A DNA stretch of 64,000 nt, from positions 19,413 to 83,412 of the forward strand of contig CAYQFS010000001.1 of assembly GCA_964416985.1 (NCBI GenBank), given 5' to 3'. The DNA is from an uncultured Candidatus Saccharibacteria bacterium (GTDB lineage: Bacteria > Patescibacteriota > Minisyncoccia > Phycocordibacterales > PALSA-1337). The position numbers and the translations under genes were made by a program. Numbering within the stretch: position 1 is the first letter of the stretch; the number at the start of each line of letters is the position of its first letter. Under the pieces are notes generated by a model. The model did no database searches, was not told where the DNA came from, and worked only from the letters and a program-made list of their open reading frames with translations. Positions 1-64,000 of the stretch are shown one piece after another.

Positions 1-874
1 CAACAAGGGATTTTTTCATGTCTTCAATTTCTGTGGTTGGTATATCGGTAATAATTTCAAATCCTGGAATAATGAGTTCATCAGTCCAGCTCATAACTTT
101 TCCAAAAATGTCTTCTGGTGTCTGATCGAGACTTACCATATTCCCCTCTGTCTTTCCCATTTTCTTTCCTGATGAATCTGTAAGTAGTCGTGAGGCGACG
201 ACAAATTTTTCTTTGTTTTTAAGTGCTTTCATAAGATCCCTGCCTGCGAGCATGTTGAATGTCTGGTCATTACCCCCAATCTCTCCATCAACATCCATTG
301 CCACGGAATCATACCCCTGCATAAGAGGATACATGAACTCATGAATATAGATTGGTTTGCCTTCTTGAGTACGACGATCAAACATATCGCGTTTGAGCAT
401 TTGATCGACAGTCATGTTTGAAGCAAGGCTCAACACGTCAGCAAAATTCATTTTAGAAAGCCATTCTGAATTAAATTTGAGAAGGGCTTTGTTTGGTCCT
501 GTGAAAGAGATGATCGCAGAAGCTTGTTCTTTGTATTTTGCACAGTTTGCAAGAACCTGATCACGACTTAGTTGCTTGCGTGCTGCACTCTTGTCTGTCG
601 GATCACCAATCATTGCTGTGAAATCCCCGATGAGAAGAATAATTTGATGGCCAAGCTTCTGAAATTCAGCAAGCTTTTTTAGTGGAATAGCATGTCCCAT
701 GTGAAGGGTTGGTCCCGTTGGATCAATTCCGAGGTAAAGTGTGACTCGCTCACCTCTCATTAGTTTTGCTTTTAGAAATTCTTTGTTGGGAAATATATTT
801 TCAACACCTCTCGACAAGAGCTCGTCGATTTTCTTTTCATCCGTTATAACTTGTGGTTTTTTGAGTCCGAACAT
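1..874 (-). CDS. tyrS: tyrosyl-tRNA synthetase, N-terminal ~290 aa (C-terminus runs off the window)
   Basis: Reverse-strand translation from ATG (rc of 872-874) gives MFGLKKPQVITDEK...HMGH (HIGH motif)...KMGKT (KMSKS-like); typical class I TyrRS layout; not in ORF track because there is no stop inside the window. Confidence 0.8.
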   Translation of the reverse strand, partial: MFGLKKPQVITDEKKIDELLSRGVENIFPNKEFLKAKLMRGERVTLYLGIDPTGPTLHMGHAIPLKKLAEFQKLGHQIILLIGDFTAMIGDPTDKSAARKQLSRDQVLANCAKYKEQASAIISFTGPNKALLKFNSEWLSKMNFADVLSLASNMTVDQMLKRDMFDRRTQEGKPIYIHEFMYPLMQGYDSVAMDVDGEIGGNDQTFNMLAGRDLMKALKNKEKFVVASRLLTDSSGKKMGKTEGNMVSLDQTPEDIFGKVMSWTDELIIPGFEIITDIPTTEIEDMKKSLV

Positions 875-908
875 GCACATAATTTAGCATGTATGGTACA
901 ATTTTGCT

Positions 909-3449
909 ATGTCACATCGTCGCTCTTCGCGAAAACACTGGTGGTCAAAACCCGCCCGTGGAATCGTACTATTACTTGTTTCTATTGGACTTATTGGCTC
1001 AGGGCTCCTTGCTCTATGGTTTTCGACCCTTCAAATCCCTGATCTCAACGCCTTTGAGGCTCGAAAAGTTGCTCAATCAACCAAAATATTTGACAGAACT
1101 GGAAAAATACTACTTTATGATGTTCATAGTGATGCAAAGCGGACCGTTGTTCCATTTGATCAAATTTCTGATTATATTAAACACGCAAGTATCGCTATTG
1201 AGGATACAGAATTTTATTCTCATATTGGCATAAAACCGACGGCCATTCTTCGTGCAATTATCGCTGATGTCCTTGGGGGTGGTCTTGCTCAAGGAGGCTC
1301 GACTATCACTCAGCAAGTCATAAAGAACTCAATTCTTACAAACGACAAAACAATCACTCGAAAGCTCAAGGAATGGATTCTTGCTCTAAAACTCGAAAAA
1401 GCCCTGACAAAAGATCAAATTCTTTCAACATACCTCAACGAAGTACCCTATGGAGGAAGTATTTATGGAGTTGAGGAAGCAAGTAAGACATTTTTTGGGA
1501 AGACAGCTCTCGATGTGACTCTTGGCGAAGCAGCGTATCTTGCTGCCATCCCCCAAGCCCCAACCTTCTACTCACCGTATGGCAAAAATAAAGCGAGTCT
1601 TGATACTCGTCAAAAACTCGTCCTTCAAAAATTAAAAGAAAACAACTTCATTACCGACACAGAATATGAAAATGCGTTGAAGGAAAAGGTTGTTTTTCTC
1701 GAAAAAAACACGACTGGCATCCGGGCACCTCACTTTTCCCTTTATGTTCGTGACTATCTGATTGATAAATACGGACAAGAAGCTGTCGACGAAGGGGGGC
1801 TCAAGGTTACAACAACCCTAAACATTGACATGCAAGAAAAAGCAGAAAAAGTCATTGCTAATTTCTCAAAAAACCTCGAGTCTCAGTTTAACGCAAGCAA
1901 TACAGCAATGGTTGCCATCGACCCAAAAACTGGAGATATTCTTACAATGGTTGGTTCGAGAAATTATTTTGACAAGGAAATCGATGGGAATTTTAATGTT
2001 GCAACAGCAAAACGTCAACCAGGGTCAACCTTCAAACCATTCGTCTACGCAACAGCATTTATGAAGGGGTACACTCCTGACACAGTGCTTTTTGATGTTA
2101 AAACAGAATTCTCAACCCAGTGCACACCCGATGGGAAACCAAAACCTGGAGTTGATGAGAAGATCTGCTACTCTCCAGAGGAGTATGACGGACTTTATGA
2201 TGGGCCAATTTCCATCCGCCAAGCACTCGCTCACTCGCGCAACATTCCTGCTGTAAAAGCACTTTATCTTGCAGGAATAAAAGAATCTCTTGCTACAGCA
2301 AGAGCAATGGGAATTACAAGCCTCACCAATCCTGATCGTTATGGGCTAACACTTGTCCTTGGAGGCGGAGAGGTTTCCCTTCTCGAGCTCACAAGTGCGT
2401 ATGGGGTATTTGCAAATGATGGTGTGAGAAATCCATATAGATCAATTCTTAAAGTTGAAGATAGTAATGGAAATATTCTCGAAGAAGCAGAAAATAATCC
2501 GGTGCAAGCAATTCCTCCTCAGATCGCGCGTCAGATCTCTGATATCCTAGCCGATCCGAAAGCTCGTCTTTCATACCTTAACCCTCTTATTGACCCTCTT
2601 GGAGGCAAGCAGGTGGCCATGAAAACAGGAACAACAAATGATTACCGTGATGTATGGATTGAAGGCTATACTCCAGGGTTAGTCGTTGGTGCCTGGGCTG
2701 GAAAAAATGACAATACACCAATGGATAAAAAGGTGGCGGGGCTTATCATTGCTCCGGTATGGGCGGCCTTTCTTTCAGAAATCAACAGTTCAATTACACG
2801 AGAATACTTCAAAAAACCTGAGCCGACCTCACCAGATCTCAAACCAACTTTGCGAGGGATTTGGAAAGGGGGAATTTCATACAAAATCGACACGGTTTCA
2901 AAAAAACTTGCAACAGAATATACACCACCAGAGCTTACTGAGGAAAAGATATTTAACAGTGTCCATTCGATTCTCAATTGGATAGATAAAGATGATCCAA
3001 ATGGAGAGGTTCCAAAAAACCCTCAAAACGACTCTCAATACGAATACTGGGAATATGGAGTCAGAAATTGGTTTGATGAATGGAAAAAGCAGAATCCAAG
3101 CTTTATTGAAGTAACAAATTTTGAAAATATCCCAGTAGACAAGGATGATGTACATATCCCTGACAACTTCCCTAAGGTAACAATCGCTTCCCCACAAAAT
3201 GATTCTACAGCAAAGCTCCGATCACGAATCACTATAAGCCTCAGCACAACAAACAAATATCCCCTCAAAAAAACCGAGCTTTATGTAAATGATAAGTATG
3301 TTGGTGTTAATGATACAAATCCAACAACAGTAAGTTTCACCCCGGTTGATCTCGGACTTTCTCCTGGAAAGGCAAATGTCCGTGTTGTTGTCTACGACAG
3401 CATTCTCAATCAGGGCGAAGCTTCTCTAAATCTTACCCTTGAGGAATAG
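909..3449 (+). CDS. class A penicillin-binding protein (transglycosylase/transpeptidase, PBP1A-type)
   Basis: N-terminal TM; GT51 motifs EDxxFxxHxG and QGGSTITQQ; transpeptidase STFKP (SxxK) and KTGTT motifs. Confidence 0.9.
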   Translation: MSHRRSSRKHWWSKPARGIVLLLVSIGLIGSGLLALWFSTLQIPDLNAFEARKVAQSTKIFDRTGKILLYDVHSDAKRTVVPFDQISDYIKHASIAIEDTEFYSHIGIKPTAILRAIIADVLGGGLAQGGSTITQQVIKNSILTNDKTITRKLKEWILALKLEKALTKDQILSTYLNEVPYGGSIYGVEEASKTFFGKTALDVTLGEAAYLAAIPQAPTFYSPYGKNKASLDTRQKLVLQKLKENNFITDTEYENALKEKVVFLEKNTTGIRAPHFSLYVRDYLIDKYGQEAVDEGGLKVTTTLNIDMQEKAEKVIANFSKNLESQFNASNTAMVAIDPKTGDILTMVGSRNYFDKEIDGNFNVATAKRQPGSTFKPFVYATAFMKGYTPDTVLFDVKTEFSTQCTPDGKPKPGVDEKICYSPEEYDGLYDGPISIRQALAHSRNIPAVKALYLAGIKESLATARAMGITSLTNPDRYGLTLVLGGGEVSLLELTSAYGVFANDGVRNPYRSILKVEDSNGNILEEAENNPVQAIPPQIARQISDILADPKARLSYLNPLIDPLGGKQVAMKTGTTNDYRDVWIEGYTPGLVVGAWAGKNDNTPMDKKVAGLIIAPVWAAFLSEINSSITREYFKKPEPTSPDLKPTLRGIWKGGISYKIDTVSKKLATEYTPPELTEEKIFNSVHSILNWIDKDDPNGEVPKNPQNDSQYEYWEYGVRNWFDEWKKQNPSFIEVTNFENIPVDKDDVHIPDNFPKVTIASPQNDSTAKLRSRITISLSTTNKYPLKKTELYVNDKYVGVNDTNPTTVSFTPVDLGLSPGKANVRVVVYDSILNQGEASLNLTLEE

Positions 3450-3468
3450 TCTAGATAATTTGTTTTAG

Positions 3469-3726
3469 TTATTTAATGTCGTTTATAACAATCCCCTGAA
3501 CTCTTTGCGACAAATCCCTTAGTATCGCTTGTTTCTTTATGTAGATCTCATTTTTGAAGGCTGCAGAGGCCCTTATGGTTAGAGTTCCATTCGAAATAGA
3601 AATATCTTTCGTATCAAATTCTACTCCTGTGTGTTTTTTAAGAATTTCAATGATGGTTGTTAGGTTTCCAATCTGCGCAAGAGCCTTATTCTTAAATTTG
3701 TCGAAAAAATTCCCTATTCCCTTCAT
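3469..3726 (-). CDS. small DUF721/DciA-like protein downstream of dnaN
   Basis: 85 aa; position immediately 3' of dnaN in the dnaA-dnaN operon; pattern GTLTIRASAAFKNEIYIKKQAILRDL resembles the DUF721 core. Confidence 0.4.
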   Translation of the reverse strand: MKGIGNFFDKFKNKALAQIGNLTTIIEILKKHTGVEFDTKDISISNGTLTIRASAAFKNEIYIKKQAILRDLSQRVQGIVINDIK

Positions 3727-3730
3727 GGAT

Positions 3731-4837
3731 TTAGCGGTTCATTGGCATTACGAGGTAGCGAAATGATGGGTCAGATACGGGATTAATGATGAGCGGCTTA
3801 TTGAGCCCACTGAAATTTAACGAAACACTATCAGAGTCAATGGACTGGAATGAATCGATGATGTATTTGTAATTAAAATTTATTTCAAGGGCCTCGCCAG
3901 CAATAGCCGCTTCGAGTGACGTCACATTCTCCCCTACGTCATTGTTTTTTGTCTTTATCTCACATAATTTAGAGTTTGGATTTACTTTTATATTAACTTG
4001 ATTAAATTTATCTGAAAAAATATTTGAGAGTTTGAGAGCGTTTATAAGATCTTGTTTTAAAACGACCACCTCAGTGCTGTTTGTTTTTGGAAGAATTTGT
4101 TTATAGTCTGGAAAAACCCCATCAATCACACGAGAAATGAGGAAAATACCCTTGTAGCTAAATGAAATCTGGTTTTTATCGAGACTTACTTCAACTTCGT
4201 CATTAATATTTTCCAAAACCCTCATAATATCTGGAATATTCTTGTAAGGAATAAGAATTTGACCGAAATCCTTGCTTTTTTTAAGTTTAACCTTCTTTTC
4301 AGCGAGACGGAATGAATCTGTTGCCACAAACACAACAAACTCATTGTCACAATAGATATACACACTTGAAAGCTCTGGTTTAATACTCGAAACAGATGAG
4401 CTGTACCAGACAGACTTGAGACCTTTTACAAAATCGGCTCCGTGTATAGAAAAAGTTGTTGAGTCAGAAACACGAGGAATGCTTGGAAAATCATCGTGAG
4501 GTAGGGTTTTAATTACTCCAGAACTTCTCTGTGTCTTTACTTTTACATTACCCTGATCGAGATCGAGTTTTATACTCTTGTCAGCTGCCTGAAGCCCCCC
4601 AATAAAAGAGGAGAGGGTGTTTCCTGGGACAGCGACAATTCCTGGTTCATCAACCTTTGCAGAAAGCGTTACCTCAATACCAAGATCGAGATTTGTTGCC
4701 CTGAGGGTGACAGTATTGTTTTTTGAAGCCTCAATCAGAAAACAAGAGAGAACTGGAAGTGTCATATGCTTCCCTGTTATTCGTTCCGCAAGCGTTACCG
4801 CTTCTTTTAATTTTTCTTGTGCACATTCTATCCTCAT
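3731..4837 (-). CDS. dnaN: DNA polymerase III beta sliding clamp
   Basis: 368 aa, MRIECAQEKL...LRATNLDLGIEV typical DnaN N-terminus; directly downstream of dnaA. Confidence 0.95.
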   Translation of the reverse strand: MRIECAQEKLKEAVTLAERITGKHMTLPVLSCFLIEASKNNTVTLRATNLDLGIEVTLSAKVDEPGIVAVPGNTLSSFIGGLQAADKSIKLDLDQGNVKVKTQRSSGVIKTLPHDDFPSIPRVSDSTTFSIHGADFVKGLKSVWYSSSVSSIKPELSSVYIYCDNEFVVFVATDSFRLAEKKVKLKKSKDFGQILIPYKNIPDIMRVLENINDEVEVSLDKNQISFSYKGIFLISRVIDGVFPDYKQILPKTNSTEVVVLKQDLINALKLSNIFSDKFNQVNIKVNPNSKLCEIKTKNNDVGENVTSLEAAIAGEALEINFNYKYIIDSFQSIDSDSVSLNFSGLNKPLIINPVSDPSFRYLVMPMNR

Positions 4838-5096
4838 GTTTGTTTGTTTTATTATATTAAATACTTATTGTTATTATTAGTTCTGTGGATATGGGGGTAA
4901 GTTCTTTTTGTCTTTATTCTCAGGCCTCTTTTGGAATTTGTTGTTGTGAATAACTTTTTAAAACTTTTAATAACTTTTTACCTAAGCAGCTCTTTTTAAA
5001 TTTTATCCCAAGTTTTCCTAAACCCACCAACAGCTTGTTCCCAGACTTTTCCCTCTAATCTCAGCAACTTTTCAACAGTTTTATCCACAGAACTTA
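4838..5096. promoter_or_regulatory. oriC-like DnaA-box cluster and AT-rich stretch between dnaA and dnaN
   Basis: Perfect TTATCCACA at 5081-5089; 8/9 boxes at 4884-4892 (rc ATATCCACA) and 4945-4953 (rc TTATTCACA); 7/9 at 5003-5011; AT-rich 4838-4880. Confidence 0.6.
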
Positions 5097-6443
5097 CTAC
5101 AACAACGCTCTAATCTGCGCAATTTCTTCCATTAAGATTGGATTTGTTTTTAAATCCTCCTTAACCTTCTCGCATGAATGAATAACTGTTGTGTGGTCTC
5201 GACCACCCATCTTGTCTCCTATTGATGGGAATGAAACACTTAAATCTTCTCGGAGGAGGTACATAATAACCTGGCGAGGTTTAACCACCTCTTTCTTTCG
5301 GGTCTTATCGTAAACACTTTCTTCATCAATGTTGTAAAATTCAGAAACAACCTTGATGACGTCTTTGATTGAGATGTTTTTCTTTGGTTTTGTGTTGTTT
5401 TTAACCAAGTTTTTGACTTCAAGGAGTGAAAGAGGACGATTCTTGAGTTGTGTTTGACAAACAACAGCATTGACTACCCCTTCAAGGTCACGAACATTCC
5501 CTTCTATATTTGTAGCTAGAAACTCGAGGACATCAGGAGCAATGATAATCCCACTGCTAAGACTTTTTGTTTTGAGTATTGTTATGCGGGATTCAAAGTC
5601 TGGAGCGGGTATTTCAATGATCATTCCCGCATTAAAACGAGACTTAAGCCTGTCTTCAAGACCAGGGATGAAATTTGGGTGTTTATCAGAGGAAAATATA
5701 AGCTGACGATTGCTTTCATGAAATGTGTTGAAAAGGTGGAAAAACTCCTCCTGGAACTTGTCTTTCCCAGAGAAAAACTGAACATCATCCATAATAATAA
5801 CATCATACTTTCGGTACTTTTCTTTGAATTGCTGAGCTTTTTGGTTTTGGAGAGCGTTTAGATACTCCGAACCAAACCTTTCTGATGTTAAATAGAAGAT
5901 TTTTTTATCAACATGTTCTTTTTTGATATGATTCCCTATTGCTTGAATAAGGTGGGTTTTCCCATGCCCAGTATTTCCATAGATGAAAAGAGGGTTATAA
6001 GCAGTTCCTGGGGTTTTGACAACAGTTTTTGATGCCGCATGAGCAAGTTCATTGAAAGGACCGACTACAAATGAATCAAAAACATAACGAGGGTTTAAAT
6101 TGTCATCTTTGTTTACATAATAGTCCTGCAACGGCATAGAAATTGTAGGTGTTGCCTGTATTTTCTTTCTTTCTTCAACTTTTCGCTTGTCGGCTTCTTT
6201 TAAAATAACATACTCGAGAGCTCGTACCTGCTCATTCATCTGTCGTAGCGTCTTTAGAATGACATTGTGGAACTTCTTGTAGAGCCAATCTCGAGTAAAG
6301 GGATTGGGAACACCAAGGTATATGATCCCTTCGTCGTGTTTTATAATACAGGTACCATTGAACCATGTTGAAAAATTTGCTTGTGATACTGCAAGTTCTA
6401 TTTCAACGAGAGCACTTTCCCATAATTTATTCAAATCATTCAT
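5097..6443 (-). CDS. dnaA: chromosomal replication initiator DnaA
   Basis: 448 aa; Walker [14 protein letters not shown]+ domain, C-terminal DNA-binding domain; flanked by DnaA boxes. Confidence 0.95.
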
Positions 6444-6565
6444 TTATGTTGAGAGAAAGTAAAAAATAATACTCTTAGTATATACTTGTTTAAAAAATAG
6501 CAAACTTGTGGAAAGTTTATAAATATGTTGATAACTTGTGGAGAATAGTATATAGTGGATGAACT

Positions 6566-6700
6566 ATGTCATTTACATACCAGCCAAAGAAAAGAAAGAG
6601 AGCAAAGTCCCATGGTTTTCTCGTCCGAACAAAAACAAGCGGAGGGCGCAATGTTATCAAACGCCGCCGAGCTAAAGGTCGCAAGAAGATCTCTGTTTAA
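6566..6700 (+). CDS. rpmH: 50S ribosomal protein L34
   Basis: 44 aa [44 protein letters not shown]; missed by ORF track (below length cutoff; overlapping 62-aa ORF is another frame). Confidence 0.9.
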
Positions 6701-6702
6701 TC

Positions 6703-7038
6703 ATGCTCCCCAGCTCAAAGAGGCTCTCCACCGCTCTCTTTAAAGAAGTTATAACCAAAGGGAAACATCTACATTCCCCTTTGTTTGTCTTGAGGGCTAT
6801 TAAAACCGAGGGTTTGAGCCGTTTTTCAGTATCTGTGCCAAAAAAGGTGGCCAAAACAGCTGTCTTGAGAAACAAACTTCGTCGAAGATTCTATTCAGCA
6901 CTTAATCCCCTGTTTGTTGAGATAAAGCCGGGCATTCATGGTGTTTTTATTGTGAAAGAAACAATACTCAAAGCTCATTTCAAATCCCTTTCAACAGAGC
7001 TTCGTGAATTCTTTGTTAAATCAGGACTTTTGAAGTAG
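6703..7038 (+). CDS. rnpA: RNase P protein component
   Basis: 111 aa basic protein immediately after rpmH, RNKLRRR (RNR-like) motif; canonical rpmH-rnpA-yidC order. Confidence 0.8.
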   Translation: MLPSSKRLSTALFKEVITKGKHLHSPLFVLRAIKTEGLSRFSVSVPKKVAKTAVLRNKLRRRFYSALNPLFVEIKPGIHGVFIVKETILKAHFKSLSTELREFFVKSGLLK

Positions 7039-7048
7039 AATTACCCTT

Positions 7049-7774
7049 ATGTTCGGAACTTTATATCACTCCATAGTTTTCAATCCACTTTATAATGGAC
7101 TTATTTATCTCATGGATGTTTTTCCATGGATGGACGCTGGAATTGCTGTGATTATTTTTACGATCCTTGTTCGTCTTGTCCTTTTTCCTCTCTCAAAAAA
7201 AGCCATTGTTACTCAAGTTCGAATGAAACAACTTGAGCCCCAACTTCGGCACATTAGAGAATCAATGAAGGACGATAAGCAAGCTCAGGCATTAAAGACA
7301 ATGGCATTGTATAAAGAAAAAGGTGTAAGTCCTTTCTCCAGTTTTTTTGTCCTTTTGATTCAACTCCCCATTATCTATGCCCTTTATGCGATTTTTATGA
7401 GATCAGGGCTGCCAGTTGTAAATGAAACCCTTCTCTACTCATTTGTTCAGGTTCCAGTTATCAATATGCATTTTCTAGGGCTTCTTGATATAAGTAAGAG
7501 CAGTGTCTACCTTGCAGTAATTGCTGCCGCAGCTCAATTCTTCCAGCTCCACTTTTCTCTTGCAGCAAATCCAGGACCGGGAGGAGGTGGGGGTCAAATG
7601 GATGCAGCTCTTGCGATGACAAAGAATATGAAATATGTATTTCCTGTCATTATTTTCATAATTTCATACAAAATAGCCGCTGTGGTTGCTATCTACTGGA
7701 CCATCACAAGCCTCTTCACCCTTGCTCAAGAGCTTGTCGTTCGAAGACACCTTGCGCGACACGAACCTCTCTAG
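7049..7774 (+). CDS. yidC: membrane protein insertase YidC/Oxa1 (short form)
   Basis: 241 aa, multiple TM, conserved LxPL/QxP region FPLSKKAIVTQVRMKQLEPQL...; follows rnpA. Confidence 0.85.
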   Translation: MFGTLYHSIVFNPLYNGLIYLMDVFPWMDAGIAVIIFTILVRLVLFPLSKKAIVTQVRMKQLEPQLRHIRESMKDDKQAQALKTMALYKEKGVSPFSSFFVLLIQLPIIYALYAIFMRSGLPVVNETLLYSFVQVPVINMHFLGLLDISKSSVYLAVIAAAAQFFQLHFSLAANPGPGGGGGQMDAALAMTKNMKYVFPVIIFIISYKIAAVVAIYWTITSLFTLAQELVVRRHLARHEPL

Positions 7775-7789
7775 GTTTTTCGCTAGATT

Positions 7790-9055
7790 TTATTGATTGA
7801 GATCAAGTGACCAAAGACTAAGGTCATTTTTGTTTATAAAGTAGAGGAAGTTTTCTTTTGGATCAAGAGTGAGGTTTGTCGCATCGATCAGTCTGTCAGA
7901 GAGGTTTAAAAGGTTTGCAAGGAGATGCACCTCCCCTGTCGCTGTATCGAGATGCCAGAGTTGGTCAACAAATGATACACTCCCTTCATACCAATCATCG
8001 GGGTAGAGACTATTTGGAATTTCTGTTGGTACGGCACAGTAGACTTCGCTCTTGTGAACTGTACTCCAGACGCATTTTTCGGGGAGAGTTTTAAATATCA
8101 CTTCTTTTGTGGTTTTATTTTTGATGTTGTAAAGTGATGTTTTAAAGGTTCGAGACGCACTTGACGAGAAGAGTACCTGCTTTCCATCAGTACTTGTTTT
8201 TGTTGTAAGACCGAGGATTCCACCAAAGATTTTTGTCATTGTTCCGTTTTTAACATCTACAATATATGCGTATCCAGATGAGACTGCGGACGCCTTTGTT
8301 GTAATGATAATAGTATTTTCTTCAGGCCAGGAAACCTGAACCTGTGTGAGAGGTGTATCAAGTACTTTTGTTCTTTTTGATTCATCAAATTGAGAAATAT
8401 AGCCTATACCCCTTCCATTCTCAATATTGAAAGTGAAAACCCGATCCCCTTTTGGTGAAACAGTCACCTCTCTTATGTCTGCTGATAGGAATTTCCCTCT
8501 GATTTCGTATGGAGTTTTATTTACATCGATAGTGCTACTTGCCGTAACAATAACTTTTCGTACTTCTCCATAGAAATTCACCACGGTGTCTGTCCCCTCC
8601 TTTATGTAACGAAGGATAACAGCAGAAAGATTTTTGTTCCAGTAACTCTCATAAATTCGTGGAAGAGTAGTGTTTGAAAGTTTGATGATTGAAGCTTCAT
8701 CAGCACGCGACTCGTAGATGTGTCCTGCTCCACGATCGACGTAACGGATAAGAGTTGTGCTCGCGGTTGTGCTTGCTGACATTCCACCAACCGGAGTAGC
8801 GCTAATAAGTCTTAGAACAGGAAGTTTCTGGACCTCTGTTGGTGGTTGAGAAGCTGTCTCTGTGGTTGTTGAGACATAGTTGGTTGTGTTTGATGGGGGT
8901 GTGACACTACTCCTGTTGAATGGATTAAAGCCACCCGGATTCTCCTCTGTTTCAGTGAATGGTACGGGATTTCCAAGATACGCAAGCCAATAGTACGATC
9001 CCCCGAGGAAGAGAAGGATGAGAAACACTATTAAAAAGAGAAGTTTTTTGGTCAT
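7790..9055 (-). CDS. membrane-anchored hypothetical protein, beta-rich (last gene of T4SS-like operon)
   Basis: N-terminal TM MTKKLLFLIVFLILLFLGG; Ser/Thr-rich linker; long beta-rich C-terminal region; no recognisable catalytic motif. Confidence 0.5.
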   Translation of the reverse strand: MTKKLLFLIVFLILLFLGGSYYWLAYLGNPVPFTETEENPGGFNPFNRSSVTPPSNTTNYVSTTTETASQPPTEVQKLPVLRLISATPVGGMSASTTASTTLIRYVDRGAGHIYESRADEASIIKLSNTTLPRIYESYWNKNLSAVILRYIKEGTDTVVNFYGEVRKVIVTASSTIDVNKTPYEIRGKFLSADIREVTVSPKGDRVFTFNIENGRGIGYISQFDESKRTKVLDTPLTQVQVSWPEENTIIITTKASAVSSGYAYIVDVKNGTMTKIFGGILGLTTKTSTDGKQVLFSSSASRTFKTSLYNIKNKTTKEVIFKTLPEKCVWSTVHKSEVYCAVPTEIPNSLYPDDWYEGSVSFVDQLWHLDTATGEVHLLANLLNLSDRLIDATNLTLDPKENFLYFINKNDLSLWSLDLNQ

Positions 9056-10192
9056 TTATTTTGAAGTTTGAGATGGATTAAGTACCTTTTTGATCATGTC
9101 AACTCTTTTTGCCTTGAGTTCTTCATATTCCTTGAGTAATACAGGGTCGCTTGTATGAAAATTTTCGGGTACTATCTCTGGCTTTGAGTAGACATCCAAA
9201 CTATACTGAAGTCGGTCCCTGTATTGTTGTTTTGTCTTGCTATCTGCTGTTTGGTAGAGGAAGATTTCATGCATAATATCTTCCTGTTCTTTTGTCTGTT
9301 CGACATAATATTCCACCCTACCCTCTAGTTTTTTGGCACCCTCAAGGTCACCGTCATTTTTTAGTTGCTCGACATACCCCCCAGGACCAAGATATTTTTC
9401 TTTAATGAGGCTCAATCCGCCTTGTATTTTCTCGTTTACTTCAGGTTTTAAAGTAGCATCCTTTCCACTAAACGTTGCTGTGTAGTTACTTGCAGTGTTG
9501 GTGTAGTCAAGAATAGTAGAAAAACCGTTGTTTCCAATTCCCTTAGCCGTTGTACGTAGAATTTCTGCATCTCTCGACTTGTAATCTAGTTTAAGTGCAG
9601 CAAGCCTACGTTCATCCTCAGGACTCAAACCACTGGAATTTTTGAGTTTTTCCAATGCATCTATTGATAGCTTAGCCTCATCATTTTTTGACTGCAATTC
9701 TTTTATATTCTTAATATCCTCCATATTAAGAATTTTTATTTCATTTGCAAAACGATTTTGAAAAGCAGTTACATCACTTGTCTTTATCTCAACAGGATCT
9801 ATTCTTGAATTTATCTGCACAAGTCGAGGATCGATCGTCAGGAGAATAAGATATGAAACAAGAGCACCAAGAAGACCGATAATTGCATTCGTGATCCTGC
9901 TTTTACCATCACTTTTTCCAAAAGGAGATTCACTCGTCATGTATTCAAAACCACCCCAGATTATCATAACTATTGCGAGGAAGACAGCCAAAGCAATTGA
10001 GAATTTAAAGACATATTCGATATAGGTGTCAAAGCTTATACAAGTAAGTGTATTTCCACTGAGGCATTGTTTATCCTGGGTAATGCCATTAATATTCGGG
10101 AGAGGTTCGAGAAGAGTGTAGTTGTTCTGAGCATGCACTACCTGTACTGTAAAGATGAGAGCTATTATTATGTAGGGGAATATTTTTTTCAT
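9056..10192 (-). CDS. pilin-like (VirB2/TrbC topology) protein with C-terminal coiled coil
   Basis: Signal peptide, then two hydrophobic helices separated by a short loop (FKFSIALAVFLAIVMIIWGG ... AIIGLLGALVSYLILLTI), then ~250 aa charged coiled coil. Confidence 0.45.
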   Translation of the reverse strand: MKKIFPYIIIALIFTVQVVHAQNNYTLLEPLPNINGITQDKQCLSGNTLTCISFDTYIEYVFKFSIALAVFLAIVMIIWGGFEYMTSESPFGKSDGKSRITNAIIGLLGALVSYLILLTIDPRLVQINSRIDPVEIKTSDVTAFQNRFANEIKILNMEDIKNIKELQSKNDEAKLSIDALEKLKNSSGLSPEDERRLAALKLDYKSRDAEILRTTAKGIGNNGFSTILDYTNTASNYTATFSGKDATLKPEVNEKIQGGLSLIKEKYLGPGGYVEQLKNDGDLEGAKKLEGRVEYYVEQTKEQEDIMHEIFLYQTADSKTKQQYRDRLQYSLDVYSKPEIVPENFHTSDPVLLKEYEELKAKRVDMIKKVLNPSQTSK

Positions 10193-10194
10193 AA

Positions 10195-11208
10195 TTAAAA
10201 TGTTGTTGATTGTTGTTCAGCCAGCTTTTTATTGAAGAAAAGCGTTACAGAAGCCTGCGCTCCCTGAAGGATCTTATCCTGATTTCGTATATCGAGAGAA
10301 AGAAGAGAGCTTCCTTCGGCATCTTCTTTTGTTCTTAAGGTGATACTCTGATTTGTAGAAATATCTGGTTGCTCGAGGTTGTTGATACTCCATGTGTATG
10401 TCAGGGGGCTTTTTCCTCCGACAGAAGAGAAGAAATATGGGGCGGCGAGAATATTAACCTCATCTTTTATGATGGTAAATCGACTGCTGAGGGCTTTATT
10501 GTAGAAGACTCCATACAAAGGATCTTCTTCATAAAGAAGAATCGAAGGATTTCCCGGCTCAAGATTTATAGAAGCCCTTCCCTGCTGGGCGCCATCCTTT
10601 GTTGTGACAATTGCCTCAATGTCGAAGCTCTTCGGAAGAAATTCACTTATCGAAAGTGTTTGTTTCCCAAAACCAGACTGGTCCTGCACAACCTTATCAT
10701 TTACTGTCCATTTGTAAACAAGAGTCTTTGGGTCAATTTCCCTTCCGTTACTTCCTAAAAAGTGAGGAACAGCACTTATTTTTACGAGATTTTGATATGC
10801 GAAGAGAGACTTTCCTTTAAAAAGGGGTGGAGTGTACCCAGAACTTTCCCAGATGAGATCAATATCTGCTGGTTTAAATGTGATAACCTTTCTTACCTCT
10901 TTTCCTTCTGTTGTCATAATAATTGCCGTGACTGTGACATTTTTACCAATCGCTGGAGCTGTTATGTTGATTGAGGTTAGCCCTGTTCCCTGCCCAGTAT
11001 TTTTCCCATCAACTAACCAAACAATAGAAGCCGCGTTGAGGTTCGTATTGTAGCTCTCAACTTTTACCGTGACACTTTGTCCTGCAGATGGGTAGAGTGG
11101 ATCATTTGAAATTTGAACTCCGTCAATTGAATCAGGAATTTGTGCATGAACAAGGAGACTTGTTCCTAGGAAAAGAAAGCAAAGCATGATTTTCAAGCCA
11201 TTTTTCAT
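10195..11208 (-). CDS. secreted beta-rich protein (Ig-like repeats), T4SS-like operon
   Basis: Probable start at internal Met (MKNGLKIMLCFLFLGTSLLVHA signal peptide); repeated ~90-aa beta-rich segments. Confidence 0.45.
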   Translation of the reverse strand: MKNGLKIMLCFLFLGTSLLVHAQIPDSIDGVQISNDPLYPSAGQSVTVKVESYNTNLNAASIVWLVDGKNTGQGTGLTSINITAPAIGKNVTVTAIIMTTEGKEVRKVITFKPADIDLIWESSGYTPPLFKGKSLFAYQNLVKISAVPHFLGSNGREIDPKTLVYKWTVNDKVVQDQSGFGKQTLSISEFLPKSFDIEAIVTTKDGAQQGRASINLEPGNPSILLYEEDPLYGVFYNKALSSRFTIIKDEVNILAAPYFFSSVGGKSPLTYTWSINNLEQPDISTNQSITLRTKEDAEGSSLLSLDIRNQDKILQGAQASVTLFFNKKLAEQQSTTF

Positions 11209-11261
11209 TCCCCCTATTTTACCACGATATTTCATTATTCTGACAAAGAGATTTCCTCAGT

Positions 11262-11687
11262 TTATTCTTGTTTTGCCTGCTCTTCTCGAGAGATTCTCAC
11301 ACCATTTTGGTTTGGAGGCACCCTTTTTACTCGAGGAGGCGTAACACCTGGCTTATTTTTGTTAGGAAAAACCTTTAATCCTGTCTTATCTTCAACCCTA
11401 CTCAATATTAAAATTGCAACCATTGCGGCAATTATTGTAGGCAATTCCTGAACAGCTGGAAAAAGCTCCGCTATAGTTGAGATAATAGCCGGCACAAATC
11501 TTCTCCAATTCACAATTCCTAATCCAAGTTTCCAAAAAACCACACCCATTATCGCCCAAAAGATCCATCCTACAATATCTCCCGCGAGTGGTATGAGTGT
11601 CAGGACATCAGCGATGAAAGCGAGAAAAATCAAAAAGACACCCATTCGTATACTTATCCTGTATTTGGGTTCCTGCTTTTCTTCCAT
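11262..11687 (-). CDS. small polytopic membrane protein
   Basis: 141 aa, 3-4 predicted TM helices, follows VirB4-like gene. Confidence 0.45.
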   Translation of the reverse strand: MEEKQEPKYRISIRMGVFLIFLAFIADVLTLIPLAGDIVGWIFWAIMGVVFWKLGLGIVNWRRFVPAIISTIAELFPAVQELPTIIAAMVAILILSRVEDKTGLKVFPNKNKPGVTPPRVKRVPPNQNGVRISREEQAKQE

Positions 11688-11693
11688 ACCCCT

Positions 11694-13523
11694 CTATTTT
11701 ACCATGCTTGCTTGGCCGCTGGTTTCGAGATCTTGTTTTGCCTGCTTGATTGCAAGAACCTGAGCTGGATTTGTGGTGATGATCTGGTCCTCTGTGTATG
11801 ACGCAACAATCTTGAGGGCGACGTGCTTTAGACCGACGAAGAATATTCCCTCCCCAACATCTGACTCGAGAAGAAGATATTTTTCCTCATCAGTGAGGTT
11901 GAATGTTCTCTGGATATTGTCGATCGAAGATGGAGATTGTTTTAGAAGAATTTGAATTGAAGAGTTTGTGATAATCGGCAGTCCATATGGTGACTTGAGG
12001 AAATCGTCAACATCCTGGGTAATTGTTGCAAGACCAAGATAATATTTTCTTCCTCGTTTTGCCAAACCAAGTAGGAATGAAGCCGTATCTTCTGATTTCA
12101 TCATCCACCATGCCTCGTCGATCACGAGCAGTCGTTTCTTGAGCTGTTTTCGGATAGCGTTCCATATATAGTGTGTGACGATATACATTGCCACCGGCTT
12201 GAGCTCGTCTTCCATGTCTCGAAGCGAGAAAACTACGAATTTTTTGTTGATATCGACGTTTGAAGGGCGATTAATGAAGCCTGACCACGTTCCTTTTGTG
12301 TATTTTGTAAGACGTTCCACGAGGGAATCAGCTCCCTGCATCCCGGCAAGTACAAGTTCGAAATCCGAAAGAAGTGGTGGCTCAACATTCCTAAAGTCGG
12401 ATTCGGGAGTGATGTCCTTCAGGGCGTATGTTTCGGTTATAGCTCGGTCAATGATTGCATCTTCTTCCTGTGTAAGTCCTCCAAGCATAATTCGGAAAAG
12501 TCCAACGAGGTTAATGATGTTTGAGCGGAGAATATCAGCTGCACTCTCATCTTCACGGGGGATTGGAAGGTCAAAAGGGTTTATGTGATGCTCTGAGTTG
12601 AGGGAAATGTTGAAGTACTTCCCTCCTGTTGCTTCGGCCATGTATTCATATTCTTTTTCTGGGTCAATGACGATGACATCTGTATCAAACATTAGGGTTC
12701 TAAGAATTTCGAGCTTTGTGCAGTATGATTTTCCGGCTCCGGCCTTTGCAAATGTCACAGAGTTGTAATTTTCGAGCAGGAATCGATCAAAAAGAACAAG
12801 TGAAGAGTTGTGGCGATTGATTCCGTAGAGAATTCCTTTGTCAGACGTAAGATCAAACGAGGTAAATGGGAAAAGTGATGAAAGTGGAGAGGAATTGAGC
12901 TTTGAATGAACTGCTAGTTCGTCATTTGCAATAGGGAGAACGCTTCGGTAGCCACTCTCCTGTTGGAAAAGGGCAGGCTTTAGATACACAAGCTTTGATT
13001 CAAGGATTGATTTGATTTCTGACTCAGTCTTGTCGAGCTCGGCGCTTGAGTCACCATATATAGTAATGTAGACGCCAACATCAAATATTTTCTCCTGAGC
13101 TTGCATGAGATTGTCCCGAAGGGCTTCGAGGTCCTGGTAAGCAGTATCGAGCATTGGATCACGGACAAGACCCTTGTCTTCCCTCTGTGAAATTTGACTT
13201 TGAACCTCAGCTACTTTCTTCTGGAAGTGTCGAAGGATCTTTGCGGTGTCTACTGGATGAATGAAAATAGAAATATTAAAAATTTTGTCGAGGTTTACGA
13301 TTGGAGAGAACCAGCTTTCACTCAAAAATCGAGGATATGAGATGACAAAGAAGGTTCGAGCCACCTTTTCTCCGAGGTTCAATTCTTTTGGGCTGATTTT
13401 CAAAGCCGAAGGAGCAATGACATCCTTGAGTTCAAGGACGCCTGCCTCATAAATCTCCTGAGGCATGAGCGATGTCACTGGAGAAACCTCTTTTTTGCCT
13501 AGTAATTTTCCAAAAAATGACAT
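11694..13523 (-). CDS. VirB4/TrbE/CagE-family T4SS ATPase
   Basis: 609 aa; N-terminal DVIAPSALKISPKELNLGEKVARTFFVISYPRFL...GW-like VirB4 motif; Walker A AKAGAGKSY; Walker B LLVIDEAWWMM (DEAW). Confidence 0.85.
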   Translation of the reverse strand: MSFFGKLLGKKEVSPVTSLMPQEIYEAGVLELKDVIAPSALKISPKELNLGEKVARTFFVISYPRFLSESWFSPIVNLDKIFNISIFIHPVDTAKILRHFQKKVAEVQSQISQREDKGLVRDPMLDTAYQDLEALRDNLMQAQEKIFDVGVYITIYGDSSAELDKTESEIKSILESKLVYLKPALFQQESGYRSVLPIANDELAVHSKLNSSPLSSLFPFTSFDLTSDKGILYGINRHNSSLVLFDRFLLENYNSVTFAKAGAGKSYCTKLEILRTLMFDTDVIVIDPEKEYEYMAEATGGKYFNISLNSEHHINPFDLPIPREDESAADILRSNIINLVGLFRIMLGGLTQEEDAIIDRAITETYALKDITPESDFRNVEPPLLSDFELVLAGMQGADSLVERLTKYTKGTWSGFINRPSNVDINKKFVVFSLRDMEDELKPVAMYIVTHYIWNAIRKQLKKRLLVIDEAWWMMKSEDTASFLLGLAKRGRKYYLGLATITQDVDDFLKSPYGLPIITNSSIQILLKQSPSSIDNIQRTFNLTDEEKYLLLESDVGEGIFFVGLKHVALKIVASYTEDQIITTNPAQVLAIKQAKQDLETSGQASMVK

Positions 13524-13524
13524 A

Positions 13525-14157
13525 TTAATTTATTTGAATAGGTTTTTCTGACTCCCCAGGATTAAATATCTTGTAGTACAATTCTACCACCTCCTCCGTA
13601 CCAAGTTCAGCCACCCTCACTCCACAACGCACAAGTCCTTGCTCGACAACCCCCACCCTTTGCTCGAGCTGACTTCTGTACTCGGCAAATTTTTCATTTT
13701 CAATGATTCGGCTCTCGTCTTTTTTATTGACGAGATTGCTAATTGGGTTTTTACTTGCAGTCATTGCTGGAGGAGTATATGGCACAATAATGAAGAAACT
13801 TTTTGTCATGATATTTGAATTCTCGACGAATGTCTTAATGAATTCAATGTATTCCCTTGTCTGAATCTTCATAAGTTCAGTCATTTGTTCTTTGTAACGT
13901 TCCTCAAGAAGGGCTATGTATGGCCGTATATCAAGTCTTTTTGATTGAACAAATATCTGAACAGAAAAATCAAGAGAATTTAGAAAATTTTGGAACTGGT
14001 AGATGATTGAGTTTTGTTCATCGGCAGATTTGAGGGCAAAGTTCAATGAAGAAGCGAGAACAAGAGCCCTCATTGAGCCATCTTTGAGAATAACAATTCC
14101 ATCACGAATTTCCCTTATCGGTACAAAGTCCTGAGTTGTTTTTGAACTTGTTGCCAT
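13525..14157 (-). CDS. T4SS-associated hypothetical protein upstream of VirB4
   Basis: 210 aa soluble; PIREIRDGIVILKDGSMRALVLASSLNFALKSADEQ motif resembles N-terminal region of Gram-positive-type T4SS proteins; 2-nt gap to VirB4. Confidence 0.4.
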   Translation of the reverse strand: MATSSKTTQDFVPIREIRDGIVILKDGSMRALVLASSLNFALKSADEQNSIIYQFQNFLNSLDFSVQIFVQSKRLDIRPYIALLEERYKEQMTELMKIQTREYIEFIKTFVENSNIMTKSFFIIVPYTPPAMTASKNPISNLVNKKDESRIIENEKFAEYRSQLEQRVGVVEQGLVRCGVRVAELGTEEVVELYYKIFNPGESEKPIQIN

Positions 14158-14159
14158 AA

Positions 14160-14585
14160 TTATCTTTGGTTTTTATTTGTGTACATGCTCTCCTTTATGT
14201 CGAGACTCCACGTGAGGTCCTTGAGTTTGCTATCAGAAATCTTTGGGACCATGATTGATGCGTACTGTTTTGCCTCCTGCTCCGGTGTCACCACCTTTTC
14301 TTTTTCCGCTTTCTTCCATATGTAGAGTTTGCTGGAGAAAAAATACTTGAAGGCTGCTTCCATTACAAAAATAAACGGTTTGTTGTTTATTTTGTAGAAT
14401 GCGAGAGCTGCTGACAATGTCATTACAATAACAATTGGTATAAATGACAGCACGATCGAGTCCAAAAGCCTATATACAGCAAATGATAGACCTGCGCCTC
14501 CCGCAAGATAAATGAACTGCTTGAGGGTCAAGGGTCCAAATATCTTGTCTTCAACTTCGATGAACTGTGGGACTTGAAAACGCAT
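14160..14585 (-). CDS. small 2-TM protein (VirB3-like position)
   Basis: 141 aa, two TM helices, encoded immediately upstream of the VirB4 pair as VirB3 homologues are. Confidence 0.35.
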   Translation of the reverse strand: MRFQVPQFIEVEDKIFGPLTLKQFIYLAGGAGLSFAVYRLLDSIVLSFIPIVIVMTLSAALAFYKINNKPFIFVMEAAFKYFFSSKLYIWKKAEKEKVVTPEQEAKQYASIMVPKISDSKLKDLTWSLDIKESMYTNKNQR

Positions 14586-14600
14586 GTGTTCATTATAGCA

Positions 14601-15320
14601 TTATTCAATCGGCTCCCGATAAGGATCCACCGAGGTCTTCCCCGCTGGCTGTACCGGAGGCTTTGGGGAAGTTGGTGCTGGGGGTGTTTGGGGATTTGGT
14701 GGTATTGCAATTGGCCCAGGGCTTTGAGGTTTTGGTGCATTTGGTGCAGCTATTTCATTTGCACTTGAGACTGGATTTGCAAGGAGGTGGTCGACGATAG
14801 AAACCCTTGGTGTTGTTGGTGGATTTTCAATTCCATCAAGTATCTGGGCCTTATTTAGACTTGAATTGTTGTATTGAGGAGAAGTTGAAACAGGTTTATC
14901 CTTAACAATCTCAAAGTTCCCAGCTTTTTCGAGGGGGGTGAGAGGGCGGCTTGGAGGTATAGGCACTGTATTTTGCTCCAAAGTAATTTCTTCCTGTACT
15001 TTTCTAATTGATTCTCGAAGCGGCATAAAAATCTCTTCGTTTATATCTTTAACAATTTTTTCAGAAATTTCCTTGTCAATCTCGAGGTCTCTAGCTACTG
15101 TATCAATAAATTTGACTGATGGTAGTTTTCCTATAAGTACCATTCGGGTATCTACTTCGAGCTGCCCTATTTGGTCAAGGAGTAAATTATAACGCGCACC
15201 AATGCTCTCTAATTTCGAGTATACACTCGAAGATTTTATTGCCTCAAGTATTTCTTTTGGGATTGTTGTTTCGGTTGGTTTCATTTTTTTATTTTGTCCA
15301 TCTATCTCTATTTCGACCAT
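14601..15320 (-). CDS. proline-rich hypothetical protein
   Basis: 239 aa; C-terminus PQSPGPIAIPPNPQTPPAPTSPKPPVQP low-complexity. Confidence 0.45.
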   Translation of the reverse strand: MVEIEIDGQNKKMKPTETTIPKEILEAIKSSSVYSKLESIGARYNLLLDQIGQLEVDTRMVLIGKLPSVKFIDTVARDLEIDKEISEKIVKDINEEIFMPLRESIRKVQEEITLEQNTVPIPPSRPLTPLEKAGNFEIVKDKPVSTSPQYNNSSLNKAQILDGIENPPTTPRVSIVDHLLANPVSSANEIAAPNAPKPQSPGPIAIPPNPQTPPAPTSPKPPVQPAGKTSVDPYREPIE

Positions 15321-17232
15321 CGTTCATATATCCGTAAGCCTTGTGCTCTGTCGTCGGAGGTAGGTTGCTGATGCGGTTACCAATAGCCCTTCTGGTTGGT
15401 GCGTCAATCAGGTCTTCCATTTCTTTGAGTTGTGCCGGTGTCATGTAATCGATAACATCATTATTCTGAAGGTGGGTTGGATCAACCTTCGACAATTCCT
15501 TACCCGAAAGATTCTTCATATGCTTCTCGATGACTGTCGGTTGTCCAGAACTGAATACTAGGGATAGTCCTTCCTTTCTCGCTGTTTTAAACTTTTCCTT
15601 ATCTATTTCTGAGAGAGCATCGCCGTCAACTAAGCCTTCTGCTTGCTTAGAAGAAAGCGTAGCAGCAAATTGCGTGTTCGTAAGAGTTTTTAGAGGAACA
15701 TCCTCGAGTTCTTTCTTGGTCATTTTTCCTACAGCATCATAATAAGTCTTGAGTTGCTCAGGTGTAGTAGGTAAGTTATTGAGAATTGGTTTAAGGGCCT
15801 CTGTTCTTGATCGTTCTCTCTGTACTCCTGAAATGACTCTCGCGCGATCCTTATCCTCCCTCTCAACATCACCAAAACTCTGTTTGCCACCATATTTTGA
15901 TTTTTCGACACTCGTTAACCCTCCTCTTACTGCTTGGCTAATGCCTAGGTTTCTTAACACAGTTGTAGCAGCTCTTCCCGTTTTGCTTCCTTGTGCGGCT
16001 GCAGCCATATTGTCGAACCCTTTTCCTGCTAGTTTACCAAGTCGTCCAGCAGTATTTCTTCCAACCACTCCCCCTACCTTACCCCTCACCCAATCCTTTG
16101 CTACGTTTGCCATTCCTGCTCCGTGGCCCCCGAGCTGAAGTGCGGCAACAAGAGGGACATTTATAAAGACAAATGCAATAATGAATTGAAAAATAAGTCC
16201 TGCATCAGCAACGACCACCGCACCAATTGTTGAACCAGCCTTTGCTGCTGCAAGTTGTGCAGTGTCGAGAGCGTCAAAGAATCCTCCATTGCTTAGGAAT
16301 TTGAGAGCCACATACATGAAGAAAAGGTACGCAGGCATGAAAACAAGTTGGGGCACAAAATAATCCATGAACTTGCTCGTCATTTTTTGGTCAACTTTTG
16401 GGAAGATCATCCCTACAAAATACAGTGGAGAGAATCCCATGATGAGAAGGAGAATGACAATACGAATAATGAAGGCGAACCCTGCAAACAAGAAGCTAAG
16501 AGCTGCTGTGAGCATGAGTATCGAGCCTCCAATAGTTGAGACTGCGACTAGAAATGTTCCATTTGCAGTAGCGAGGATTCCTCCCTTGTTATATACCTTA
16601 GGTATTTTGAGGCTTTGCTGAAAGACGTCAGAGATACCTCCTTGTTTGAATGAATTTGTTAAAACCGTACCAATATCCCCTTTGGATAGATCTACATTTT
16701 GAGAATTAGGAGCGATTGCCCTGTAGAATTGGAGAGAAACGAGATTCGAAGCGTCAATAAGAATACGAGTGAAGAAAAGGCTAAAGTTAATGAGTATTCC
16801 AGCGAAAAATATCTTAACGACAAGAGATCCAAATTGAGGACCCTTTGTTCCAAGGATTGTGTTAATTGAGGCATATATGAGAGCAAAGATAATGAAGATG
16901 CTCGAAATGTTTCGTATGACAATCCACGTCTGTTCAATTGCCGGAGTTGCTTCGTAGAGTGCCTTTATATTAAGTGTGAGAACTATCGAAGCGTTAAGGA
17001 TAATTCCGGCAAGAGAAATGGCGTATGACATGAACTGGAGCACCCAGTTTCCGAGTTGGGAGAAAAGACTATCAAAAATTGATATAGTAGCACATTGAGC
17101 AAGACTATCTTGACTGAATATGAGCCACCACGAACAATCAGCTGCCGCTTGGGCAACATGAGGAATACTAGCAACTCCTCCCACCAGGAGGACAAGTGTT
17201 ATCGATAGGATTGTTGCTAATTTTCTGTTCAT
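15289..17232 (-). CDS. polytopic membrane protein, VirB6/TrbL-like
   Basis: 647 aa; signal/TM then >=6 TM helices, Gly-rich segment, ~280-aa hydrophilic C-terminal tail; architecture typical of VirB6/TrbL. Confidence 0.5.
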   Translation of the reverse strand: MNRKLATILSITLVLLVGGVASIPHVAQAAADCSWWLIFSQDSLAQCATISIFDSLFSQLGNWVLQFMSYAISLAGIILNASIVLTLNIKALYEATPAIEQTWIVIRNISSIFIIFALIYASINTILGTKGPQFGSLVVKIFFAGILINFSLFFTRILIDASNLVSLQFYRAIAPNSQNVDLSKGDIGTVLTNSFKQGGISDVFQQSLKIPKVYNKGGILATANGTFLVAVSTIGGSILMLTAALSFLFAGFAFIIRIVILLLIMGFSPLYFVGMIFPKVDQKMTSKFMDYFVPQLVFMPAYLFFMYVALKFLSNGGFFDALDTAQLAAAKAGSTIGAVVVADAGLIFQFIIAFVFINVPLVAALQLGGHGAGMANVAKDWVRGKVGGVVGRNTAGRLGKLAGKGFDNMAAAAQGSKTGRAATTVLRNLGISQAVRGGLTSVEKSKYGGKQSFGDVEREDKDRARVISGVQRERSRTEALKPILNNLPTTPEQLKTYYDAVGKMTKKELEDVPLKTLTNTQFAATLSSKQAEGLVDGDALSEIDKEKFKTARKEGLSLVFSSGQPTVIEKHMKNLSGKELSKVDPTHLQNNDVIDYMTPAQLKEMEDLIDAPTRRAIGNRISNLPPTTEHKAYGYMNDGRNRDRWTK

Positions 17233-17238
17233 GTAATG

Positions 17239-18846
17239 CTAATAGTAGAAAGTTGAAAACAATGTGCACTGCTGCAGCTTTCTCTGGGCATCTGCTTTTG
17301 CGCTATCCATGTCCTCTTTTACTTTATCCAATGCTTTCTGAGATTCTGAAACCTTGAGTGGAGATATAAGCGACTGACTCTGAAGCAATCTGCTATATTT
17401 TTCACTTGGCGCCCGAAGGTCGTTCACTGTTTTTGCAACGGTGGTGCTTGCTTGAATATCTGTAAGAGTCTTGAGTTGTGTAGTAGCATCCGCTGTTTCT
17501 GCAAGGAGGGTGTTTGCAACTGGTGTGATTCTTGTAGCGACTTCTCGAGCAATATCATCGAGTCCAGATTGAGCCATGGCTTTTCGGTATCCATCAGATG
17601 AGAAATCTATCAATTTCTGGTTGTAACATGCTGTCGCTGTGTCGTATGCTTGTTTTGCACTGACAACTATCGCGAGGGCAGCATCTTTATTCTGCTTGTA
17701 TTGTTTTGCGTTATCGATGTTCGTTTGGAGGTTAGGAAGCATTTGCTCAGTTATCTTTCCTGCCCCCTCAGGACTTTCTTGTATTATTTGGTTGATGTAT
17801 GCATTTGAATCTCCAGCACCGCCTCCACTGATTGCCCCAAGTCCTTGAGAAAGAACCTGTGTTACGAGTTGCGCAAAGAGGGCGTTTACAATTTCGTTAA
17901 GTTCATCCGCTAGTTCAAGTTGACGAATCGGACTTCCAAGGTTTGATTCAAGGGCTCCTGCGATAACGGAGCCAGGTGTTTGGACTTCACATTTTTCTTC
18001 TGCCACATAACCTTCCCCCGATCCTTCGTATGATCTTTCTGGTCCATTATATGTTCCTTCTCCGGATCCCTCACTTGGTCTTTCTTCTGAATTTTCATTG
18101 CCGGTTTTGGTACATTTTCTCCACGAGAGAAAACCTTTTCCTTGATTTAGCTCCTCTCTTCTCTGGATCTGGACGTTTGCTACTCGAAGAGAGAGTTCTG
18201 TATCAGCTTGGATCCATGCCCCGTACACATTGTTTTGTGGTTCTGTGGTCATAGAAACGAAAGCAGGCCAGCCACCCTGTCTGAAATCTCCAGCAGTGAA
18301 GCCGTTAATACTTGAATTTTTAACAGCATTTGTAGTGTTTGTAATGATAGTTCCTAAAGTACAAGCATACCTTTGTCCACTATTCGGATGATATTTAAAA
18401 GCGAGCGCAATTCGGAGATCGATACTGAATGGAGAACAGAGATTTGTGAGTGGTCCTCCGTACTGAGAGAGAAAACGCCCAGTTTCCTGGTCTGCAAGAT
18501 CGAGAAAGAAGGAGCTTGGATTTGTTACAAATGAAGGACTTCCTTGAAAGCCAGAATTGATCCAGTTGACAACACTCTGGGTTATTTGTCGGACGATTTG
18601 TTTTGCAAACATTCCCGCAATTCCGTCGAGGACAAATTCCTTGAGATTGTCAGAATACGCATTAAATGCGAGCTGTGTCGTGTTTGTTGCGATGATGATT
18701 TGCTGAACCAAAGACGCTCCGACTTCTACAACTGCATATTGTGCTTCGACTTTATGTGGTATTGAGAGTGACAATGAAAGGAGTGACCCGATCAGGAGTG
18801 TTACTACAAGAAGCGAACTAATTATTTTTGTAATCTTTTGTTTCAT
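17239..18846 (-). CDS. secreted hypothetical protein
   Basis: 535 aa; N-terminal signal/TM MKQKITKIISSLLVVTLLIGSLLSL; no catalytic motif recognised. Confidence 0.45.
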   Translation of the reverse strand: MKQKITKIISSLLVVTLLIGSLLSLSLSIPHKVEAQYAVVEVGASLVQQIIIATNTTQLAFNAYSDNLKEFVLDGIAGMFAKQIVRQITQSVVNWINSGFQGSPSFVTNPSSFFLDLADQETGRFLSQYGGPLTNLCSPFSIDLRIALAFKYHPNSGQRYACTLGTIITNTTNAVKNSSINGFTAGDFRQGGWPAFVSMTTEPQNNVYGAWIQADTELSLRVANVQIQRREELNQGKGFLSWRKCTKTGNENSEERPSEGSGEGTYNGPERSYEGSGEGYVAEEKCEVQTPGSVIAGALESNLGSPIRQLELADELNEIVNALFAQLVTQVLSQGLGAISGGGAGDSNAYINQIIQESPEGAGKITEQMLPNLQTNIDNAKQYKQNKDAALAIVVSAKQAYDTATACYNQKLIDFSSDGYRKAMAQSGLDDIAREVATRITPVANTLLAETADATTQLKTLTDIQASTTVAKTVNDLRAPSEKYSRLLQSQSLISPLKVSESQKALDKVKEDMDSAKADAQRKLQQCTLFSTFYY

Positions 18847-18847
18847 A

Positions 18848-19825
18848 TTATTGGTGTGTCATAAAAAATATACCCCCTTCATTTTGTTGATATTGAATTC
18901 CCATCAAACTGATTTTTTGCCTGACAGATAGGAAAGCGTCAAAAAGTTTTCGAGCCCCTTCGAGGTATTGGCTTGTTGCTTGCAATCCAAGGACCGGGTC
19001 AGCTCCCGATTTTCTAAATGATTGAGCCACAAACAAGGAGATCTTCATCCCATTTATTAAATCGAGGTGAGTCTGAGAAAGTGACGCAGGGGTTTCAATT
19101 GTAGTAAGTCCGTTCACAATATTTTGGTATGTGGTGATGATGGGGTCGAGTTCTTTGAGAATATCCAAATCTTCTTTCTCGAGGGCTTCCTTAGCAATTA
19201 CAGCCTCATTTCTTCCATTTATTGGATACTTGAGAAAAAGATTTCCAACATCATTCCCATATTGTCTGATAGATGTGGCGCTATCGTCTTTGCGAGTTTT
19301 TACTGAACTTAAGTTGTAAAGTTTTGGTGCACTAAGGACAATTCCACTTTTTGTGACAACCTGCTGCGCTACTTCTATCTGGCTCTGAGGATCCTGGGAA
19401 AGACCCGCTTGGCGGAGTTCCATGTAGCGGGCAAAAAAGTCTCTAGCAAGAAGGTCGGTCGGAGTGAGGTCTTCTGTGGGAGTTTTTGAAGATGAAGTTT
19501 CACTCATTTTGTCCTTGGGACCTTTGACGAGAGGGTTTCTTCCGGTAGTACTTTCCTTTCCGTCGGATGTGCCGTCACCATCAGTATCTGCTTTGTGTGG
19601 ATCAGTACCGAGGAGAACTTCTTCCCAGTCTCTGAGACCATCAGAATCGCTGTCGACGCTCTGTAGGTCGGGAGAAAGAGCTGGGGTTGAGGTCGAAACG
19701 AGGGGTGCTTCGTAGACTATGTTTTCATCCTGTTTGTTGCGATACTCTGCGACAAAAAATGCTCCACTGATAAGGGCAGCTGCGGCAAGAATCAAAACGA
19801 TATTTTTGAGGCTTGGGGACTTCAT
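18848..19825 (-). CDS. secreted protein with thrombospondin-type-3-like Ca-binding repeats (first gene of operon)
   Basis: N-terminal TM; DSDSDGLRDWEEVLLGTDPHKADTDGDGTSDGKE (DxDxDG repeats). Confidence 0.5.
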   Translation of the reverse strand: MKSPSLKNIVLILAAAALISGAFFVAEYRNKQDENIVYEAPLVSTSTPALSPDLQSVDSDSDGLRDWEEVLLGTDPHKADTDGDGTSDGKESTTGRNPLVKGPKDKMSETSSSKTPTEDLTPTDLLARDFFARYMELRQAGLSQDPQSQIEVAQQVVTKSGIVLSAPKLYNLSSVKTRKDDSATSIRQYGNDVGNLFLKYPINGRNEAVIAKEALEKEDLDILKELDPIITTYQNIVNGLTTIETPASLSQTHLDLINGMKISLFVAQSFRKSGADPVLGLQATSQYLEGARKLFDAFLSVRQKISLMGIQYQQNEGGIFFMTHQ

Positions 19826-19901
19826 TTATAATTTCGGGTAGTACTCGAAATGCTCCCCTAATTATAGCAAGATATGAAGCCTAATCCTACGTATTTTCGG
19901 C

Positions 19902-20747
19902 TTATTTCTGTGGAAAACAGACAATCTTCTTCCATTGTTCAAGAGAAAGCTCTTCCGCGCGCACCTGAGCCGGCCATTTTTCTTGTTCCCACAGGTTTTT
20001 GAGTACTTCTGGGGCCATTTTTTCCTTCAAATTGCCCATAAGTACCTTTCGTTTGTGAGAAAAGCCGGTTTTTACAAGGTCAAAGAAGTTTTTTTCATCA
20101 ATATTTGATTCGGTGAAGAAGTTTTTTGAGATATTTTCAATGAGAAGAACTGCGGAGTCGACGTTTGGCACAGGGCGGAAAAATTTTCGAGGGACTGACG
20201 TGATAAATTTTGGATTTCCATAAGCTTTGACTGAAATTGAAAGAATACTTTCCTTAGAATCGGTAATTCTTCTCGTCAGTTCCTTCTGAAGCATGACAAC
20301 AATCCGCATTGGTTGAATTTCTGATTCGAGAAATTTTCTCAAAAATTCCCCGCTGATGTAGTACGGGATATTTGCCACGATACTGTACTCCCCTTTTTTG
20401 AGACCAAGGATTGCTGGCTCAATTTCCAAAATATCCCCATGGATTAATTTCAATTTTCCTGTTTTGAGTTCTCGAGAGAACTTTTCAGAGAGAAATGGAA
20501 TGGCACGGTCGTCTTTTTCAATCGCAATGACCTGGGCTCCAGCCTCAAGAAGACCATGAGTGAGAGCTCCTTTTCCTGGACCAACTTCAACAACAACATC
20601 ATCACGAAGAATTCGCGCAGCATGGATCATGGCTCCGATTACGTGAGGTGCATGGAGAAAATTCTGCCCCAAAGATTTTTTCGCGACGAAATTATTTTTG
20701 GATTCAGTTGTGATTTCTTCTGATTCAGAAAATATCTCAGGTTCCAT
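19902..20747 (-). CDS. rsmA: 16S rRNA (adenine1518/1519-N6)-dimethyltransferase
   Basis: 281 aa; SAM motif VVEVGPGKGALT; KsgA family layout. Confidence 0.9.
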   Translation of the reverse strand: MEPEIFSESEEITTESKNNFVAKKSLGQNFLHAPHVIGAMIHAARILRDDVVVEVGPGKGALTHGLLEAGAQVIAIEKDDRAIPFLSEKFSRELKTGKLKLIHGDILEIEPAILGLKKGEYSIVANIPYYISGEFLRKFLESEIQPMRIVVMLQKELTRRITDSKESILSISVKAYGNPKFITSVPRKFFRPVPNVDSAVLLIENISKNFFTESNIDEKNFFDLVKTGFSHKRKVLMGNLKEKMAPEVLKNLWEQEKWPAQVRAEELSLEQWKKIVCFPQK

Positions 20748-20756
20748 GGTGTATAA

Positions 20757-22709
20757 TTAAAAATCAATAAAGATTGCCTTGACCCCTCTCGCTTCTTCGT
20801 CACCCTTTGATTCTATAAGATCATTGCCAATATCGGAAATGAATTCAGAAGGAAGATTTACTTTTTGTGCTCCATAAATTGTGCGAAGTTGAGCATAGCT
20901 TAAGAAAACTTTTTTCCGAGCACGTGTGAGTGCGACATAAAAAAGTCGTCTCTCTTCTTCTGCTTCCGATTGACTCATGTCACCTTCATTCAATTTTTGG
21001 TGAGGAAAAAGATCCTGTTCAAGGCCAGCAATAAAAACATAATCATACTCAAGTCCTTTTGATGCGTGGACCGTCATAAGCTTCACTGCATCATGATCTT
21101 TTTCAAGCTCATCCTGATCAGTTGCAAGTGCTGCATTTGAGAGAAGGGATTCGATCGCCTCCTCGCCCTGGAGATGATCATACTGAGCCGCAACCGTGGC
21201 CAATTCCCTCAGGTTTTCGAGCTTTTCTTGTTCCTCAGGTGAACCATTTTTATAGACAGATTCCATGCCTGTTTCTCTTAAAATATATTTAATGAGGTCG
21301 GAAGGTTTTTGGGTGAGAGCAACTTCTTTTATTCGATCGAGAAGAGACAAAAACTGATCAACTTTTCCACGTAGTCCTGGCCCGAGAATGTTCTGTTGCC
21401 CCGCGATAACTTTGAGCATAGTGGCCTTCCCAATTCCCCGTGGAGGAACATTTATAATTCGAATCATGTCAGATGAACTTTCACGATTGAGAGACGCTTT
21501 GATGAATGAAAGAGCGTCTTTAATTTCTTTTCTTTCAAAAAATCTTACACCAAGAACCTGGTACGGAATATTTTTCTTTATAAAAGCATCTTCAAGAACT
21601 CGTGATTGAAAGTTTGCTCGATACAGGACGCAGATTTCTCGCGGGTGTGTTCCCTCAGAGATGAGGTCCCGGGCTTTTTCTGAAATCATGCGCGCTTCTT
21701 CGTTTTCGGTGTACGAAATGATAAGTTCAATCTTCTCCCCTGCCCCATTTTGGGTAAAAAGATTTTTTTCTCGGCGCATGACATTCTTTTTGATAATGGT
21801 GTTTGCCGCCATAAGAATTGTCTGTGTCGAGCGATAATTTTCCTCAAGAGTAATTATTTTTGCTTCAGGATATTCCTTTTCAAAATTCAAAATGTTTTGA
21901 ATGTCCGCGCCTCTCCAGCTGTAAATGTTTTGGTCAATGTCTCCGACCACGCAAATGTTACGGTGTTCTTCTGAAAGCATGGTTGCAATTTCATACTGAA
22001 CCCGATTTGTATCTTGATACTCATCAATATGAATATATTTCCAGATCGAGTTGTATTTTTTTCTAATTTCCGGATATGTTCGCAAAAGTACTGCTGTTCG
22101 CAAGAGAAGATCATCAAAGTCGAGAGATTTTTCCTTTGCCAGAGCCTTCTCATATTTTTCCCAGACACTCAAAATTATTTTTTGATAGTATTCTTTCGCT
22201 TTCTCACGATATGCCGAAAGTGTGACTCCGTCCCCTTTTTCTCTTGAGATCGCATTCAAGAGAGCACCTGGTTCAAACTGCTTTGGATCGAGTCCAAGCT
22301 CCTCGAGAGCATCTTTGACGGCTCTTTTTGAATCGCCTCTGTCATAAATCGTAAAATGTCTTGGAAGCCCGACCAAAATGCTGTTTTCTTTGATGATATG
22401 AACTCCAAGAGCATGAAATGTGCTTACAAATGGCCGTTCTGCCCTCCCTTCGCCCAAAGAAACTGGAAAATTGAGACTTTTATCGCTTTCAATGAGATGA
22501 AAGACCCTCTCCCTCATTTCTTTGGCGGCTTTGTTGGTAAAGGTGATGGCGAGGATACTCGAAGGAGCTATCCCATTCTTTATGAGGTTCAATATGCGAT
22601 GGGTTAGGGTTTTTGTTTTTCCAGCTCCCGCTCCAGCGAGGATGAGAAGGGGTCCTTTGATGGTTTCCACTGCATCTTTTTGTCGCTGATTGAGTCCTTC
22701 GGTAGTCAT
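20757..22709 (-). CDS. pcrA: UvrD/PcrA-type ATP-dependent DNA helicase
   Basis: 650 aa; Walker A AGAGAGKTKTL; helicase motifs II (DEYQD) etc. Confidence 0.9.
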   Translation of the reverse strand: MTTEGLNQRQKDAVETIKGPLLILAGAGAGKTKTLTHRILNLIKNGIAPSSILAITFTNKAAKEMRERVFHLIESDKSLNFPVSLGEGRAERPFVSTFHALGVHIIKENSILVGLPRHFTIYDRGDSKRAVKDALEELGLDPKQFEPGALLNAISREKGDGVTLSAYREKAKEYYQKIILSVWEKYEKALAKEKSLDFDDLLLRTAVLLRTYPEIRKKYNSIWKYIHIDEYQDTNRVQYEIATMLSEEHRNICVVGDIDQNIYSWRGADIQNILNFEKEYPEAKIITLEENYRSTQTILMAANTIIKKNVMRREKNLFTQNGAGEKIELIISYTENEEARMISEKARDLISEGTHPREICVLYRANFQSRVLEDAFIKKNIPYQVLGVRFFERKEIKDALSFIKASLNRESSSDMIRIINVPPRGIGKATMLKVIAGQQNILGPGLRGKVDQFLSLLDRIKEVALTQKPSDLIKYILRETGMESVYKNGSPEEQEKLENLRELATVAAQYDHLQGEEAIESLLSNAALATDQDELEKDHDAVKLMTVHASKGLEYDYVFIAGLEQDLFPHQKLNEGDMSQSEAEEERRLFYVALTRARKKVFLSYAQLRTIYGAQKVNLPSEFISDIGNDLIESKGDEEARGVKAIFIDF

Positions 22710-22985
22710 TGCATCACTATATCATAGGAAGCTACGCAAAAAGGATTTTCAGACTATTATTAAACAATAAATTCATGTTTATTCAAGTAGTTATTTGACA
22801 AAAAATAGTAAATGATGCTCTCCACAGGGGCTGTTGACTTTTAAACCTGGCTCAAGTACCTTAGATAAGTACTCTCAAAAATAGATGTATAAATATGGCT
22901 CTGTTGAGCCATCTACAGAAAATTTCTGGACTCAAAGAAGCGTCGTAAGACGTACGAAAGACCTTGCCGAACGACTATTTTCATT

Positions 22986-24077
22986 ATGAAATTTTCTTCA
23001 TACAAGTCTCCAAAAAATATATGGCTTATTAGAGCCATCTCACGAGGGATGGTTGTTTGCCTTATGCTTATTTTGGCACCCTTTTTCTTTCCCAAGACCG
23101 CAGAAGCTGGTCTTTTTTCGTTCTTTTCTGACAAAATAGGAGTCGAAGAGGTATCAGCAAAGTCCCCTGAGCCTATTGCCATGAATTCTCAGAACATGGC
23201 CCTTCTCAAGGCGGCAGTCAATTCAGATCCAAACCCGAACAAGAACACTGACGAAACTGTTCATGTATCCGGAAACGCTCTTGTGGCGGAAGTTGGCCCT
23301 TCAGGGATCGCTGCTGACATTGAAGATGAACCAAATACTGAGATTAGCATCTATGTTGTGCGCTCGGGTGACAGTCTTTCTACAATTGCAAAGATGTTTG
23401 ATGTCTCGGTCAACACCATTATTTGGGCAAACAACCTCGGAAGCAAACCAACCCTCAAGGAGGGACAAACTCTTGTTATCCTCCCTATCTCAGGAATTCG
23501 CTACACCGTAAGGCGTGGAGATACTATTAAGGGGATTGTTACAAAACACAAAGCCGATCTTGATGATGTATTGAAATATAACAATCTTTCTCTCGACACA
23601 GTCCTTCGTGAAGGAGATATCGTCATTATTCCTGATGCAGAGCCAGTCCAGCAGAATACTCTTGCAAAGAAAGTAAGCTCACGAACATCTACTCAGGATA
23701 ATCCGGTTCATGATGCAGATGGCCCAAGCTATCCAGGTTACTATATCCGACCTATCAAAGGAGGAGTTCGAACTCAGGGTCTTCATGGCTACAACGCCGT
23801 TGACCTTGCGACAGTCCAGGGTTCATCTATCTATGCAGCCGCAGAAGGAACTGTTATCGCAAGTATGACAGGAGGATGGAACGGAGGTTATGGAAATTAT
23901 GTCATTATCTCCCACCCAAATGGAACTCAGACACTCTATTCTCATAACTCAAAGAACCTCGTGGTCCAGGGTCAGCATGTTGAACAAGGAGATGTCATTG
24001 CAAAAGTTGGTGCAACTGGCCACGCTACAGGACCTCACGTCCACTTCGAAATCCGAGGAGCAAAGAATCCTTTCTAA
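22986..24077 (+). CDS. secreted LysM-LysM-M23 peptidase (peptidoglycan hydrolase)
   Basis: Signal peptide; two LysM repeats (VRSGDSLSTIAKMFDV..., RRGDTIKGIVTKHKAD...); C-terminal M23 HxxxD...HVHFE. Confidence 0.85.
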   Translation: MKFSSYKSPKNIWLIRAISRGMVVCLMLILAPFFFPKTAEAGLFSFFSDKIGVEEVSAKSPEPIAMNSQNMALLKAAVNSDPNPNKNTDETVHVSGNALVAEVGPSGIAADIEDEPNTEISIYVVRSGDSLSTIAKMFDVSVNTIIWANNLGSKPTLKEGQTLVILPISGIRYTVRRGDTIKGIVTKHKADLDDVLKYNNLSLDTVLREGDIVIIPDAEPVQQNTLAKKVSSRTSTQDNPVHDADGPSYPGYYIRPIKGGVRTQGLHGYNAVDLATVQGSSIYAAAEGTVIASMTGGWNGGYGNYVIISHPNGTQTLYSHNSKNLVVQGQHVEQGDVIAKVGATGHATGPHVHFEIRGAKNPF

Positions 24078-24091
24078 CCTACTTTTAACCC

Positions 24092-25621
24092 TCAAAAATT
24101 CCTCTGTCGGTACTGGAGCGCTTCGAGAACATGATTTTTTTGAACTTCACTTTTTCCTTCGAGGTCGGCAATTGTCCTCGCAAGTTTCATCGTCCTATGA
24201 AATGCCCTTCCCGAAAGACCAAGCCTTTTTGCAGAAGATGAAAGCAGTTCTTTTATATCTGCCTTGAGCTCAATACATTTTTCCATATCAGAGACGTTCA
24301 TTTCCCCATTTACTTTTTTGTGCCGTACTTTCTTTTCAATAAATCTTCGAAGCTGTCTCTTGCGTGCATTTTCCACTCTCCTTCTGATACTTGCTGAAGT
24401 TTCATTTATCCTTGATGAGCCGGCGAGTTTTTCATATTCGACCTTTGAAACCGAAACCCACAGATCAATGCGGTCAATGATAGGTCCTGAAATTCTTTTT
24501 TTGTAGAGGATAATGTCTCTCTCTGTACATGTACAACCTTTTTCTTTTCCATATCCACATGGGCAGGGATTCATTGAAGCAACGAGAATGCACTGCGCAG
24601 GAAATGTGAGAGAACCCCGAGCCCGTGAAATGGTTACGACCCCGTCTTCGAGAGGTTGTCTCAAAGCATCTATAACAGCCCTATCAAATTCTGCAAATTC
24701 ATCGAGAAAAAGTACTCCACGATGAGCCAGGGTAATCTCCCCTGGTCTTGGAAATGGTCCTCCACCAACAAGCGATGGATACGAAGATGTGTGATGAGGA
24801 GAGCGGAATGGAGGATGTGTAATGAAAGGCGCGTCGAGTGTCCGTGCCATAGAGTGTATCCCAGTCACCTCGAGAATTTCTTCATGATCCAGTGCGGGAA
24901 GTATCGTTCTAAAAGCTTTTGCGAGCATTGTCTTCCCTGTTCCTGGAGGTCCATAGAGGGCAATGTTGTGTCCTCCAGCAGCAGCGATCTCGAGACCTCT
25001 TTTTGCAGCCTCCTGACCCTGGATGAGAGAAAAATCAGTATCAAATGACTGTGGTTCATATATCACATTGGTTTGAGGTTGTGGCTTGATTATTCCACCA
25101 TGTCTTCCGATAAGGTGTCCAATTATTTCATCAAGATTTTTTATTCCAAAAACTTTTATTCCCTTCACAAGAGCGGCCTCTTCGGCATTTTCATGAGGAA
25201 CATAGACCTCCCCGAATCCATTTTTACGCGCACCTCTTACAAGAGGTAGGACACCACTCACTCTTCTTAAGTTTCCTTCAAGAGAGAGTTCTCCAAGAAA
25301 AAGCTTTTTCTCCGAATCAAAATCAATATCCCCACTCGCCAGAAGATATCCGAGGGCCATCCCAAGGTCGAATGAAGTCCCCTCTTTTCTTACATCGGCA
25401 GGTGCAAGTGATATTACGACTTTTTGATTCTTTTGCTTCGGCGAAGTATATCCGCTATTTTTTATTCCAGCAGAAATTCTGTCGCGAGCTTCATCGACAG
25501 CTTTGTCTCCTAAGCCGACAACGGAAAAATGATGAAGTCCGTTTGAAAGGTCTATTTCGATAGTAATAATGTGTGTTGTTAGTCCAGAAAGCTGGGCACT
25601 ATATAATTTTGCTACACTCAT
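24092..25621 (-). CDS. comM: YifB/ComM Mg-chelatase-like AAA+ ATPase (competence protein ComM)
   Basis: 509 aa; Walker A GPPGTGKTM; Lon-like N-domain; C-terminal ChlI domain. Confidence 0.9.
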   Translation of the reverse strand: MSVAKLYSAQLSGLTTHIITIEIDLSNGLHHFSVVGLGDKAVDEARDRISAGIKNSGYTSPKQKNQKVVISLAPADVRKEGTSFDLGMALGYLLASGDIDFDSEKKLFLGELSLEGNLRRVSGVLPLVRGARKNGFGEVYVPHENAEEAALVKGIKVFGIKNLDEIIGHLIGRHGGIIKPQPQTNVIYEPQSFDTDFSLIQGQEAAKRGLEIAAAGGHNIALYGPPGTGKTMLAKAFRTILPALDHEEILEVTGIHSMARTLDAPFITHPPFRSPHHTSSYPSLVGGGPFPRPGEITLAHRGVLFLDEFAEFDRAVIDALRQPLEDGVVTISRARGSLTFPAQCILVASMNPCPCGYGKEKGCTCTERDIILYKKRISGPIIDRIDLWVSVSKVEYEKLAGSSRINETSASIRRRVENARKRQLRRFIEKKVRHKKVNGEMNVSDMEKCIELKADIKELLSSSAKRLGLSGRAFHRTMKLARTIADLEGKSEVQKNHVLEALQYRQRNF

Positions 25622-25692
25622 CCCGAAACCATATCACATCGAGATAAAATCCTGATAAAAAATAAATAAAGTTTTGATAAAATTGTGATCAT
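25622..25692 (-). promoter_or_regulatory. conserved 5' element of comM (shared with comEC)
   Basis: rc of 25622-25690 matches 61457-61520 over ~60 nt, including identical spacing to the ATG. Confidence 0.5.
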
Positions 25693-25730
25693 GTCAAGTA
25701 AAAATCCTCTTTTATGAGGATTTTTAAGGG

Positions 25731-26096
25731 TTATTTCATATGCTTGATTGAGGTTCGAGCTGCCGGATTTGCATCGAGGCGCTCTTTTTCGATTGGTTCT
25801 CCTGAAATTTCACAGATTCCGTAGGTTCCCTTTTCAATTTTTGCCAGAGCATCGTTTACATCTTTGAGTTGTTTTTCGAGTTGTTGGAGTATTCCCTCGT
25901 TATCCTCCAATTGCTCCATCTTGTCGGCTAGCTCGTTTTCGTCAGCAGAATCAACCTCGACATCTTTTGAGCTCGCTTCCCAGCCCAAGGGATTCTTGGG
26001 ATTTGATGACTGTCCAACCGTTGTAAGTTCGTCTTCGAGTACCTTCTTTTCCTTCTCGAGCTTCTTCTTGAAATATTCGGTATCTTTTTTATTCAT
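25731..26096 (-). CDS. DksA/TraR-family C4 zinc-finger protein
   Basis: 121 aa; coiled-coil N-terminus; C-terminal C4 finger GTYGICEISGEPIEKERLDANPAARTSIKH. Confidence 0.7.
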   Translation of the reverse strand: MNKKDTEYFKKKLEKEKKVLEDELTTVGQSSNPKNPLGWEASSKDVEVDSADENELADKMEQLEDNEGILQQLEKQLKDVNDALAKIEKGTYGICEISGEPIEKERLDANPAARTSIKHMK

Positions 26097-26105
26097 GCCC
26101 CCATT

Positions 26106-27320
26106 TTACCTGACATATGTCTCTTTTTCAACCCTTCCCAAGAGTCCTTTGAGAGCACTTTCTGTGGTGGTGAATACAATGGTATCTTTGTCGATAAATG
26201 AGTAGAGGAAGAGGGTCTCATCTTGCCTACCGATGAATTCTCTTACATCCCTATTTTGTATTTGTTTGTCGATGAATTTTCCTCGAATGCTAAAATATGA
26301 TGCAATTGAACTTGAAGCCGTAGTCTCCCCTGCACGGGCCTTTTCTTTAAAATTGAGAATATCAGCAAGTTCATCAGGCATCGATGCTTCCCATGCAAGC
26401 ATTCCAGCAAAGGCGTTTTGGAAAAAGTCTGTCGTGAAAATGAGGAAAGGAGTTTTCACTCCGCTGTCCTCGTTGTATGTTCCGAGCATCCATTGATCGG
26501 TGAGGGATCGTGCTAGAGTACTCGGCATTTCGATTGCCGCTTTTTTAATGAATGAAGATCCTGTCACTCGCACTGAAGTCTCGCCACTTTTTTCTCCAAG
26601 CACAAGTTCGATGACCTGCGCAGATCCGCTCGTATTTTTATTGAGCTCAGCGGTAATTCGTGGAACAAATTGACCTTCAGCAATACCATCAACCATGAAA
26701 ACATTCTGTTTGTCATAAGGAATGATGCTCTGAATTGCTACTGGTTTTGTAGCCACTTGTTCGGGCAATGCAAAAGCGCTTTGCTTGTAGAGATAGTATC
26801 CTCCGTATGCTCCTCCAGCGATGAGAATAAGGCTTACAAGAGCTAGAATTATTTTTTTACCACCCCCCTTTGGTCGTGCCTCCTCTTCGTCAACAATGGT
26901 TTTGTCGGGAATTCCTGCGGCCTCAGCTTTTTGCATCTGCTCAACTTTTTTTGTCTCGGCAATGACCATGCTTGCTGTCGAAGTTTTGTGCTGCGACATG
27001 AGCTCGGCAATGTCCCCTTCATAGGTTCGAATTGGTTTTTGAAGATAATTTTTGAATGCACTCGAGTCATTGAGGGCTTCGGTTGGTGAAGGTGGAATGG
27101 GCGCTTGCGACGCAGGCATTCCTGGCTGATTTTTTGTTGGAGGAACTATTTTTCCAATCGTTGCTCCGAGAGCGTCCTGAAGAGCTGTCTGAGGTTTTGC
27201 GATTGGTGCTGGAGGTGGAGGCACAGGAACACCGCCCTGAGAAGAAGACTTTGTGGTCACCTCGATGTCTGGCTTATATTCCTGATCCGCGAGAATGTTC
27301 AGTGGTTTTTCACCATTCAT
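26106..27320 (-). CDS. membrane-anchored hypothetical protein (Pro-rich N-terminus, single TM)
   Basis: 404 aa; PVPPPPAPIAKP...; TM ILALVSLILIAGGAYGGYYLY. Confidence 0.45.
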   Translation of the reverse strand: MNGEKPLNILADQEYKPDIEVTTKSSSQGGVPVPPPPAPIAKPQTALQDALGATIGKIVPPTKNQPGMPASQAPIPPSPTEALNDSSAFKNYLQKPIRTYEGDIAELMSQHKTSTASMVIAETKKVEQMQKAEAAGIPDKTIVDEEEARPKGGGKKIILALVSLILIAGGAYGGYYLYKQSAFALPEQVATKPVAIQSIIPYDKQNVFMVDGIAEGQFVPRITAELNKNTSGSAQVIELVLGEKSGETSVRVTGSSFIKKAAIEMPSTLARSLTDQWMLGTYNEDSGVKTPFLIFTTDFFQNAFAGMLAWEASMPDELADILNFKEKARAGETTASSSIASYFSIRGKFIDKQIQNRDVREFIGRQDETLFLYSFIDKDTIVFTTTESALKGLLGRVEKETYVR

Positions 27321-27370
27321 ATATCTAGTATACCAAACTAATTCTTTTTCTGTTTAAATTTTATGTATAG

Positions 27371-28000
27371 TTATTCTTGCCCCGAAAGATCTGCTATCTC
27401 GTCCGCTACATTTCCGAGTGTTGCATCCTTTGGTCCTCTCTTTCTAAAATTTGGCTTGAGCATCGCCTTTCCTTTTGACATAAAGCGGTTTTGATTTCCG
27501 ATAAGATATTTTTGTGGACTCTGGTCGAGATCAAAAAAGTCATCAACTGCTTCACGAAGTTTTGTTGATGTTGATTTTCCAAATGAAACAACTTCCACCT
27601 GGCAGCCTTCATTGGTTTGCAAGTATTCAACGAGAGGTACAAAGTCCCCGTCCCCTGTTACGAGAATGACTGCATCGAGTTTTGGCGCGAGTTTTACTGC
27701 ATCGATTGCCATACCGACATCCCAGTCAGCTTTCTTTGCCCCGCTACCAAAGATCTGGAGATCTTTGGTTTTTGTTTCGATTCCCATTTTTGTGAGGGCC
27801 TCAAAAAATGCCTTCTCGTCCCCTGCCTCGGTTGTGATGACGTACGCAACAGCACGAATGAGAGACCTTCCCCCCACCGAGTCATTCACTATCTGCCCAA
27901 AATTTACTTTGGAGTGATAGAGATTTTTTGCACTGTGATAAATGTTTTGCGTATCTATGAAAACTCCTACGCGCTGTTCCTTGTGTTTGATTACTGACAT
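27371..28000 (-). CDS. NYN/LabA-like (PIN-related) domain protein
   Basis: 209 aa; GVFIDTQNIYH...VLVTGDGDFVPLV LabA/NYN pattern. Confidence 0.75.
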   Translation of the reverse strand: MSVIKHKEQRVGVFIDTQNIYHSAKNLYHSKVNFGQIVNDSVGGRSLIRAVAYVITTEAGDEKAFFEALTKMGIETKTKDLQIFGSGAKKADWDVGMAIDAVKLAPKLDAVILVTGDGDFVPLVEYLQTNEGCQVEVVSFGKSTSTKLREAVDDFFDLDQSPQKYLIGNQNRFMSKGKAMLKPNFRKRGPKDATLGNVADEIADLSGQE

Positions 28001-28099
28001 ATAAAATTAAAAAACTAAATGTATAAAAATACTAACTGCTAATTATGCTTATTAAAATAAGCTTCATGCTTACAAACCAATCATACCATTAAAACGAGA

Positions 28100-28369
28100 T
28101 TACTTAACCTTCAAATCAAGCTTCTTTGCTACAGATGAGTAGCGCTTTGGACTTTTCTTCTTGAGATAGTTCAGATGGCTCTGTCGATCAGCAACCATAG
28201 CGAGAAGTCCTCGTCGTGAGTGGTTGTCCTTCTTGTGCTTCTTCAAATGTCCTGCCAATTCCTCGATTCTCTTTGTCAAAATAGAAATCTGGACCTCTGG
28301 AGAACCAGTGTCCTTGTCGTGGATGGCTACAGTCTTGATGACTTTGGCTTTCTGCTTGGTTGTTAACAT
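28100..28369 (-). CDS. rpsO: 30S ribosomal protein S15
   Basis: 89 aa from internal Met MLTTKQKAKVIK...HLKKHKKDNHSRRGLL...; ORF-track start 28387 is probably a 5' extension. Confidence 0.9.
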   Translation of the reverse strand: MLTTKQKAKVIKTVAIHDKDTGSPEVQISILTKRIEELAGHLKKHKKDNHSRRGLLAMVADRQSHLNYLKKKSPKRYSSVAKKLDLKVK

Positions 28370-28445
28370 GATTGAAGATAATAGCACGAATGGCTTTATA
28401 TTGCAAGGATTATTGAAAAAATGCCAGAAAAGGTATACTTAACTC

Positions 28446-29408
28446 ATGTCGTACAATCTCGCGGAGCTTAAAAATGAATTTCTCCAGTACGTTGAGATAG
28501 AAAAAGGCCGAAGTTTGAGTACCGTAAGGAATTATGACCATTACCTCACTCGTTTTCTTGATTATACAAAGGCAAAGAACCCAAAAGACATAAGTGACTC
28601 TGTTTTGCGTGACTATCGTCTCTGGCTCAACCGCCAGGAGGCCCGAAGGGAGAAAGGAGCATCTGCGACCACTATAAAGAAGCGTACACAGAACTATTAC
28701 CTCATTGCCTTACGGGCTTTTCTTAAATATCTGGCAAAAAGAGGTGTCGATTCCCTTCCTGGAGAAAGAATTGAGCTCGCAAAGGTACCTGAAAGATCCC
28801 TCGATCTCATTTCTATCGAGGAATTACATCGTTTTCTCGAAGCTCCGGATACCTCAACCCTTCGGGGTCTTCGAGATAGGGCAATGTTCGAGCTTCTTTT
28901 CTCTACCGGACTCCGCGTTTCTGAGCTTTGTTCCCTTCCTCGGGATTTGAACCTCAAGCTCGATGAATTCTCTATTCGAGGTAAGGGAGAGAAAGTTCGA
29001 GTTGTTTTCCTCTCTGATGATGCAAAGAAATGGGTAAAAACGTATCTCGATAAGAGAAAAGACATGGATGATGCCCTTTTTATCCAGATTTTGGGTTCAA
29101 AAAAGGACGGTGGAGCAAAAAATCCAAAGCTTGCCCAAGGAAAAAGAGATTCTATGAGGCTCACTCCCCGTTCTGTCGAGAGAATTGTTAAATTCTATGC
29201 TATCAAGGCGGGAATTTCAAAAAAAGTCACCCCTCACGTCATTCGACACAGTTTTGCAACTGATTTACTTAGGAACGGAGCTGATCTCCGCTCAGTGCAG
29301 ATGCTTTTGGGACATGCAAACATAGGAACAACTCAGATTTATACCCATGTGACGGATAGTGAACTAAGAAAGATACATAAGAAGTTTCATAGAAAATCAG
29401 GAGAGTAG
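28446..29408 (+). CDS. tyrosine recombinase XerC/XerD family
   Basis: 320 aa; catalytic R..H..R..Y region HVIRHSFATDLLRNGADLRSVQMLLGHANIGTTQIYTHV. Confidence 0.85.
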   Translation: MSYNLAELKNEFLQYVEIEKGRSLSTVRNYDHYLTRFLDYTKAKNPKDISDSVLRDYRLWLNRQEARREKGASATTIKKRTQNYYLIALRAFLKYLAKRGVDSLPGERIELAKVPERSLDLISIEELHRFLEAPDTSTLRGLRDRAMFELLFSTGLRVSELCSLPRDLNLKLDEFSIRGKGEKVRVVFLSDDAKKWVKTYLDKRKDMDDALFIQILGSKKDGGAKNPKLAQGKRDSMRLTPRSVERIVKFYAIKAGISKKVTPHVIRHSFATDLLRNGADLRSVQMLLGHANIGTTQIYTHVTDSELRKIHKKFHRKSGE

Positions 29409-29423
29409 TGCTATACTTTCCTC

Positions 29424-30218
29424 ATGAACATCATCTCATGGAACGTAAATGGTATCCGAGCAGTCATCAAAAAAGGCAATTTTCTACCATTTATCGAAAA
29501 ATACAATCCAGACATCCTCTGTCTCCAGGAAACCAAAGCTGAAAGAGGTCAGGTAACCATCGATTTACCTCAGTATACGGAGTATTGGAACTCAGCGACA
29601 AAGAAAGGCTACTCAGGAACGGCTATTTTCTCAAAAGTTAAGCCAATTGAGGTAATAAATGGCTTACCAGAAGCAATTATAAAGAAATATGGCCTTGTTG
29701 CTGATGATTATGGAGATCCAAACACCGAAGGGCGCGTAATTGCAGCAGAATTCGAGGATTTCTATGTAGTAACTGTCTATACCCCTAACGCAAAGGATGA
29801 TTTAAGCAGAGTTCCTCTTCGTCACAAGCAGTGGGACCCAGCATTTCTCGCCTATTGTAAGCAGCTTGAAAAGAAAAAACCTGTTATTTTCTGCGGAGAT
29901 CTCAATGTTGCCCATACTCCAGATGATCTTGCTCGCCCAAAGGAAAATGAAGGACTCAAAGGATTTACTCTTGAAGAAAGAGAGGGATTTCAGAATTTTG
30001 TTGAAAAGGGATTTCTCGATAGCTTCCGTCTTTTTACACAAGGTAACGGACACTATACGTGGTGGTCTCACTTTGCAAACTCAAGAGATCGAAATATTGG
30101 CTGGAGAATCGACTACGTCCTTATCTCCCCTGCTCTCAAAGAAAAAGTTCAATTCGCTCATATTTTAAAGGACGTAATGGGATCTGATCATTGTCCCGTG
30201 CAGATTATTTTAAGGTAG
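29424..30218 (+). CDS. xth: exodeoxyribonuclease III
   Basis: 264 aa; MNIISWNVNGIRA...LCLQETK; EEP nuclease fold. Confidence 0.9.
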   Translation: MNIISWNVNGIRAVIKKGNFLPFIEKYNPDILCLQETKAERGQVTIDLPQYTEYWNSATKKGYSGTAIFSKVKPIEVINGLPEAIIKKYGLVADDYGDPNTEGRVIAAEFEDFYVVTVYTPNAKDDLSRVPLRHKQWDPAFLAYCKQLEKKKPVIFCGDLNVAHTPDDLARPKENEGLKGFTLEEREGFQNFVEKGFLDSFRLFTQGNGHYTWWSHFANSRDRNIGWRIDYVLISPALKEKVQFAHILKDVMGSDHCPVQIILR

Positions 30219-30729
30219 TTTTCTATAAAAGACAAAATAAAATTAGTTATCCACAGTTTTATCCATAAATGTCCTTTACATCTTTTTTCTTGTTGATAGA
30301 ATAAAGGACAGATCAGCTTTGAGACATGCATTGAACCGAGGAAGGATGCAACGAGGCAAAGTTCTTTGAACAAGTAGTGGGCAAATGGGTAGTTAATCAG
30401 TCTCTTTTTGAAGATTCAAAAAAGATGGAACAACCCTCTGCTAGCTTTGGCTTATGATAAAGGAGTTTCACAATCACAATTCATCATGCGCTCTCTAGCG
30501 CGACAATTTTTTAGTAACTTCCCTCTTATCACATTCCCTTAGTTGGCTTTGCAGGTCAGTTTCAGTTGTATCCTGTGGGATACCTTTGAAATGAACTTCA
30601 CAAATCAAAACCGCATAAAAGCGAGTAACAAATCCTAACCTTGTAACCCGCGTCTATGCGGTTTAATTGTACTCAAAATATAAAACCTATATTTTAAGCC
30701 ATATTTTAGCGTTTCACAAGAAACGTTTC

Positions 30730-32220
30730 TTATGAAACGTAGTGTTTTTTTCTTATTTCATCAATATCTCCCTTTTCCTCCTCCTCTCTCCTTTCTTTTC
30801 CCTTCTCACCGAGTTTCTTTAGCTCATTTTCAGGCATTTTCATAAGCTCAATAGCTTTTCCTTCAAGATATTCTGGGGTATTAAGCTTAGGATTATCAAG
30901 AACTTCCTCAAGAAGAGCGTGAAGAGTAAATCCTAGCTTTGGTCCAGGTGTTTCATGTGTAACTTCCATTATTCTTTGGCCATTTATCTTGAGCATGCTA
31001 ACAGAAACAGGATCCCGCAGCGCTTCTTCGATCATTGACTTGTATTTTCGGAGTCGATAAGGATTTTCTTTAGGCCTGCCTGTCCCTATACGGTCGCATA
31101 CGCGTATATTCATAAGGTCCCATATGTTTTCCTGTCCAACATTGTTTATCATCCTTCTGACGGCAGATAACGTGATCTCCTGAGTGTCAGAGAAGAACAT
31201 GTGCCAACGAATGAGTTTTGTTACCTTATCAACTGTCTTTTGAGGGAACTTGAACCTTTGAAGTATCTTCTTTGTTACACGTGAACCAACAACTTCATGG
31301 CCATAAAACGTAATTTGACCTGTTTCACGTGAAAGTCTCTTTGTTTCTGGCTTTGAAATATCGTGAAATAGGGCTGAAAGTCGTATATCAAGAGGCCACT
31401 TCTTGTCAGCTGCGTGTTGAACTGTCCTAAGAAGGTGCTCAAAAACGTCAAAAGCATGAGCTTGGTTCTGGCCAACTCCCTTTGCAACCGATAGTTCTGG
31501 AAGAATAATCTTCAAAATCCCAAGCTTCTCAAGCATTTCAAGGCCCTTCTTGGGTTCATTTGACATAAGTATTTTTATGAATTCATCCCGGATTCTCTCA
31601 GAGGAGATCTTCCCAAGAAGATGAGAATGGCTCTGTATAGCCTTTTCTGTATCAATGTTAATCGTGAAACCTAACTCAGTTGCAAGGCGAATAGCTCTCA
31701 ATATACGAAGCGCATCCTCACTAAATCTATCCTCTGCCTTGAGTACAGTCCTCACGACCTTGTCTTTTATGTCCTTAAATCCCCCATACAGGTCAATTAT
31801 GTCCTTTATTGCGCCCTTGGAAAGACTTACTGCGATAGCATTCATGGTGAAGTCACGACGCTTGAGATCGTCTTCAAGCTTAGTACTGAAACGTACCTCA
31901 TCCGGGTGACGGAAGTCGCTATACCCTGTCTCAAGTCGGTACGGGGTAACTTCTACAATCTTGAGCGTCTCATCTTCAGTCGACTCATTTACCACCCCCA
32001 CAGTTCCGAAAGTATTTTCATAAAAAGTTTTTGGAAAAAGAGCAATGATTTGTTCTGGGGTTGCATTTGTTGTGACATCCCAGTCCTTCGGAATTCTTCC
32101 AAGAAAAAGATCTCGAACGCACCCCCCAACAAGGTATGCTTCAAAGCCTCCCTTCTCGAGAGTTTCGACAACAGAGGCTATTTCTTGTGGAATTGATGTT
32201 TTTTTGCTCATTTCCTTCAT
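30730..32220 (-). CDS. cca: CCA-adding tRNA nucleotidyltransferase with HD domain
   Basis: 496 aa; GGCVRDLFLGRIPKDWDVTT polymerase-beta motif; HD-domain region. Confidence 0.85.
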   Translation of the reverse strand: MKEMSKKTSIPQEIASVVETLEKGGFEAYLVGGCVRDLFLGRIPKDWDVTTNATPEQIIALFPKTFYENTFGTVGVVNESTEDETLKIVEVTPYRLETGYSDFRHPDEVRFSTKLEDDLKRRDFTMNAIAVSLSKGAIKDIIDLYGGFKDIKDKVVRTVLKAEDRFSEDALRILRAIRLATELGFTINIDTEKAIQSHSHLLGKISSERIRDEFIKILMSNEPKKGLEMLEKLGILKIILPELSVAKGVGQNQAHAFDVFEHLLRTVQHAADKKWPLDIRLSALFHDISKPETKRLSRETGQITFYGHEVVGSRVTKKILQRFKFPQKTVDKVTKLIRWHMFFSDTQEITLSAVRRMINNVGQENIWDLMNIRVCDRIGTGRPKENPYRLRKYKSMIEEALRDPVSVSMLKINGQRIMEVTHETPGPKLGFTLHALLEEVLDNPKLNTPEYLEGKAIELMKMPENELKKLGEKGKERREEEEKGDIDEIRKKHYVS

Positions 32221-32277
32221 GAAAATGATTCTAGCACTTTACCTTTATTTTGCATAGTTATAAACAGTGATATACTA

Positions 32278-32868
32278 TTGTCAAATATGAATCAGACTAT
32301 TCAAGTAGGTCAAAAGGCCATCCAATTGAGAAGATTGGGATATTCATACACCGACATCTCTCGTGAGCTCAAGGTTTCGCGAGCCTCGGTTTGTAATTGG
32401 GTAAAAAATGTACGTCTCACTGAACACGAGAAACAAATTCTTCAAAAATCCATTGCAAACAAGATGAATAGGGCGAGAATGAAAGCTTCTATTTCTTTGC
32501 GTTCACGAACAGTCTTCAAAGAGAAGAGGGCGTTCGATGAAGCAGAAAGAGATTTTAAAAAGAACCTCAAAGATCCCTTATTTTCGACCGGACTAGCCCT
32601 TTACTGTGCAAAAAGTTCATTTTCTGGTGGAAATATTCAATTTACACACTCAAATCCTGCATTTATTCATATTTTTCTCACCTGGATGCAAAAATATCTC
32701 CAAATATCTGAGGAAAACGTGAAGAAAATTTTTTCTAAAAATGTCTCCGAAAAAGCCAAAATAACCAATCAAAATAAGGGTTCTATGACTATTATCGTAA
32801 GTAATATACGAGCAATGCGTACTCTAATCGCTTGGCAAAAGTTACTTATACAGTATTATAGAGGGTAA
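32278..32868 (+). CDS. HTH-domain hypothetical protein next to tRNA cluster
   Basis: 196 aa; N-terminal HTH LGYSYTDISRELKVSRASVCNWVK; possibly mobile-element remnant. Confidence 0.4.
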   Translation: MSNMNQTIQVGQKAIQLRRLGYSYTDISRELKVSRASVCNWVKNVRLTEHEKQILQKSIANKMNRARMKASISLRSRTVFKEKRAFDEAERDFKKNLKDPLFSTGLALYCAKSSFSGGNIQFTHSNPAFIHIFLTWMQKYLQISEENVKKIFSKNVSEKAKITNQNKGSMTIIVSNIRAMRTLIAWQKLLIQYYRG

Positions 32869-32943
32869 GCGCCCGTAGTGAAATGGATATCATACCGGTC
32901 TTCGGAACCGTTGTTGGGGGTTCGAATCCCTCCGGGCGCACCA
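32869..32943 (+). tRNA. tRNA-Arg (anticodon TCG), CCA encoded
   Basis: Cloverleaf by hand: acceptor GCGCCCG/CGGGCGC, D-stem GTGA/TCAT, anticodon loop CTTCGGA, T-loop TTCGAAT; one mismatch at base of anticodon stem. Confidence 0.7.
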
Positions 32944-32944
32944 T

Positions 32945-33015
32945 GCGGGTATGGTTTAGTGGTAGAATGCGTCCTTGCCAAGGACGAGACGGGAGTTCGA
33001 TTCTCCCTACCCGCA
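32945..33015 (+). tRNA. tRNA-Gly (anticodon GCC)
   Basis: Acceptor GCGGGTA/TACCCGC, anticodon arm CGTCC-TTGCCAA-GGACG, T-loop TTCGATT; 71 nt. Confidence 0.85.
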
Positions 33016-33115
33016 CAGCGACACAATTGAGAGACATTCTGTGGAAAATTGTGGATAACTCTGTGGACAGTGTTTATAAGAGACAAAATATATGGCCTAT
33101 ATGCGTCTTTAATAT

Positions 33116-33502
33116 GTGTTTCACGTGAAAATACTAACTACTAAAGAAAGGGGAGATATTGGAGAAAAAATTGCTTCTGAATGGCTAAGTAACAAGGGTT
33201 TTCTTGTTATTGAAAGAAATTATAGGAAGAAGTGGGGAGAGATTGATATTGTAGCCGCCAAGGACAAAATCATTCATTTTATTGAGGTTAAGAGCGTATC
33301 TGGTGGGGGAGGTGGGGGATACAGACCAGAAGACAATGTCCATGAAATAAAGCAAAAACGTCTTAGAAGGACCATTCAGACCTTCCTTGCTGAAAGGAAA
33401 TACTCCTCTGAAGCTGTGTTTCAGTTTCATATCATGGCCATTTACATGGATGATGAGACGAGAAAGGCTCGGGTGGAATTCGTGGAGAATATTATTCTCT
33501 AA
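33116..33502 (+). CDS. YraN/UPF0102-family endonuclease-like protein
   Basis: 128 aa; GEKIASEWLSNKGFLVIERNYR...GEIDIVA...IHFIEVK pattern. Confidence 0.75.
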   Translation: MFHVKILTTKERGDIGEKIASEWLSNKGFLVIERNYRKKWGEIDIVAAKDKIIHFIEVKSVSGGGGGGYRPEDNVHEIKQKRLRRTIQTFLAERKYSSEAVFQFHIMAIYMDDETRKARVEFVENIIL

Positions 33503-33549
33503 GAAATTATGGAGTTTTGAAGGTCTGTATGCTAGTATGGTGAAGTTAT

Positions 33550-33625
33550 CGGAGCGTGGTGTAACGGCTAACATTCCTGTTTTGGGAACAGGCGACTCCG
33601 GGTTCGAATCCCGGCGCTCCGACCA
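33550..33625 (+). tRNA. tRNA-Pro (anticodon TGG), CCA encoded
   Basis: Acceptor CGGAGCG/CGCTCCG, anticodon arm CCTGT-TTTGGGA-ACAGG, T-loop TTCGAAT. Confidence 0.85.
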
Positions 33626-33645
33626 TTTTTGAGTTTTTTAACAAA

Positions 33646-35008
33646 TATGAAGATAAACAAATCACCTTGGATACATCAGCTCGACGAAACAAGGAAGCCC
33701 GTTTCTCTGACTCAGGACATCGATACTGATATCGCAATCGTTGGTGCAGGGATCGCTGGTGTTTCAACGGCTTTTTTCATTCTCAAGTATACAAATAAGA
33801 AAGTTGTTATTATTGAAAAGGGTAAATTGGCTCACGGTGCAACTGGTCATAACGCAGGGCAGGTTGTGGCATGTTTTGAGAGACCTTTGGAGGATATGGT
33901 TAAAGAATTTGGTTTTGAAAAAGTTAAAAAAGCTCTCCACGATCTCCATTCCGGCTGGATATTGATTGATGAGATGTATCATGATGCGCGCCTCAAGATT
34001 CTTTTCTCAAGAATAGATGGAGCTCACGGATTATCAGATCTTCATCAAGTTATTTCTGCTTTGAGCGATCTTGAAATTGAAGTTCTTTCAGGTCTGCACA
34101 AGGATGATTTTCTAATACATGAGAATGCTCCTTTTATCAATTCAATACCGAATAATCTGAAGCATCTCTATAGAACTGTTCCGCACAAGGAAATTTTGGA
34201 AAGGCTTGAGACTGATGATACTGAATTTCAGGCCGTGATGGTTGACCGAAGAGCGTGTATGAACTCAGCTCTCTTCTGTCAGGAGATAGTCTCATATCTC
34301 CTTAAAAAATACGAGACACGTTTTTCAATATACGAAAACACAACCATAAAAAAAGTTATTTTGAGAAAGACTCATGCGCTGCTTGATGCGGATAAACATA
34401 CTATCGGAGCAGAAAGGGTAGTTCTCTGTACGAATGGGTTCGAGAATTTTGATATTTTTAATGAAGACGGTCTTGCTGTTGATAAGAAATTTCATCACTT
34501 AATAGAAGGGAAAGTAGGATACATGTCGGGGTATCTTGAAAATCTAAATAAAAAAGCGGCAGCGATTTCGTATTTTACAAGTGATTTTGATCCATCAAGC
34601 AGTGATCCATACTACTATCTCACCCGAAGACCTCATGAGTTAGGTGACAAAAAACATAATCTTGTCTGTGTCGGTGGCCCAGAACTTGGTATTGATGATA
34701 GGGGAGAGTATTTATACGATTATGACTATCCTGAAAAAATGCACCAAGATATTGATGCTTTCATCAAGAAAGTTTATGACACCGATCCAGAAAAAAAGAT
34801 CGACTACCAATTCACCTGGCATGGCCTCATGGGCTACACACCGAACCGTGTCCGCCTCATTGGGGAAGAGCCTAAGAACCGCGTGCTCCTTTACAACCTT
34901 GGCTGTAATGGCATCGGCATTATTCCTTCTGTTTTTGGCGGAAGGAAGATCTCGAGGATTATAGGAGGGGAGAATATGAAAGAATCCATCTTTGACCCGA
35001 AGAGCTAG
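33646..35008 (+). CDS. FAD-dependent oxidoreductase (DAO family)
   Basis: Rossmann dinucleotide motif DIAIVGAGIAGVSTA; start moved to ATG 33646 (ORF-track TTG 33629 abuts tRNA-Pro). Confidence 0.75.
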
Positions 35009-35051
35009 CAAAAAATATTATTTCTGGTAGTATGGTTCTACAACTGAATAT

Positions 35052-35125
35052 GCGGGACTAGTTTATCGGTAAAATAACAGTTTTCCAAACTGTGGTGGGG
35101 GGTTCGACTCCCCCGTCCCGCACCA
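35052..35125 (+). tRNA. tRNA-Gly (anticodon TCC), CCA encoded
   Basis: Acceptor GCGGGAC/GTCCCGC, anticodon arm ACAGT-TTTCCAA-ACTGT, T-loop TTCGACT. Confidence 0.8.
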
Positions 35126-35673
35126 TGAAAAAGCTTCTTGTCTCACTCGGGATTCTTGTAGGTATCATTGCAGTAGCTTGTCTCGTTTCTTTTCTCACAG
35201 AAAATCGCTCAGTAAAAAACAATATTCCTTCAGTAGTTGAAAATACAAATTCCTTTTCTGATCCTATGAATGGTACATACACCATCGATGGTGAAAAAAT
35301 TACATTGAAAAATGGTGTCGCCGCAAACGCTCGACTTTTTGGAATTCCGACAAGCGGAGATATAAGTCAAGATGGCCTACATGATTCAATTTTCTTTATT
35401 TCGATTAATAATGGGGGATCGGGAACATTTTTCTATGTTGTGGCAGCTTTGCAAAAAGATGGATCTTACATTGGGACAAATGCTATTTTTCTCGGTGATA
35501 GAATTTCTCCTCAGAACATTACTATTTCAGATGGGGAAGCGGCTGTAAATTATGTAATACGAAGAGATATTGATCCGATGACGGCAGCTCCTTCGGTGGG
35601 GGTGACGAAGTATCTCATTATCAAAGACGGTGAATTAGTAGAATATAACAGGATTGAGGAGGATTTGAAATAA
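35125..35673 (+). CDS. membrane-anchored/secreted hypothetical protein
   Basis: Start ATG overlaps last base of tRNA-Gly; MKKLLVSLGILVGIIAVACLVSF signal/TM. Confidence 0.5.
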   Translation: MKKLLVSLGILVGIIAVACLVSFLTENRSVKNNIPSVVENTNSFSDPMNGTYTIDGEKITLKNGVAANARLFGIPTSGDISQDGLHDSIFFISINNGGSGTFFYVVAALQKDGSYIGTNAIFLGDRISPQNITISDGEAAVNYVIRRDIDPMTAAPSVGVTKYLIIKDGELVEYNRIEEDLK

Positions 35674-35676
35674 TAA

Positions 35677-35706
35677 CAAAAAATCACCCTACGGTGACGT
35701 TTTTGT
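35677..35706. terminator. bidirectional rho-independent terminator (A-run, CACCCTAcGGTGA hairpin, T-run)
   Basis: aaaaaatCACCctacGGTGAcgtttttgtt between convergent genes. Confidence 0.6.
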
Positions 35707-35708
35707 TG

Positions 35709-36464
35709 CTAGTCATGATTCCAAATATAATCGAACATTATTCTAAAGGTCTCAGAGATGTATTTACTTTCTATTACGATTGTTAAAATCGTTTCCTTAA
35801 AATTTGTGATAGACACTTTATCCCCATAAATAATTATCTGAGCCGGAATATTTAATTTTTCCGTGGGAACCTTTTTTCTAGTGATGAGATATTTTTCATC
35901 TTCCTCTATCGGGGTTGCGACTGACTGAATATCTGAATGAGGGGCAATAGCCTTTGTCCGGATATTTTGTGCAACTTGTTTTTCTATCTGTTCCTTTATT
36001 AAATGAAGAATTTCCTGGCGACCCTCTTTTATCGGAGAGCTCATTACTAAAATATCCTGACCTATTTCGAGGATTTCACTGTGTACTTTTTCTACACCCC
36101 CTACTCCTTCGTAGAACTGAATATTTGGTTTACCAAACAATGCATTAAATTCTGATGATAAACTACCGAATATCGTATTGAAATCCGAAAAGGCATGATT
36201 GAGACTTTGTTTCTTCACCTCGACCATGTTCTTGATATTTCTAGGGTGTTTAGGCAAGAAAAGGGCTATTTTCCCGATATCCTCCCGTTTTTCTATTAGA
36301 TCTAGGTCTATAAGTTGGTCGATAATCTTATAGGTAAGTGCTCTGCCAATTCCTGTTTTTGATGAAATAGACTTTGCTGAAGAGAAGCCATTGCTTAAAA
36401 GATGGACATATATTTTTGCTTGATCAAGGCTCAGTCCACAGTCTACTAGTATTTTTTCATTCAT
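35709..36464 (-). CDS. TrmB-family HTH transcriptional regulator
   Basis: 251 aa; N-terminal winged HTH LSLDQAKIYVHLLSNGFSSAKSISSKTGIGRALTYKIIDQLIDLDLIEK. Confidence 0.6.
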   Translation of the reverse strand: MNEKILVDCGLSLDQAKIYVHLLSNGFSSAKSISSKTGIGRALTYKIIDQLIDLDLIEKREDIGKIALFLPKHPRNIKNMVEVKKQSLNHAFSDFNTIFGSLSSEFNALFGKPNIQFYEGVGGVEKVHSEILEIGQDILVMSSPIKEGRQEILHLIKEQIEKQVAQNIRTKAIAPHSDIQSVATPIEEDEKYLITRKKVPTEKLNIPAQIIIYGDKVSITNFKETILTIVIESKYISETFRIMFDYIWNHD

Positions 36465-36563
36465 TTTGTTACAAGATTATGACAATAATAGGCTTATTTA
36501 ATAAGGATACTACAAAATTCGTTATATTACAAGGATTTATGTTGGTAGAAAAGGTACAATAGA

Positions 36564-36591
36564 TTGACAAATCTATTTAATATGCTATGAT
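36564..36591 (+). promoter_or_regulatory. consensus sigma70 promoter driving the GC-rich island operon
   Basis: TTGACA (36564-36569), 16-nt spacer, TATGAT (36586-36591); a second TTGACA at 36592. Confidence 0.5.
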
Positions 36592-36656
36592 TGACATCAG
36601 AACGATAGATATGGGATGCATAACGCACCGCTATTGTTGTCAGAAAGACTTGACCT

Positions 36657-36974
36657 ATGAAAATTCTTAACTCGTTTTCTCTCAACATGCTCCAAAACCT
36701 TGACGGTGAGGTCACTCACAAAGTGATCCCCCTTGAAGAGGCCAAGGAATGGGCCCGGGTTGGTGTCCTTGAATCCACCGTTGGTCATGCCGACACAGCT
36801 GCGATCTTTGGATCGCAACTAGACTTGGATGTTCCTGCGGTTCGGAGTACCATCTCTTTATCGAAAGGAGATATGGTACTGGTAGGTCAATACCGCGGAC
36901 CACGGTTGGCTGAGGGGGCGAAGACGCTTCCTGATGGAGCGGGTATTGTCTGGATCTTGCTTACGGTTAAGTAA
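36657..36974 (+). CDS. DUF1874 (STIV B116 / AcrIII-1 / Crn2-like) cyclic tetra-adenylate ring nuclease
   Basis: 105 aa; N-terminal LNSFSLNML, GH motif ESTVGHADTAAIFGSQLD, C-terminal RSTISLSKGDMVLVGQYRGPRLAEGAK (R..I.L..D..V.Q..RL.EG pattern), recalled from DUF1874/AcrIII-1 family members; 55-60% GC vs ~40% host. Confidence 0.65.
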   Translation: MKILNSFSLNMLQNLDGEVTHKVIPLEEAKEWARVGVLESTVGHADTAAIFGSQLDLDVPAVRSTISLSKGDMVLVGQYRGPRLAEGAKTLPDGAGIVWILLTVK

Positions 36975-37029
36975 GTGGGACAGGTCGAAAACCTGAACAA
37001 AAATTTCCTCTGCGCGTTGAGTGAACGCG

Positions 37030-37082
37030 CTGCTTCTCGGAATGTGTATTCCGACTGATGAGTCCGAAAGGACGAAAAGCAG
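37030..37082 (+). ncRNA. hammerhead self-cleaving ribozyme (type III, open helix III)
   Basis: Helix III CUGCUU/AAGCAG; cleavage UC at 37035-37036; helix I UCGGAAU-GUGU-AUUCCGA; core CUGAUGA; helix II GUCC-GAAA-GGAC; core GAAA; every conserved core nucleotide present. Confidence 0.75.
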
Positions 37083-37264
37083 AAGTTCTTTAAATACAAT
37101 TTGGCAGATGAAGTGTTTGAATGCAGATTTAAATATCTATCACACACTCCATCTGCTAAATGAGCTACATAAAAGCGACCTCAACGAGGAGTACAGACGA
37201 TTAAAACAGGGTTTATGAAAATAAACTTTGGTCGTCATGTTGCATCAATAGATGGGATTCAGTT

Positions 37265-37810
37265 ATGACAAATATTGTTGAAAAAATTCTCTCGGTAAGG
37301 GTGATGCTCGTGTCTGGTTTAATCATCGGAGTTCTCTGTGCCTTAACAGGTGCGTGGAATTATGTTGAACCAATGACCGGTATCGCAACCCTTGCGGTCG
37401 CAGGAGCTGTCTGGTTCCAGACCCGTAAGGCAGCCAAGGCTGTCTACGCCGATAACGGAGACGGTAGCTGGGTGGTCGCTCTCGAGGTTGGACGACCGGT
37501 GTCCGAAGCTGTCAAAAAACAGTTCGGGCAACTCGACTGTTTCATCAAGTGTGAGGAAATCATCAAGGGGCACACTCTGGTGCTTCCTGAACACTATGAA
37601 GCTCTGACGAAAGCAGTTTACGCTGCTGTCTGTCAGGGTCAGGGGAAGAATATTCACCTGATCATGTCGGGACCGATTGCCTTGTCAGTTTTGGTTGGAC
37701 AGCTCATCGGTCTTATGCACTTCCAGATCACGGTGTATCAATACACGCCGTCGTCAGGAACGTATGAGGCGATGCCAAGGCCGACTCGAGATTGGCTCGA
37801 GCATCGTTGA
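37265..37810 (+). CDS. 2-TM membrane protein with C-terminal Rossmann-like alpha/beta domain (candidate nucleotide-binding effector)
   Basis: 181 aa; TM1 VMLVSGLIIGVLCALTGAW, TM2 MTGIATLAVAGAVWF; beta-alpha-beta pattern SWVVALEV / NIHLIMSGPIALSVLVGQLIG / HFQITVYQY; GC ~55%. Confidence 0.5.
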   Translation: MTNIVEKILSVRVMLVSGLIIGVLCALTGAWNYVEPMTGIATLAVAGAVWFQTRKAAKAVYADNGDGSWVVALEVGRPVSEAVKKQFGQLDCFIKCEEIIKGHTLVLPEHYEALTKAVYAAVCQGQGKNIHLIMSGPIALSVLVGQLIGLMHFQITVYQYTPSSGTYEAMPRPTRDWLEHR

Positions 37811-38110
37811 AGGTTGCGAAGAGGGAATGGACATCAACATTCCCTCCCTTATCAGATTCAGCATCTTGGTATGATGAATCTGTAGGGGAAATAATGTTCT
37901 TTAGAATTTTATGAGATGGCCAGTTCCTGCTAGTGAGGAATTGGCAAAGGATCTACTCCGCAGCGTGATGAGCGATCATCAGCGTAAGGAGTGGTACAGA
38001 TCCATGTTCAAGGATTAGCCTACCCTTGAACACTTCATTGAGTCCACTGAGTGAAAGATTCTCGTGGGTTCATAGAGTAAGAGGAATTTTGAAAAAATAA
38101 AGGACACTTT

Positions 38111-38383
38111 ATGGAGGCAATGGTTTTAAGCATTCCTGCTAAGGGTGCTGAAATTCAGGAAATCAAAGGGGTTAAGTACCTCGTTGCTAGACTGGATGAG
38201 CAGAAAACCTGCATGGAGTATGCCGCCGAGCTAAGGAAAGGAAAACCTGTTGTGATTCCCGCATCAAAACGCGGACACTTAACAGGAATTCTAAAGAAGG
38301 AATCTATTTTCACCACGCATTCTACTGCCCCTGGTGGACAATGGGTAACCTTCGTTCCTTGCGAAAAGCGCGATTTCAAGTAG
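38111..38383 (+). CDS. hypothetical 90-aa protein, last gene of island
   Basis: ORF with no recognisable motif; GC-rich like neighbours. Confidence 0.35.
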   Translation: MEAMVLSIPAKGAEIQEIKGVKYLVARLDEQKTCMEYAAELRKGKPVVIPASKRGHLTGILKKESIFTTHSTAPGGQWVTFVPCEKRDFK

Positions 38384-38467
38384 TGACTGCCAAAGGATCA
38401 CTCTAACCTTTGAATTAGAAGAGTGTAGTTGTCACCGTACAAAAATGGTGAGATGGCTGCAGGCTAC

Positions 38468-38495
38468 CGTGCGAAAGTGCGGTTTTGTTTTGTCC
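38468..38495 (+). terminator. rho-independent terminator of island operon
   Basis: ccgtgcGAAAgtgcgg hairpin followed by ttttgttttg. Confidence 0.5.
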
Positions 38496-38502
38496 AAAAA
38501 CA

Positions 38503-38530
38503 AAAAACCACCCTAAGGTGGTCTTTTGTT
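38503..38530 (-). terminator. rho-independent terminator of hup (near-identical to 35677-35706 element)
   Basis: aaaaaacCACCctaaGGTGGtcttttgttt; on - strand hairpin followed by TTTTTTGTTTTTGG. Confidence 0.6.
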
Positions 38531-38555
38531 TAATAAGATCTCGATCGAGAGTTTA

Positions 38556-38828
38556 TTATTTTACTGCATCCTTTAAAGCCTTTGCAGCTCTGAATTTTGG
38601 CACCTTCATGGCTGGCACCTGAATAGATGCTCCCGTGCGAGGGTTTCGTGCCTCTCGCGCTGCTCGCTGCTTTACTGAGAAGATACCGAGTCCTGCGATA
38701 GAAACTTCCTCTCCTTTCTTCAAAGAGTTGACGATTCCATTGAGCATTGCCTCAACAGCCTGCTCTGCCTGGACCTTTGTACCTCCCAAAACTGCGTGTA
38801 CTGCGTCTACGATTCCTGCTTTGTTCAT
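38556..38828 (-). CDS. hup: HU-family DNA-binding protein
   Basis: [11 protein letters not shown]...[44 protein letters not shown]; start taken at internal Met (ORF-track start 38903 adds atypical 25-aa extension). Confidence 0.85.
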   Translation of the reverse strand: [90 protein letters not shown]

Positions 38829-38951
38829 AGTTTTTGTAATTACTAATAATACCTCCTTACTCGTTGCGCGAGAGCGCTTTGAGTACCTAACCTCATAATT
38901 CATTATATAACAAGGGTTTTTTGGCGCAATAGGGGTAAAATAAGGACACGA

Positions 38952-40481
38952 TTATCGAGCAAACTCAATAGCACGGGTTTCTCGGATGATTGTAACCTTG
39001 ATTTCTCCCGGATATTTGAGATCTTTCTCTATTTTTAGGGCTATATCTCGAGCCATATTTCGTGCTTCGAGGTCAGTGACGGCCTCTGGAGTGACAAAAA
39101 TACGTATTTCTCTACCCGCCTGGAGGGCATAGGACTTCTCGACTCCGGGGAAGCCATTTGCGATAGCTTCTAGATCCCCAAGGCGTTTTAGGTAGTTCTC
39201 AATACTATCTCGTCGTGCTCCTGGACGTGCTCCTGAGATGGCGTCTGCAGCCTGGACAATACGTGATTCTACTGTCTCGTAAGGATATTCTTCATGATGA
39301 GCCTGCATTGCTTTAACAATCTCCTCACTTGCTCCAAATTTCTGGAGGATTCGTCGACCGATTTCTACATGTGTACCGACGACTTCATGGTCGAGGGCCT
39401 TACCGAGGTCATGGAGAAGGGCACCAGCCTTTGCTACAGCTACATTTGCCTTTATTTCTTCCGCTATCATGCCGGCAATGTGCGACATCTCAATAGAGTG
39501 CTGGAGGACGTTCTGGCCATAGCTTGTTCTAAAATGGAGGCGTCCAAGGATGAGGAGGATTCGAGGATCGAGACCGATCACTCCACACTCATAGGCTGCT
39601 TGCTCACCCTTTTCCTTAATTGTTTTGTTGATGCTTGCCTGAGCCTCTGAAACGACTTTCTCGATCTTTGCAGGCTGAATACGTCCGTCCTTGATGAGTT
39701 CTTCAAGGGCAACTCGGGCAACATGGCGTCGTACTGGATCAAATGAGGAAATGGTGATGTTTCCAGGAGTGTCATCAACAATCACTTCAACCCCGGTCAT
39801 TCTTTCAAATGCCTTGATATTTCGTCCTTCCTTTCCGATTATCTTTCCCTTAATTTCATCATTTGGAATGGTTACTGATGTCGACATGACGTCGGAGGCC
39901 ACAGAGTTTGCGAGGCGCTGGATTGATGTTGCAAGAATTGATTTTGCTTTTTCTTCAAGTATTTCCTCTCCAGACTGTTCGAGTTTCTGAATGCGTACGA
40001 GAATGTCCTGCTCGGAATTTTTCTCAACTGTTTTCAAAAGAGACTGCTTTGCTTCATCCTTGTTCATGCCAGCAATCTTCTCGAGAGCCTGAGCCTTCTC
40101 GGCTTCGAGAGCATCCGCTTTTTCTTTAATGATTTTTATTTCAGCTACCTTTTGCTTTATGAGTTCAACTTCTTTGTCGATATCCGCCTGACGCTTATCG
40201 AGAAAATCCTCCTTTTTGATAAGGCGAGTTTCGATCTGTTGTATTTTTTCTTCTTTTTCCTTGATCTCCTTCTGGCTTTTCTCGAGGAGCATCTTTCCTT
40301 CAACCTCTGCTGCTTCGGTAATTTTCTTCGCTTCTTCCTTTGCTGCGAGACTCATCTCCTTTATCTCAATTTCCATCGATCCCTTTTTTCCAAGAGAGAT
40401 TATGAGGCGGAGATAGTAACCAATTCCGAGTCCCGCAAAACCTGCAAGGGCGAGAAGCAGTGCGACTAATTTTAATGACAT
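38952..40481 (-). CDS. rny: ribonuclease Y
   Basis: 509 aa; N-terminal TM, coiled coil, KH (IGKEGRNIKAFE), HD (HSIEMSHIAG...HDLGK). Confidence 0.9.
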   Translation of the reverse strand: MSLKLVALLLALAGFAGLGIGYYLRLIISLGKKGSMEIEIKEMSLAAKEEAKKITEAAEVEGKMLLEKSQKEIKEKEEKIQQIETRLIKKEDFLDKRQADIDKEVELIKQKVAEIKIIKEKADALEAEKAQALEKIAGMNKDEAKQSLLKTVEKNSEQDILVRIQKLEQSGEEILEEKAKSILATSIQRLANSVASDVMSTSVTIPNDEIKGKIIGKEGRNIKAFERMTGVEVIVDDTPGNITISSFDPVRRHVARVALEELIKDGRIQPAKIEKVVSEAQASINKTIKEKGEQAAYECGVIGLDPRILLILGRLHFRTSYGQNVLQHSIEMSHIAGMIAEEIKANVAVAKAGALLHDLGKALDHEVVGTHVEIGRRILQKFGASEEIVKAMQAHHEEYPYETVESRIVQAADAISGARPGARRDSIENYLKRLGDLEAIANGFPGVEKSYALQAGREIRIFVTPEAVTDLEARNMARDIALKIEKDLKYPGEIKVTIIRETRAIEFAR

Positions 40482-40659
40482 ATGCGAATGTAAATTCGCC
40501 TCTTAGACTGTACGTAATCTACTGTGTGTAATGTGTTCGGTTGTTTGAATGGCAATGTTCATCGGGGAAGCGCGGTATAGTTCGTTAAAGTCCTGAAAGC
40601 AAACCTACGGTAATTAATTCCAGTAATGACCACATCGTATAACACGATCGTGATTTTGT

Positions 40660-41232
40660 CTAGGAGAGGACTTTGTCGATGATTCCGTACTTCTTTGCTT
40701 CTTCTGCATCCATGAAGAAATCTCGATCGACATCTTTTTCTATTTTTGAAAGAGGTTGGCCGGTATTCTTTGCAAGCATCTTGTTTAGATTTTCTCTCAT
40801 TTTCAAAATATGCTTTGCACTAATCTCGATATCAGACGCCTGACCTTCTGCACCTCCGAGCGGCTGATGGATCATTACTTCAGAGTTTGGGAGAACGAAA
40901 CGCTTTCCCTTTTTTCCTGCTGAAAGGACGAGAGCTGCTCCCGAAGCGGCGATTCCAACACAGACAGTTGAGACATCATTTTTAATATGATTCATTGTAT
41001 CGACAATGGCGAGCGTTGCGGTCACCGATCCTCCGGGTGAATTTATGTAGAGGCTGATATCTTTTTTTGAATCTTCTGACTGAAGAAAAAGAAGCTGGGC
41101 GATAATAATATTTGCGACATGATCATCGATCGGTCCACCAAGGAAAATAATATTGTCCTTGAGCAGGCGGGAGTAGATGTCGTAGGCTCTTTCACCGAAG
41201 TTGGTTTTTTCTATTACGGTTGGTATTAACAT
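40660..41232 (-). CDS. clpP: ATP-dependent Clp protease proteolytic subunit
   Basis: 190 aa; GSVTA...catalytic Ser, IHQPLGG His motif. Confidence 0.95.
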
Positions 41233-41313
41233 GATTTTTATTGAATTTAATGAGGTAATGTCGTCATCATACCTGATGTTTTGTATTTGGCAAATGTAGT
41301 GTAAACTTGGGGT

Positions 41314-42006
41314 GTGAAATTACACAGATTCTTTTTGGAAGATGCTATTGGGCCTCAGACCAGAGTGGCTATTCGCCTGCCTGAGTTTTTAAATCAAATC
41401 CGAAATGTTCTACGGTTTAAAGAAGGGCATACTGTGGTTATCTTTGACAATTCTGGATTTGATTACATTGCTACTATTGACTCATATGAAAAAGATGCCG
41501 TAATCCTCTCTATCGTGGAAAAGCGTGAAAACAAGGTTCATCCAAGGCGTGAAACATACCTCCTTGCTTCCTTAGTTAAGAAAGATACTTTTGAATGGAT
41601 CGTCGAAAAGGCCACAGAACTTGGTGTTTCCCATATTATTCCCATCATTTCCTCCAGAACAGAGAAAAAAGATATTAATAGTGAGCGCCTATTAAAGATA
41701 GCAATCGAAGCTGCCGAACAGTCGGGTAGGGGGACAGTACCTGTCCTTCATGAGGTAACAAATTTACCTGATGCCCTTGTTACCTATAGTTATCTACGTT
41801 CAGTCGTGTGGGAACCTTCGTCCGAAAAGTTTTCTGGAAAAGAAATTGAAGAAATAAATGCGATGTATATTGGCCCGGAAGGGGGGTGGACTCCGGAAGA
41901 ACTTCAGGTGTTTAAAGACCACGGCATCATGATGCGATCCCTCGGTCCTCAAATTTTGCGCGCGGAAACTGCAGTAGTCGCCGCTCTCTCCCAGATCGTT
42001 TTTTAA
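41314..42006 (+). CDS. rsmE: 16S rRNA (uracil1498-N3)-methyltransferase
   Basis: 230 aa; [10 protein letters not shown]..., RsmE PUA-like + SPOUT pattern. Confidence 0.8.
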
Positions 42007-43092
42007 TTATTTCTGTCCCTCAAGAAACTTGAATACTTTTTCGTTCATGAGAACTGTTTCTGCGTAGACTGCTGCTCGTTCTCGATCTGCATCTTTGTAG
42101 TGTTCGATGATATGCTTTACCTCTGTTTCGATTTCTTTTGGATCGACGGTTATTTTTTCATCGGTCGCGATCTTGTTCAAGATGAGCTGAAGCTTCGCTT
42201 TCTTTTCCGCTGAAGGTTTCCAATCTTTTCGAAGATCTTCAATTGTTTTCTTTGCGTGTTTCAAATAGTCTTCTACAGTAACACCCATCTGAGCGATGTC
42301 GTCACCGAACTGCGCTTCGATTCTTCGGAGCTCTGATTCGACAAGAAGGTCAGGAATTTCTATGGTCGATGTTTCGATAATCTTATCCGAAAGGGCGACT
42401 CTTTTTTTCTCACGATTTCGTTCTTTCTTGTCTTCAAGAAGTGAAGCGGTTATTTTTTCCTTAAAATCAGCAACGTCTTTGAAACCTCCAAGTGATGTTA
42501 CAAATGCGTCATTCAATTCTGGAAGGGAAGCCTCGACAAGTTTCTCGTGATCTTCATGCGACATATTTTCGTGCGTGTGGGTGCTGTGGTCAACTCGTGA
42601 TCGTCGAATTTTCTTGATTGCATCTTCGAGTTCTTTGTCTGAAATTTTTGCCTCCTCTTCTTTCTTTGCCATTTCTTCTTTTGCAATTTTCTTGTAGTCT
42701 CCGAGTTTTACTTCTGGTACAACAGAAGTGATGACTTTAAACTCAAGTGGATTGTCCTTTGCAATCTTTGTTATATGAATTTCTGGTCGGCCGATGACAT
42801 CGATTTTTTCTGTAATGACAATCTCAGGATATGCTTTTGAAAGTGCGAGCTGAGCCATTTCTTCGAGTACATTCATTTCTCCAACTTTTGAAATGAGGAC
42901 GCTCTCAGGAACTTTTCCTTTTCGGAAACCATCAATTGTCACTTCGTCATTGATATTCTGAAGGGCTTTCTTATTACATGACATGAATGTCTCAGCAGAA
43001 ATTGTTCCGGTAATTTCTACCCTTGATCCTTCAATCTTTTTAATTGTGGCTGTTTCGTAGCTTTTCTTAGCTTCTTTTTTAGTTTTTGTCAT
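42007..43092 (-). CDS. tig: trigger factor
   Basis: Start at internal Met MTKTKKEAKK...; ribosome-binding N-domain GFRKGKVP motif. Confidence 0.85.
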   Translation of the reverse strand: MTKTKKEAKKSYETATIKKIEGSRVEITGTISAETFMSCNKKALQNINDEVTIDGFRKGKVPESVLISKVGEMNVLEEMAQLALSKAYPEIVITEKIDVIGRPEIHITKIAKDNPLEFKVITSVVPEVKLGDYKKIAKEEMAKKEEEAKISDKELEDAIKKIRRSRVDHSTHTHENMSHEDHEKLVEASLPELNDAFVTSLGGFKDVADFKEKITASLLEDKKERNREKKRVALSDKIIETSTIEIPDLLVESELRRIEAQFGDDIAQMGVTVEDYLKHAKKTIEDLRKDWKPSAEKKAKLQLILNKIATDEKITVDPKEIETEVKHIIEHYKDADRERAAVYAETVLMNEKVFKFLEGQK

Positions 43093-43192
43093 GAAAGGCA
43101 GTTTACATGAAAGGCCCAAAGAGGGCAAGTCAAAGAGATTGAATTCTTGGATACCCCATGCTACCATTTTATGTAGAAGGAGAATTCAGGTT

Positions 43193-43540
43193 ATGATGAT
43201 TCAAACAATTGAGTTTGTTCAATTAGTCGAAAGGGATTATGGGGATGTGATCGCAGGAAGGGTGTTGAAAAAGATATGGCTGAGGGTAAAGTTCAATGCA
43301 ATTTCTAGCATCCATGGCATGTCTATTTTGGAGGAGGTCTTGCGGGCGCCTGACTTTAAGGTTGGTAAGCGCAAGCTGTCGTGGCGGAAAAGGGCGTGGG
43401 AATCCTTTTTGGACAAGTTGTATCCAGACCGACATCTTATTCTTGGTTTACCTTGTCCTTGTTGTGGCCTGAAGAGCTTCAGGCTGGCACAGAAAAAGTA
43501 TCGCTGGAGACGCTGGATACATAGCTTCTTCCATCGATAA
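43193..43540 (+). CDS. hypothetical 115-aa protein (CPCC cysteine cluster)
   Basis: Start at MMIQTIEF preceded by GAAGGAGAA RBS; GC ~47%; followed by + terminator. Confidence 0.4.
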   Translation: MMIQTIEFVQLVERDYGDVIAGRVLKKIWLRVKFNAISSIHGMSILEEVLRAPDFKVGKRKLSWRKRAWESFLDKLYPDRHLILGLPCPCCGLKSFRLAQKKYRWRRWIHSFFHR

Positions 43541-43580
43541 TCCCCATGTTCCTCTTGGAACTAGTTCCACCGGCCTCAGC

Positions 43581-43611
43581 GGGTTCGGTGGAATTTTTTG
43601 TTATTAAATTA
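43581..43611 (+). terminator. rho-independent terminator (+)
   Basis: ccaccg-gcctcagcgggtt-cggtgg then aattttttgtt. Confidence 0.55.
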
Positions 43612-43612
43612 A

Positions 43613-43655
43613 GGTATATAAAAAAAAGTTCAGCACCTCCGAGTGGGAGGTGCTT
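43613..43655 (-). terminator. rho-independent terminator (-), convergent with previous
   Basis: - strand: agcacctcc-cactc-ggaggtgct then aacTTTTTTTTatata. Confidence 0.6.
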
Positions 43656-43675
43656 GGTGATTCGGAAAGAGAAAG

Positions 43676-43981
43676 TTATTTTTTCTCCAACAATTTCTTA
43701 TCGTGAAATTTCCAATGATAAGCTTTGAATTTCTTGATGAGAGCGGGGTTAAGGTTTGGAACTAGGCCCGTCGCTGTCACGTAGAGTAGCCCGTTTCGTT
43801 GGGTGTATTGTGTGATATGAATAGAGCCAAAAAACATCTTAAGCTCGAGATCGAGAAAACTCGCCAGGGTTTTGGAAGTAAGACTAATTTTGTGTAGCCC
43901 ATTGAATGTGATGATCGGCTTATTTGGTTGGCCATTGAATCCTGAATGACTACCAGACAGACTAGCTTTGAGGTGAATTTG
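43676..43981 (-). CDS. hypothetical ~101-aa protein
   Basis: ORF-track 125-aa version begins at a TTG inside the promoter-like motif; the MQIHLK Met lies ~60 nt downstream of the TTGACA motif; no family recognised. Confidence 0.35.
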   Translation of the reverse strand, partial: QIHLKASLSGSHSGFNGQPNKPIITFNGLHKISLTSKTLASFLDLELKMFFGSIHITQYTQRNGLLYVTATGLVPNLNPALIKKFKAYHWKFHDKKLLEKK

Positions 43982-44129
43982 CATAAGTAGGAGAACTGGG
44001 TTTGTTATTGGTCTGTAATGTAGTCTAGTCATATATGAGATATTGTCAACCAAACAAAAACCACCTCCTTCGAGATGGTCTCCAACAATTTCTCAGATGA
44101 GAAGGCAGTTGGCCTGCCCTTGATTTTCA

Positions 44130-44450
44130 TTACCGCCTCGACGCTTCGACAGCGTGACGTAGCTTGTTGGTCGTAGCCGCTATCTCCGAAACAACCTTTG
44201 CATCATCTACGCTGATCGCACCGTCCAATATTTCTGTGGGAATGTGTTTTAGCAACATTTCCGCCAATGCTACGTAACTTATGCAAGGTTCGAGGCAGAG
44301 GCTTATAGGTAGGCCTCGGGTGATGTTGTCGATACTACAAACTCCTGGCGCAGTCTGTAACCGAGAGAGGAGCCGCTGAACTGCTTCGATCTCTTGTTTT
44401 GGGAGCAATGCACCTTCCAGTGCTTTTCTTAATGTTAGAACTTTAAGCAT
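44130..44450 (-). CDS. hypothetical 106-aa protein
   Basis: GC ~50%; preceded (~69 nt) by a near-identical copy of the TTGGTTGACAATA motif. Confidence 0.35.
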   Translation of the reverse strand: MLKVLTLRKALEGALLPKQEIEAVQRLLSRLQTAPGVCSIDNITRGLPISLCLEPCISYVALAEMLLKHIPTEILDGAISVDDAKVVSEIAATTNKLRHAVEASRR

Positions 44451-44581
44451 ACTTCAATTTTTCTGGTTGTGAAGGTTTGATCCTTCGGGTTCTGTTACGA
44501 ATTTACTCCTCATGAAAGGTATTGTCAACCAAAGAAAAAACCGGCGTTGACCGGCTTCTTCTTTTTAAATTCTGTAGCTAA

Positions 44582-46564
44582 TTACATCAAAAACGCCACG
44601 ATGAGAAGTGCTACGATGTTCAAGATTTTGATCATCGGGTTAATTGCTGGACCTGCTGTATCCTTGTAAGGATCTCCAACCGTGTCCCCAGTAACTGCTG
44701 CCTTGTGGGCATCTGAACCCTTTCCACCATGATTACCCTGTTCAATGTGCTTCTTTGCATTGTCCCATGCACCACCTCCTGATGTCATTGAGATTGCGAC
44801 GAAGAGGCCAGTGATAATGGCTCCAACGAGGAGGCCTCCGAGAGCGATTGGGCCAAAGAGGAATCCCACGATGATAGGAGCGAGAACAGGAATGAGAGCA
44901 GGTAGGATCATTTGCTTGATAGCAGCTGAGGTAACGATGTCTACACATCGAGCGTAGTCAGGCTTTGCAGTACCAGCCATGATTCCCTTGATTTCTCGGA
45001 ATTGTCGGCGAACTTCATCAACAACTTTTCCAGCAGCACGTCCGACAGCTTCCATACAGAGAGCGGCGAAGTAGTAAGGGAGGAGACCTCCGATGAAGAG
45101 CCCGATGATGACTTTAGGATCGCTGAGGTCGAAGGCGAGGCCAGGGACAATATGAGTGTATTCGGCAAAGAGAACGAGAGCGGCAAGACCGGCAGAACCG
45201 ATAGCGTACCCCTTTGTAACGGCCTTTGTGGTGTTTCCAACAGCATCGAGAGGATCAGTAATATCTCGAATTTCTTGAGGAAGGTGAGCCATTTCAGCAA
45301 TACCTCCTGCATTGTCTGTGATAGGACCAAAGGCGTCGATAGCGACAATGATACCCGCCATTGAGAGCATACTCATTGCGGCAACCGCAATTCCGTAGAG
45401 GCCTCCGAGGTAGTATGTCGCAAGAATTCCAAAGACGATGACGACGAGAGGCCATGCAGTAGATTTCATTGAGATTGCAAGACCCTGGATGATGTTCGTT
45501 CCGTGTCCTGAAACGCTCGCTTCAGCGATAGACTGAACGGGTCGGTACTTTGTAGACGTGTAGTACTCGGTAATAAATACGAGGAGAGCGGTGATAACGA
45601 GACCGACGAGAGCACAGAGGAAAATATCAGCAGATGGGAAGAGACCATTTCCTTCCATGAGAGACTTTGTAATAGGGTAGAAGGCGATAGCTGCGAGAAT
45701 TCCGGCAGCGAGAAGGCCCTTGTACATTGCGCCCATTATATTTTTCTTTTTTCCAAGCTTTACAAACCATGTTCCGATGATTGATGTGATGATAGCGATT
45801 CCTCCGAGAGCAAGAGGGTAGAGAACAGCTCCTTCAAATCCCTTAAAGAGAGTTGCACCGAGCATCATTGCAGCGATAGTTGTAACTGCATACGTTTCAA
45901 AGAGGTCAGCTGCCATACCCGCGCAGTCTCCAACGTTGTCTCCGACATTGTCAGCGATAACTCCTGGGTTTCGAGGATCATCTTCTGGAATTCCTGCCTC
46001 AACTTTACCTACGAGGTCAGTTCCGACGTCAGCAGCCTTTGTAAAGATTCCTCCTCCAAGACGTGCAAATACTGAAATGAGGCTTGCTCCGAAAGCAAGA
46101 CCGATGAGAGAGGTGACACTTCCTGTCATAGAGTAGAATGCAGTCACTCCAAGAAGAGCAAGACCAACAACAAAGAGTCCTGTAACAGCTCCTCCCTGGA
46201 ATGCGAGAGAGAGTGCTGCGCCGAGACCTTTCTTTGCTGCCTCAGTTGTTCGGATGTTGCTTCGAACTGAGACGTTCATACCAATGTACCCCGCAAGAGC
46301 TGAAAGGACTGCTCCAATAACAAATCCAATAGCTACTGTCCATGAAAGGGCAAAGCCAAGGACGAGGAAGAGAACAACAGCGATGATGCCGATAGTTTTG
46401 TACTGTCGGTTGAGGTATGCCCGAGCTCCCTGCTGTATTGCAAGTGCAATTTCCTTCATTTTATCGTTTCCTGTAGGCTTCTTCATGATTGAAGCAATGA
46501 GGAAAGCCCCGTATACAAGCGCTACAATTGAACTTACGAGCGCAAACACTATGTATGAATTCAT
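44582..46564 (-). CDS. hppA: membrane-bound proton/sodium-translocating pyrophosphatase
   Basis: 660 aa, ~16 TM; signature [21 protein letters not shown] and DNVGDNVGD. Confidence 0.9.
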
Positions 46565-46682
46565 AAATCGATGGTTTTAACTGATATTAATAATTCTTCT
46601 GTAATGCGAACAATATAATAGAAAAGAGCGGAATAAGCAAGAAAATCAAGCCTATTTCGCCCACTTTCTTTGTAACTAAAAT

Positions 46683-46994
46683 TTAGAAGCTGTAATCCAC
46701 GTCCTCAAGCTGGGCGTCAAGATCGGCAGATATTGAGTTTACATCGTCATTTCCTGCAGTTGTTGATGTTGAAGAGACTGCTGCGCTTGTCTGTTCTGTC
46801 GATGCCTGGTCGTTTGTAGGTGTCTCGGTATTGAGCTTTTTTCCGAAGAAATAAAGACCGGCAATTATAAGGAGTATTACGATGACGAGAACTGCTATGA
46901 TTGGACCAATCCTCCTCTCCTTTTTTTCGACGACATTTACTGGGGGCATTCCGTTCATCATTCCGCTTGAATTTTGTGTAGTATTGTTATCCAT
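46683..46994 (-). CDS. small single-TM protein
   Basis: 103 aa; TM IIAVLVIVILLIIAGLYFF; Ser/Thr-rich tail. Confidence 0.4.
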   Translation of the reverse strand: MDNNTTQNSSGMMNGMPPVNVVEKKERRIGPIIAVLVIVILLIIAGLYFFGKKLNTETPTNDQASTEQTSAAVSSTSTTAGNDDVNSISADLDAQLEDVDYSF

Positions 46995-47003
46995 GATTTT
47001 AAA

Positions 47004-47825
47004 TTAATTTACTGTGGCTTTGACTTCCGCTCCAGCCTCGATTTTTACTCCGAGAGCTTTTGCAATTGATTCGACGACCTTTTTCATTGCATCACGAGCT
47101 TCCTTGACGCTTTTTATTGCAGCATCTCCAAGGGCTCGAGGGCGTGTAAGCTCAACTTCTGCTGTTGTGCTTGCTGAAGCTCCTGTTCCAGGAGTTGTGA
47201 TTGAAAGAGCTTCAAAGGCTGCAACTTCTGTCTTTGCCTTTGCAAGAGATGCCTGTGCTGTTACAAGAAGAGCCCGTGAAGCAGCCATGTCCTTTCCTTC
47301 TCCTTCAGCCTTTGTAATTCTTGATTCTATTCGTGCTGATGCCGTTTCGAGGTTTTTTAGGGCAATAGTGAGTTCGTGAACGAGAGCGTTCTTTCGAATC
47401 TCAAAAACTTTCATCTCCATTTTTTTCATCACCTCTTTTCTCTCCCCATTATTTTTCTTGAAGAGCATCATTGATGTTGAGGCATTTGCCCGGAGCATCA
47501 TTGATGTCGAAGCTTTTTCTCGAAGCATCATTTGTTCTGGACGGTCGCCTTTTGGAGCAAGGGGAGGGGTGGTCGATGATTTTCTGTTTATCTCGATGTT
47601 TCGAACCTCTCGATTTTTCTCGAGACGGTTTTCCATGTTGGCTTTGATTCTCTGGCCGATTGGGGGCTTTGGTGGAGCTGGTGGTTGAACAACTATTTCA
47701 TTGTCAGCACTTCCGTTTGCATCAGTAGAGACTTCTTCGGCTTGTGCTACAGCGACAGAGGCAAGGGCAAGACTAAGGATTAGGATTGCTAAAGGAACCT
47801 TCAAACTTTTTGTATATGTAGTCAT
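47004..47825 (-). CDS. secreted coiled-coil protein with internal tandem repeat
   Basis: Start at MTTYTKSLKVPLAILILSLALASVAVAQA signal peptide; repeat MMLREKASTSMMLRANASTSMML. Confidence 0.45.
   Translation of the reverse strand: MTTYTKSLKVPLAILILSLALASVAVAQAEEVSTDANGSADNEIVVQPPAPPKPPIGQRIKANMENRLEKNREVRNIEINRKSSTTPPLAPKGDRPEQMMLREKASTSMMLRANASTSMMLFKKNNGERKEVMKKMEMKVFEIRKNALVHELTIALKNLETASARIESRITKAEGEGKDMAASRALLVTAQASLAKAKTEVAAFEALSITTPGTGASASTTAEVELTRPRALGDAAIKSVKEARDAMKKVVESIAKALGVKIEAGAEVKATVN
47460..47545. repeat. ~30-nt imperfect tandem repeat x2.7 inside CDS
   Basis: GAGCATCATTGATGTTGAGGC / GAGCATCATTGATGTCGAAGC / AAGCATCATTTGTTCTGG. Confidence 0.6.
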
Positions 47826-47874
47826 AAGGAGAAGTATATACCAAAAGAGACCTCTTTTGAAGTCTCTTGTAGTC

Positions 47875-49029
47875 TTATTCCTCCTCAGATTCGCCTTTTT
47901 TAGCTGAGTTTTCCCCATTTACTTCCACAGATTGGATGTCTATCTTCCATCCAGTCAATTTTGCTGCGAGGCGGACATTTTGACCCCCCTTTCCGATTGC
48001 AAGTGATTGTTGATCGACTGAGACCTTTACAATTGCTCGGTTCTCTTCTTTTTTGAGATCGATACTAATGATTTTTGCTGGTGAAAGAGATTCCTCAATG
48101 AATTTTGCTGGATCCTCATGCCATTCGATGATGTCGATCTTTTCTCCTCCAAGCTCGCTCATGACTGTTGCAACGCGAACTCCTCTCTGTCCGACGAGAG
48201 AACCGATTGGGTCAATGTGTGAGTCTGTCGAATGAACCGCGATCTTTGATCGTGCTCCCGCTTCTCGGGCAATTGCCTTGACCTGAACCACTCCCTGAGC
48301 GATTTCTGGCGCTTCTATTTCAAAAAGTTTTGCGAGGAATTTTGGGTGAGATCGTGAGATTTTCAAGAGAATTCCCTTTGGAGTCTCCTCAACAGCATAG
48401 AGGTATGCTCGAATTCTCTCTCCCTGCTTGTATCTTTCACTCGGAATCTGCTCCTCATAAGGAATCATTCCTACCGCTCGTCCCATATCGATGAAAAGTG
48501 CTCCTCTCTCGATTCTCTGGACTGTTCCAGAGACAATTTCTCCTTCTTTCTGGCCGTATTCATTCAAAACTGATGTCTTTTCTGCTTCACGGATCTTCTG
48601 GATAATGACCTGCTTTGCTGTTTGAGCAGCGATTCGGCCATAGTTGTCCTTGAGTTCGAGAGGGAAGACGATTTCGTCATCTACCTTTGCATCTTTTTTA
48701 ATTTTCTTTGCATCAGCAAGGAGAATGTGATGCTCTGGGTTAAATCGTACTCGGATATTTTCTTCGTCGATTGTTTTCAAATCTTCTTCCTCTTCCTCGT
48801 CTTCCATGATCACTTTACTTTCGTCAACCACGATTTTTACCTGGTAGAATTCTACCTTTCCTGAATTCTGGTCAAAAACAGCCCGCACAATCTGGCCCTT
48901 TTTTCCATACTCCTTCTTGTAGGCGGTCGCCAAAGCAAGCTCGATAGCTTCGAGCATTTTTTCCTTTGGAATTCCTCGTTCATCCTCGAGCTGCTGGAGA
49001 ACTGAATGTATTACTTTGAGATCAAACAT
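47875..49029 (-). CDS. nusA: transcription termination/antitermination factor NusA
   Basis: 384 aa; N-terminal domain, S1, two KH domains. Confidence 0.9.
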   Translation of the reverse strand: MFDLKVIHSVLQQLEDERGIPKEKMLEAIELALATAYKKEYGKKGQIVRAVFDQNSGKVEFYQVKIVVDESKVIMEDEEEEEDLKTIDEENIRVRFNPEHHILLADAKKIKKDAKVDDEIVFPLELKDNYGRIAAQTAKQVIIQKIREAEKTSVLNEYGQKEGEIVSGTVQRIERGALFIDMGRAVGMIPYEEQIPSERYKQGERIRAYLYAVEETPKGILLKISRSHPKFLAKLFEIEAPEIAQGVVQVKAIAREAGARSKIAVHSTDSHIDPIGSLVGQRGVRVATVMSELGGEKIDIIEWHEDPAKFIEESLSPAKIISIDLKKEENRAIVKVSVDQQSLAIGKGGQNVRLAAKLTGWKIDIQSVEVNGENSAKKGESEEE

Positions 49030-49104
49030 ATGTAGTTGTGTAAAATTTTAATAAAAAATGTTCGCTTTCGGCGAACTTCAGATAGGGAGAGTATAGCAGA
49101 AGGG

Positions 49105-49200
49105 GAGGGAAAAGGCAATAGGAAAGGCGATCCCTTGGAGAATTGTTTCCCTCAACCCCTTCCGGCAACGGTCGGGGTTTTGCTATTCCAATTTGGAATA
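49105..49200 (+). promoter_or_regulatory. GC-rich structured element in pilB 5' leader (candidate riboswitch/attenuator)
   Basis: Long imperfect hairpin GAAGGGGAGGGAAA...TTTCCCTCAACCCCTTC plus AACCCC...GGGGTTTTG stem-loop; no family assigned. Confidence 0.25.
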
Positions 49201-49262
49201 TCAAAGATTCATGCCCGCTTATACACAATAATATATGCATATCCCCATGATATAATTGTCCC

Positions 49263-51008
49263 ATGTTCATTGAAGACTCCCAGCTCAATAAATTTATTCT
49301 TGATTCAAACCTTGTTTCAGAGGCTGATCTTCTGGCTGCAGAGAGCCAAGCGGAGGAAAAAGGGGTGCGTCTTGGGGACGTGCTTGTCAGTTCAGGCAAG
49401 ATTACCGAGGATAATCTTCGCAGAATGCAGGCCTATGTTCTTGGAATTCCTTTCGTCGACCTCAAGGATAAGAAAATACCCTTTGAAACACTCTCTCTTA
49501 TCCCTGAACCAGTAGCTCGAACGCACAATATTGTAGCGTTCAAGAAAAACGACGACTCTCTCGAAGTGGCGATGCTCGACGTCGACGACCTTTCGGCAAT
49601 CGATTTCATAAAAAAGAAGGTAAATCTAAAGATTCTTGCCAGACTTACAGATACCGAGTCGATCAAGAACGCAATTGTTCAGTATCAAAAAAGCCTTAAA
49701 GCGGAGTTCGGGGACATTATTCAAAAAGAATCCGAGACACTTAAAACTATTGCTGAGGAGAATGGGAACACTGCTTCGGAAGAGGATCTAAAAAAGATTG
49801 CTGAGGATTTGCCAGTAGTACGTATTGTCGATACGCTTTTGAAGCACGCCATTATCCAAAATGCTTCTGATATCCATATTGAACCAATGGATACAGAACT
49901 TCTTGTTCGATACCGTATTGATGGACTTCTTCATGATGCCATGGTTTTGCCAAAGAATGCTGAGCCTTCGATCACTGCCCGTATTAAGGTACTCTCAAAC
50001 CTTAAACTCGATGAAAAGCGATTGCCTCAGGACGGGCGATTCAAGATAGAAATGAACAATGAGAAAGTTTCTTTCCGTGTTTCTATCTTGCCGACGTACT
50101 ACGGAGAAAAAACAGTTATGCGACTTCTCCGAGAAAATGTTTCCGGATTTACTCTCGAGTATCTCGCTTTTCATGGGGAAGGACTTGATGCTATTCATCA
50201 TGCTGTGACTCAGACGACGGGAATGATCCTCACCACAGGGCCAACAGGTTCCGGAAAGACGACCACCCTCTATACGATTCTTGATATTTTGAATACTCCG
50301 GATGTAAATATTTCTACCATCGAGGATCCGGTTGAGTATCAAATGAAAAGAATCAACCAGACTCAAGTTAATCCTGATATTGGTTTCTCATTTGCTTCGG
50401 GACTTCGAACATTGGTGCGACAGGACCCAGACATCATCATGGTGGGAGAAATTCGAGATAATGAAACGGCAGCTTTGGCGGTCAATGCTTCTCTCACTGG
50501 ACACCTTGTGCTCTCTACACTTCACACCAACAGTGCCGCAGGGGCAATTCCTCGACTTCTCGATATGAAGATTGAGCCATTTCTTCTTGTTTCGACTATC
50601 AACATTATCATTGCTCAGAGACTTGTCCGACGTCTTTCTGAGAACAAAGAGAAGTATTTTCTTTCAAAGGCCGAACTTGAATCCCTTGGGAAGGCGGTCG
50701 ATCTTGGTCGGGTTTTGAATTTCCTCAAGACTGAAAAAATCATCAGAGAAGATTCCTGGGATAAAATAGCATTTTATAGGGCGGTCCCGGGCAAGGAGGA
50801 TGATGGTTACAAAGGTCGAATTGGAATTCACGAAGTTCTTCGTGTCACTCAGTCGATTCGAGAACTTATTATAAAAGGATCAACAACTGAGGAAATTGAA
50901 GGTCAGGCAAAGAAAGAGGGAATGCTTACGATGATCGAGGATGGAATTTTTAAGGCGGTTCAGGGTCACACCACGATTGAGGAGGTTTTGCGAGTCGTTT
51001 CAGAATAA
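49263..51008 (+). CDS. pilB: type IV pilus assembly ATPase PilB/GspE family
   Basis: 581 aa; GspE N-domain, Walker A TGPTGSGKTTTLY, Asp box, His box. Confidence 0.9.
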   Translation: MFIEDSQLNKFILDSNLVSEADLLAAESQAEEKGVRLGDVLVSSGKITEDNLRRMQAYVLGIPFVDLKDKKIPFETLSLIPEPVARTHNIVAFKKNDDSLEVAMLDVDDLSAIDFIKKKVNLKILARLTDTESIKNAIVQYQKSLKAEFGDIIQKESETLKTIAEENGNTASEEDLKKIAEDLPVVRIVDTLLKHAIIQNASDIHIEPMDTELLVRYRIDGLLHDAMVLPKNAEPSITARIKVLSNLKLDEKRLPQDGRFKIEMNNEKVSFRVSILPTYYGEKTVMRLLRENVSGFTLEYLAFHGEGLDAIHHAVTQTTGMILTTGPTGSGKTTTLYTILDILNTPDVNISTIEDPVEYQMKRINQTQVNPDIGFSFASGLRTLVRQDPDIIMVGEIRDNETAALAVNASLTGHLVLSTLHTNSAAGAIPRLLDMKIEPFLLVSTINIIIAQRLVRRLSENKEKYFLSKAELESLGKAVDLGRVLNFLKTEKIIREDSWDKIAFYRAVPGKEDDGYKGRIGIHEVLRVTQSIRELIIKGSTTEEIEGQAKKEGMLTMIEDGIFKAVQGHTTIEEVLRVVSE

Positions 51009-51014
51009 ATTTTT

Positions 51015-52235
51015 ATGGCACATTTTATTTTTAAAGCAAGAAAATCAGGAGGACAGGTCTACAAAGGCGAGCGGGATGCAAACGACCGCTACGAAATGTA
51101 TCGTATCCTCAAGCAATCCGGAGACGAGGTTCTTTCTGTTGAGGAGAGAAAGGGCTTTTCATTTTCAAAAATCTTTTCGACCTCGATTCCATTTCTAAAT
51201 GGCGTCAAAGCTCACGAGAAAATTATCTTTACGAGAAATCTTGGTTCAATGATCAAGGCCGGTCTTTCAATGTCGAGGGCTCTTACGGTTATGCAGAAGC
51301 AGGGAAAGAGCAAGCAGATAAAGAAGATTATCACTACTCTCATTGAAGAAATTAGCAAAGGAAAGACGTTGAGTGAGGCCATGGGTCTTTTCAAGAATAT
51401 GTTTTCTCCCCTCGTCATCTCGATGGTTCATTCTGGAGAGCAGAGTGGAACTTTGGCAGAGGCACTCAAGGTTGTCTCGACCCAAATGGACAAAAATTAT
51501 ACCCTTCAAAAGAGAATCCGTGGAGCCCTCATGTATCCTGGAATCATCCTTTGCGCAATGATCATTATTGCCATCATTCTTCTTACTTTCATCGTCCCTA
51601 CTCTTATGAAGACATTTTCGGAACTCAATTTGACTCTTCCGGCATCGACGAGGTTCATACTTTGGATAAGCTCGACCATTCAGAATCATGGAATCATTCT
51701 CTTTTTGGCAATTGTTATCATCGCAGGACTTCTCTATATCTGGTCTCGTCAAGAAAATGGAAAGAAGGTGATTCACTATGCTGTTCTTAAAATTCCTGTC
51801 ATTGGAAATTTGATAAAAGAAGTCAATGCTGCTCGTACAGCTCGATCCCTTTCATCTCTTGTTAACTCTGGAGTTGATGTTCTTGAGTCGATCAAGATCA
51901 CAACCGACATTGTTCAAAACGTTCATTATAAGAGAGTCCTCCAGGAGGCAGCGGTGAGTGTTGAGAAAGGAGAACCAATCTCAAAAATATTTACCGAAAA
52001 CGACAAGTTGTATCCTCTCTTTCTTGGTGAAATGATAAGCGTGGGAGAAGAGACAGGAAAAATAGGGGAGATGCTCCTTGGTGTGGCTGTGTATTATGAA
52101 GATGATGTTGATCAGAAGACGAAGGATATGTCGACGATTATCGAACCGGTACTTATGGTATTCATTGCTGCTGCCGTAGGATTTTTTGCTGTCGCCATGA
52201 TTTCTCCTATGTATTCGCTTGTAAATTCACTTTAG
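51015..52235 (+). CDS. pilC: type IV pilus platform protein PilC/GspF family
   Basis: 406 aa; two GspF repeats, 3-4 TM. Confidence 0.9.
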   Translation: MAHFIFKARKSGGQVYKGERDANDRYEMYRILKQSGDEVLSVEERKGFSFSKIFSTSIPFLNGVKAHEKIIFTRNLGSMIKAGLSMSRALTVMQKQGKSKQIKKIITTLIEEISKGKTLSEAMGLFKNMFSPLVISMVHSGEQSGTLAEALKVVSTQMDKNYTLQKRIRGALMYPGIILCAMIIIAIILLTFIVPTLMKTFSELNLTLPASTRFILWISSTIQNHGIILFLAIVIIAGLLYIWSRQENGKKVIHYAVLKIPVIGNLIKEVNAARTARSLSSLVNSGVDVLESIKITTDIVQNVHYKRVLQEAAVSVEKGEPISKIFTENDKLYPLFLGEMISVGEETGKIGEMLLGVAVYYEDDVDQKTKDMSTIIEPVLMVFIAAAVGFFAVAMISPMYSLVNSL

Positions 52236-52238
52236 ATC

Positions 52239-54038
52239 ATGATATCGAAAAAAGGATTCACTCTTCTTGAGGTACTCGTAAGCGCAGCAGTTTTTCTTAT
52301 AATTGCTGTTGCTTTGTATCGTACATACGCAAGTCTTTTCTCTCTCACAAGTGTGACACAGTTTAAGATCCTTGCCCTCAATGCAGCAAATGAGCAGTTT
52401 GAAATTATCCGGAATCTTCCATATGCAGATGTTGGAGAAGTGAACGGAATTCCAAATGGAAAAATTCCTCATTCGCAAACTGTTGTCCGTGGAGGGGTGA
52501 CATTTACTATTACTACAAATATCAGAAACGTCGATCTTCCGTTTGACGGAACTCTTGGAGGGAATCCAAACGATCTTTCACCAGCTGACAATAAACTTGC
52601 CGAGGTTCGTGTTGACTGTGCGACGTGCAAAAATTATGTGCCGATCACACTTACTACAACAGTCTCTCCTAAGAATCTCGAAACCGCTTCGACTAACGGT
52701 GCTCTTTTTATTAAAGTCTTTGACGCCAATGGTCTTCCGGTCTCGGGTGCAACAGTTCGTGTTGTAAATACAAAAGTCACACCAAATATTGTCGTCCAGG
52801 ATGAAACTGATGTAAACGGTATGCTCCAGATCGTCGATGTTCCGCCTGGAGTGCAAGCCTATTCGATTACGGTTTCAAAGTCCGGTTATTCTACTGCTCG
52901 AACATATCCTCCTGGAGGTACTGTCAACGGATATTTAAATCCAACTCCAACCCAGCCTGATTCAACGGTCGTCGTCCAGCAAGTAACACAAGTCAGTTTC
53001 GCTATTGATCGTGTAAGTACCCTTTCATTCAAAAGTGTTTCTCCGACGTGTACTCCAGTTGGCGGTCTCGATTTTAATCTATTTGGATCAAAAACAGTCG
53101 GTGTAGGTATACCAAAATTTATTACAAATCTCGTGACTGACGGAGCAGGGAATTATTCAAGTACGACGATGGAATGGGATTCCTACAATGTCACAGGGAT
53201 CGACACGACATACGATATAGTAGGTATCAATCCACTGAACCTTATTCCTCTAAATCCAAACAGTAACCAAGATGTAAAATTGATCGTCATTCCAAAAGAT
53301 CCGAGAAGCCTTCTCATTACTGTAAAAGACAGCTCGACGTTACTTCCTTTGACGGGAACAACAGTCGACGTCACTGGACCATCTTCATATTCAAGTTCTA
53401 AAGTAACTGATAGGGGATATATAAATCAGACTGATTGGTCAGGGGGAGCTGGGCAGGATATGTACAGCAACCCAAACCAGTATTTTCTCGATAATGCGAG
53501 CGTGGCTGTTGATTCCCCGACGGGCGAAATTAAACTCAGAACCATTTTTGGATCATATGCTCCGTCTGGAACTCTCGAGTCTTCTACGATTGATACCGGT
53601 TCTCCAAGTAACTTTTATAATTTAATCTGGGCGCCAACAGACCAGCCGGTAGCTACGGGTTCAACGAGCCTCAAATTCCAGATTGCTACAAATAAGGAAC
53701 TAACGGCAACATCAACATGGGATTACAAGGGTCCCGACGGGACTTCTGCGACATATTACACTCCCGAAAATTCTGTCATCAACAGCATCCATAATGGAGA
53801 TCAGTACGTTCGTTACAAGGCTTTTCTTTCGACACTTTCTGCGACATCAACACCAAATGTCTCTGATATTGCTTTCACATTTACTTCGTCATGCACACCA
53901 CCAGGACAAGTTGTTTTTTCGGGACTCTCTGCCGGAACATATCATGTGACTGTCTCAAAAAATGGCTATACCACGACACAGATTGATGTTCCTGTATCCT
54001 CTAACTGGACTGAGCAGCAGATAATTCTTGCACCCTAA
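52239..54038 (+). CDS. large prepilin-type (class III signal) pseudopilin with beta-rich extracellular domains
   Basis: MISKKGFTLLEVLVSAAVFLIIAV prepilin cleavage/methylation motif (G|FTLLE); 599 aa. Confidence 0.7.
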   Translation: MISKKGFTLLEVLVSAAVFLIIAVALYRTYASLFSLTSVTQFKILALNAANEQFEIIRNLPYADVGEVNGIPNGKIPHSQTVVRGGVTFTITTNIRNVDLPFDGTLGGNPNDLSPADNKLAEVRVDCATCKNYVPITLTTTVSPKNLETASTNGALFIKVFDANGLPVSGATVRVVNTKVTPNIVVQDETDVNGMLQIVDVPPGVQAYSITVSKSGYSTARTYPPGGTVNGYLNPTPTQPDSTVVVQQVTQVSFAIDRVSTLSFKSVSPTCTPVGGLDFNLFGSKTVGVGIPKFITNLVTDGAGNYSSTTMEWDSYNVTGIDTTYDIVGINPLNLIPLNPNSNQDVKLIVIPKDPRSLLITVKDSSTLLPLTGTTVDVTGPSSYSSSKVTDRGYINQTDWSGGAGQDMYSNPNQYFLDNASVAVDSPTGEIKLRTIFGSYAPSGTLESSTIDTGSPSNFYNLIWAPTDQPVATGSTSLKFQIATNKELTATSTWDYKGPDGTSATYYTPENSVINSIHNGDQYVRYKAFLSTLSATSTPNVSDIAFTFTSSCTPPGQVVFSGLSAGTYHVTVSKNGYTTTQIDVPVSSNWTEQQIILAP

Positions 54039-54670
54039 TGATTTTCATTATGTTTTTTAAAAGGCCACACAAGCATGCAAAAGGATTTACTCTCGTTGAG
54101 ATACTTATTGCTGTCGCCATTTTTATTGTAATTATATACACAGTTGGATCATTGCAGACAAATATTTTGACATATGACAAATATGCGAGCGATGTTATTT
54201 CGAGTGCACAGGATGCGCGAGTGATTCTTCGAAATATTGTCCAGGAACTTCGTTCTTCCAAGACTGGGAACAATGGCTCGTATCCAATTGCCCAAGCAGC
54301 TACAAGCACCATAGTTTTTTATAGCGATATCGATGTTGATGGTCTACAGGAGCAAGTTCGCTACTTCATCAGTTCGAATAATTTGAAGAAAGGAGTAGTA
54401 AAGCCCTCAGGTTCTCCTCTTGGCTATGATGGTGCTGAGACTGTCACGACATTGGCGTATAATATAAAGAATGGGACATCGACTGCTCTCTTTGAGTATT
54501 TCGATAGCAACTACAATGGCACGTCGAGTCCATTGAGCCAGCCGGTAGTCGTCAATGCAGTCCGTCTTGTAAGAATTAATCTTCTCATTGATGCTGATCC
54601 ACGACGATCTCCGATTCCTCGTCTTTATACATCGGATGCCACACTTCGAAATCTTAAAGATAATCTATGA
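54038..54670 (+). CDS. prepilin-type minor pilin
   Basis: KGFTLVEILIAVAIFIVIIY N-terminal motif. Confidence 0.7.
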   Translation: MIFIMFFKRPHKHAKGFTLVEILIAVAIFIVIIYTVGSLQTNILTYDKYASDVISSAQDARVILRNIVQELRSSKTGNNGSYPIAQAATSTIVFYSDIDVDGLQEQVRYFISSNNLKKGVVKPSGSPLGYDGAETVTTLAYNIKNGTSTALFEYFDSNYNGTSSPLSQPVVVNAVRLVRINLLIDADPRRSPIPRLYTSDATLRNLKDNL

Positions 54671-56139
54671 AATATTTTGACAAAAAAATGCAATTTGAAA
54701 CTTCAAAAGGAATCATTCTTTTGAATGTGCTCGTTTTTTCTGTGATCGCGATTATCGTGACTATGGCTCTCATCAACTGGGCAACAGCGACTCTTCGAAG
54801 CTCGAAACAGCTTGGTGCTCGTGAACAGGCATTCCAGATTGCCGAAGCCGGAATCGATTACTATAGATGGCATCTTGCTCATGCCCAGTCTGACTATACA
54901 GATGGGATCTCAACAACTACTACCGGTCCGTTCATCCATGCCTTTAAAGATAAGGATGGAAATGCTCTTGGGCAATATGAACTGACGATCACTCCACCTC
55001 CTATTGGCTCAACAGTCGTAAAAATAAAATCAAAGGGGACTGTCGTCGAAGATCCAAAAGTTTCTCGAACGATTCAGGTGACGCTCGCTATCCCTTCTCT
55101 TGCAAAATATGCTGTTGCCGCAAACGACATTATGAGATTTGGAGAGGGGACAGAGATTTTTGGACCGATTCATTCAAATGACGGAATTCGTTTTGATGGA
55201 ATTGCACACAATGTTATTACCAGTGCAAAAGATAAATATATTGATCCTGATCAAGGAACTCATAACCCTTCATGGTATCAGTTTGGAGTATATACAACGG
55301 TTAATCCAGCTGAGACGAATAATGATACCACTCCTCCAAGTAATGTTCCCAATCGCCCTGACGTCTTTATGGCTGGGCGACAGTTTCCTGTTCCAGCAAT
55401 TGACTTTGTCGGTCTCACAACAAATCTCTCTCAGATGAAGAGTGCTGCTCAATCGAATGGAAGATATTTTGCAGCATCTGGAGCACAGGGGTATTACATT
55501 CTCCTTAAAAATAATGACACCTTCGATCTTTACAAGGTCACGGCTTTGACAAATGCTTCGAATAACTGCACAAATGACAACCAGAATCAAGATAATTGGG
55601 GAACGTGGAGCATTTCAACAAAGACATTTATGGCAAACTACGCCTTTCCTGCAAATGGAATTATTTTTCTTGAGGATCATGTTTGGATTGATGGGAAAAT
55701 AAATACGGCTCGTCTCACCATTGCTGCCGGGAAATTTCCTGATAGTCCCTCAACCCGAAAAAGTATTACTATCAACAAAGATCTTGAGTACACAAATTAT
55801 GATGGTCAGGATACTGTCGCTCTCATCTCACAAGGGGATATTAACGCTGGCCTCTCAAGCGATGATGATATGAGGATTGACGCAGCTCTCATTGCTCAGA
55901 ATGGACGAATTGGCCGCTACTATTATTCAAGCAGATGCGGCACGGGCTACACTAGGACAAAAATTACTCTCTATGGAATGATCGCAAGCAACAAACGCTA
56001 TGGTTTTGCTTACACTGATGGAACAGGCTATCAGGCACGAAGTATCATCTACGATTCAAACCTTTTGTATGCTCCTCCGCCCAACTTTCCTCTTACATCG
56101 AGCCAGTATACAACAATCTCTTGGGATGAAGTTAAGTAG
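54667..56139 (+). CDS. PilX-N-domain minor pilin/pilus assembly protein
   Basis: N-terminal TM then SSKQLGAREQAFQIAEAG (PilX_N-like). Confidence 0.6.
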   Translation: MKYFDKKMQFETSKGIILLNVLVFSVIAIIVTMALINWATATLRSSKQLGAREQAFQIAEAGIDYYRWHLAHAQSDYTDGISTTTTGPFIHAFKDKDGNALGQYELTITPPPIGSTVVKIKSKGTVVEDPKVSRTIQVTLAIPSLAKYAVAANDIMRFGEGTEIFGPIHSNDGIRFDGIAHNVITSAKDKYIDPDQGTHNPSWYQFGVYTTVNPAETNNDTTPPSNVPNRPDVFMAGRQFPVPAIDFVGLTTNLSQMKSAAQSNGRYFAASGAQGYYILLKNNDTFDLYKVTALTNASNNCTNDNQNQDNWGTWSISTKTFMANYAFPANGIIFLEDHVWIDGKINTARLTIAAGKFPDSPSTRKSITINKDLEYTNYDGQDTVALISQGDINAGLSSDDDMRIDAALIAQNGRIGRYYYSSRCGTGYTRTKITLYGMIASNKRYGFAYTDGTGYQARSIIYDSNLLYAPPPNFPLTSSQYTTISWDEVK

Positions 56140-56199
56140 GATGTATGAAGCAGGTAGTACGAGTAGAGCGCCCGTGACCCCCGTGGTATACTTTTTGGT

Positions 56200-56958
56200 A
56201 TGAAAAGAAAAATTATTGTCGGAAATTGGAAAATGCGGCCTGTGCACCTCGATGAAGCAAAGAGAGTATTTGGAGCAATCAAGAGAACTGCAGTGAAACT
56301 TTCCTCGACTCACGTCGTTATTTGCCCCTCTTTTACTTATATAGATGCTCTTAGAGCAAAAAGGGGACCAGCAGTTGTAGGGATCGGAGCACAGAATGCG
56401 TATTTTGAACAAGAAGGCTCATTTACCGGAGAAGTTAGCCCGACAATGCTTCATGATATGGGAGTGACTCATGTTATTCTTGGTCATTCAGAACGGCGCG
56501 AAATGGGAGAGACTGATGAAATGATTTCAAAAAAAGTTCAAGCTGTACTTGATGCAGGAATGCATCCGATTCTTTGTGTTGGTGAAAAAGAGAGGGATGC
56601 TCAAGCGCTTTATCTAAATACCCTTCGAACTCAGATCAAAAATTCTCTCGCAAAGATTCCAAAGAGGCTTGCAGGACAGCTCATTGTGGCGTACGAACCG
56701 GTTTGGGCAATCGGGGCCAAGGATCCAATGGATCCAGCGACCATTCAGGAAATGAGCATTTTTGTAAAGAAAACAATTTCTGAGATGTATGGCCATGACA
56801 ATGGCATAGCGACGCCGATTCTTTACGGCGGAGCGGTGAACTTTAGAAATGCGGGGGATATTATCGCAAGGGGAGGCGTTGACGGACTTCTTGTTGGAAG
56901 GGAAAGCGTCAATGCCCCTGGTTTTACAGAACTTCTTAAAACGGTTGATTCTATATAA
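56200..56958 (+). CDS. tpiA: triosephosphate isomerase
   Basis: IVGNWKM, catalytic His/Glu loop, GGAVN; -10 TGgTATACT 9 nt upstream of ATG (possibly leaderless). Confidence 0.9.
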   Translation: MKRKIIVGNWKMRPVHLDEAKRVFGAIKRTAVKLSSTHVVICPSFTYIDALRAKRGPAVVGIGAQNAYFEQEGSFTGEVSPTMLHDMGVTHVILGHSERREMGETDEMISKKVQAVLDAGMHPILCVGEKERDAQALYLNTLRTQIKNSLAKIPKRLAGQLIVAYEPVWAIGAKDPMDPATIQEMSIFVKKTISEMYGHDNGIATPILYGGAVNFRNAGDIIARGGVDGLLVGRESVNAPGFTELLKTVDSI

Positions 56959-56969
56959 TTAAACCTATC

Positions 56970-58103
56970 ATGAACTATCTCAGAGATTTGAAAAATTTGG
57001 CAGGGGTAAAAGTTCTCGTGAGGCTTGATCTCAACGTGCCTGTGTACAATGGAAAGGTTGTCGATGATTTTAGAATTAGGAAGATTTTGCCAACTATCGC
57101 ATTTCTTCAGGAACAAAAAGCAAAAATCATTTTGATGAGCCATATCGAGAGTCCAGCAGACAATCCTTCTCTTGTCCCTGTAGCTGAGCACTTGAAGGAG
57201 CTTGGTATCGAGTGTATTTTTGTTAAAAATTATAAAAATGCTCTTGTTTCAATCGAAAAACTCTCCCCGGGCTGCATTATGCTTCTTGAGAATCTTCGTG
57301 AATACGAGGGAGAAAAGAAAAATGACAAAGCTTTTGCGAAGGAGCTCGCTTCTCTTGGAGACATTTATGTAAATGATGCATTTGCAGTCTCTCATCGTGC
57401 TCATGCCTCTGTTTCAGCTATTACAAAGTTTCTTCCAAGCTACGCCGGACTTCTTTTCGAAAAGGAAATTGAGCACTTGGGAAGCGCTTTCAATCCTGAT
57501 CATCCATTTCTTTTTATTCTTGCTGGGGCAAAGTTCGAGACAAAGCTTCCACTCATTGAGAAATTCATTGAGATTGCTGATCATGTTTTTGTTGGAGGTG
57601 CTCTCGCAAACAATTTTTTCAAAGAGCAGGGAAAAGAAATAGGGAGATCGATGGTTTCTCCTGAGAATTTTAACCTCGATCGTTTCATGAAGAGTCCAAA
57701 ACTCCTTCTTCCTCCGGACACTCTCGTTGTTGATGGCGTAACTTCTGTCAAAAAAGTTGGGTCAATCAAATCTGATGAAATTATGTATGATGCCGGCCCC
57801 GAAACTCTCGCTATGCTCGAAAAAGCTGTTGGAGCGGCAAACTATATTCTCTGGAACGGTCCTCTCGGCGCGTATGAGCAAGGCTATAAACAGCCGACTC
57901 TCGAACTTGCACGAATGATTGCACAGGCCACAGCTCGTGGCGCAAAATCGATCCTCGGAGGAGGGGATACGCTCGCCACAGTGGCTGAACTTAACTTCGA
58001 AGACAAATTTACATTTGTTTCGACAGGAGGAGGAGCTATGCTCGAGTATCTCGCGAAGGGGACATTGCCAGGAATAGAGGCGCTTGAGGAGGTGAAGGTT
58101 TAG
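56970..58103 (+). CDS. pgk: phosphoglycerate kinase
   Basis: 377 aa; N-terminal RxDxN..P, C-terminal GGGA/GGGD nucleotide motifs. Confidence 0.95.
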   Translation: MNYLRDLKNLAGVKVLVRLDLNVPVYNGKVVDDFRIRKILPTIAFLQEQKAKIILMSHIESPADNPSLVPVAEHLKELGIECIFVKNYKNALVSIEKLSPGCIMLLENLREYEGEKKNDKAFAKELASLGDIYVNDAFAVSHRAHASVSAITKFLPSYAGLLFEKEIEHLGSAFNPDHPFLFILAGAKFETKLPLIEKFIEIADHVFVGGALANNFFKEQGKEIGRSMVSPENFNLDRFMKSPKLLLPPDTLVVDGVTSVKKVGSIKSDEIMYDAGPETLAMLEKAVGAANYILWNGPLGAYEQGYKQPTLELARMIAQATARGAKSILGGGDTLATVAELNFEDKFTFVSTGGGAMLEYLAKGTLPGIEALEEVKV

Positions 58104-58463
58104 TTACAACTCCTTTCTTATTTTTTCCGCATTTTCTTTAAAATCCTTCGGGTCTCCTTGCACCTCTCTGTTTGGAAATACCCAGATGTGAGCATGGGGG
58201 ACTTCGTCGCCGACTATCTTGCTGAGGATAAAATTTGTATCAAAAGCCTTGCGCTGGGTAAGAGCAATTTTCTTTGCAACTTCAAAATACGCTCCTACAT
58301 TTTCATAATCCCAAACCCATCGAACGTGCTTTTTGGGAATGACTTGGCAGTGGCCGGGGGATTGAGGATGTATATCGAGAAAGGCAATAAAATCCTTGTC
58401 TTCATAGACAATTTCCGCCGGAATTTCTTTTTTAACTATTTTGCAAAAGATACAATTTTCCAT
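58104..58463 (-). CDS. HIT-family (histidine triad) hydrolase
   Basis: 119 aa; HVPHAHIWV (HxHxHxx) triad. Confidence 0.85.
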
Positions 58464-58486
58464 GGATTGATTATATCAAATAAAAG

Positions 58487-58517
58487 GCAACCTCGGCTTT
58501 GTGGGCCGAGGTTTGTG
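58487..58517. terminator. bidirectional rho-independent terminator
   Basis: cctcggc-tttgtgg-gccgagg followed by tttgtgattcttttt; T-rich on both sides. Confidence 0.55.
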
Positions 58518-58529
58518 ATTCTTTTTGAA

Positions 58530-59087
58530 TCAGGGACGGAATTTGACAGAGCCTTTCCCTCGAGAGTTCGTTGCAAGTCTCATGATCGGTGCTGGTGGAG
58601 GAGTCAGACAATCAAGGATGTGGCGAGGAAGGGCGTAGGGGCCATCTGTGGCGATCGATATACAAGGATGTCTCAAACCGATTGCACGCAAAGTGGCGAT
58701 TGTCTCTACTTCCCATTCTGGATCAAATGGGCCTAGGATTTTAGTACCTCCTGTTCTACTTCGCTCAAAGCATTCCTCGCAACGATCCTTCCTTTGAAGG
58801 AAAAAGCCAAAGGGGATGGAGGTGATTCCGTGGACGACCATTCCTGTTGTTCCAAGAGAAGGTAGAGGGGTAGCCCAATCTGCATTTGGCAAATCAAACT
58901 TTGCAACCATACTGCTACAAATTCCCACGAACATGCCTTTTCGAAGAGTGCCTGTAACAGGAGGATGTTGCCCAGTACCGGCCATTCTACAGACTACAGG
59001 GCTTGAAACAGTATCCTTGATAGTCACTCGGTATAACGAATTTAGTGTAACAAAGAGAAAAGTTCCAGTGAAAGGAGTTGGGAGCAT
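58530..59087 (-). CDS. hypothetical 185-aa protein on GC-rich island
   Basis: AGGAA RBS 6 nt upstream; GC 52-57%; CxxC (RCEEC) but no family assigned. Confidence 0.4.
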   Translation of the reverse strand: MLPTPFTGTFLFVTLNSLYRVTIKDTVSSPVVCRMAGTGQHPPVTGTLRKGMFVGICSSMVAKFDLPNADWATPLPSLGTTGMVVHGITSIPFGFFLQRKDRCEECFERSRTGGTKILGPFDPEWEVETIATLRAIGLRHPCISIATDGPYALPRHILDCLTPPPAPIMRLATNSRGKGSVKFRP

Positions 59088-59242
59088 TGGATTCCTGTAA
59101 AATTTTTAGCTTAGAATCATGGCTAAGTTTGTTGCATTTCACCAAGCAAAAATGTTGCAAGGAGCGATTCCATAAAACCTTACTCTTTACAAGAGGGTGT
59201 GTCAATGATATCTGTGCAAAGCAGAGTGATATACTTGTACCC

Positions 59243-60955
59243 ATGAAAACCTACCAGACTCGCAAAATTCTCACTGTTGAAGAGAAAAATAAATTGGGAA
59301 ATTATCCCGATCTTCTGACGCGGCTTCTTTTTCATCGAGGAATTACCAACAGAGAAATGTCTGAAAGTTTTCTCAATCCAAATTACGACACCCAGACGCA
59401 TGACCCATTTCTTTTGAAAGATGCTGAGAAAGCGGCAGAGAGAATTATAAAAGCGATACAAAATGACCAGAAAGTGGTCATTTATAGCGACTACGATACA
59501 GACGGCATTCCGGCAGGAGTCGCGCTTCACGATTTGTTTAAAAAAATTGGTTTCAAAAATTTCATAAATTATATTCCACATCGTCACGATGAAGGATTTG
59601 GATTAAATGAAGAGGCGATTAGGCAGTTTATCGAGGACAAAGTACAGCTTCTCATTACCATTGATTGCGGAATTGCAGATGTTGAACACGTGAAGCTCGC
59701 AGAGAAAAATGGCATCGACGTCATCATTACCGATCATCATTTGCCCGGAGAAAAACTTCCTCCGGCTTTTGCAATCGTCAATCCAAAACAGACTGACTGT
59801 AAGTATCCAGAAAAAATGCTCTGTGGTGCGGGAGTCATTTACAAAGTCATTCAGGCAGTTCTTCTTAAAAACAGATTTGGGATAAAGGAGGGTTGGGAAA
59901 AGTGGCTGCTTGATATGGTGGGTATTGCCACGCTCTCCGACATGGTGCCTCTCTCGGGGGAGAACAGGGTTTTTGCTCACTATGGACTGACAGTTCTCCG
60001 AAAAAGTCCACGAAAAGGCCTCGTGAGGCTTCTCAAAAAATTAAAAACGGATCAAAGATACCTTACCGAAGAGGATATTGGTTTTACAATTGGTCCCCGC
60101 ATTAACGCTGCATCGAGAATGGGAGTGCCGATGGATGCTTTTCTCCTTCTTTCGACAGATGATGATGTTGAGGCAGCACGGCTTGCGGATCATCTTGATC
60201 ATATTAATAATGAAAGAAAGGGAACAGTGGCGGCTCTCGTAAAAGAGGTAAAAAAACACGTTCACGAAAGGTACAAGGACAGTCCGGGTAGGGTTATTGT
60301 AATTGGAAATCCGGACTGGAAGCCGTCGCTTCTTGGTCTTGCTGCAAATACGGTGAGTGAAGAGTATTTGACGCCAGTTTTTCTCTGGGGCAGGGATGGC
60401 GACAATATAATAAAAGGTTCATGTCGTGCTGCAGGTTTGGTCAATCTGGTCGAGCTTATGAATGAAATTCCAGAAGGAAGTTTTATACAATTTGGAGGTC
60501 ATGCCGAATCAGGAGGGTTTGTGGTAAGCGGGTCGGAAATTCATACTCTTGAAGAAAAATTAAATACGGCGTATGAGAAAATTAAAAAACAAAAGAAAGA
60601 AATTATTTTGTATGTCGATACCGAGCTTACTCCTGATGATGTAAATTATGATACATACAGGCAGATAGAAAAAGTCGGGCCGTTCGGGACAGGGAATGAA
60701 AAGCCGCTGTTTATATTTAAAAATATTCTTCTCTCAAATGTGAAGCAATTTGGGAAAGAACAAAACCATCTTGAAATTTCCTTTAAAAAAACAAACGGCT
60801 CAAGTGTTACTGCGATCGGATTTTTTATGAAACCCTCAGATTATCCCTTGGTCAAACTGACGGCTGGCTCAACAATCTCTCTTGTGGCAACTATGGAGAA
60901 ATCCATGTTTCGAGGACGGCCAGAGCTTAGATTAAGGATTGTTGATATACTATAG
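59243..60955 (+). CDS. recJ: single-stranded-DNA-specific exonuclease RecJ
   Basis: Start at MKTYQTRK; DHH motifs (DYDTDGI, DHH), DHHA1, OB fold. Confidence 0.85.
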   Translation: MKTYQTRKILTVEEKNKLGNYPDLLTRLLFHRGITNREMSESFLNPNYDTQTHDPFLLKDAEKAAERIIKAIQNDQKVVIYSDYDTDGIPAGVALHDLFKKIGFKNFINYIPHRHDEGFGLNEEAIRQFIEDKVQLLITIDCGIADVEHVKLAEKNGIDVIITDHHLPGEKLPPAFAIVNPKQTDCKYPEKMLCGAGVIYKVIQAVLLKNRFGIKEGWEKWLLDMVGIATLSDMVPLSGENRVFAHYGLTVLRKSPRKGLVRLLKKLKTDQRYLTEEDIGFTIGPRINAASRMGVPMDAFLLLSTDDDVEAARLADHLDHINNERKGTVAALVKEVKKHVHERYKDSPGRVIVIGNPDWKPSLLGLAANTVSEEYLTPVFLWGRDGDNIIKGSCRAAGLVNLVELMNEIPEGSFIQFGGHAESGGFVVSGSEIHTLEEKLNTAYEKIKKQKKEIILYVDTELTPDDVNYDTYRQIEKVGPFGTGNEKPLFIFKNILLSNVKQFGKEQNHLEISFKKTNGSSVTAIGFFMKPSDYPLVKLTAGSTISLVATMEKSMFRGRPELRLRIVDIL

Positions 60956-60958
60956 TGC

Positions 60959-61453
60959 ATGAAAACTATTATCTACACTGACGGATCATCACGTGGCAAT
61001 CCTGGACCAGGAGGGTGGGGGGCTATTGTAATTTCAAATGGGAGAATACAGGAACTTGGTGGAAGGGAGGAAATGACAACGAACAACAGAATGGAACTCA
61101 AGGGAGCGATTGAGGCGCTGAGATCAATTGCCTCTGGAGCCGAAAATGAAATCGTAGTTCATTCTGATTCTCAATATGTGATAAAAGGAATTACAGAATG
61201 GATTTCTGGTTGGCAGAAAAAAGGTTGGAAAAATGCTCAGAAGAAAGCGGTGCTCAACAGAGATCTATGGGAAGAGCTACTCGGAGCAACTCAAGACAAA
61301 AATATTTCATGGAAATATGTTGCTGGACATTCCGACATTGCAGGGAATGAAAGATGCGACGAAATAGCTACACAGTTTGCTGATGGAGAAAAAGTATCAC
61401 TTTATAATGGAATTTTGGACAAATATTCCCTCGGAAAGGCCTTGACAGAGTAG
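60959..61453 (+). CDS. rnhA: ribonuclease HI
   Basis: IYTDGSSRGNPGPGGWGAIV...NNRMELKGAIEAL; DEDD catalytic residues. Confidence 0.9.
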   Translation: MKTIIYTDGSSRGNPGPGGWGAIVISNGRIQELGGREEMTTNNRMELKGAIEALRSIASGAENEIVVHSDSQYVIKGITEWISGWQKKGWKNAQKKAVLNRDLWEELLGATQDKNISWKYVAGHSDIAGNERCDEIATQFADGEKVSLYNGILDKYSLGKALTE

Positions 61454-61456
61454 CGA

Positions 61457-61517
61457 TTTTATCAAAACTTTATTTATTTTTTATCAGGATTTTATCTCGA
61501 TCTGTTATGGTTCTGAG
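61457..61517 (+). promoter_or_regulatory. conserved 5' element of comEC (shared with comM)
   Basis: ATTTTATCAAAACTTTATTTATTTTTTATCAGGATTTTATCTCGAT + similar 14 nt to ATG; identical 46-mer upstream of comM. Confidence 0.5.
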
Positions 61518-62867
61518 ATGTCCAAGAATAAAATATATTTCATAATCAGCGCTCTCCTTATTGGCATACTCTGTGTCCGTACGTATTCAGCTTTTCATAA
61601 TCCTAAAAAATCCGCTCTCAAGGAAAATGCTGGGAAAATAGTAACTTTTCAAGGGGAAATAAAGACAGAACCCCTCATCAAAGATTTTCTCCAGACATTT
61701 ACTCTTGAAACGACCGCTGGAGATTTTGTAAGAGTTGGAGCAGATCGATATGGAGAATTTGGCTATGGAGACAAGGTAAAAGTCACAGGGAAGCTTTCCT
61801 CACCGAGAAATTTTGAGGGAAAGGGAGGAAGAGTTTTTGATTATGTGAATTATCTTGGCAAAGACGAAATTTATTTTGAATTCAAAAAAGCTCGGGTAGA
61901 AGTGATTGAAAAAAGTGACGAGAAAAGTATCTCGCGCACCCTTTTCAATTTAAAAAGAAAATTTCTCGATAATCTCGGAAGAGTTTTGGGTGAACCTCAC
62001 GCTGCATTGGCGGGAGGACTTGTAGTGGGGGAGAAAGCGGCTCTCGGGAAGGATCTCATTGATGACTTTAGAAGAGCGGGGCTCATTCATATTGTTGTTC
62101 TTTCTGGATACAACATTACGATTATCGCCGCCATGATAAGGAGGATTCTTTCTTTTCTTCCTCGAACTGCCGGGATTATTGTTGGAGGAATTGGGATAAT
62201 TCTTTTTGGAATTCTTGTTGGTGGAGGGGCGACAGTTGTTCGTTCGTGCATCATGGCGATCATTGCACTCTCAGCGGAACTCTTTCGAAGGGAATACAAC
62301 GTCGTTCGCGCCCTCTTTATCGCTGCTCTTCTTATGCTTATCCAAAACCCTCTCATTCTTTTCTACGATCCTTCATTTCAGCTTTCGTTTCTTGCAACAC
62401 TGGGTCTCATTATGCTCTCTTCTCCTTTTGAAAAAAGACTCGGGTTCATTACCGAAAAATTTGGCATTCGCCCTCTCGTCGCTTCGACAACAGCCACCCA
62501 AGTTTTTGTTTCTCCTCTCATTTTTTATATGATGGGAGACCTTTCTATTGTTGGAATTTTTGTAAATATTGTTGTTTTACCCTTCATTCCTCTCACTATG
62601 CTCCTCGTCTCTCTTGCGGGTCTTCTGGGATTCATTTCAAATTTTCTCTCACAAATTTCAGGATGGGGAGCTCACATTCTTCTTTCGTATGAACTTTTTA
62701 TGGTTAGACAGGCTTCAGCACTGCCGTTTGCGGTAATATCTATTCCGGCATTTTCACTGCGGATTCTTGGAGGAATATATGTTCTGTATGCGGCAATTTT
62801 TCTCTATACGAGAAATCGAGGGGAGGAGACTATGCCTGAAGATTCTTTTCAATCACATCCCAATTAA
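61518..62867 (+). CDS. comEC: ComEC/Rec2 competence protein (DUF4131 + competence membrane domain; no MBL domain)
   Basis: 449 aa; N-terminal TM + OB-like region, then polytopic Competence domain. Confidence 0.75.
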   Translation: MSKNKIYFIISALLIGILCVRTYSAFHNPKKSALKENAGKIVTFQGEIKTEPLIKDFLQTFTLETTAGDFVRVGADRYGEFGYGDKVKVTGKLSSPRNFEGKGGRVFDYVNYLGKDEIYFEFKKARVEVIEKSDEKSISRTLFNLKRKFLDNLGRVLGEPHAALAGGLVVGEKAALGKDLIDDFRRAGLIHIVVLSGYNITIIAAMIRRILSFLPRTAGIIVGGIGIILFGILVGGGATVVRSCIMAIIALSAELFRREYNVVRALFIAALLMLIQNPLILFYDPSFQLSFLATLGLIMLSSPFEKRLGFITEKFGIRPLVASTTATQVFVSPLIFYMMGDLSIVGIFVNIVVLPFIPLTMLLVSLAGLLGFISNFLSQISGWGAHILLSYELFMVRQASALPFAVISIPAFSLRILGGIYVLYAAIFLYTRNRGEETMPEDSFQSHPN

Positions 62868-63417
62868 GGTTTGCAAAAAAGTCTTCTACATATTTTTTCT
62901 TTCCGGAAGGCTGATAGTCAGCAACAAACGAGTGTTCCCACATATCAAGTCCGAGAACAAGCGTGCAGTTCTGAAGTTGTCCCAAGTGCTGCTCATCAAT
63001 CCAGGCATTAAGAAGTCTCTTGTCGTTTCGATCGTAGTAGAGCATCGCCCAGCCAATGCCTCGAGTGAGAGCGAGATTTTTAAATTCAGAAAGCCATGCG
63101 TCAAATGAACCAAAATCTTTCTCGATCTTCTTTTTGAGATCGCCTGAGTCCTTGATTTCGTGTGCTCCTCCTTCAAGACTTGCAAAATAGACCTCATGGT
63201 TTCTCATTCCGTTATACTCAAATCCAAAACGGCGCATTACTTCTCCCAAAACATAGGCATTTTTGTCGCTGTCCTTTTTGAGCTCCTCGACTTTCTCGAG
63301 AATGAGGTTTGAATGCTTCACGTATCCTGAATAGAGCTTGAGATGCTCCTCGATTGTTTTCGCTGAGATGCCTTTTAGCTCTGGAATGGTGAATTTTTGC
63401 TCTTCAAATTTTTTCAT
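62830..63417 (-). CDS. sodA: Fe/Mn superoxide dismutase
   Basis: 195 aa; DMWEHSFVADYQ (D-x-W-E-H) motif, N-terminal His ligands. Confidence 0.9.
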   Translation of the reverse strand: MKKFEEQKFTIPELKGISAKTIEEHLKLYSGYVKHSNLILEKVEELKKDSDKNAYVLGEVMRRFGFEYNGMRNHEVYFASLEGGAHEIKDSGDLKKKIEKDFGSFDAWLSEFKNLALTRGIGWAMLYYDRNDKRLLNAWIDEQHLGQLQNCTLVLGLDMWEHSFVADYQPSGKKKYVEDFFANLNWDVIEKNLQA

Positions 63418-63522
63418 AAATGTTGTGTAATGGTTAATTTCTTACTAATCTTATCACGGAAATTTTATTTTTTCTTCATTTCGATATGCTAGATTCTTTG
63501 CATGAAGGAAACAAAGGAAAAA

Positions 63523-64000
63523 ATGAGGAAGTATTGGAAATGGGGAGCGGTCGTGCTTGGCCTTGCCCTCATTGCTCTTGGTGCTTATGTTTCTCATTTT
63601 GAACTTCGGGCCAAAGTTCTCGAAGCATACTTTTTTGATCTTGACCGAGGGAGATCGATCTTTTTGAGGACTCCTAACAACAAAAATATTCTCATTGATG
63701 GGGGACAGAACAGCCAGGTTCTTCGCGAGCTTACAAAAGTACTTCCTTTTTACAGGAGACGCATCGATACTGTGATCATTACAAATTCTCCCGCAAAAAA
63801 CGCTGGAGGCCTGAGCGAGGTTGTTCGCAGATATGATGTGGGGAAAATAATTGAACCCACTATTATGGGGACGAGTACAGCGCTTACTGCTCTCGAAAAA
63901 GAAATTGAAAAGAAAAATCTCGGGGATCAAAAAATGAAAAAAGGAGATAGTTTTGAAATAGACGGAGTGAAGTTCGATGTTCTTTTTCCTGATCCCGGAT
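63523..64000 (+). CDS. metallo-beta-lactamase-fold protein (ComEC C-terminal-like domain), 3' end beyond window
   Basis: MRKYWKWGAVVLGLALIALGAYV TM then FFDLDRGRSIFLRTPNNKNILIDGG MBL motif I-like; no stop inside window so absent from ORF track. Confidence 0.65.
   Translation, partial: MRKYWKWGAVVLGLALIALGAYVSHFELRAKVLEAYFFDLDRGRSIFLRTPNNKNILIDGGQNSQVLRELTKVLPFYRRRIDTVIITNSPAKNAGGLSEVVRRYDVGKIIEPTIMGTSTALTALEKEIEKKNLGDQKMKKGDSFEIDGVKFDVLFPDPG

Follow-up and report, generated by a model that had tools for sequence, protein, structure and literature searches.

An eleven-gene operon for a type IV secretion-like machine beside dnaA in a Patescibacteria chromosome

An eleven-gene operon next to the origin-side genes

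Within a 64-kb stretch of DNA (the window, along which all positions are counted) we located an operon of eleven genes, numbered g1 to g11 in the order of transcription (Table 1). The earlier note had described eleven co-directional genes separated by 0-50 nt; the open reading frames indeed fill the operon exactly, at distances of 1, 6, -32, 15, 2, 1, 6, 26, 2 and 0 nt from g1 to g11. The overlap of 32 nt between g3 and g4 becomes a gap of about +4 nt if g4 begins at its second Met (position 15284), and the 227-aa protein starting there is probably the true g4.

Table 1. Features of the operon, its flanks and the rest of the window
Feature	Position	Strand	Product or description	Basis or remark
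Operon	7790-19825	-	eleven genes	ORF calls; all co-directional
g1	18848-19825	-	325 aa; TM anchor at the N-terminus, then two TSP3 repeats (bacterial, Ca-binding)	Pfam TSP3_bac
g2	17239-18846	-	535 aa; DUF4141-related, signal peptide or N-terminal anchor	homologue domain annotation
g3	15289-17232	-	647 aa; extended VirB6-like polytopic membrane protein	TM profile, orthologue matches
g4	14601-15320	-	239 aa; predicted cytoplasmic protein	no TM, no signal peptide
g5	14160-14585	-	141 aa; PrgI family, VirB3 equivalent of monoderm T4SSs	Pfam PrgI PF12666
g6	13525-14157	-	210 aa; TrsD-like, VirB4 N-terminal domain as its own gene	profile matches below curated cutoffs
g7	11694-13523	-	609 aa; VirB4 ATPase, middle and C-terminal domains	NCBIfam and Pfam profile matches
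g8	11262-11687	-	141 aa; small membrane protein, 3-4 TM, basic Pro-rich C-terminal tail	TM profile
g9	10195-11235	-	346 aa; predicted secreted protein with Ig-like (beta-sandwich) repeats in tandem	signal-like N-terminus, alignment
g10	9056-10192	-	378 aa; VirB2-like T4SS pilin	Pfam T4SS_pilin PF18895
g11	7790-9055	-	421 aa; anchored extracytoplasmic beta-propeller (tentative)	AF2 model, Foldseek
Candidate operon promoter	19861-19869	-	extended -10 element	read by eye; 76-nt ksgA-g1 spacer
dnaN	3731-4837	-		origin-side neighbour
dnaA	5097-6443	-		origin-side neighbour
rpmH	6566-6700	+		origin-side neighbour
rnpA	6703-7038	+		origin-side neighbour
yidC	7049-7774	+		origin-side neighbour
M23/LysM peptidase	22986-24077		hydrolase nearest the operon	divergent, outside the operon
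comM	24092-25621			
Tyrosine recombinase	28446-29408		Xer-type; SAM-like and catalytic domains	8.6 kb from the operon
pilB	49263-51008		only T2SSE ATPase in the window	MshEN domain, beside PilC
Type IV pilus cluster	49263-56139			
comEC	61518-62867			

The operon is bounded by yidC, rnpA, rpmH, dnaA and dnaN on one flank and by ksgA and uvrD on the other, in agreement with its earlier placement beside the origin. DnaA-box-like 9-mers cluster within the dnaN-dnaA and dnaA-rpmH spacers; their total over the whole window does not clearly exceed the number expected by chance, nor is GC skew across the 64 kb decisive. The GC content of the operon (0.40-0.43) resembles that of the adjacent sequence, with no shift in composition. 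Upstream of g1 we noted a candidate promoter, an extended -10 element (TGCTATAAT), with a short inverted repeat 3' of it in the leader; a two-hexamer promoter scan, whose overall yield of sites did not exceed chance, missed this element.

For comparison we used 42 full-length species-level loci from related species. The yidC-dnaA region adjoins the operon in every one of them, and most preserve the full order uvrD-ksgA-[11 genes]-yidC-rnpA-dnaA-dnaN. Median identity was 82% for VirB4 (g7; over these 42 loci), 60% for DnaA and 55% for DnaN, with VirB4 more conserved than DnaA in 51/51 loci, while the predicted surface proteins reached 28-38%. That the motor is better conserved than DnaA and DnaN points to strong purifying selection on it. 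Such extreme conservation is compatible both with a machine that only builds a pilus and with one that translocates a substrate.

Motor, channel and pilin genes

The earlier note had assigned the 609-aa protein to VirB4, with Walker A and B motifs, and g7 bears this out: it matched NCBIfam conju_CD1110 at 369 bits (cutoff 325), aligning to model positions 185-732 of 752, and Pfam P-loop_TraG at E 2.6e-26, and carries AKAGAGKS (Walker A; aa 259-266, nt 12726-12749) and LLVIDE (Walker B; aa 465-470, nt 12114-12131). Its match to TIGR00929 VirB4_CagE (E 8.4e-36) lies below that model's cutoff. The top-scoring VirB4 models for g7 were CD1110 (Clostridioides) and Mbov_0397 (Mycoplasma ICE). Homologues fall into at least 8000 clusters of 90% identity at E<=1e-10; among the best 120 listed, all are at least 91% identical to g7, and the taxon names given are Patescibacteria, Paceibacterota or Taylorbacteria.

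The N-terminal part of VirB4, a motif of which had also been attributed to this protein, proved to lie elsewhere: its ~185 residues are encoded by the separate upstream gene g6. The product of g6 matched the N-termini of five VirB4/TrbE models, including Mbov_0397 (positions 99-233, E 4.9e-11) and CD1110 (positions 2-119), both below curated cutoffs, and aligned over nearly its full length with TrsD/TraD NF041427 (E 5.6e-7, 29.6 bits, curated cutoff 200). This split is kept in 42/42 related loci, where g6 has a median identity of 65%.

Upstream of the TrsD-like gene lies g5, whose product matched PF12666 at E 4.2e-11 (43.7 bits, cutoff 27) and is present in all 42 loci at a median identity of 58%. 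Of the VirB3- and VirB8-like proteins suspected to flank VirB4, the former is thus accounted for by g5, and no VirB8-like flanking protein was identified.

The 647-aa product of g3 had been thought to fit VirB6/TrbL. It comprises, by TM profile, a signal or TM segment, about six further TM segments and a hydrophilic C-terminal region of ~270 aa, and its alignment contains an invariant NFS...D..N motif. The window copy gave no Pfam or NCBIfam match and its PDB profile search was also empty; Pfam TrbL/VirB6 was, however, matched by five of the 42 syntenic orthologues (best E 6e-5). This indirect evidence, with which the topology is compatible, upholds g3 as a putative VirB6-like protein.

For the pilin, the proposed VirB2-like identity with a long extension was borne out by a match of g10 to PF18895 just above its cutoff (27.1 bits against 26.6) and by matches of 42/42 orthologues to the same family (best 2.2e-11), one of which also matches TrbC/VirB2; the match of g10 to NCBIfam Mbov_0395 pilin-like (25.6 bits) is below that model's cutoff of 40. 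The protein consists of a signal peptide, two TM helices (aa ~61-79 and ~100-118) and a charged, helical C-terminal extension of ~255 aa. Conservation is limited to the N-terminal third, and the length of orthologues varies between 140 and 615 aa.

Between motor and pilin, the small protein g8 belongs to no Pfam family and gave tblastn matches in just 6/42 loci. An ORF occupies its slot in 36/42, however, and most of these fast-evolving ORFs have the same membrane topology, with an Asp in TM1 that is nearly invariant. Profile comparison showed no similarity of g8 to the pilin g10.

Secreted and accessory proteins

The remaining proteins had been described as secreted or membrane proteins lacking known domains, a description that does not extend to g5, to g1, with its TSP3 repeats, or to g4, which has neither signal peptide nor TM segment. 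The TSP3_bac match of g1 (E 6.6e-10, 39 bits, cutoff 25) is accompanied by one TM-like segment (aa 8-26) and a mostly helical C-terminal domain; a relative occurs in 36/42 related loci at 28% median identity, and we regard g1 as a predicted surface accessory protein. In g2, a conserved Cys-containing N-terminal domain with the motif WINSGFxGxPxF precedes a C-terminal helical bundle. The window copy had no Pfam match; PF13605 (DUF4141) is precomputed on many homologues and was matched by one orthologue at 1.3e-5, and some orthologues bear extra discoidin or Ig domains. Its AF2 model (mean pLDDT 66) is confident only at aa ~355-530 and found no PDB match by Foldseek at E<=0.001.

The alignment of g9, present in 42/42 loci at 33% identity, displays three recurring 'Y.W..NG' segments, and weak BiPBP_C, PKD and Ig matches were obtained for 4, 2 and 2 of 37 orthologues. 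Also present in 42/42 loci, g11 (34% identity over 95% of its length) has an N-terminal TM anchor, a disordered Ser/Thr-rich linker and a predicted beta-propeller: its AF2 model (mean pLDDT 86, pTM 0.77) is all-beta from aa 80 to 420, and the top Foldseek match in the PDB was TolB (E 1.4e-10), followed by other propellers. We tentatively describe g11, from this model, as a TolB-like membrane-anchored beta-propeller.

The predicted cytoplasmic protein g4 consists of a helical domain of ~110 aa and a Pro-rich linker, followed towards the C-terminus by the nearly invariant motif DPYRE (nt 14613-14627). This motif has no second occurrence in the window. It was found in 61/80 related loci, once in each, and always in the g4 slot where the gene order allowed a check. 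The g4 family numbers 2285 representatives at E<=1e-3, and in 103 of the best 150 the motif lies within 12 residues of the C-terminus. Searches of g4 against Pfam and against PDB sequences gave no match.

By Pfam and NCBIfam, none of the eleven proteins has a VirB8-like (NTF2-fold) or VirB1-like hydrolase domain; a divergent VirB8 fold is possible in g1 and g9. The nearest hydrolase, an M23/LysM peptidase, was detected in only 7/42 loci.

Relation to known systems and possible function

As the earlier note had stated, the operon comes without relaxase, VirD4 or VirB11: searches of the larger ORFs in the window revealed no domain of a VirD4/T4CP, a VirB11 or a relaxase, and the one T2SSE ATPase is PilB, as judged from its MshEN domain and PilC neighbour. 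Most Patescibacteria genomes encode a VirD4 homologue, as a rule at a great distance from virB4 (Quiñonero-Coronel et al. 2025, PMC12102498), and a T4CP may be encoded elsewhere in this genome too.

The closest counterpart is the Paceibacteria T4SS of the same survey (Quiñonero-Coronel et al. 2025, Microb Genom, PMC12102498), which has the same gene set, no relaxase and a position near dnaA, dnaN, rnpA, ksgA and rpmH. Shared with it are a probably MPF-FATA-related VirB4, TrsD beside VirB4, PrgI/VirB3, a putative VirB6, a VirB2-like pilin near virB4, the lack of a relaxase and of a nearby T4CP, and the dnaA-side locus; we found no essential difference. In its Fig. 6, the legend gives grey to genes with no NCBIfam, Pfam-A or TIGRFAM profile match. 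The MPF-FATA systems (pGO1/pSK41 Trs, pCF10 Prg/Pcf, the Clostridioides CTn2 CD1110 family, Mycoplasma ICE Mbov_0395/0397), the source of the best VirB4 models for g7, share PrgI/VirB3, a separate TrsD gene (pGO1 subclass) and, in Mbov_0395, a protein resembling the pilin. They are, however, mobile, possess a T4CP, a relaxase, a VirB1-like hydrolase and VirB8-like proteins, none of which we found here, and generally lack a VirB2-type pilus. The locus is very probably a chromosomal, vertically inherited T4SS of Paceibacteria (Parcubacteria), and its VirB4 probably belongs to a Patescibacteria-specific clade derived from monoderm MPF-FATA conjugation machinery.

From the gene content, homologies, synteny and conservation we infer how such a machine might be assembled. 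A membrane translocon would be formed by g3 (extended, VirB6-like) together with g5 (VirB3/PrgI) and energised by the two-gene VirB4 (the TrsD-like N-domain g6 and the ATPase g7), which would also power the extraction of the single pilin, g10, and its polymerisation. If g10 follows the usual VirB2 topology, its variable C-terminal extension would be displayed on the outside of the filament. The proteins g1, g2, g9 and g11 (Ca-binding repeats, DUF4141-like, Ig-like and propeller proteins) would form or decorate the wall-spanning and surface part. As a conjecture, g4 may be a cytoplasmic factor that docks via its DPYRE peptide. The machine would not serve conjugation; most likely it mediates contact with a host cell and passes macromolecules into or out of that cell. 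A dedicated secretion or host-interaction machine of episymbiotic Patescibacteria, as suggested earlier, matches the literature on this system (PMC12102498, PMC10633639, PMC12857230).

In Southlakia epibionticum ML1 (Saccharimonadia; Wang et al. 2023, Cell, PMC10633639), the T4SS is encoded by SEML1_0006-0019, and Tn-seq showed that epibiotic growth requires it. Its pilins are essential for such growth as well, and comEC is dispensable (PMC10633639, PMC12857230). That cluster is likewise monoderm-type, with pilin genes, no recognisable relaxase or coupling protein and, judged from locus tags, a position at the start of the chromosome. However, it has six divergent pilins and peptidase and lysozyme genes downstream of virB4, whereas in the present operon a single pilin bears a long C-terminal extension and no hydrolase is encoded; T4SS essentiality is known only from a Saccharibacterium with an unlike cluster.

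A more specific possibility, which we regard as unlikely, is that the Paceibacteria machine has conserved parts of its own that stand in for the absent coupling protein and for the components that would span the wall (g4 as a cytoplasmic adaptor or substrate whose disordered tail docks DPYRE onto the split VirB4, the g11 propeller, the secreted g2 and the decorated pilin g10), making a VirB4-only conduit that takes up host material. Since VirB4 is more conserved than DnaA, such a conduit would be as indispensable as the replication proteins.

We think it improbable that the locus makes only a pilus, a decorated VirB2-like filament for adhesion or host recognition with no substrate passing through a channel. 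The single pilin with its large, fast-evolving extracellular extension, the variable discoidin and Ig adhesion domains on g2 orthologues and the lack of a coupling protein to recruit substrates would suit such an organelle, but a type IV pilus system is already encoded for adhesion, and a VirB6-like channel and a cytoplasmic g4 with a docking-type motif would be hard to explain.

Quite improbable, too, is a DNA-uptake system like Helicobacter pylori ComB or archaeal Ced, in which DNA imported from the environment or from a host would pass through ComEC to the cytoplasm. Both derive from T4SSs and run on VirB4 as their sole T4SS ATPase, with no relaxase, much as VirB4 here has no T4CP, VirB11 or relaxase nearby; the window also encodes ComEC, ComM, RecJ and the type IV pilus cluster, and DNA import would benefit nucleotide-auxotrophic CPR bacteria. 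ComB, however, has a diderm VirB7/9/10 core and Ced uses CedA/CedB, whereas we saw no homologues of ComB6-10 or the CedA partner and no DNA-binding component in the operon, and the match of g7 to CedB (34 bits, cutoff 700) is confined to the VirB4 P-loop region. Moreover, Saccharibacteria genetics separate T4SS essentiality from competence: in S. epibionticum, competence depends on the type IV pilus, and deletion of comEC ends competence but not viability (PMC12857230, PMC10633639). For one Saccharibacterium it is reported that T4SS genes stay essential when comEC is mutated.

An integrative element (ICE), remnant or active, lying near the origin by chance would account for the homology of VirB4, PrgI, TrsD and the pilin-like protein to monoderm conjugative plasmids and ICEs and for a tyrosine recombinase in the window, but is very improbable and largely refuted by synteny, as the same surrounding gene order in 42/42 loci (which strengthens the earlier argument against a conjugative element) and VirB4 conservation above that of DnaA indicate core, vertically inherited machinery. 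The claim that no integrase is present needs amending, in that this one recombinase exists, the only one in the window; it is Xer-type, however, and set apart from the operon by ksgA, uvrD, the M23 peptidase, comM and further ORFs. The absence of a relaxase and a T4CP from the window's larger ORFs, the uniform composition and the confinement of tRNA genes to 32.9-35.1 kb also speak against an ICE, and in the 2025 survey the nearest relative was in the same class for 99.3% of VirB4s (PMC12102498).

The system itself, its absent relaxase and its dnaA-side position, all correctly described by the earlier note, were already published (Quiñonero-Coronel et al. 2025; Wang et al. 2023) and are not new. 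To this we add an order of the eleven genes that is fixed in most of the 42 related species compared, the ranking of VirB4 above DnaA in conservation, and tentative identities for genes of the kind left grey in Fig. 6 of the 2025 survey: the g11 propeller, the DUF4141-related g2 and g4 with its DPYRE motif. Taken together, the operon is a real and biologically important machine, typical of the Paceibacteria (Patescibacteria/CPR), which most likely serves their dealings with host cells.

Layout of the operon and its chromosomal setting

The eleven open reading frames of the operon (g1 to g11, numbered in transcription order) all lie on the minus strand at 7790-19825, with transcription running from 19825 downwards. 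They encode proteins of 325, 535, 647, 239, 141, 210, 609, 141, 346, 378 and 421 aa, respectively, and are separated by spacers of -32 to +26 nt, the sole overlap (g3/g4) disappearing if g4 starts at its second methionine (15284). DnaA-box-like 9-mers were concentrated in the two spacers on either side of dnaA; over the whole window their enrichment was only marginal (25 vs 15.4 ± 4.4 expected), and GC skew did not single out the origin within the 64 kb. Since the ORF layout and spacing, the flanking genes and the DnaA-box clusters all agreed with it, the description in the earlier note of eleven co-directional T4SS-like genes next to the origin was found to be correct.

The 76-nt spacer between ksgA and g1 (19826-19901) holds a candidate promoter read from the sequence, an extended -10 element, TGCTATAAT, at 19869-19861 (-). 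Downstream of it, directly ahead of the g1 start codon, lies a short inverted repeat (ATTTCG...CGAAAT), and no Shine-Dalgarno-like sequence was seen in this spacer near the g1 ATG. Generic promoter and terminator scans returned about as many sites as in shuffled sequence and did not define the operon boundaries, while an Rfam scan of the window yielded four tRNAs only.

Genes flanking the T4SS operon and other features of the window
Feature	Position	Strand or orientation	Remarks
rnpA, dnaN			same flank as yidC
dnaA	5097-6443	-	yidC-side flank
rpmH	6566-6700		yidC-side flank
yidC	7049-7774	convergent with operon	one flank
ksgA/rsmA	19902-20747	co-directional with operon	opposite flank
UvrD/PcrA helicase	20757-22709	co-directional with operon	ksgA side
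LysM + M23 peptidase	22986-24077	+	divergent from uvrD
ComM-like Mg-chelatase ATPase	24092-25621	-
NYN-domain protein	27371-28000		neighbour of recombinase
Tyrosine recombinase	28446-29408	+	SAM-like N-domain, Xer-type domains
Exonuclease III	29424-30218		neighbour of recombinase
SAVED sensor-domain ORF, 181 aa	37265-37810	+	PF18145, E 1.1e-7
Membrane H+-translocating pyrophosphatase	44582-46564	-	909 bits
PilB-type ATPase with MshEN domain	49263-51008	+	type IV pilus cluster
PilC/T2SSF	51015-52235	+	type IV pilus cluster
Three large pseudopilin-like ORFs	to 56139	+	type IV pilus cluster, 49263-56139
ComEC	61518-62867	+	Competence and DUF4131 domains

Motor, core components and absent partners

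The VirB4 ATPase is g7, which matched the NCBIfam model conju_CD1110 (369 bits vs a cutoff of 325), with the Mycoplasma ICE VirB4 family as runner-up, as well as Pfam P-loop_TraG and AAA_10; its Walker A and Walker B motifs lie at residues 259-266 and 465-470. The alignment of g7 to the CD1110 model begins only at position 185, and g6 matched the N-termini of several VirB4/TrbE models along with the TrsD/TraD family (E 5.6e-7). VirB4 is thus split in two, g6 being the separate gene for the N-terminal domain that g7 lacks, an arrangement present in all 42 full-length related loci. g5 belongs to the PrgI family, the VirB3 equivalent (43.7 bits vs a cutoff of 27). The putative pilin, g10, scored just above the T4SS_pilin threshold (27.1 vs 26.6), and its orthologues matched this family in 42/42 cases (best E 2.2e-11), with conservation limited to the signal peptide and the two-helix pilin domain; the charged helical C-terminal part is variable, and orthologue lengths range from 140 to 615 aa. 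The window copy of g3 gave no direct family match, and 5 of its 42 syntenic orthologues matched TrbL/VirB6. Its topology, several transmembrane segments plus a large hydrophilic tail, agrees with the ‘extended VirB6’ type (PMC12857230).

Within the operon, nothing resembling VirB8 or VirB1 was recognised, and among the window's remaining ORFs (110 aa or longer) Pfam scans detected no VirD4-type coupling protein (T4CP), VirB11 or relaxase; what these scans yielded were housekeeping genes, a type IV pilus cluster, ComEC and ComM. The LysM/M23 peptidase, the cell-wall hydrolase nearest to the T4SS, was detected in just 7 of the 42 related loci and is therefore probably not a dedicated VirB1 substitute. 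The tyrosine recombinase is the window's sole recombinase and is not adjacent to the operon, with ksgA, uvrD, the M23 peptidase gene, comM and more ORFs lying in between.

Several further genes were observed in the window. ComEC and the ComM-like gene share these 64 kb with the T4SS and type IV pilus genes, and the first pseudopilin-like ORF has a CarboxypepD_reg domain and, at its N-terminus, a methylation motif. SAVED domains usually belong to CBASS or CRISPR-associated signalling; neither a partner cyclase nor a partner effector was recognised near the SAVED ORF. For a reduced genome, the H+-translocating pyrophosphatase stands out as an energy-coupling enzyme.

Accessory proteins and the DPYRE motif of g4

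Among the remaining operon products, g1 combines an N-terminal anchor with TSP3 calcium-binding repeats, and g9 looks like three beta-sandwich repeats. The AlphaFold2 model of g11 was confident (pLDDT 86) and depicts a membrane-anchored beta-propeller, whose best PDB match in Foldseek was TolB (E 1.4e-10). Many members of the g2 family carry PF13605/DUF4141, a domain also known from Bacteroides conjugative-transposon proteins, and discoidin or Ig domains are added in some g2 orthologues. In the g2 model (built from 60 homologues; mean pLDDT 66), confidence was limited to a helical bundle at the C-terminus, and a Foldseek search of the PDB gave generic helical bundles only, none at E<=0.001; g2 therefore could not be assigned as VirB5-like or otherwise. 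The small protein g8, with 3-4 transmembrane segments, drifts rapidly in sequence and retains its slot and topology in relatives. We considered and rejected g8 as a second pilin (hhalign probability against the g10 profile, 1%).

g4, located between the VirB6-like and PrgI genes, has no signal or transmembrane segment and is predicted to be cytoplasmic. Its helical domain is followed by a non-conserved proline-rich linker and a near-invariant C-terminal DPYRE(P) motif, which lies 7-8 residues ahead of the stop (nt 14613-14627, minus strand). The motif was present in 61 of the 80 related loci, as one copy per locus and in the g4 slot in every locus whose gene order was checkable. Within the g4 family (2285 representatives), 103 of the 150 best members have it; the motif resembles a tethered peptide for docking or recognition. 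Pfam scans of all g4 and all g8 orthologues found no family, and PDB sequence searches with the g2, g3 and g4 profiles yielded nothing credible.

Conservation across relatives and interpretation

A scan of one genome per species recovered 80 related loci (VirB4 identity 77-97%). yidC-dnaA adjoined the operon in all 42 loci with full flanks, most of which kept the complete order uvrD-ksgA-g1...g11-yidC-rnpA-dnaA-dnaN-pbp1. Median identity to the window was 82% for VirB4, 65% for TrsD (g6), 60% for DnaA, 58% for PrgI, 55% for DnaN and 28-38% for g1, g2, g3, g9, g10 and g11, and VirB4 identity exceeded that of DnaA in 51/51 related loci. This pattern is characteristic of a core machine that is inherited vertically, in which the cytoplasmic motor is constrained and the exposed parts evolve fast, and not of a mobile element. 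VirB4 matches (E<=1e-10) in a large protein collection fell into at least 8000 clusters of 90% identity, and each of the best 120 was at least 91% identical; such constraint is unusually strong for a secretion ATPase.

Record labels conflict: many loci with VirB4 80-97% identical to the window are titled ‘uncultured Candidatus Saccharibacteria’, and equally close loci are titled Parcubacteria, Paceibacterota, Taylorbacteria or Zambryskibacteria. These MAGs were submitted in bulk, and their ‘Saccharibacteria’ labels, which look wrong, were treated as unreliable; our assignment to class Paceibacteria rests on how close homologues and related loci are named.

In a survey of 3,035 Patescibacteria genomes, Quiñonero-Coronel et al. 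(2025) described a Patescibacteria VirB4 clade that is monophyletic and falls within MPF-FATA, with TrsD as the commonest VirB4-associated component, PrgI/VirB3, VirB6 and VirB2-like pilins near virB4, T4CPs mostly distant from it, relaxases in just 103 genomes, and a Paceibacteria locus close to dnaA, dnaN, rnpA, ksgA and rpmH (PMC12102498). By Tn-seq, Wang et al. (2023) found the T4SS, which lacks coupling protein and relaxase, and pilins to be essential for epibiotic growth of the Saccharibacterium Southlakia epibionticum (PMC10633639). Because these reports describe the same features, the earlier note's finding, and its reading as a dedicated machine rather than a conjugative element, agree almost point for point with published knowledge (PMC12102498, PMC10633639, PMC12857230): the operon is real, was correctly interpreted and was already known.

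The evidence best supports a VirB4-only, pilus-forming, monoderm-type T4SS that would serve host contact and transfer, and we consider its identity as a T4SS of this type highly probable. That the operon builds a pilus for adhesion only is unlikely. A ComB/Ced-like DNA importer is slightly less likely still, being disfavoured by Saccharibacterial genetics: according to a 2025 FEMS review, comEC is dispensable in S. epibionticum, which separates T4SS essentiality from competence (PMC12857230). An ICE is essentially excluded by synteny.

The host-contact T4SS proposed here is no new kind of system; the window shows the Paceibacteria version in clean and complete form. Modestly new are the fixed 11-gene order, the g11 propeller, the g2 DUF4141 link, the g4 DPYRE tail and a conservation ranking, in which constraint is strongest on VirB4, TrsD and PrgI and evolution is fast in the pilin extension and surface proteins. 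Testable leads now exist for unannotated genes, above all the DPYRE-tailed cytoplasmic protein and the TolB-like propeller. Patescibacteria form a large part of bacterial diversity and seem to live on other cells. Few candidate machines exist by which they could obtain what they are unable to make, and the T4SS, essential in the sole species tested, is one of them.

Follow-up and report, generated by a model that had tools for sequence, protein, structure and literature searches.

A phased heptamer array ahead of comM and comEC as a probable regulon-defining promoter module for DNA uptake in Paceibacterota

The DNA-uptake genes comM and comEC, located on a 64-kb stretch of DNA (hereafter the window), are each headed by the same row of short repeats directly upstream of an extended -10 element, and this arrangement very probably represents a promoter module that defines a regulon. 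Directly observed are how the module is built, that it recurs at such genes in many genomes, that it keeps a fixed distance to the -10 element and the start codon, and that a regulator gene is linked to a copy of it. An activator-dependent extended -10 promoter, together with a phased array bound by a regulator of the OmpR/PhoB family, provides a joint explanation that we consider reasonably probable, and we infer with moderate confidence that the module activates its genes.

The window contains exactly two copies of the shared 46-nt core, ATTTTATCAAAACTTTATTTATTTTTTATCAGGATTTTATCTCGAT, one at 25638-25683 (-) and the other at 61456-61501 (+), and the two are identical. A sequence-only reading had pointed to such a core, and the exact search recovers both copies, the ranges given earlier being within 1-2 nt. 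No third copy with up to three mismatches was found in the window, none of 100 shuffles gave any, and heptamer-cluster searches and two weight matrices revealed no further sites in the window. With a weight matrix built from other genomes only, both window sites reached ~72.5 bits of a maximum of 81, against a window mean of -115 (sd 21); shifted registers of the two sites aside, no other position exceeded -22. The 16 nt after the core, GTGATATGGTTTCGGG and CTGTTATGGTTCTGAG respectively, each run up to an ATG (25621-25619; 61518-61520) and follow the pattern (G/C)TG(A/T)TATGGTT(TC/CT)G(G/A)G. The distance from core to start codon is the same for both genes, and the aligned copies thus agree with the earlier claim of a similar 14 nt ending at the ATG at equal distance from both starts. 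The alignment of the two copies also places CTTGACA 5' of each core, separated from it by 8 variable nt.

Both downstream genes were verified by Pfam as ComM and ComEC, in keeping with their initial description as DNA-uptake genes. Copy 1 drives comM (24092-25621, -), which encodes a YifB/Mg-chelatase-like ATPase of 509 aa with Mg_chelatase, ChlI and Mg_chelatase_C domains (E=3e-85) and an N-terminus that aligns from residue 1 with module-bearing orthologs. Copy 2 drives the N-terminal part of comEC (61518-62867, +; 449 aa), which contains the DUF4131 and Competence domains (E=3e-49 for Competence, Pfam) and no MBL domain. The comEC gene is split in this genome: the channel part at 61518-62867 (+) and the MBL nuclease part at 63502-63999 (+) are separate genes, the latter being an ORF homologous to the C-terminal MBL half of ComEC that runs past the window end. 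A gene for Fe/Mn superoxide dismutase (62830-63417, -) lies between the halves on the opposite strand, and this order of comEC-N, superoxide dismutase and MBL genes is kept in the relatives L133, L135, L137 and L138. The MBL gene carries a full module of its own in relatives; 5' of the window ORF there is a weak resemblance, ATTTTAT...TCGATaTGcTAGATT followed by 6 nt and ATG, which lacks a site-level score.

The organisation of the core is regular. Heptamers occupy positions 2-8, 24-30 and 35-41 (TTTTATC) and positions 13-19 (CTTTATT, degenerate) in exact 11-bp phase; the unit consensus is A-TTTTATC-nnn, and the core can be described as a row of ATTTTATC repeats. In the comM copy (-), which would extend from -62 to -17, the four units lie at 25682-25676 (TTTTATC), 25671-25665 (CTTTATT), 25660-25654 (TTTTATC) and 25649-25643 (TTTTATC); in the comEC copy (+), they lie at 61457-61463, 61468-61474 (CTTTATT), 61479-61485 and 61490-61496. 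TCGAT follows the fourth unit in both copies. The extended -10 element comes next, TGaTATGGT at 25628-25636 (-) before TTCGGG (25627-25622) and the ATG at 25621-25619, and TGtTATGGT at 61503-61511 (+) before TCTGAG and the ATG at 61518. Nine nucleotides separate the end of the last heptamer from the -10 hexamer in both window copies. A promoter of the TTGACA-N16-18-TATAAT type is absent from the comM and comEC upstream regions, which contain no -35-like hexamer paired with the -10; the place of the missing -35 is covered by the proximal units of the array. Spanning about -62 to -22, the units would all face the same side of the helix.

The 5' flanks of the two copies differ in their surroundings. 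The CTTGACA of the comM copy (25692-25698, -) has no partner -10 at 16-18 nt, and upstream of it a terminator-like hairpin (25699-25726, -) follows a DksA/TraR-like gene (25731-26096) and shields the comM promoter from upstream transcription. The CTTGACA of the comEC copy (61441-61447, +) is located within the 3' end of the RNase H gene, the stop codon of which (61451-61453) lies ~3 nt before the core. This CTTGACA is kept in the 86%-identical relative L133, and the sequence may form a distal part of the module.

The transcription start was inferred from the positional regularity of the -10 element and the start codon. An upstream gap of 40 nt or more is present at 37 window genes; in 10 of them, TAnnnT stands 6-7 nt ahead of the start codon, and TGn precedes it in 8 of these 10; only 3 occurrences of TGnTAnnnT are found elsewhere in the same 37 upstream regions. 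Most promoters of this genome are extended -10 elements of the form TGnTATAAT or TGnTATACT located 6-7 nt ahead of the start; examples include pilB, tpiA, the RNase H gene and the gene of the CCA-adding enzyme, and extended -10 elements of this kind can be seen at 49240-49265, 60935-60961, 56175-56202 and 26097-26125. A Shine-Dalgarno-like core is present at only 3 of 64 window genes, and leaderless translation seems, from these counts, to be the rule in this genome. Six nucleotides separate the extended -10 from the ATG, a spacing shared with many other window genes, so the comM and comEC mRNAs are probably leaderless, and the 46-nt core (~-62 to -17) would therefore lie upstream of the transcription start.

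This position bears directly on how the shared sequence should be read. It had originally been described as a promoter or leader dedicated to a competence regulon, possibly an operator or a cis-regulatory RNA. The promoter part of this description is supported, as the module recurs at DNA-uptake genes in relatives, and the RNA part is not: a riboswitch, leader or other cis-regulatory RNA was rejected on folding, on Rfam and on its location upstream of the inferred start. The predicted folds of the two copies are no more stable than those of shuffled sequences (z = +0.6 and +1.1), and no Rfam family matches the core at the gathering threshold. Transcription from the conserved upstream TTGACA, which would turn the sequence into a 5' leader or cis-regulatory RNA, is extremely improbable, even though CTTGACA is kept 8 nt before the core in both copies and leaders do exist at some other members of the regulon. 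An acceptable -10 is missing at 16-18 nt past the TTGACA, which in the comEC copy is RNase H coding sequence and which has no fixed place in other genomes; the extended -10 has the six-nt spacing to the ATG seen at other leaderless genes, and the leaders of leadered members begin past the module rather than inside it.

The recurrence of the module was determined by scanning 185,579 species-representative genomes with the pattern TTTTATC-N15-TTTTATC-N4-TTTTATC, and the counts that follow refer to the matches listed, which were selected for the motif. Among them, 46 instances were identified in at least 12 metagenome-assembled genomes (MAGs) of Paceibacterota, nine of which have 2-10 copies each and three of which have one; some of the module-bearing MAGs are labelled Saccharibacteria or 'uncultured bacterium'. 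The remaining matches were junk 11-bp tandem repeats from unrelated phyla. A metagenome scan with a pattern adapted to the window variant recovered only a different, DATDZD-like species, and the genome-wide search for copies proposed at the outset was carried out on relatives. Nearly half of the listed instances (22 of 46) lie directly 5' of the ComEC N-part (7), ComM (5), the ComEC MBL half (4), an operon of a 380-aa T2SSE ATPase (ComGA/PilB-like) followed by PilC (3), or prepilins (3). The other listed instances precede LCAT-like secreted proteins of 870-950 aa (4), rpsF-ssb-rpsR (1), PemK-like genes (2), PBECR-type nucleases (3), a recurrent small family of about 130 aa (3), and genes without a family assignment (about 11). 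Further copies had been predicted upstream of pilin genes, dprA, comEA and comF; the pilin genes were recovered, with three instances, and the other three genes were not seen among the recovered loci. The module is not a generic scattered repeat, a concern raised at the outset, since its copies stand at orthologous DNA-uptake genes across related genomes. The regulon, of which the listed instances give a minimum membership, is broader than competence: it also takes in a small transcript, LCAT-like secreted hydrolases and toxin-like RNases of the PBECR and PemK types.

Several loci from the scan have additional features. In L015, L017, L031 and L080, the first gene after the module encodes a secreted protein of 870-950 aa with a lipase-esterase domain of the LCAT/DUF676 type, and these proteins may be host-directed hydrolases. 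In L037 (2604-5374), the module heads a gene for a coiled-coil protein followed by the pentose-phosphate genes rpiB, rpe and transketolase, which, if co-transcribed, would fit the use of imported nucleosides. Stand-alone PemK-like genes with a module are present in L069 and L106.

Additionally, a motif-blind sample was assembled from ComEC homologs found by protein search, the loci being taken regardless of the motif (n=4). All four orthologs (86, 73, 70 and 61% identity) have the module or a recognisable variant heading the comEC transcription unit. The core is kept in L133 (86%), where one heptamer is TTTTATT and a GTG start lies 6 nt past TAGAGT. In L135 (73%) and L137 (70%), a module with ATTCATC or TTTCATC variants precedes a PemK-like gene between RNase H and comEC, and L137 carries a second, identical copy before a small gene that precedes the MBL gene. 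In L138 (61%), the array has diverged: CTTTATC and TTCTTAAGAAC alternate, and TATGGT follows, with a leaderless start. The PemK/MazF-like gene between module and comEC is located at 9516-9914 in L135, 9508-9900 in L137 and 9480-9956 in L138, and is absent from the comEC head in the window and L133.

The geometry of the promoter was examined in an alignment of 46 copies, the two window copies included. TAnnnT occurs 9-10 nt past the last heptamer in 39 of the 46 (9 nt in 36 and 10 nt in 3), and 25 of these 39 have TG before the -10 hexamer. The -10 element is followed either by a start codon at 21 nt from the last heptamer, the commonest distance (12 cases of 46) and the one found in the window, or by a leader opening with an ATTAT...ATAAT palindrome. 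The -10 hexamers of module promoters are skewed to TATGNT (18 of 39), and those of window housekeeping genes are TATAAT or TATACT. The second unit often departs from the heptamer form; in some genomes its place is taken by the dyad TTCTTGAACAAG or TTCTTAAGAA, where a second protein could bind.

The leadered members L015, L017, L031, L037, L053, L057, L076, L080 and L117 have a palindrome of the ATTATTA..TAATAAT type at about +1, with a variable loop length, which may be a 5' RNA hairpin or a second operator. In L105 (3914-4050; 7611-7720), leaders of ~100-140 nt follow the module at the comEC-N and MBL genes, and both contain GTGCAGGTTGTGGAGGTTTCGTTGCGCAGG, which may be a conserved leader element.

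The near-perfect identity of copies over 40-60 bp within a genome is unusual when compared with ordinary, degenerate regulator sites, and it counts against the main explanation. Together with the sharp boundaries of the shared sequence, the 46/46 identity would suit a promoter cassette that was duplicated recently or is mobile, such as a MITE-like repeat or a gene conversion product, and has no specific regulatory meaning. At the 20 core positions outside the search pattern, identity among copies is 83% inside one genome and 54% across genomes, with flanks at ~30% in both comparisons, and this within-genome homogeneity could be counted in favour of a cassette as well. Such an origin is nevertheless very unlikely. 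The position of the module is ancestral, because the same genes carry it in genomes with 54-86% ComEC identity; the module always points toward its gene at a fixed distance, terminal inverted repeats are lacking, and its occurrence is limited to a functionally coherent gene set. A MITE or other mobile repeat was rejected for the lack of terminal inverted repeats and for the constant promoter orientation at orthologous genes across genomes. A DNA uptake sequence (DUS/USS) was also rejected, as the 64 kb contain just the 2 promoter copies instead of a motif at high genome-wide density. The identity of the window copies would instead be explained by a lineage-specific constraint acting on the whole array, and the homogeneity within genomes points to co-evolution with the binder, or to gene conversion, and not to recent insertion.

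A candidate for this binder emerged from a tblastn search with E. coli PhoB against all fetched DNA, which found one full-length regulator, in L026, with its stop codon ~80 nt ahead of a module copy. The protein is typical of the OmpR family, with DrrD, PhoP, BasR, RpaA and KdpE as its best PDB matches and many homologs of 55-69% identity in Paceibacterota. A gene of this family stands directly 5' of a module copy in all four genomes examined (L026, L100, L139/L140 and L141/L142; in L100, only the C-terminus of the regulator is within the locus), and the remaining neighbour genes differ among the four loci. The OmpR-family regulator is named as the candidate binder because of this 4/4 linkage of gene and module, which is an association, and the chance that an OmpR/PhoB-family response regulator binds the array is, judged from sequence, about even.

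The module copy after the regulator gene drives a transcript that opens with the hairpin-forming sequence RRTTATGnGTCGACATAAYY (L026 7518-7700; L100 127-260; L139 6745-6900; L141 4735-4900). The hairpin has compensatory stem changes and a conserved loop, and in L026 a terminator-like hairpin lies ~60 nt past it. This transcript, which matches no Rfam family, may be a small RNA.

The 64-kb window itself contains no response-regulator gene detectable by tblastn with E. coli PhoB, and no LytTR or ComK homologs were found by tblastn in the window or the candidate phyla radiation (CPR) loci. Its other features include a long same-strand cluster of membrane and secreted proteins at 7790-19825 (-), with a VirB4-like ATPase at 11694-13523 (Walker motifs, by eye), which looks like a Patescibacteria type IV secretion system. 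At 6444-6702 and 3731-6443, dnaA-dnaN adjoin an AT-rich spacer that is probably the replication origin and contains TTATCAACA/TCCACA boxes, which are unlike the TTTTATC heptamer; DnaA boxes are absent from the shared element.

According to the proposed mechanism, each copy would be the upstream regulatory half of a sigma-70-type extended -10 promoter that gives a leaderless mRNA. Tandem head-to-tail dimers of a phosphorylated OmpR/PhoB-family regulator would occupy the array and recruit RNA polymerase to the weak TATGGT -10. In this way, comM and comEC would be switched on together with the rest of a DNA-uptake-centred regulon, comprising the ComEC MBL half, the pilus ATPase/PilC operon, pilins, ssb, LCAT-like secreted hydrolases and toxin-like RNases.

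The same DNA element might instead serve as an operator array for a repressor or a filament-forming nucleoid-type protein, which would coat -62 to -17 and silence the DNA-uptake genes until released. The array does abut the extended -10 and cover the position of sigma region 4, and an extended -10 can do without a -35, which makes an activator dispensable in principle; housekeeping promoters here are of the same type. Furthermore, the extra palindrome at +1 of leadered members is a possible further operator, and the distal heptamer fits the IHF consensus TATCAAAACTTTA. Repression is still unlikely, as direct repeats phased by 11 bp and ending ~10 bp before the -10 constitute the classical activating geometry of OmpR/PhoB proteins (PMC2275107). 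The TATGNT -10 elements of the regulon are also weaker than the housekeeping TATAAT/TATACT, as is expected if the promoters are activator-dependent. OmpR-family proteins can repress as well, and the repressor account differs from the main explanation mostly in sign.

It is more doubtful still that a dedicated alternative sigma factor, comparable to ComX or SigH, recognises the module and its TATGNT -10, with the proximal heptamer as -35 and the upstream repeats acting like an UP element. The heptamer at -39 to -33 occupies the -35 position, the -10 elements of the regulon are biased to TATGNT, and AGGATTT, between the last two heptamers, resembles the SigH -35 consensus. However, the AGGA spacer varies elsewhere (AGAA, GAAA, ATAA or AAAA), the -10 retains the housekeeping TGnTAnnnT form, four to six phased repeats are foreign to sigma recognition, and there is no cin-box. 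Competence in Firmicutes is sigma-controlled (PMC6560143), which adds some appeal to a dedicated sigma factor.

An activated OmpR/PhoB-type array has precedents among described systems. Regulators of this family bind tandem 11-nt direct-repeat units beside the -35 (PMC2275107; PMC3978041). The module resembles pho boxes and other OmpR/PhoB sites, such as those of E. coli PhoB, Streptomyces and Mycobacterium PhoP, PmrA/BasR and S. pneumoniae CiaR, in its 11-bp units with ~7 conserved and 4 variable positions, in the number of units (two to six), in the proximal unit that replaces the -35 ~10 bp before the -10, and in an array that defines the regulon (PMC2275107, PMC3978041). As in pho-box-like sites, direct repeats of ~7 bp form units of 10-11 bp, at least two in tandem, with a phasing that recurs in the 46 instances from other genomes; the proximal unit lies ~10 bp from the -10, and a convincing -35 is lacking. 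The targets are not those of a classical Pho regulon: pst/pho genes account for none of the 46 downstream genes or operons among the matches listed. Unlike in Pho-box systems, the module stands at DNA-uptake genes, its promoters probably give leaderless mRNAs at a fixed 21 nt, and its copies within a genome are near-identical over 40-60 bp, spacers too. CiaR also controls small RNAs and affects competence, and the module similarly drives a small transcript beside a regulator gene. To our knowledge, no characterised OmpR/PhoB-family site matches the (A)TTTTATC repeat, and the repeat sequence, the target genes and the leaderless output are new with respect to pho-box-type arrays.

Comparison with the named competence boxes, as the sequence-only reading had proposed, gave no match, the K-box, cin-box and CRP-S/Sxy sites all being absent from the shared element. 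An AT-box of the ComK K-box (two AAAA-N5-TTTT AT-boxes) is matched only in the terminator hairpin upstream of comM. The ComX/SigX cin-box TACGAATA has no match with up to one mismatch, the -10 being TGnTATGGT, and the Sxy/TfoX CRP-S dyad (TGCGA-N6-TCGCA) has none with up to two mismatches in an element that is a direct repeat. The 11-bp-phased 7-mers described here thus differ from the AT-boxes of ComK, the -10-type sigma box that is the cin-box, the 22-bp dyad of CRP-S and the 9-mers of ComE with their 21-bp period. What the module has in common with the K-box, cin-box, CRP-S and ComE repeats is that one short promoter motif marks genes of DNA uptake and recombination, which makes the regulon legible in the sequence.

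In Synechococcus elongatus, RpaA is a clock-output global regulator of the OmpR family upstream of pilus and competence expression. RpaA is also among the closer PDB relatives of the Paceibacterota regulator, and we know of no comparable repeat array at RpaA-controlled com promoters. In the literature searched, neither a competence regulator or competence regulation nor this motif was found to be described for CPR bacteria. As in the competence regulon of pneumococcus, lytic or toxin functions are included among the genes that carry the module (PMC6560143).

Natural transformation has been demonstrated in cultivated Patescibacteria, namely Saccharibacteria (PMC10633639). We tentatively propose, as a possibility rather than the expected outcome, that Paceibacterota, CPR bacteria in which hardly any regulators are known, have a two-component 'acquisition' programme, in which one OmpR-family regulator would read genome-specific, co-evolving ATTTTATC arrays of 40-60 bp to control DNA uptake (the ComEC halves, ComM, pilus and SSB), secreted LCAT-like lipases, toxin-like RNases and a small hairpin RNA encoded beside the regulator gene. 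If true, such a programme would couple host attack to the import of host DNA. The module provides a regulon that can be read from sequence for a large uncultivated lineage, and it indicates that DNA uptake there is regulated and not constitutive. It yields a set of co-regulated genes, among them unannotated ones and secreted hydrolases or toxins that may act on hosts, nominates a specific candidate sensor pathway, and adds an independent line of evidence for leaderless, extended -10-driven expression in these genomes, while also offering a natural regulated promoter for CPR genetics.

What the first reader, a model, noticed from the sequence alone, without database searches (positions are those of the whole stretch)
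36564..38500. GC-rich island with its own promoter: ring nuclease, hammerhead ribozyme, TM-Rossmann protein, small ORF, terminator
A 1.9-kb segment at 55-62% GC sits in a ~40% GC chromosome between a TrmB-like regulator and hup. It carries a consensus TTGACA-16-TATGAT promoter and its own terminator, all on one strand. Its first ORF has the N-terminal, GH and C-terminal acidic motifs of DUF1874, the family of STIV B116, the viral anti-CRISPR AcrIII-1 and bacterial Crn2, which cleave cyclic tetra-adenylate. No type III CRISPR or cyclase is visible in the window. The downstream 2TM/Rossmann-like protein is positioned like the membrane cOA effectors (Cam1, Csx23) that such ring nucleases switch off. 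The ensemble looks like an orphan, horizontally acquired cOA-signalling or anti-defence cassette, and I believe it is not described for this kind of organism.
Basis: partly seen in the sequence, partly recalled or inferred. Interest (0 to 1): 0.9.

Follow-up and report, generated by a model that had tools for sequence, protein, structure and literature searches.

The report
Ribozyme-split ring-nuclease and membrane-sensor operon
A small accessory operon in a candidate-phyla-radiation bacterium pairs an enzyme that destroys the antiviral alarm molecule cyclic tetra-adenylate with a membrane protein built to sense such a molecule; a self-cleaving hammerhead ribozyme sits between the two genes, and nothing nearby could make the alarm.

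Summary
Window 36564-38532 is one plus-strand operon. It runs: near-consensus promoter, Crn2/AcrIII-1-type ring nuclease (ORF1), type III hammerhead, structured leader, a protein with a membrane helix pair plus one SAVED-type sensor unit (ORF2), a conserved 90-aa ORF3, and terminators.

The hammerhead belongs to a large family of intergenic hammerheads with very strong covariation. This is the gene-flanking arrangement already described for prophages.

In 23 related loci, mostly CPR MAGs, the gene next to the ORF2 homologue changes family: DUF1874, Csx3, Csx20-like, or another CRISPR-linked small protein. This ties the pair to cA4 signalling. No Cas10, CD-NTase or other cyclase lies in the window, and none recurs in the related loci.

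The operon sits in a variable hotspot beside a TrmBL2-like regulator. GC is 46% for the island and 51% for the two genes, against 42% for the window, not 55-62%.

Verdict: a new variant of a known kind. The signal source is unknown, and defence versus anti-defence is unresolved.

The parts
35709..36464 (-). TrmBL2-like wHTH regulator, transcribed divergently. It has host-like GC (0.36) and is the conserved left flank of the hotspot.
   Evidence: Pfam TrmB 37.4 bits. The family profile matches TrmBL2 (5bpd) over its full length, E=2e-13. A homologue lies upstream on the opposite strand in 15 of 23 ORF2-homologue loci.
36559..36576 (+). Palindrome ATAGATTGACAAATCTAT overlapping the -35 box. It is a candidate operator.
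   Evidence: Read from the sequence. It lies in the block conserved with L017 and L020 up to 36592. Function is inferred.
36564..36591 (+). Sigma-70-type promoter TTGACA-16-TATGAT with an extended -10 TG.
   Evidence: 11 of 12 matches. Homology with relative L017 ends right after the -10 box, so the promoter belongs to the conserved backbone.
36657..36974 (+). ORF1, 105 aa: DUF1874 (Crn2/AcrIII-1 family) ring nuclease.
   Evidence: Pfam PF08960 33.5 bits against 26. PDB profile hits to AFV3-109, SIRV1 gp29/AcrIII-1 and STIV B116. pLDDT 93.7, Foldseek top hit 6SCF with TM 0.81. H44 invariant and E86 at least 90% conserved. 37% identical to the DUF1874 protein of phage THSA-485A.
37012..37030 (+). 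7-bp hairpin with a GAGUG loop just 5' of the ribozyme. It would form the 3' end of the upstream cleavage product.
   Evidence: The stem changes with compensation in L017 (GCGUAUU/AAUACGC and AGCAGU/ACUGCU). An equivalent hairpin precedes all 7 aligned ribozymes.
37030..37082 (+). Type III hammerhead ribozyme. Stem III is 37030-35 with 37077-82. The predicted cleavage is 3' of C37036. Stem I is 37037-43 with 37048-54 (loop GUGU). The core CUGAUGA is 37055-61. Stem II is GUCC-GAAA-GGAC. GAAA is 37074-77.
   Evidence: Rfam RF00008 E=1.2e-7, 43.5 bits. Model R1 gives 76.4 bits. Family covariation: 95.8% of cells paired and score 0.807 against 0.19 in shuffles.
37099..37161 (+). Long hairpin of about 28 bp in the ORF2 leader, nearly invariant among three relatives.
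   Evidence: The region 36975-37270 folds with z=-5.15. The leader is more conserved than the coding sequence. There is almost no covariation, so the structure is only suggested.
37265..37810 (+). ORF2, 181 aa: N-terminal membrane helix pair (about residues 8-31 and 33-60) plus one SAVED-type CARF-like sensor unit (about residues 64-172).
37821..37846 (+). 9-bp hairpin 11 nt after the ORF2 stop, with no U-tract.
   Evidence: Read from the sequence. Homology with relatives ends at about 37815-37819. Function unknown.
38031..38078 (+). Conserved 48-nt element upstream of ORF3.
   Evidence: 92% identical to a stretch upstream of an unrelated 97-aa ORF in L020. It also aligns upstream of the ORF3-like gene in L175.
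38111..38383 (+). ORF3, 90 aa: conserved small protein of unknown function with a good Shine-Dalgarno sequence.
   Evidence: 11 homologue clusters at 62-99% identity. It directly follows DUF1874 in L175 and L180, and probably in L181, where the 105-aa upstream gene has no Pfam record. No Pfam, PADLOC or NCBIfam hit.
38466..38532 (+). Two terminator-like hairpins. The second (38507-38522 plus U-tract) is flanked by an A-tract and could also terminate hup.
38556..38903 (-). hup (HU), the right flank of the hotspot, followed by RNase Y at 38952-40481.
   Evidence: Pfam Bac_DNA_binding 102.6 bits. RNase_Y_N, KH and HD domains. The same flanks are seen in L008, L020, L175 and L179-L181.

Best explanation
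This is an accessory operon in a variable defence-type hotspot, between a TrmBL2-like regulator and hup/rny, of a CPR (Patescibacteria-like) chromosome.

Shown:
- One strong promoter in the conserved backbone precedes three co-oriented cistrons and a terminator, so one transcript is expected.
- ORF1 is a Crn2/AcrIII-1-type ring nuclease with its catalytic residues intact.
- ORF2 is a membrane-anchored protein with a single SAVED-type (CARF-like) nucleotide-sensor unit.
- A canonical type III hammerhead lies between them.

Inferred:
- ORF2 dimerises or oligomerises so that two half-SAVED units form a two-fold pocket for cyclic tetra-adenylate (cA4) or a close relative.
- Ligand binding makes the conserved membrane helices perturb the membrane. 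This gives dormancy or abortive infection, as with Cam1, Csx23 and Cap14.
- ORF1 degrades the ligand, which sets the threshold and resets the switch.
- The hammerhead cuts 3' of C37036. The nuclease mRNA then ends in a hairpin with a 2',3'-cyclic phosphate. The effector mRNA begins with a 5'-OH, the folded ribozyme and a long leader hairpin.
- The two cistrons can then have separate stability and translation, which sets the nuclease-to-effector ratio.
- The TrmBL2-like protein may repress the promoter through the palindrome over the -35 box.
- The ligand is made in trans by something outside the window. Its source is unknown.
For: - Domain and fold assignments.
- ORF2 homologues form a small family: 63 clusters at 90% identity and 98 representatives at 50% among 1.84 billion proteins. 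Motifs GRPxSEA and SGP are invariant, as are membrane-region residues W31, P36 and T53.
- The family is under purifying selection: 95% and 88% protein identity against 85% and 81% DNA identity with L020 and L017.
- Non-orthologous replacement of the partner gene next to ORF2 homologues:
  - DUF1874 in the window and L020.
  - Csx3/Crn3 in L003, L171 and L173, with Pfam 33-50 bits against 21 and PADLOC 3e-17.
  - A Csx3-like 98-aa family next to the homologue in L006, L007 and L011-L013. Only the L011 member was scored against Csx3 (PADLOC 1.4e-6); the L007 member gave no Pfam hit.
  - The MJ1673 family, Csx20-like at 2e-4 to 8e-4, in L017 and L021. MJ_1673 is linked to type III-A systems (PMC3973734).
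  - A CARF-associated small protein in L009, 5e-23.
  - A Csx16-domain protein in L173.
- Crn2, Crn3, Csx16 and Csx20 are all cA4 ring nucleases (PMC12409355).
- The closest SAVED relatives, AcrIII-2 and CalpL, bind cA4 (PMC12751052).
- Hammerhead reality and its intergenic, co-oriented placement.
- Precedent for hammerheads cutting polycistronic prophage RNAs into gene-length pieces: PMC3088659.
- Hotspot and cassette swapping.
Against: - No cOA synthase is in the 64-kb window. None recurs within about 5 kb in 23 related loci. The module has no demonstrated input.
- ORF2 has only half of a SAVED. Its ligand and its oligomeric state are untested.
- The second membrane helix is only moderately hydrophobic.
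- DUF1874 proteins are commoner in viruses than in cells (PMC12409355). An anti-defence origin is therefore plausible.
- The hammerhead is absent from most ORF2-homologue loci, so it is not integral to the protein pair.
- Ribozyme activity, transcript structure and regulation by TrmBL2 are all inferred.
Confidence: 0.55

Rival explanations
1. The pair is an ordinary accessory module of a type III CRISPR-Cas system encoded elsewhere in the same genome. Cas10 makes cA4 on target-RNA recognition, ORF2 is the effector, and ORF1 is the cellular Crn2.
For: All identified partner families (Crn2, Csx3, Csx20-like, Csx16) are type III-associated. The SAVED4 subgroup includes the CRISPR-Lon protease CalpL. 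PMC12409355 notes ring nucleases that may act in trans for another locus.
Against: No cas gene or CRISPR-related Pfam family is in the window. No cas gene recurs near any of 23 related loci; instead the module keeps a TrmBL2/hup/rny context. From my own knowledge, CPR lineages are mostly poor in CRISPR-Cas; I did not test this here.
Confidence: 0.25
2. The cassette is an anti-defence or selfish cargo left by a phage or other mobile element. ORF1 acts as an AcrIII-1-type anti-CRISPR. ORF2 is a decoy or sponge, or a phage-timed membrane protein such as a cA4-triggered holin or an exclusion factor.
For: ORF1 is 37% identical to the DUF1874 protein of phage THSA-485A. DUF1874 is far commoner in phages than in cells. 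GC3 is shifted. This hammerhead type is frequent on viral contigs and typical of prophage operons. ORF2 homologues occur on a 155-kb viral contig (L016) and in the phage-like context of L173. ORF3 directly follows DUF1874 in two other lineages (L175, L180), and probably a third (L181), in an acr-aca-like layout.
Against: No integrase, structural or replication genes are in the island. The same chromosomal slot holds defence-type genes in relatives, namely AbiEii and viperin-like radical SAM enzymes. ORF2 has no match in 50,697 cultured-phage records. A membrane-anchored sensor is an odd design for a sponge.
Confidence: 0.15
3. The cassette is a Panoptes-like guard with inverted logic. A constitutive ligand holds ORF2 silent, and loss of the ligand, for example to a phage sponge or nuclease, fires it.
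For: Panoptes uses a SAVED-type membrane effector, OptE, that is kept off by decoy cyclic nucleotides (PMC12657218, PMC12657230). ORF2 has the same general build.
Against: No mCpol, diadenylate cyclase or other cyclase is adjacent. A co-transcribed ring nuclease would remove the silencing ligand and make the operon suicidal.
Confidence: 0.04

Closest known systems
Crn2 / AcrIII-1 (DUF1874) cA4 ring nucleases, including the self-limiting Csx1-Crn2 fusion
   Same: Same Pfam family, same fold, and conserved catalytic His and Glu. As in Csx1-Crn2, the nuclease is coupled in cis to a predicted cA4-activated effector.
   Different: It is a separate gene rather than a fusion. It is not in a type III CRISPR locus. 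It lies in a CPR chromosome. A ribozyme separates it from the effector.
Membrane effectors of cyclic-oligonucleotide defence: Cam1 (TM-CARF), Csx23, Cap14 (2TM-SAVED, CBASS), OptE (Panoptes)
   Different: ORF2 carries one CARF-like unit of SAVED sequence type rather than a full two-unit SAVED. It has no adjacent Cas10, CD-NTase or mCpol.
AcrIII-2 (viral stand-alone SAVED ring nuclease) and the CalpL SAVED domain
   Same: These are the closest relatives of the ORF2 sensor by sequence and by structure. Both bind cA4.
   Different: Both have two units per chain and are soluble. Whether ORF2 also cleaves its ligand is unknown.
Hammerheads that flank single genes in prophage operons (Perreault et al. 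2011, PMC3088659)
   Same: Co-oriented intergenic hammerheads, often several per operon, between unrelated genes.
   Different: These are type III hammerheads with a fixed AUGUGUAU stem-I top and an RAAA stem-II loop. They punctuate small defence-type cassettes in CPR chromosomes. A hairpin always precedes the cleavage site.

Membership tests
DUF1874 / Crn2-AcrIII-1 ring nuclease | Match to Pfam PF08960 above the gathering score | tested here: met
   33.5 bits against 26. All 41 homologue clusters carry PF08960.
DUF1874 / Crn2-AcrIII-1 ring nuclease | AcrIII-1 fold | tested here: met
   pLDDT 93.7. Foldseek top hits are 6SCF, 2J85, 2X4I and 2J6B with TM 0.77-0.85 and probability 1.0. Csx1-Crn2 entries 8Y7F and 8Y7G also match.
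DUF1874 / Crn2-AcrIII-1 ring nuclease | Catalytic His (GH motif) and Glu (RLxEG motif) | tested here: met
   H44 is invariant and E86 at least 90% conserved. They align with the His of 2X4I, which is mutated to Ala in 6SCF, and with the Glu of RLEEG.
DUF1874 / Crn2-AcrIII-1 ring nuclease | Homodimer that encloses and cleaves cA4 | not testable with these tools
   Only a monomer was modelled. This needs biochemistry.
SAVED sensor domain | Match to curated SAVED models above cut-off | tested here: met
   Pfam PF18145 36.4 bits against 26.2. NCBIfam NF033611 50.3 against 33. PADLOC SAVED4 5e-16.
SAVED sensor domain | Two fused CARF-like units in one chain | tested here: not met
SAVED sensor domain | Binds a cyclic oligonucleotide | not testable with these tools
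   Inferred from ring-nuclease partners and from the closest structures.
Type III hammerhead ribozyme | Conserved core (CUGAUGA, GAAA, U16.1, H17) with three stems, stem III open | tested here: met
   Read from the sequence. Full-length Rfam alignment. 76.4 bits with model R1.
Type III hammerhead ribozyme | Rfam RF00008 gathering score | tested here: not met
   43.5 bits against 48.5, with E=1.2e-7. The shortfall comes from the shorter stem II loop and the longer stem I.
Type III hammerhead ribozyme | Stems supported by covariation among relatives | tested here: met
   60 sequences. 12 of 17 pairs show changes on both sides. 95.8% of cells are paired against 65.7% in shuffles. U16.1 is invariant although it was not part of the search pattern.
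Type III hammerhead ribozyme | Self-cleavage | not testable with these tools
   Needs in vitro transcription or end mapping.
Type III CRISPR-Cas accessory module | cas10/csm/cmr genes or a CRISPR array nearby | tested here: not met
   None in the window. No such family recurs among 92 neighbours of 23 loci.
CBASS | CD-NTase next to the SAVED effector | tested here: not met
Panoptes and related guard systems | Constitutive mCpol or diadenylate cyclase next to the membrane effector | tested here: not met
   The system is described in PMC12657218 and PMC12657230.
Integron-like cassette array | Platform with integrase and promoter, plus cassettes bounded by a repeated site | tested here: inconclusive
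   A conserved promoter platform, swapped cassettes and repeated hammerhead units at junctions are present. There is no adjacent integrase; the nearest tyrosine recombinase is at 28446-29408. There is no evidence of site-specific recombination.

The most novel reading that the evidence does not exclude
CPR bacteria, which largely lack CRISPR, may run a Cas10-independent cyclic-oligoadenylate-type alarm. A membrane 'half-SAVED' effector and an interchangeable ring nuclease would form a portable sensor-and-reset unit. Its ligand would come from an unrecognised source: a novel synthase (perhaps the radical SAM enzyme found beside the effector in 10 of 23 loci), the phage, or the host cell of these epibionts. 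In addition, the repeated hammerhead units would mark the 5' edges of exchangeable, promoterless cassettes behind one platform promoter. They would serve both as RNA-processing sites and as recombination homology, an integron-like layout built on a ribozyme.
Probability: 0.18. Interest if true: 0.85.

Novelty: new variant of a known kind. Interest (0 to 1): 0.6.

Why it matters
Ring nucleases and membrane cOA effectors are known only as parts of type III CRISPR, CBASS or Panoptes loci, each of which carries its own synthase. Here a rare effector family is repeatedly paired with different ring-nuclease families and has no synthase in cis. The family has about 100 representatives among 1.8 billion proteins. 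The lineages that carry it are thought to be poor in CRISPR.

If the pair works as predicted, it points to one of three things: trans-acting cA4 signalling in CPR bacteria, an unknown signal source, or a new anti-defence design.

The single-unit sensor is also a natural intermediate between dimeric CARF and fused SAVED domains.

The ribozyme-punctuated operon offers a clean case for testing what intergenic hammerheads do to the expression of neighbouring cistrons. That question has been open since 2011.

Tried and rejected
- Rfam at gathering thresholds found only four tRNAs. The hammerhead appeared only at E-value thresholds.
- My own descriptor scan for hammerheads was too strict. It missed the copies in L175 and L173 that the covariance model found.
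- I looked for DUF1874 beside the other ORF2 homologues with tblastn and a family HMM. It was found only in the window's clade, plus a weak hit in L008. This led to the finding that the partner family varies.
- The MJ1673 family (PF27247) is not in the Pfam copy available. It has no PDB relative by sequence. Only weak PADLOC Csx20 and Csx15 hits support a ring-nuclease role.
- I tested whether the TrmB-like neighbour has a CARF-like sensor. It is a full-length TrmBL2-type protein, so I rejected that idea.
- The radical SAM neighbours stay far below every NCBIfam cut-off (NrdG2-like, viperin-like, MoaA-like), so they remain unassigned.
- Genes downstream of 125 hammerheads are heterogeneous: helicases, DUF2201, phage genes and housekeeping genes. 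The ribozyme is therefore not a marker of this system.
- The large neighbours of 760-870 aa gave no cyclase domain.
- ORF2 has no match in the cultured-phage collection.
- No second hammerhead lies between ORF2 and ORF3 in the window, even with filters off.
- The Panoptes reading was rejected because there is no cyclase and because a co-transcribed nuclease would be self-defeating.
Full report
**1. What is at the coordinates**

The window is 42.0% GC. The segment 36564-38500 is 46.3% GC, and ORF1 and ORF2 are 50.6% and 51.3% (GC3 0.51 and 0.55). These are the highest values among credible genes in the window. The housekeeping H+-pyrophosphatase gene comes close. Only sub-windows of 200 nt or less reach 57-63%.

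The other listed features are present:
- A TTGACA-16-TATGAT promoter with an extended -10 TG lies at 36564-36591 (11 of 12 matches).
- An 18-nt palindrome lies over the -35 box.
- Three co-oriented ORFs follow, then two terminator-like hairpins at 38466-38532.
- The flanks are a TrmB-family regulator and hup, followed by RNase Y.

**2. ORF1 is a Crn2/AcrIII-1-type ring nuclease**

- It passes Pfam PF08960 (33.5 bits against 26).
- A profile of its 41 homologue clusters hits AFV3-109 (5e-15), SIRV1 gp29/AcrIII-1 (2e-13), STIV B116 (1e-11) and the Crn2 part of Csx1-Crn2.
- The AlphaFold model (pLDDT 93.7) matches AcrIII-1 entry 6SCF best, with TM 0.81.
- H44 is invariant and E86 nearly so. H44 aligns with the residue that is His in wild-type 2X4I and Ala in the 6SCF mutant chain.
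- It is 37% identical to the DUF1874 protein of phage THSA-485A.
- The 105-aa reading, not the 95-aa database call, is correct. The conserved N-terminal motif NxFSxNM starts at residue 5.

**3. The hammerhead**

Positions 37030-37082 form a textbook type III hammerhead. Stem III has 6 bp, followed by U16.1 and C17. Stem I has 7 bp with a GUGU loop. Then come CUGAUGA, the stem II hairpin GUCC-GAAA-GGAC, and GAAA.

Rfam RF00008 aligns it end to end at E=1.2e-7, but at 43.5 bits it falls below the gathering score of 48.5.

An exact-pattern scan found the same variant in at least 120 metagenomic stretches and 28 viral stretches. In 60 distinct copies, 95.8% of cells pair, against 65.7% in shuffles. 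Twelve of 17 pairs change on both sides. U16.1 is invariant although it was not part of the pattern.

A covariance model built from these copies scores the window copy at 76.4 bits. It finds no other copy in the 64 kb.

Across the collected loci the ribozymes are intergenic and co-oriented with their neighbours. The upstream ORF ends a median of 62 nt before the ribozyme, and the next ORF starts a median of 75 nt after it. About 26 loci carry two to four co-oriented copies. The genes downstream are heterogeneous.

This is the arrangement Perreault et al. described for prophages. They showed in vitro that such arrays cut polycistronic RNA into gene-length pieces (PMC3088659). The ribozyme itself is thus a new member of a known kind.

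Two local details are worth noting:
- A hairpin always sits just 5' of stem III, and it covaries between the window and L017.
- The 180-nt leader between the ribozyme and ORF2 holds a hairpin of about 28 bp. It is more conserved than the coding sequence, and the region folds with z=-5.15. Covariation there is too sparse to prove a structure.

**4. ORF2 is a membrane-anchored half-SAVED**

- It passes Pfam SAVED (36.4 bits against 26.2), NCBIfam SAVED (50.3 against 33) and PADLOC SAVED4 (5e-16).
- Only the C-terminal half of each profile is matched.
- The model (pLDDT 82) has two long N-terminal helices. The first is strongly hydrophobic. One alpha/beta unit follows.
- The single domain aligns to either half of AcrIII-2.

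ORF2 therefore fails the two-unit criterion of SAVED. It most likely has to dimerise, which would give a two-fold pocket suited to cA4.

The family is small: 63 clusters at 90% identity and 98 representatives at 50% among 1.84 billion proteins, nearly all 100-300 aa long. The sensor motifs GRPxSEA and SGP are invariant, and so are several membrane-region residues. Protein identity exceeds DNA identity between close relatives, which indicates purifying selection.

**5. Context in relatives**

Named genome hits are CPR MAGs: Uhrbacteria, Magasanikbacteria, Saccharibacteria, Moraniibacteriota and Paceibacterota. There are also a few MAGs labelled Gammaproteobacteria, one Flavobacteriales MAG, and one 155-kb viral contig.

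Among 23 loci:
- A TrmBL2-like regulator lies upstream on the opposite strand in 15.
- A radical SAM enzyme of unassigned type lies beside the ORF2 homologue in 10.

The small gene next to the ORF2 homologue varies by locus:

| Loci | Partner gene | Support |
|---|---|---|
| window, L020 | DUF1874 (Crn2) | |
| L003, L171, L173 | Csx3/Crn3 | above Pfam cut-off; PADLOC 3e-17 |
| L006, L007, L011-L013 | Csx3-like 98-aa family | only L011 scored, PADLOC 1.4e-6; L007 gave no Pfam hit |
| L017, L021 | MJ1673 family, Csx20-like | PADLOC 2e-4 to 8e-4; type III-A-associated in Methanococcales |
| L009 | small protein 'sometimes fused to CARF' | 5e-23 |
| L173 | additional Csx16-domain protein | |

Crn2, Crn3, Csx16 and Csx20 are all cA4 ring nucleases (PMC12409355). 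This non-orthologous replacement is the strongest argument that the membrane sensor responds to cA4 or a close relative, and that nuclease plus sensor is the functional unit.

No Cas10, CD-NTase, GGDEF, DAC or mCpol domain was found in the window. None recurs among 92 neighbouring proteins of the related loci.

**6. A cassette hotspot**

Against relative L017, homology runs through the regulator gene and the promoter and stops right after the -10 box at 36592. It resumes at 36999, which is 25 nt after the ORF1 stop and 27 nt before the ribozyme model match. It ends again at 37819, just after the ORF2 stop. In between, L017 has the MJ1673 gene in place of DUF1874.

Against L020 the break comes after ORF2, and homology resumes at the terminator.

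Other relatives fill the same trmB-hup-rny slot with different small genes, again separated by hammerheads:
- L017: Csx20-like, ribozyme, sensor, variant ribozyme, radical SAM, ribozyme, a 360-aa gene.
- L022: sensor, ribozyme, a 181-aa gene, ribozyme, a 105-aa gene.
- L175: a 128-aa gene, ribozyme, DUF1874, ORF3-like, plus AbiEii.
- L180: DUF1874, ribozyme, ORF3-like.

ORF3 is a real 11-cluster family. It directly follows DUF1874 in two other lineages (L175, L180) and probably a third (L181).

The ribozyme is absent from most ORF2-homologue loci. It is a feature of these lineages' island operons, not of the protein pair.

**7. Most likely mechanism**

One transcript starts at the platform promoter, which the TrmBL2-like protein possibly represses through the palindrome. 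The hammerhead cuts 3' of C37036. The nuclease mRNA then ends in a hairpin, and the effector mRNA starts with a 5'-OH, the folded ribozyme and the leader hairpin. This uncouples their stability and translation.

ORF2 oligomers sense cA4 and disturb the membrane. ORF1 removes cA4, which sets the threshold and resets the switch. The domain identities and the gene order are shown. The ligand, oligomerisation, membrane action, cleavage in vivo and regulation are inferred. The input signal is unknown.

**8. Rivals**

- A type III CRISPR system elsewhere in the genome could supply cA4 (confidence 0.25).
- A phage-derived anti-defence cargo is supported by the viral bias of DUF1874, the phage-type ribozyme and the viral-contig relatives. 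It is weakened by the chromosomal defence-type neighbours and by the membrane anchoring (0.15).
- Panoptes-like inverted logic is unlikely without a cyclase and with a co-transcribed nuclease (0.04).

**9. Novelty and score**

Each part belongs to a known kind. What I did not find in the searched literature is this combination:
- a synthase-less nuclease-plus-sensor unit with swapped nuclease families;
- a single-unit SAVED;
- a conserved TrmBL2-linked hotspot in CPR bacteria;
- hammerheads between the cassettes.

I rate it a new variant of a known kind, with interest 0.6.

Noticed in passing
L050 1-2022 (JAAOEH010007131.1): Hammerheads alternate on both strands with a period of about 1158 nt (478-532 -, 811-865 +, 1636-1690 -, 1970-2022 +). 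This looks like a tandem assembly of a small circular element with ribozymes in both polarities.
   Followed up: no
L154 and L157 (IMG/VR contigs of 366 and 377 nt): These tiny 'viral contigs' carry the same hammerhead variant, with the AUGUGUAU stem-I top and the GUCC-RAAA-GGAC stem II. Their sizes fit plant sobemovirus satellite RNAs, as I recall them. The DNA-encoded bacterial and phage copies are near-twins of these.
   Followed up: no
L004, L008, L009, L011-L014, L016, L017, L174 (for example L017 2574-3602): A radical SAM enzyme sits directly beside the ORF2 homologue in 10 of 23 loci. It is NrdG2-like or viperin-like but far below every curated cut-off. Its role is unexplained. It could be a separate defence gene or part of the signalling.
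   Followed up: partly
window 38031-38078: This 48-nt element upstream of ORF3 is 92% identical to a stretch upstream of an unrelated 97-aa ORF in L020. It also aligns upstream of the ORF3-like gene in L175. It may be a shared leader or a cassette junction.
   Followed up: partly
window 37099-37161: A hairpin of about 28 bp in the ORF2 leader is almost invariant among the window, L020 and L017, while the coding regions are only 81-85% identical. It could be a regulatory RNA, an RNase III site or an antisense element.
   Followed up: partly
window 38111-38383, and L175, L179-L182: ORF3 (90 aa, no known domain) directly follows DUF1874 in L175 and L180, and probably in L181. It is preceded by a hammerhead in L179-L182. 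The layout resembles an acr-aca pair.
   Followed up: partly
L175 5846-6505; L172 1-954: The same hotspot in relatives holds an AbiEii toxin-like gene. One flank has a metallo-beta-lactamase with a weak anti-Pycsar Apyc1 hit.
   Followed up: no
window 9056-19825 and 49263-56139: A type IV secretion or competence-like cluster (TraG-type P-loop ATPase, PrgI) and a type IV pilus cluster (T2SSE, T2SSF, prepilins). From my own knowledge, both are typical of CPR genomes.
   Followed up: no
window 32869-33625 and 35052-35125: Four tRNA genes (Arg-TCG, Gly-GCC, Pro-TGG, Gly-TCC). tRNA-Gly(TCC) lies about 1.4 kb upstream of the island, and a XerC/D-like recombinase is at 28446-29408. No link to the island was found.
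   Followed up: no

Follow-up and report, generated by a model that had tools for sequence, protein, structure and literature searches.

What does a membrane protein of 181 residues do when its gene lies directly behind a gene for a candidate cA4 ring nuclease? The question is raised by one locus of the window, by which we mean the whole stretch of DNA analysed here, 64,000 nucleotides long and taken from an ultra-small CPR/Patescibacteria bacterium. An earlier note on this DNA had proposed that the protein is a cOA-gated membrane effector encoded together with its own off-switch. Our follow-up leads to a modified version of that proposal, namely that the protein is a membrane effector gated by a signal, of the TM-SAVED kind and reduced to minimal parts, and we put the chances of this reading at about even. 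The features on which the argument draws are collected in Table 1.

Table 1. Features of the locus, in window coordinates
Feature	Position	Strand	Description
TrmBL2-like DNA-binding protein gene	35709..36464	-	251 residues; wHTH, long coiled coil, PLD-like C-terminal domain
Promoter candidate	36564..36591	+	sigma-70-like; TTGACA, 16-nt spacer, TATGAT, extended -10 TG
DUF1874/Csx16-family gene	36657..36974	+	105 aa; candidate cA4 ring nuclease
Type III hammerhead ribozyme	37028..37085	+	between two genes; predicted cut near 37036/37037, after ...CUUC
Structured 5' leader of SAVED cassette	37086..37264	+	long hairpin at about 37099-37164
TM-SAVED gene	37265..37810	+	ATG start, 181 aa; a pair of TM helices, then one SAVED lobe
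Membrane hairpin	37295..37417	+	helix 1 (residues 11-28), outward loop, helix 2 (31-51); from hydropathy and AlphaFold2
Single SAVED lobe	37454..37771	+	residues 64-169; loops G76-R77-P78 and S135-G136-P137
C-terminal tail AMPRPTRDWLEHR	37772..37807	+	strongly conserved, low model confidence
Structured spacer after SAVED gene	37811..38110	+	RNA fold -108.4 kcal/mol, z -5.9
90-aa ORF	38111..38383	+	possibly the last cassette of the operon
Terminator-like hairpins (n=2, T tracts)	38466..38522	+	pattern scan

A rare family of membrane proteins with a single SAVED lobe

The gene is no chance open reading frame, because a single-sequence search with the 181-residue protein recovered 63 homologues at E <= 1e-32 and a profile search recovered 111, all of the latter annotated as PF18145 or carrying no annotation. 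Almost all of the homologues found are 155 to 200 residues long. The family is a rare one, making up 99 clusters among 1.84 billion representative proteins, nearly all of them of 100 to 200 aa. Members from CPR lineages labelled Uhrbacteria, Magasanikbacteria and Saccharibacteria are 60 to 70% identical to one another, a level that is unusually high beside that of a typical fast-evolving defence effector and that counts against reading the protein as one.

The AlphaFold2 (AF2) model of the protein, built on a 39-sequence alignment, has a mean pLDDT of 84.5. It places two helices at the N terminus (residues 11-28 and 31-62), followed by a soluble domain in the order beta-alpha-beta-alpha-beta-alpha-beta-beta, with strands at residues 68-74, 92-95, 129-134, 154-161 and 166-169 and helices at residues 80-87, 108-124 and 138-148. 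Two claims of the earlier note, that the protein begins with two hydrophobic helices and that its remainder alternates between strand and helix, are thus borne out, the former by both Kyte-Doolittle hydropathy and the model and the latter by the model from residue 68 onwards. The note had also described a glycine-rich loop after a strand. The segment in question, NIHLIMSGPIALSVLVGQLIG, does run from the strand at 129-134 through a loop into the helix at 138-148, but the loop is not glycine rich; it reads S135-G136-P137. This loop shows no variation across the 39-sequence alignment, SGP being present in 111 of 112 family proteins, and the loop G76-R77-P78 is likewise invariant. Three residues of the C-terminal tail, P171, W177 and H180, are invariant in the same alignment, and it is here that the model is least confident, with pLDDT values of 54 and then 36 in the last two blocks of ten residues.

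The soluble domain is identified as SAVED by several profiles. Pfam SAVED (PF18145) matches residues 64-168 at 36.4 bits (cut-off, 26.2) and is matched by all 39 aligned family members, and NCBIfam NF033611 matches at 50.3 bits (cut-off, 33), over profile positions 145-255 of 261 only. The top PADLOC models are SAVED4--SAVED (E 5.4e-16) and SAVED4--SAVED_TM (3.9e-15), the latter, which has 278 positions, being matched at positions 158-274 only. The best Foldseek match of the AF2 model is the full-length 3TM-SAVED filament 9wq3, in an alignment that spans both the TM region and the lobe (E 1e-3). Each of the two lobes of 9r8s is matched on its own by the family profile, one over residues 39-104 and the other over 195-232. 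Together, the partial NCBIfam match and the separate matches to the two lobes of 9r8s lead to the conclusion that the protein carries one SAVED lobe and not a complete SAVED domain. It is therefore SAVED by sequence profile and lacks the structural hallmark of the fold, two CARF-like lobes fused in one chain as a pseudo-dimer; within this rare TM-SAVED family the single-lobe form is the rule. The earlier description of a minimal CARF/SLOG-type Rossmann domain holds insofar as AF2 and Foldseek find both a Rossmann-like core, of the CARF/SAVED superfamily, and TM helices. The domain is neither CARF proper nor SLOG; it is a SAVED lobe.

The Kyte-Doolittle profile (15-residue mean) peaks at 2.76 over residues ~10-30 and at 1.70 over residues ~36-51. 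The two helices are joined by a loop with the motif W31-x-x-x-E35-P36, which reads WNYVEP in the window protein, and a W...[ED]P motif recurs in 106 of the 112 proteins of the family, among them shorter ones that retain the second helix only. At the aspartate position of the fuller W-(D/N)-x-x-E-P motif, 48 proteins have D, 32 have N and 26 have other residues. Basic residues (QTRKAAK) follow directly after helix 2 and suggest an N-in/C-in topology, with both termini in the cytoplasm. In Pfam, Saf-2TM gave no match to the window protein at E <= 1, and the matches that did appear in the family were weak: SLATT_1 to 13 members (best E 0.012), DUF4191 to 19 members and MCU, the mitochondrial calcium uniporter family, to 4 of 39 members (best E 0.044). 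The resemblance to MCU is also weak by other measures (E 0.07-0.3 against PDB; hhalign probability, 32%), and an MCU-like pore is a weak lead only.

Ring-nuclease-family and radical SAM genes as neighbours

The gene upstream of the SAVED gene belongs to a ring nuclease family, as the earlier note had stated. Its 105-residue product matches Pfam STIV_B116-like/DUF1874 (E 4.8e-8, 33.5 bits; cut-off, 26), PADLOC Csx16 (E 7.7e-9), phrog_5063 (E 7.5e-13) and PDB 2J6B (AFV3-109; E 7.2e-6), and in the last of these alignments VGHADTA is aligned to IGHQATA, giving the motif G-H-x-x-T-A. A profile match above the cut-off and the conserved G-H motif are the features by which Crn2/AcrIII-1/Csx16 ring nucleases are recognised, and the protein has both. 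Degradation of cA4 has been demonstrated for Csx16 (PMC12409355). More broadly, cA4 is the specific substrate of Csx16, Csx20 and Csx3, and it is bound by Csx15 (PMC12409355, PMC13148439).

To see the window gene among its relatives, we compared the neighbourhoods of 48 non-redundant loci, 26 of which have sequence on both sides of the gene. Most of the carriers are MAGs of CPR/Patescibacteria that bear the labels Uhrbacteria, Magasanikbacteria, Saccharibacteria and Moranbacteria, and their proteins fall into two clades, one with two TM helices (2TM, ~180 aa) and one with a single helix (1TM, ~155 aa). A ring-nuclease-family gene lies upstream in 14 of the 48 loci (Csx15/20-like in eight, Csx3 in four and DUF1874/Csx16-like in two), and all 14 loci belong to the 2TM clade. 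The co-occurrence with DUF1874 raised by the earlier note thus holds for ring-nuclease families in general and not for DUF1874 specifically, which is seen only on contigs of the window's own genome, with a remote relative in locus L001, where the SAVED gene occupies the same chromosomal neighbourhood as in the window. Contexts such as transporter subunits, which the note had taken as grounds for abandoning its reading, were not seen among the homologues; instead, 2TM members repeatedly follow ring-nuclease or cA4-binding families.

The commonest adjacent gene in the family as a whole encodes a radical SAM enzyme. In 19 of the 48 loci (12 of the 26 with both flanks), spread over both clades, it is the immediate same-strand neighbour of the SAVED gene, ~10-350 nt away. 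The nearest named relatives of the enzyme are NrdG2 (E 7e-13), viperin (1.6e-6) and MoaA (7e-4), all far below the curated cut-offs, and PADLOC pVip matches eight of the radical SAM members (best E 6e-11). One such gene lies downstream of the SAVED gene in L026, whose SAVED protein is 91% identical to that of the window and which is the nearest relative to differ from the window in its downstream gene. We considered whether a degraded copy might persist downstream of the window SAVED gene, but two radical SAM queries gave no tblastn match in the window. A model based on cA4 leaves this recurrent partner unexplained.

Other neighbours across the loci are toxin-antitoxin genes and variable cassettes, and a homologue from Persephonella lies in a region that resembles a mobile element. 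Proximity to type III genes is seen in one of the 48 loci: in L031, from a Sulfurimonas MAG, the gene for a distant homologue of 158 aa ends ~200 nt before a 38-repeat CRISPR array, beyond which lie genes for Cas2-Cas1, Csx1 (CARF) and a RAMP fusion protein. A phage origin was also considered and is not supported, the SAVED protein having no PHROGs match and the family one relative among 2.9 million viral contigs (IMG/VR).

The operon and its divergent regulator

A consensus scan placed a promoter candidate, a pattern match only, upstream of the ring-nuclease-like gene (11 of 12 positions matched), and terminator-like hairpins lie beyond the 90-aa ORF. These two boundaries make it likely that the ring-nuclease-like gene, the SAVED gene and the ORF form a single operon, predicted to end at the hairpins. 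The ORF itself has no match in Pfam, PADLOC, NCBIfam or PHROGs, and its one relative is on a near-identical contig (L023). For the 43 other proteins of the window, the Pfam and PADLOC matches listed are to housekeeping functions, among them DnaA, PGK, NusA, type IV pilus proteins and UvrD.

Divergent from this operon is a gene for a TrmBL2-like protein (Pfam TrmB, E 2.4e-9; AF2 pLDDT, 87.6), whose best Foldseek matches are to TrmBL2 itself (5bqt/5bpd, E 1e-13), with a C-terminal domain resembling PLD/Zucchini folds. TrmB-like genes are widespread in CPR, and in most related loci the gene lies 1 to 3 kb upstream of the cassettes. It is possible that the protein serves as a landmark or regulator of the variable region. 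We also considered it as a cyclase or a cA4 sensor and rejected both roles, since its model resembles TrmBL2 over the full length, with a PLD-like C terminus, and the family also occurs without SAVED genes.

One such occurrence bears directly on the proposed off-switch. In L033 the divergent neighbour of the TrmBL2-like gene encodes a 113-residue protein homologous to the DUF1874-like protein of the window (hhalign, 92.5%), and there is no SAVED gene within 8 kb of the TrmBL2-like gene. Because the DUF1874-like gene thus also stands beside this regulator where SAVED is absent, it is not demonstrably the effector's private off-switch. The arrangement in L033 suggests that the regulator forms an anchor pair with the DUF1874-like gene, to which the SAVED gene was added downstream as a cassette. 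Overall, the earlier picture of a cOA-gated effector with its own off-switch is supported in part.

A hammerhead ribozyme between the two genes

The region between the DUF1874-like and SAVED genes contains a type III hammerhead ribozyme, which scores 43.5 bits (E 1.2e-7) against Rfam RF00008, below the gathering score of 48.5. Comparison of six related copies provides further evidence: the core CUGAUGA...GAAA is invariant, 97% of the cells in 17 base pairs are paired, 11 of the pairs show compensatory changes, and none of 500 shuffles matched this covariation. A model built from the six copies (R1), under which the window hammerhead scores 83.6 bits, detected 22 non-redundant hammerheads in 10 loci, all on the strand of the cassettes and usually preceding each gene. 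There are three in L026, three in L033 despite its lack of a SAVED gene and one in the window, where a search of the spacer 3' of the SAVED gene with R1 and filters off found no second copy. Hammerheads are not a universal feature of these loci; R1 detects them in the 10 non-redundant loci mentioned, and none was found in eight loci scanned with Rfam.

The RNA around the ribozyme is also structured, the segment 36975-37270 folding at -90.8 kcal/mol (z -5.15). Together with the ribozyme, the leader measures 290 nt, and over its full length it aligns with positions 1571-1902 of L026 and is visibly conserved, while the gene upstream of it differs. [quoted passage not shown] 2011, PMC3088659). The loci described here resemble those clusters in having several same-strand copies between genes or short blocks of variable identity. 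They differ in that the arrays are in CPR chromosomes beside a TrmBL2-like regulator and in that the cassettes are SAVED, ring-nuclease-family, radical SAM and unknown genes. Such hammerhead-punctuated cassettes offer a concrete case in which the effect of clustered bacterial hammerheads on operon expression can be approached.

Source of the signal

Neither the window nor any of 16 related neighbourhoods contains a CRISPR array. Cas10, CD-NTase and cas families are absent among the Pfam and PADLOC matches listed for the 43 window proteins, as are Cas10 and CD-NTase among those listed for 148 neighbour ORFs from the 16 loci; these matches are those of the 25 top families, so that weaker ones could lie below them. 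By the same listed matches, for the window and the 148 neighbour ORFs, the SAVED gene has no adjacent CD-NTase of the kind that defines Cap14-type CBASS. Nor, by these matches and the lack of an array, does the window gene lie in a type III CRISPR-cas locus, where ancillary effectors are encoded, though it shares with such effectors the company of a cA4 ring-nuclease-family gene.

Two sets of candidates for a cyclase found no support. Ten small unknown ORFs, considered as mCpol or other cyclases, had no Pfam match at E <= 0.1 and in PADLOC matched only Csx15/20-like models and, weakly, Csx16. The proteins of 600 to 980 aa that lie beside the TrmB gene in other loci, considered as divergent Cas10, have a GNAT domain only and no NCBIfam match, and they do not occur in the window. 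CRISPR-Cas is rare in CPR bacteria, which are reportedly nearly devoid of it (PMC4742961); this and the lack of a signal-making enzyme among the matches listed count against the effector reading. The source of the signal may lie elsewhere in the genome, or it may be an enzyme of an unrecognised family.

Proposed mechanism and alternatives

The mechanism that we infer extends to the identity of the ligand, oligomerisation, pore formation and a role in defence. Since one lobe provides half a ligand pocket, subunits must pair, and they might do so side by side, as CARF dimers do, or in a head-to-tail stack like those of Csx15, CalpL and 3TM-SAVED. The lobes would be bridged by a symmetric adenylate second messenger; to judge from the ring-nuclease-family neighbours, this is most likely cA4. 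Once paired or stacked on the ligand, the lobes would rearrange the hairpins or draw them into clusters, so that a pore or lesion forms, and the resulting collapse of membrane potential would stop growth and abort infection. The DUF1874/Csx16-like protein of the same operon could reset the system by degrading the messenger, and cleavage of the bicistronic RNA by the hammerhead could give the nuclease and effector mRNAs different stability and dose.

Four other explanations deserve consideration. The recurrent radical SAM gene could mark a two-gene module, in which the enzyme makes, alters or destroys the SAVED ligand or else modifies the C-terminal tail of the SAVED protein, the window copy having lost or never gained its radical SAM cassette. 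This seems to us rather unlikely. The adjacency in both clades and in the close relative L026 argues for it, as do the functions of the enzyme's nearest named relatives, which act on nucleotides or activate partner proteins, and the C-terminal tail, invariant yet modelled with low confidence. Against it, by tblastn the window has neither a radical SAM gene nor a remnant of one, and its SAVED gene is nevertheless intact and conserved; in addition, the ring-nuclease neighbours indicate cA4, and no radical SAM enzyme is known to make a ligand for SAVED or CARF domains. A more elaborate version, which we hold to be quite unlikely, would have the radical SAM enzyme, and not Cas10 or a CD-NTase, generate or process a nucleotide-derived signal for the half-SAVED effector. 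The two genes would then be the module, the ring-nuclease-family proteins would be interchangeable clearers of the signal, and the whole would be carried in hammerhead-punctuated cassettes beside a TrmBL2-like regulator in CPR. A further reading is that the protein, anchored in the membrane, acts on cA4 as a sponge or ring nuclease and quenches the signal together with the DUF1874-like enzyme, as an anti-defence or damping device. Precedents for it are CalpL, in which the SAVED domain has ring-nuclease activity of its own (PMC11417357), and Csx15, a small CARF-superfamily protein whose stacked dimers take up cA4 between them and either sequester it or degrade it slowly (PMC13148439), and it would accord with the fact that no cyclase was found nearby. 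Yet a membrane anchor is of no obvious use to a sponge; the loop after strand 1 reads G-R-P and lacks the catalytic histidine that Csx15 and AcrIII-2 have there, by an approximate positional comparison; and the lack of a PHROGs match and the single viral relative also weigh against such a device, which we consider very unlikely.

We find it highly improbable that the protein is a guard of inverse logic like that of Panoptes, held closed by a constitutive nucleotide and opened by its loss, for example to a phage sponge or nuclease. Panoptes does pair a minimal cyclase with TM effectors, including CARF-TM proteins controlled by cA3 (PMC13577387), and that pattern would suit a TM protein with a nucleotide sensor encoded away from CRISPR loci. 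Among the small neighbouring ORFs, however, there is no mCpol or other cyclase by the matches listed for the 148 ORFs, and under such logic a ring nuclease made from the same operon would set off the effector of its own cell. The slimmest chance of all goes to a housekeeping cation channel of CPR, ligand regulated and with a pore like that of the mitochondrial calcium uniporter, which would have no part in defence. Its appeal lies in the W-(D/N)-x-x-E-P loop, which resembles the WDxxEP selectivity filter of the uniporter and is kept even in 1TM members, together with the few matches to MCU, the high conservation across CPR lineages and the chromosomal neighbourhood that the window shares with L001. 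The statistics of this similarity are weak, however, SLATT_1 and DUF4191 match just as weakly as MCU, and the aspartate position varies; moreover, the gene keeps company with ring nucleases, toxin-antitoxin genes and variable cassettes, and the family is rare.

Relation to known systems

As a signal-gated membrane effector, the protein would work most like Cap14/3TM-SAVED and like Cam1, Csx23 and Cap1, and it is not a member of any of these families. Cap14/3TM-SAVED (PDB 9om7, 9wq3) is a CBASS effector that combines a complete two-lobe SAVED domain of ~260 residues with three predicted helices and is encoded beside a CD-NTase; the window protein, in contrast, has one lobe of ~110 residues, a W-x-x-x-E-P loop between two helices, and neighbours of cA4 ring-nuclease families. 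In the literature searched, Cap14 is the sole TM-SAVED protein to have been characterised biochemically, and cA4-linked TM-SAVED proteins are described there as bioinformatic predictions only (PMC9704534). Cam1, Csx23 and Cap1 (CARF-TM) are cytoplasmic cA4 sensors that oligomerise and depolarise the membrane, Csx23 being a cA4-binding tetramer (PMC11229360, PMC11014256, bioRxiv 10.1101/2025.11.13.688252). The window protein is like them in being small, with N-terminal TM helices and a cytoplasmic sensor, for which ligand and assembly are here inferred. They differ from it in that their sensor is CARF or the novel Csx23 domain and that they are encoded inside type III loci.

A design of ~180 residues with one lobe would show how a half-pocket assembles on its ligand and transmits that event to a membrane hairpin. 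The hosts add to the interest of the system, in that CPR bacteria, with their reduced genomes, would either keep an unrecognised source of cyclic nucleotides or have a sensor for some other molecule. The clearest lead here comes from the radical SAM gene that recurs beside the SAVED gene, and interest in the family would rise sharply if the enzyme it encodes proved to be the source of the signal.

Among soluble proteins, the viral SAVED ring nuclease AcrIII-2/Crn5 (9r8s) and Csx15 are nucleases or sponges, AcrIII-2 having two lobes, and differ from the window protein in the histidine at the equivalent loop, which the latter lacks. The SAVED4 group (SAVED4--SAVED, SAVED4--SAVED_TM and SAVED4--SAVED_LON_TM, the last being CalpL) contains the best PADLOC matches of the window protein, which departs from these models in its partial coverage of SAVED_TM and in having one family relative only (L031) near type III genes. 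CalpL, which binds cA4, aligns with the family over the region of the S-x-P loop.

Hammerhead ribozymes between cassettes

The cassettes of variable same-strand genes that lie beside the TrmBL2-like regulator (encoding SAVED proteins, ring-nuclease-family proteins, radical SAM enzymes, and others) are punctuated by type III hammerhead ribozymes, which we found in 22 non-redundant copies at 10 loci, every copy being oriented along the cassette strand. Covariation in these ribozymes is strong, and at the Rfam gathering threshold none of the 22 was recovered. The carriers include L033, a related locus without a SAVED gene. In the window, the spacers flanking the SAVED gene have unusually strong RNA structure (36975-37264, z = -5.15; 37811-38110, z = -5.9), and one long hairpin (~37099-37164) is conserved in the related locus L026. 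The window hammerhead is spanned by a 65-aa open reading frame (37021-37218, + strand) whose peptide ...CIPTDESERTK... is the translation of the ribozyme core, and a hammerhead is likewise spanned by the beginning of a pipeline-called 432-aa gene in L026 (3900-5198). Both genes were probably miscalled, at minimum in their starts.

Positions of features in the window and related loci (radical SAM entries are examples; further loci carry one)
Feature	Locus	Position	Strand
Hammerhead	Window	37028-37085	+
Hammerheads	L026	1631, 2455, 4039	cassette
Hammerheads	L025	1280, 2222	cassette
Hammerhead	L014	11198	cassette
Hammerheads	L036	1651, 2589, 4231	cassette
Hammerheads	L039	2096, 4351, 5954	cassette
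Hammerheads	L055	9035, 10244, 11044, 11396	cassette
Hammerhead	L066	7026	cassette
Hammerhead	L037	2089	cassette
Hammerheads	L033	7318, 6876, 6319	-
TrmBL2-like; DUF1874/Csx16-like	Window	35709-36464; 36657-36974	-; +
TrmBL2-like; DUF1874/Csx16-like	L001	6833-7606; 7962-8306	
TrmBL2-like; DUF1874/Csx16-like	L033	8001-8768; 7473-7814	
Radical SAM	L001	10552-11586	
Radical SAM	L026	2574-3602	
Radical SAM	L021	8891-9691	
Radical SAM	L066	7170-7952	
Large protein	L004	4295-6154	
Large protein	L010	4396-7101	
Large protein	L008	7774-10710	
Large protein	L018	9718-12075	
CRISPR array and adjoining genes	L031	10678-13300 and 13415-20477	

Genes associated with the SAVED family

CPR genomes share a conserved divergent pair, consisting of the TrmBL2-like regulator and a DUF1874/Csx16-like gene (~105 to 114 aa). 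Because this pair occurs both with and without a SAVED cassette, the ring-nuclease-family gene is retained even where no effector lies nearby. Four tRNA genes (Arg-TCG, Gly-GCC, Pro-TGG, and Gly-TCC; 32869-35125) lie 2 to 4 kb upstream of the window locus, and G+C content rises from ~0.31-0.38 in 35550-36750 to 0.48-0.54 over the two cassette genes.

The commonest direct neighbor of the SAVED family, at 19 of 48 loci, encodes an uncharacterized radical SAM enzyme of 266 to 344 aa. This gene precedes the SAVED gene in the 1TM clade, follows it in the 2TM clade, and does not occur in the window. Proteins of 600 to 980 aa also recur at many loci, adjoining the TrmB-like gene or the SAVED cassette, and none of this kind is encoded in the window. 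Their long N-terminal region is without annotation, some carry a GNAT acetyltransferase domain, and the L018 protein has no Pfam match. L018 also contains a perfect inverted duplication (8001-12075 and 12176-16250) of a block comprising the SAVED gene and genes for 183-aa and 785-aa proteins, which may be real or an assembly artifact.

Between the two membrane helices, 106 of 112 family proteins have a W-(D/N)-x-x-E-P loop (residues 31 to 36 in the window protein; 37355-37372). This loop is similar to the mitochondrial calcium uniporter's selectivity filter, a likeness with weak statistical support.

L031, the locus of a distant SAVED homologue in a Sulfurimonas MAG, has a 38-repeat CRISPR array (repeat GTTTCAATCCCCTTAGAATCGGGTCATTTTGTATT) adjoining Cas2-Cas1-Cas2, a Macro-DarT pair, WCX, Csx1, and a large RAMP fusion protein. 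At its start, the SAVED homologue overlaps with a DUF4145 gene.
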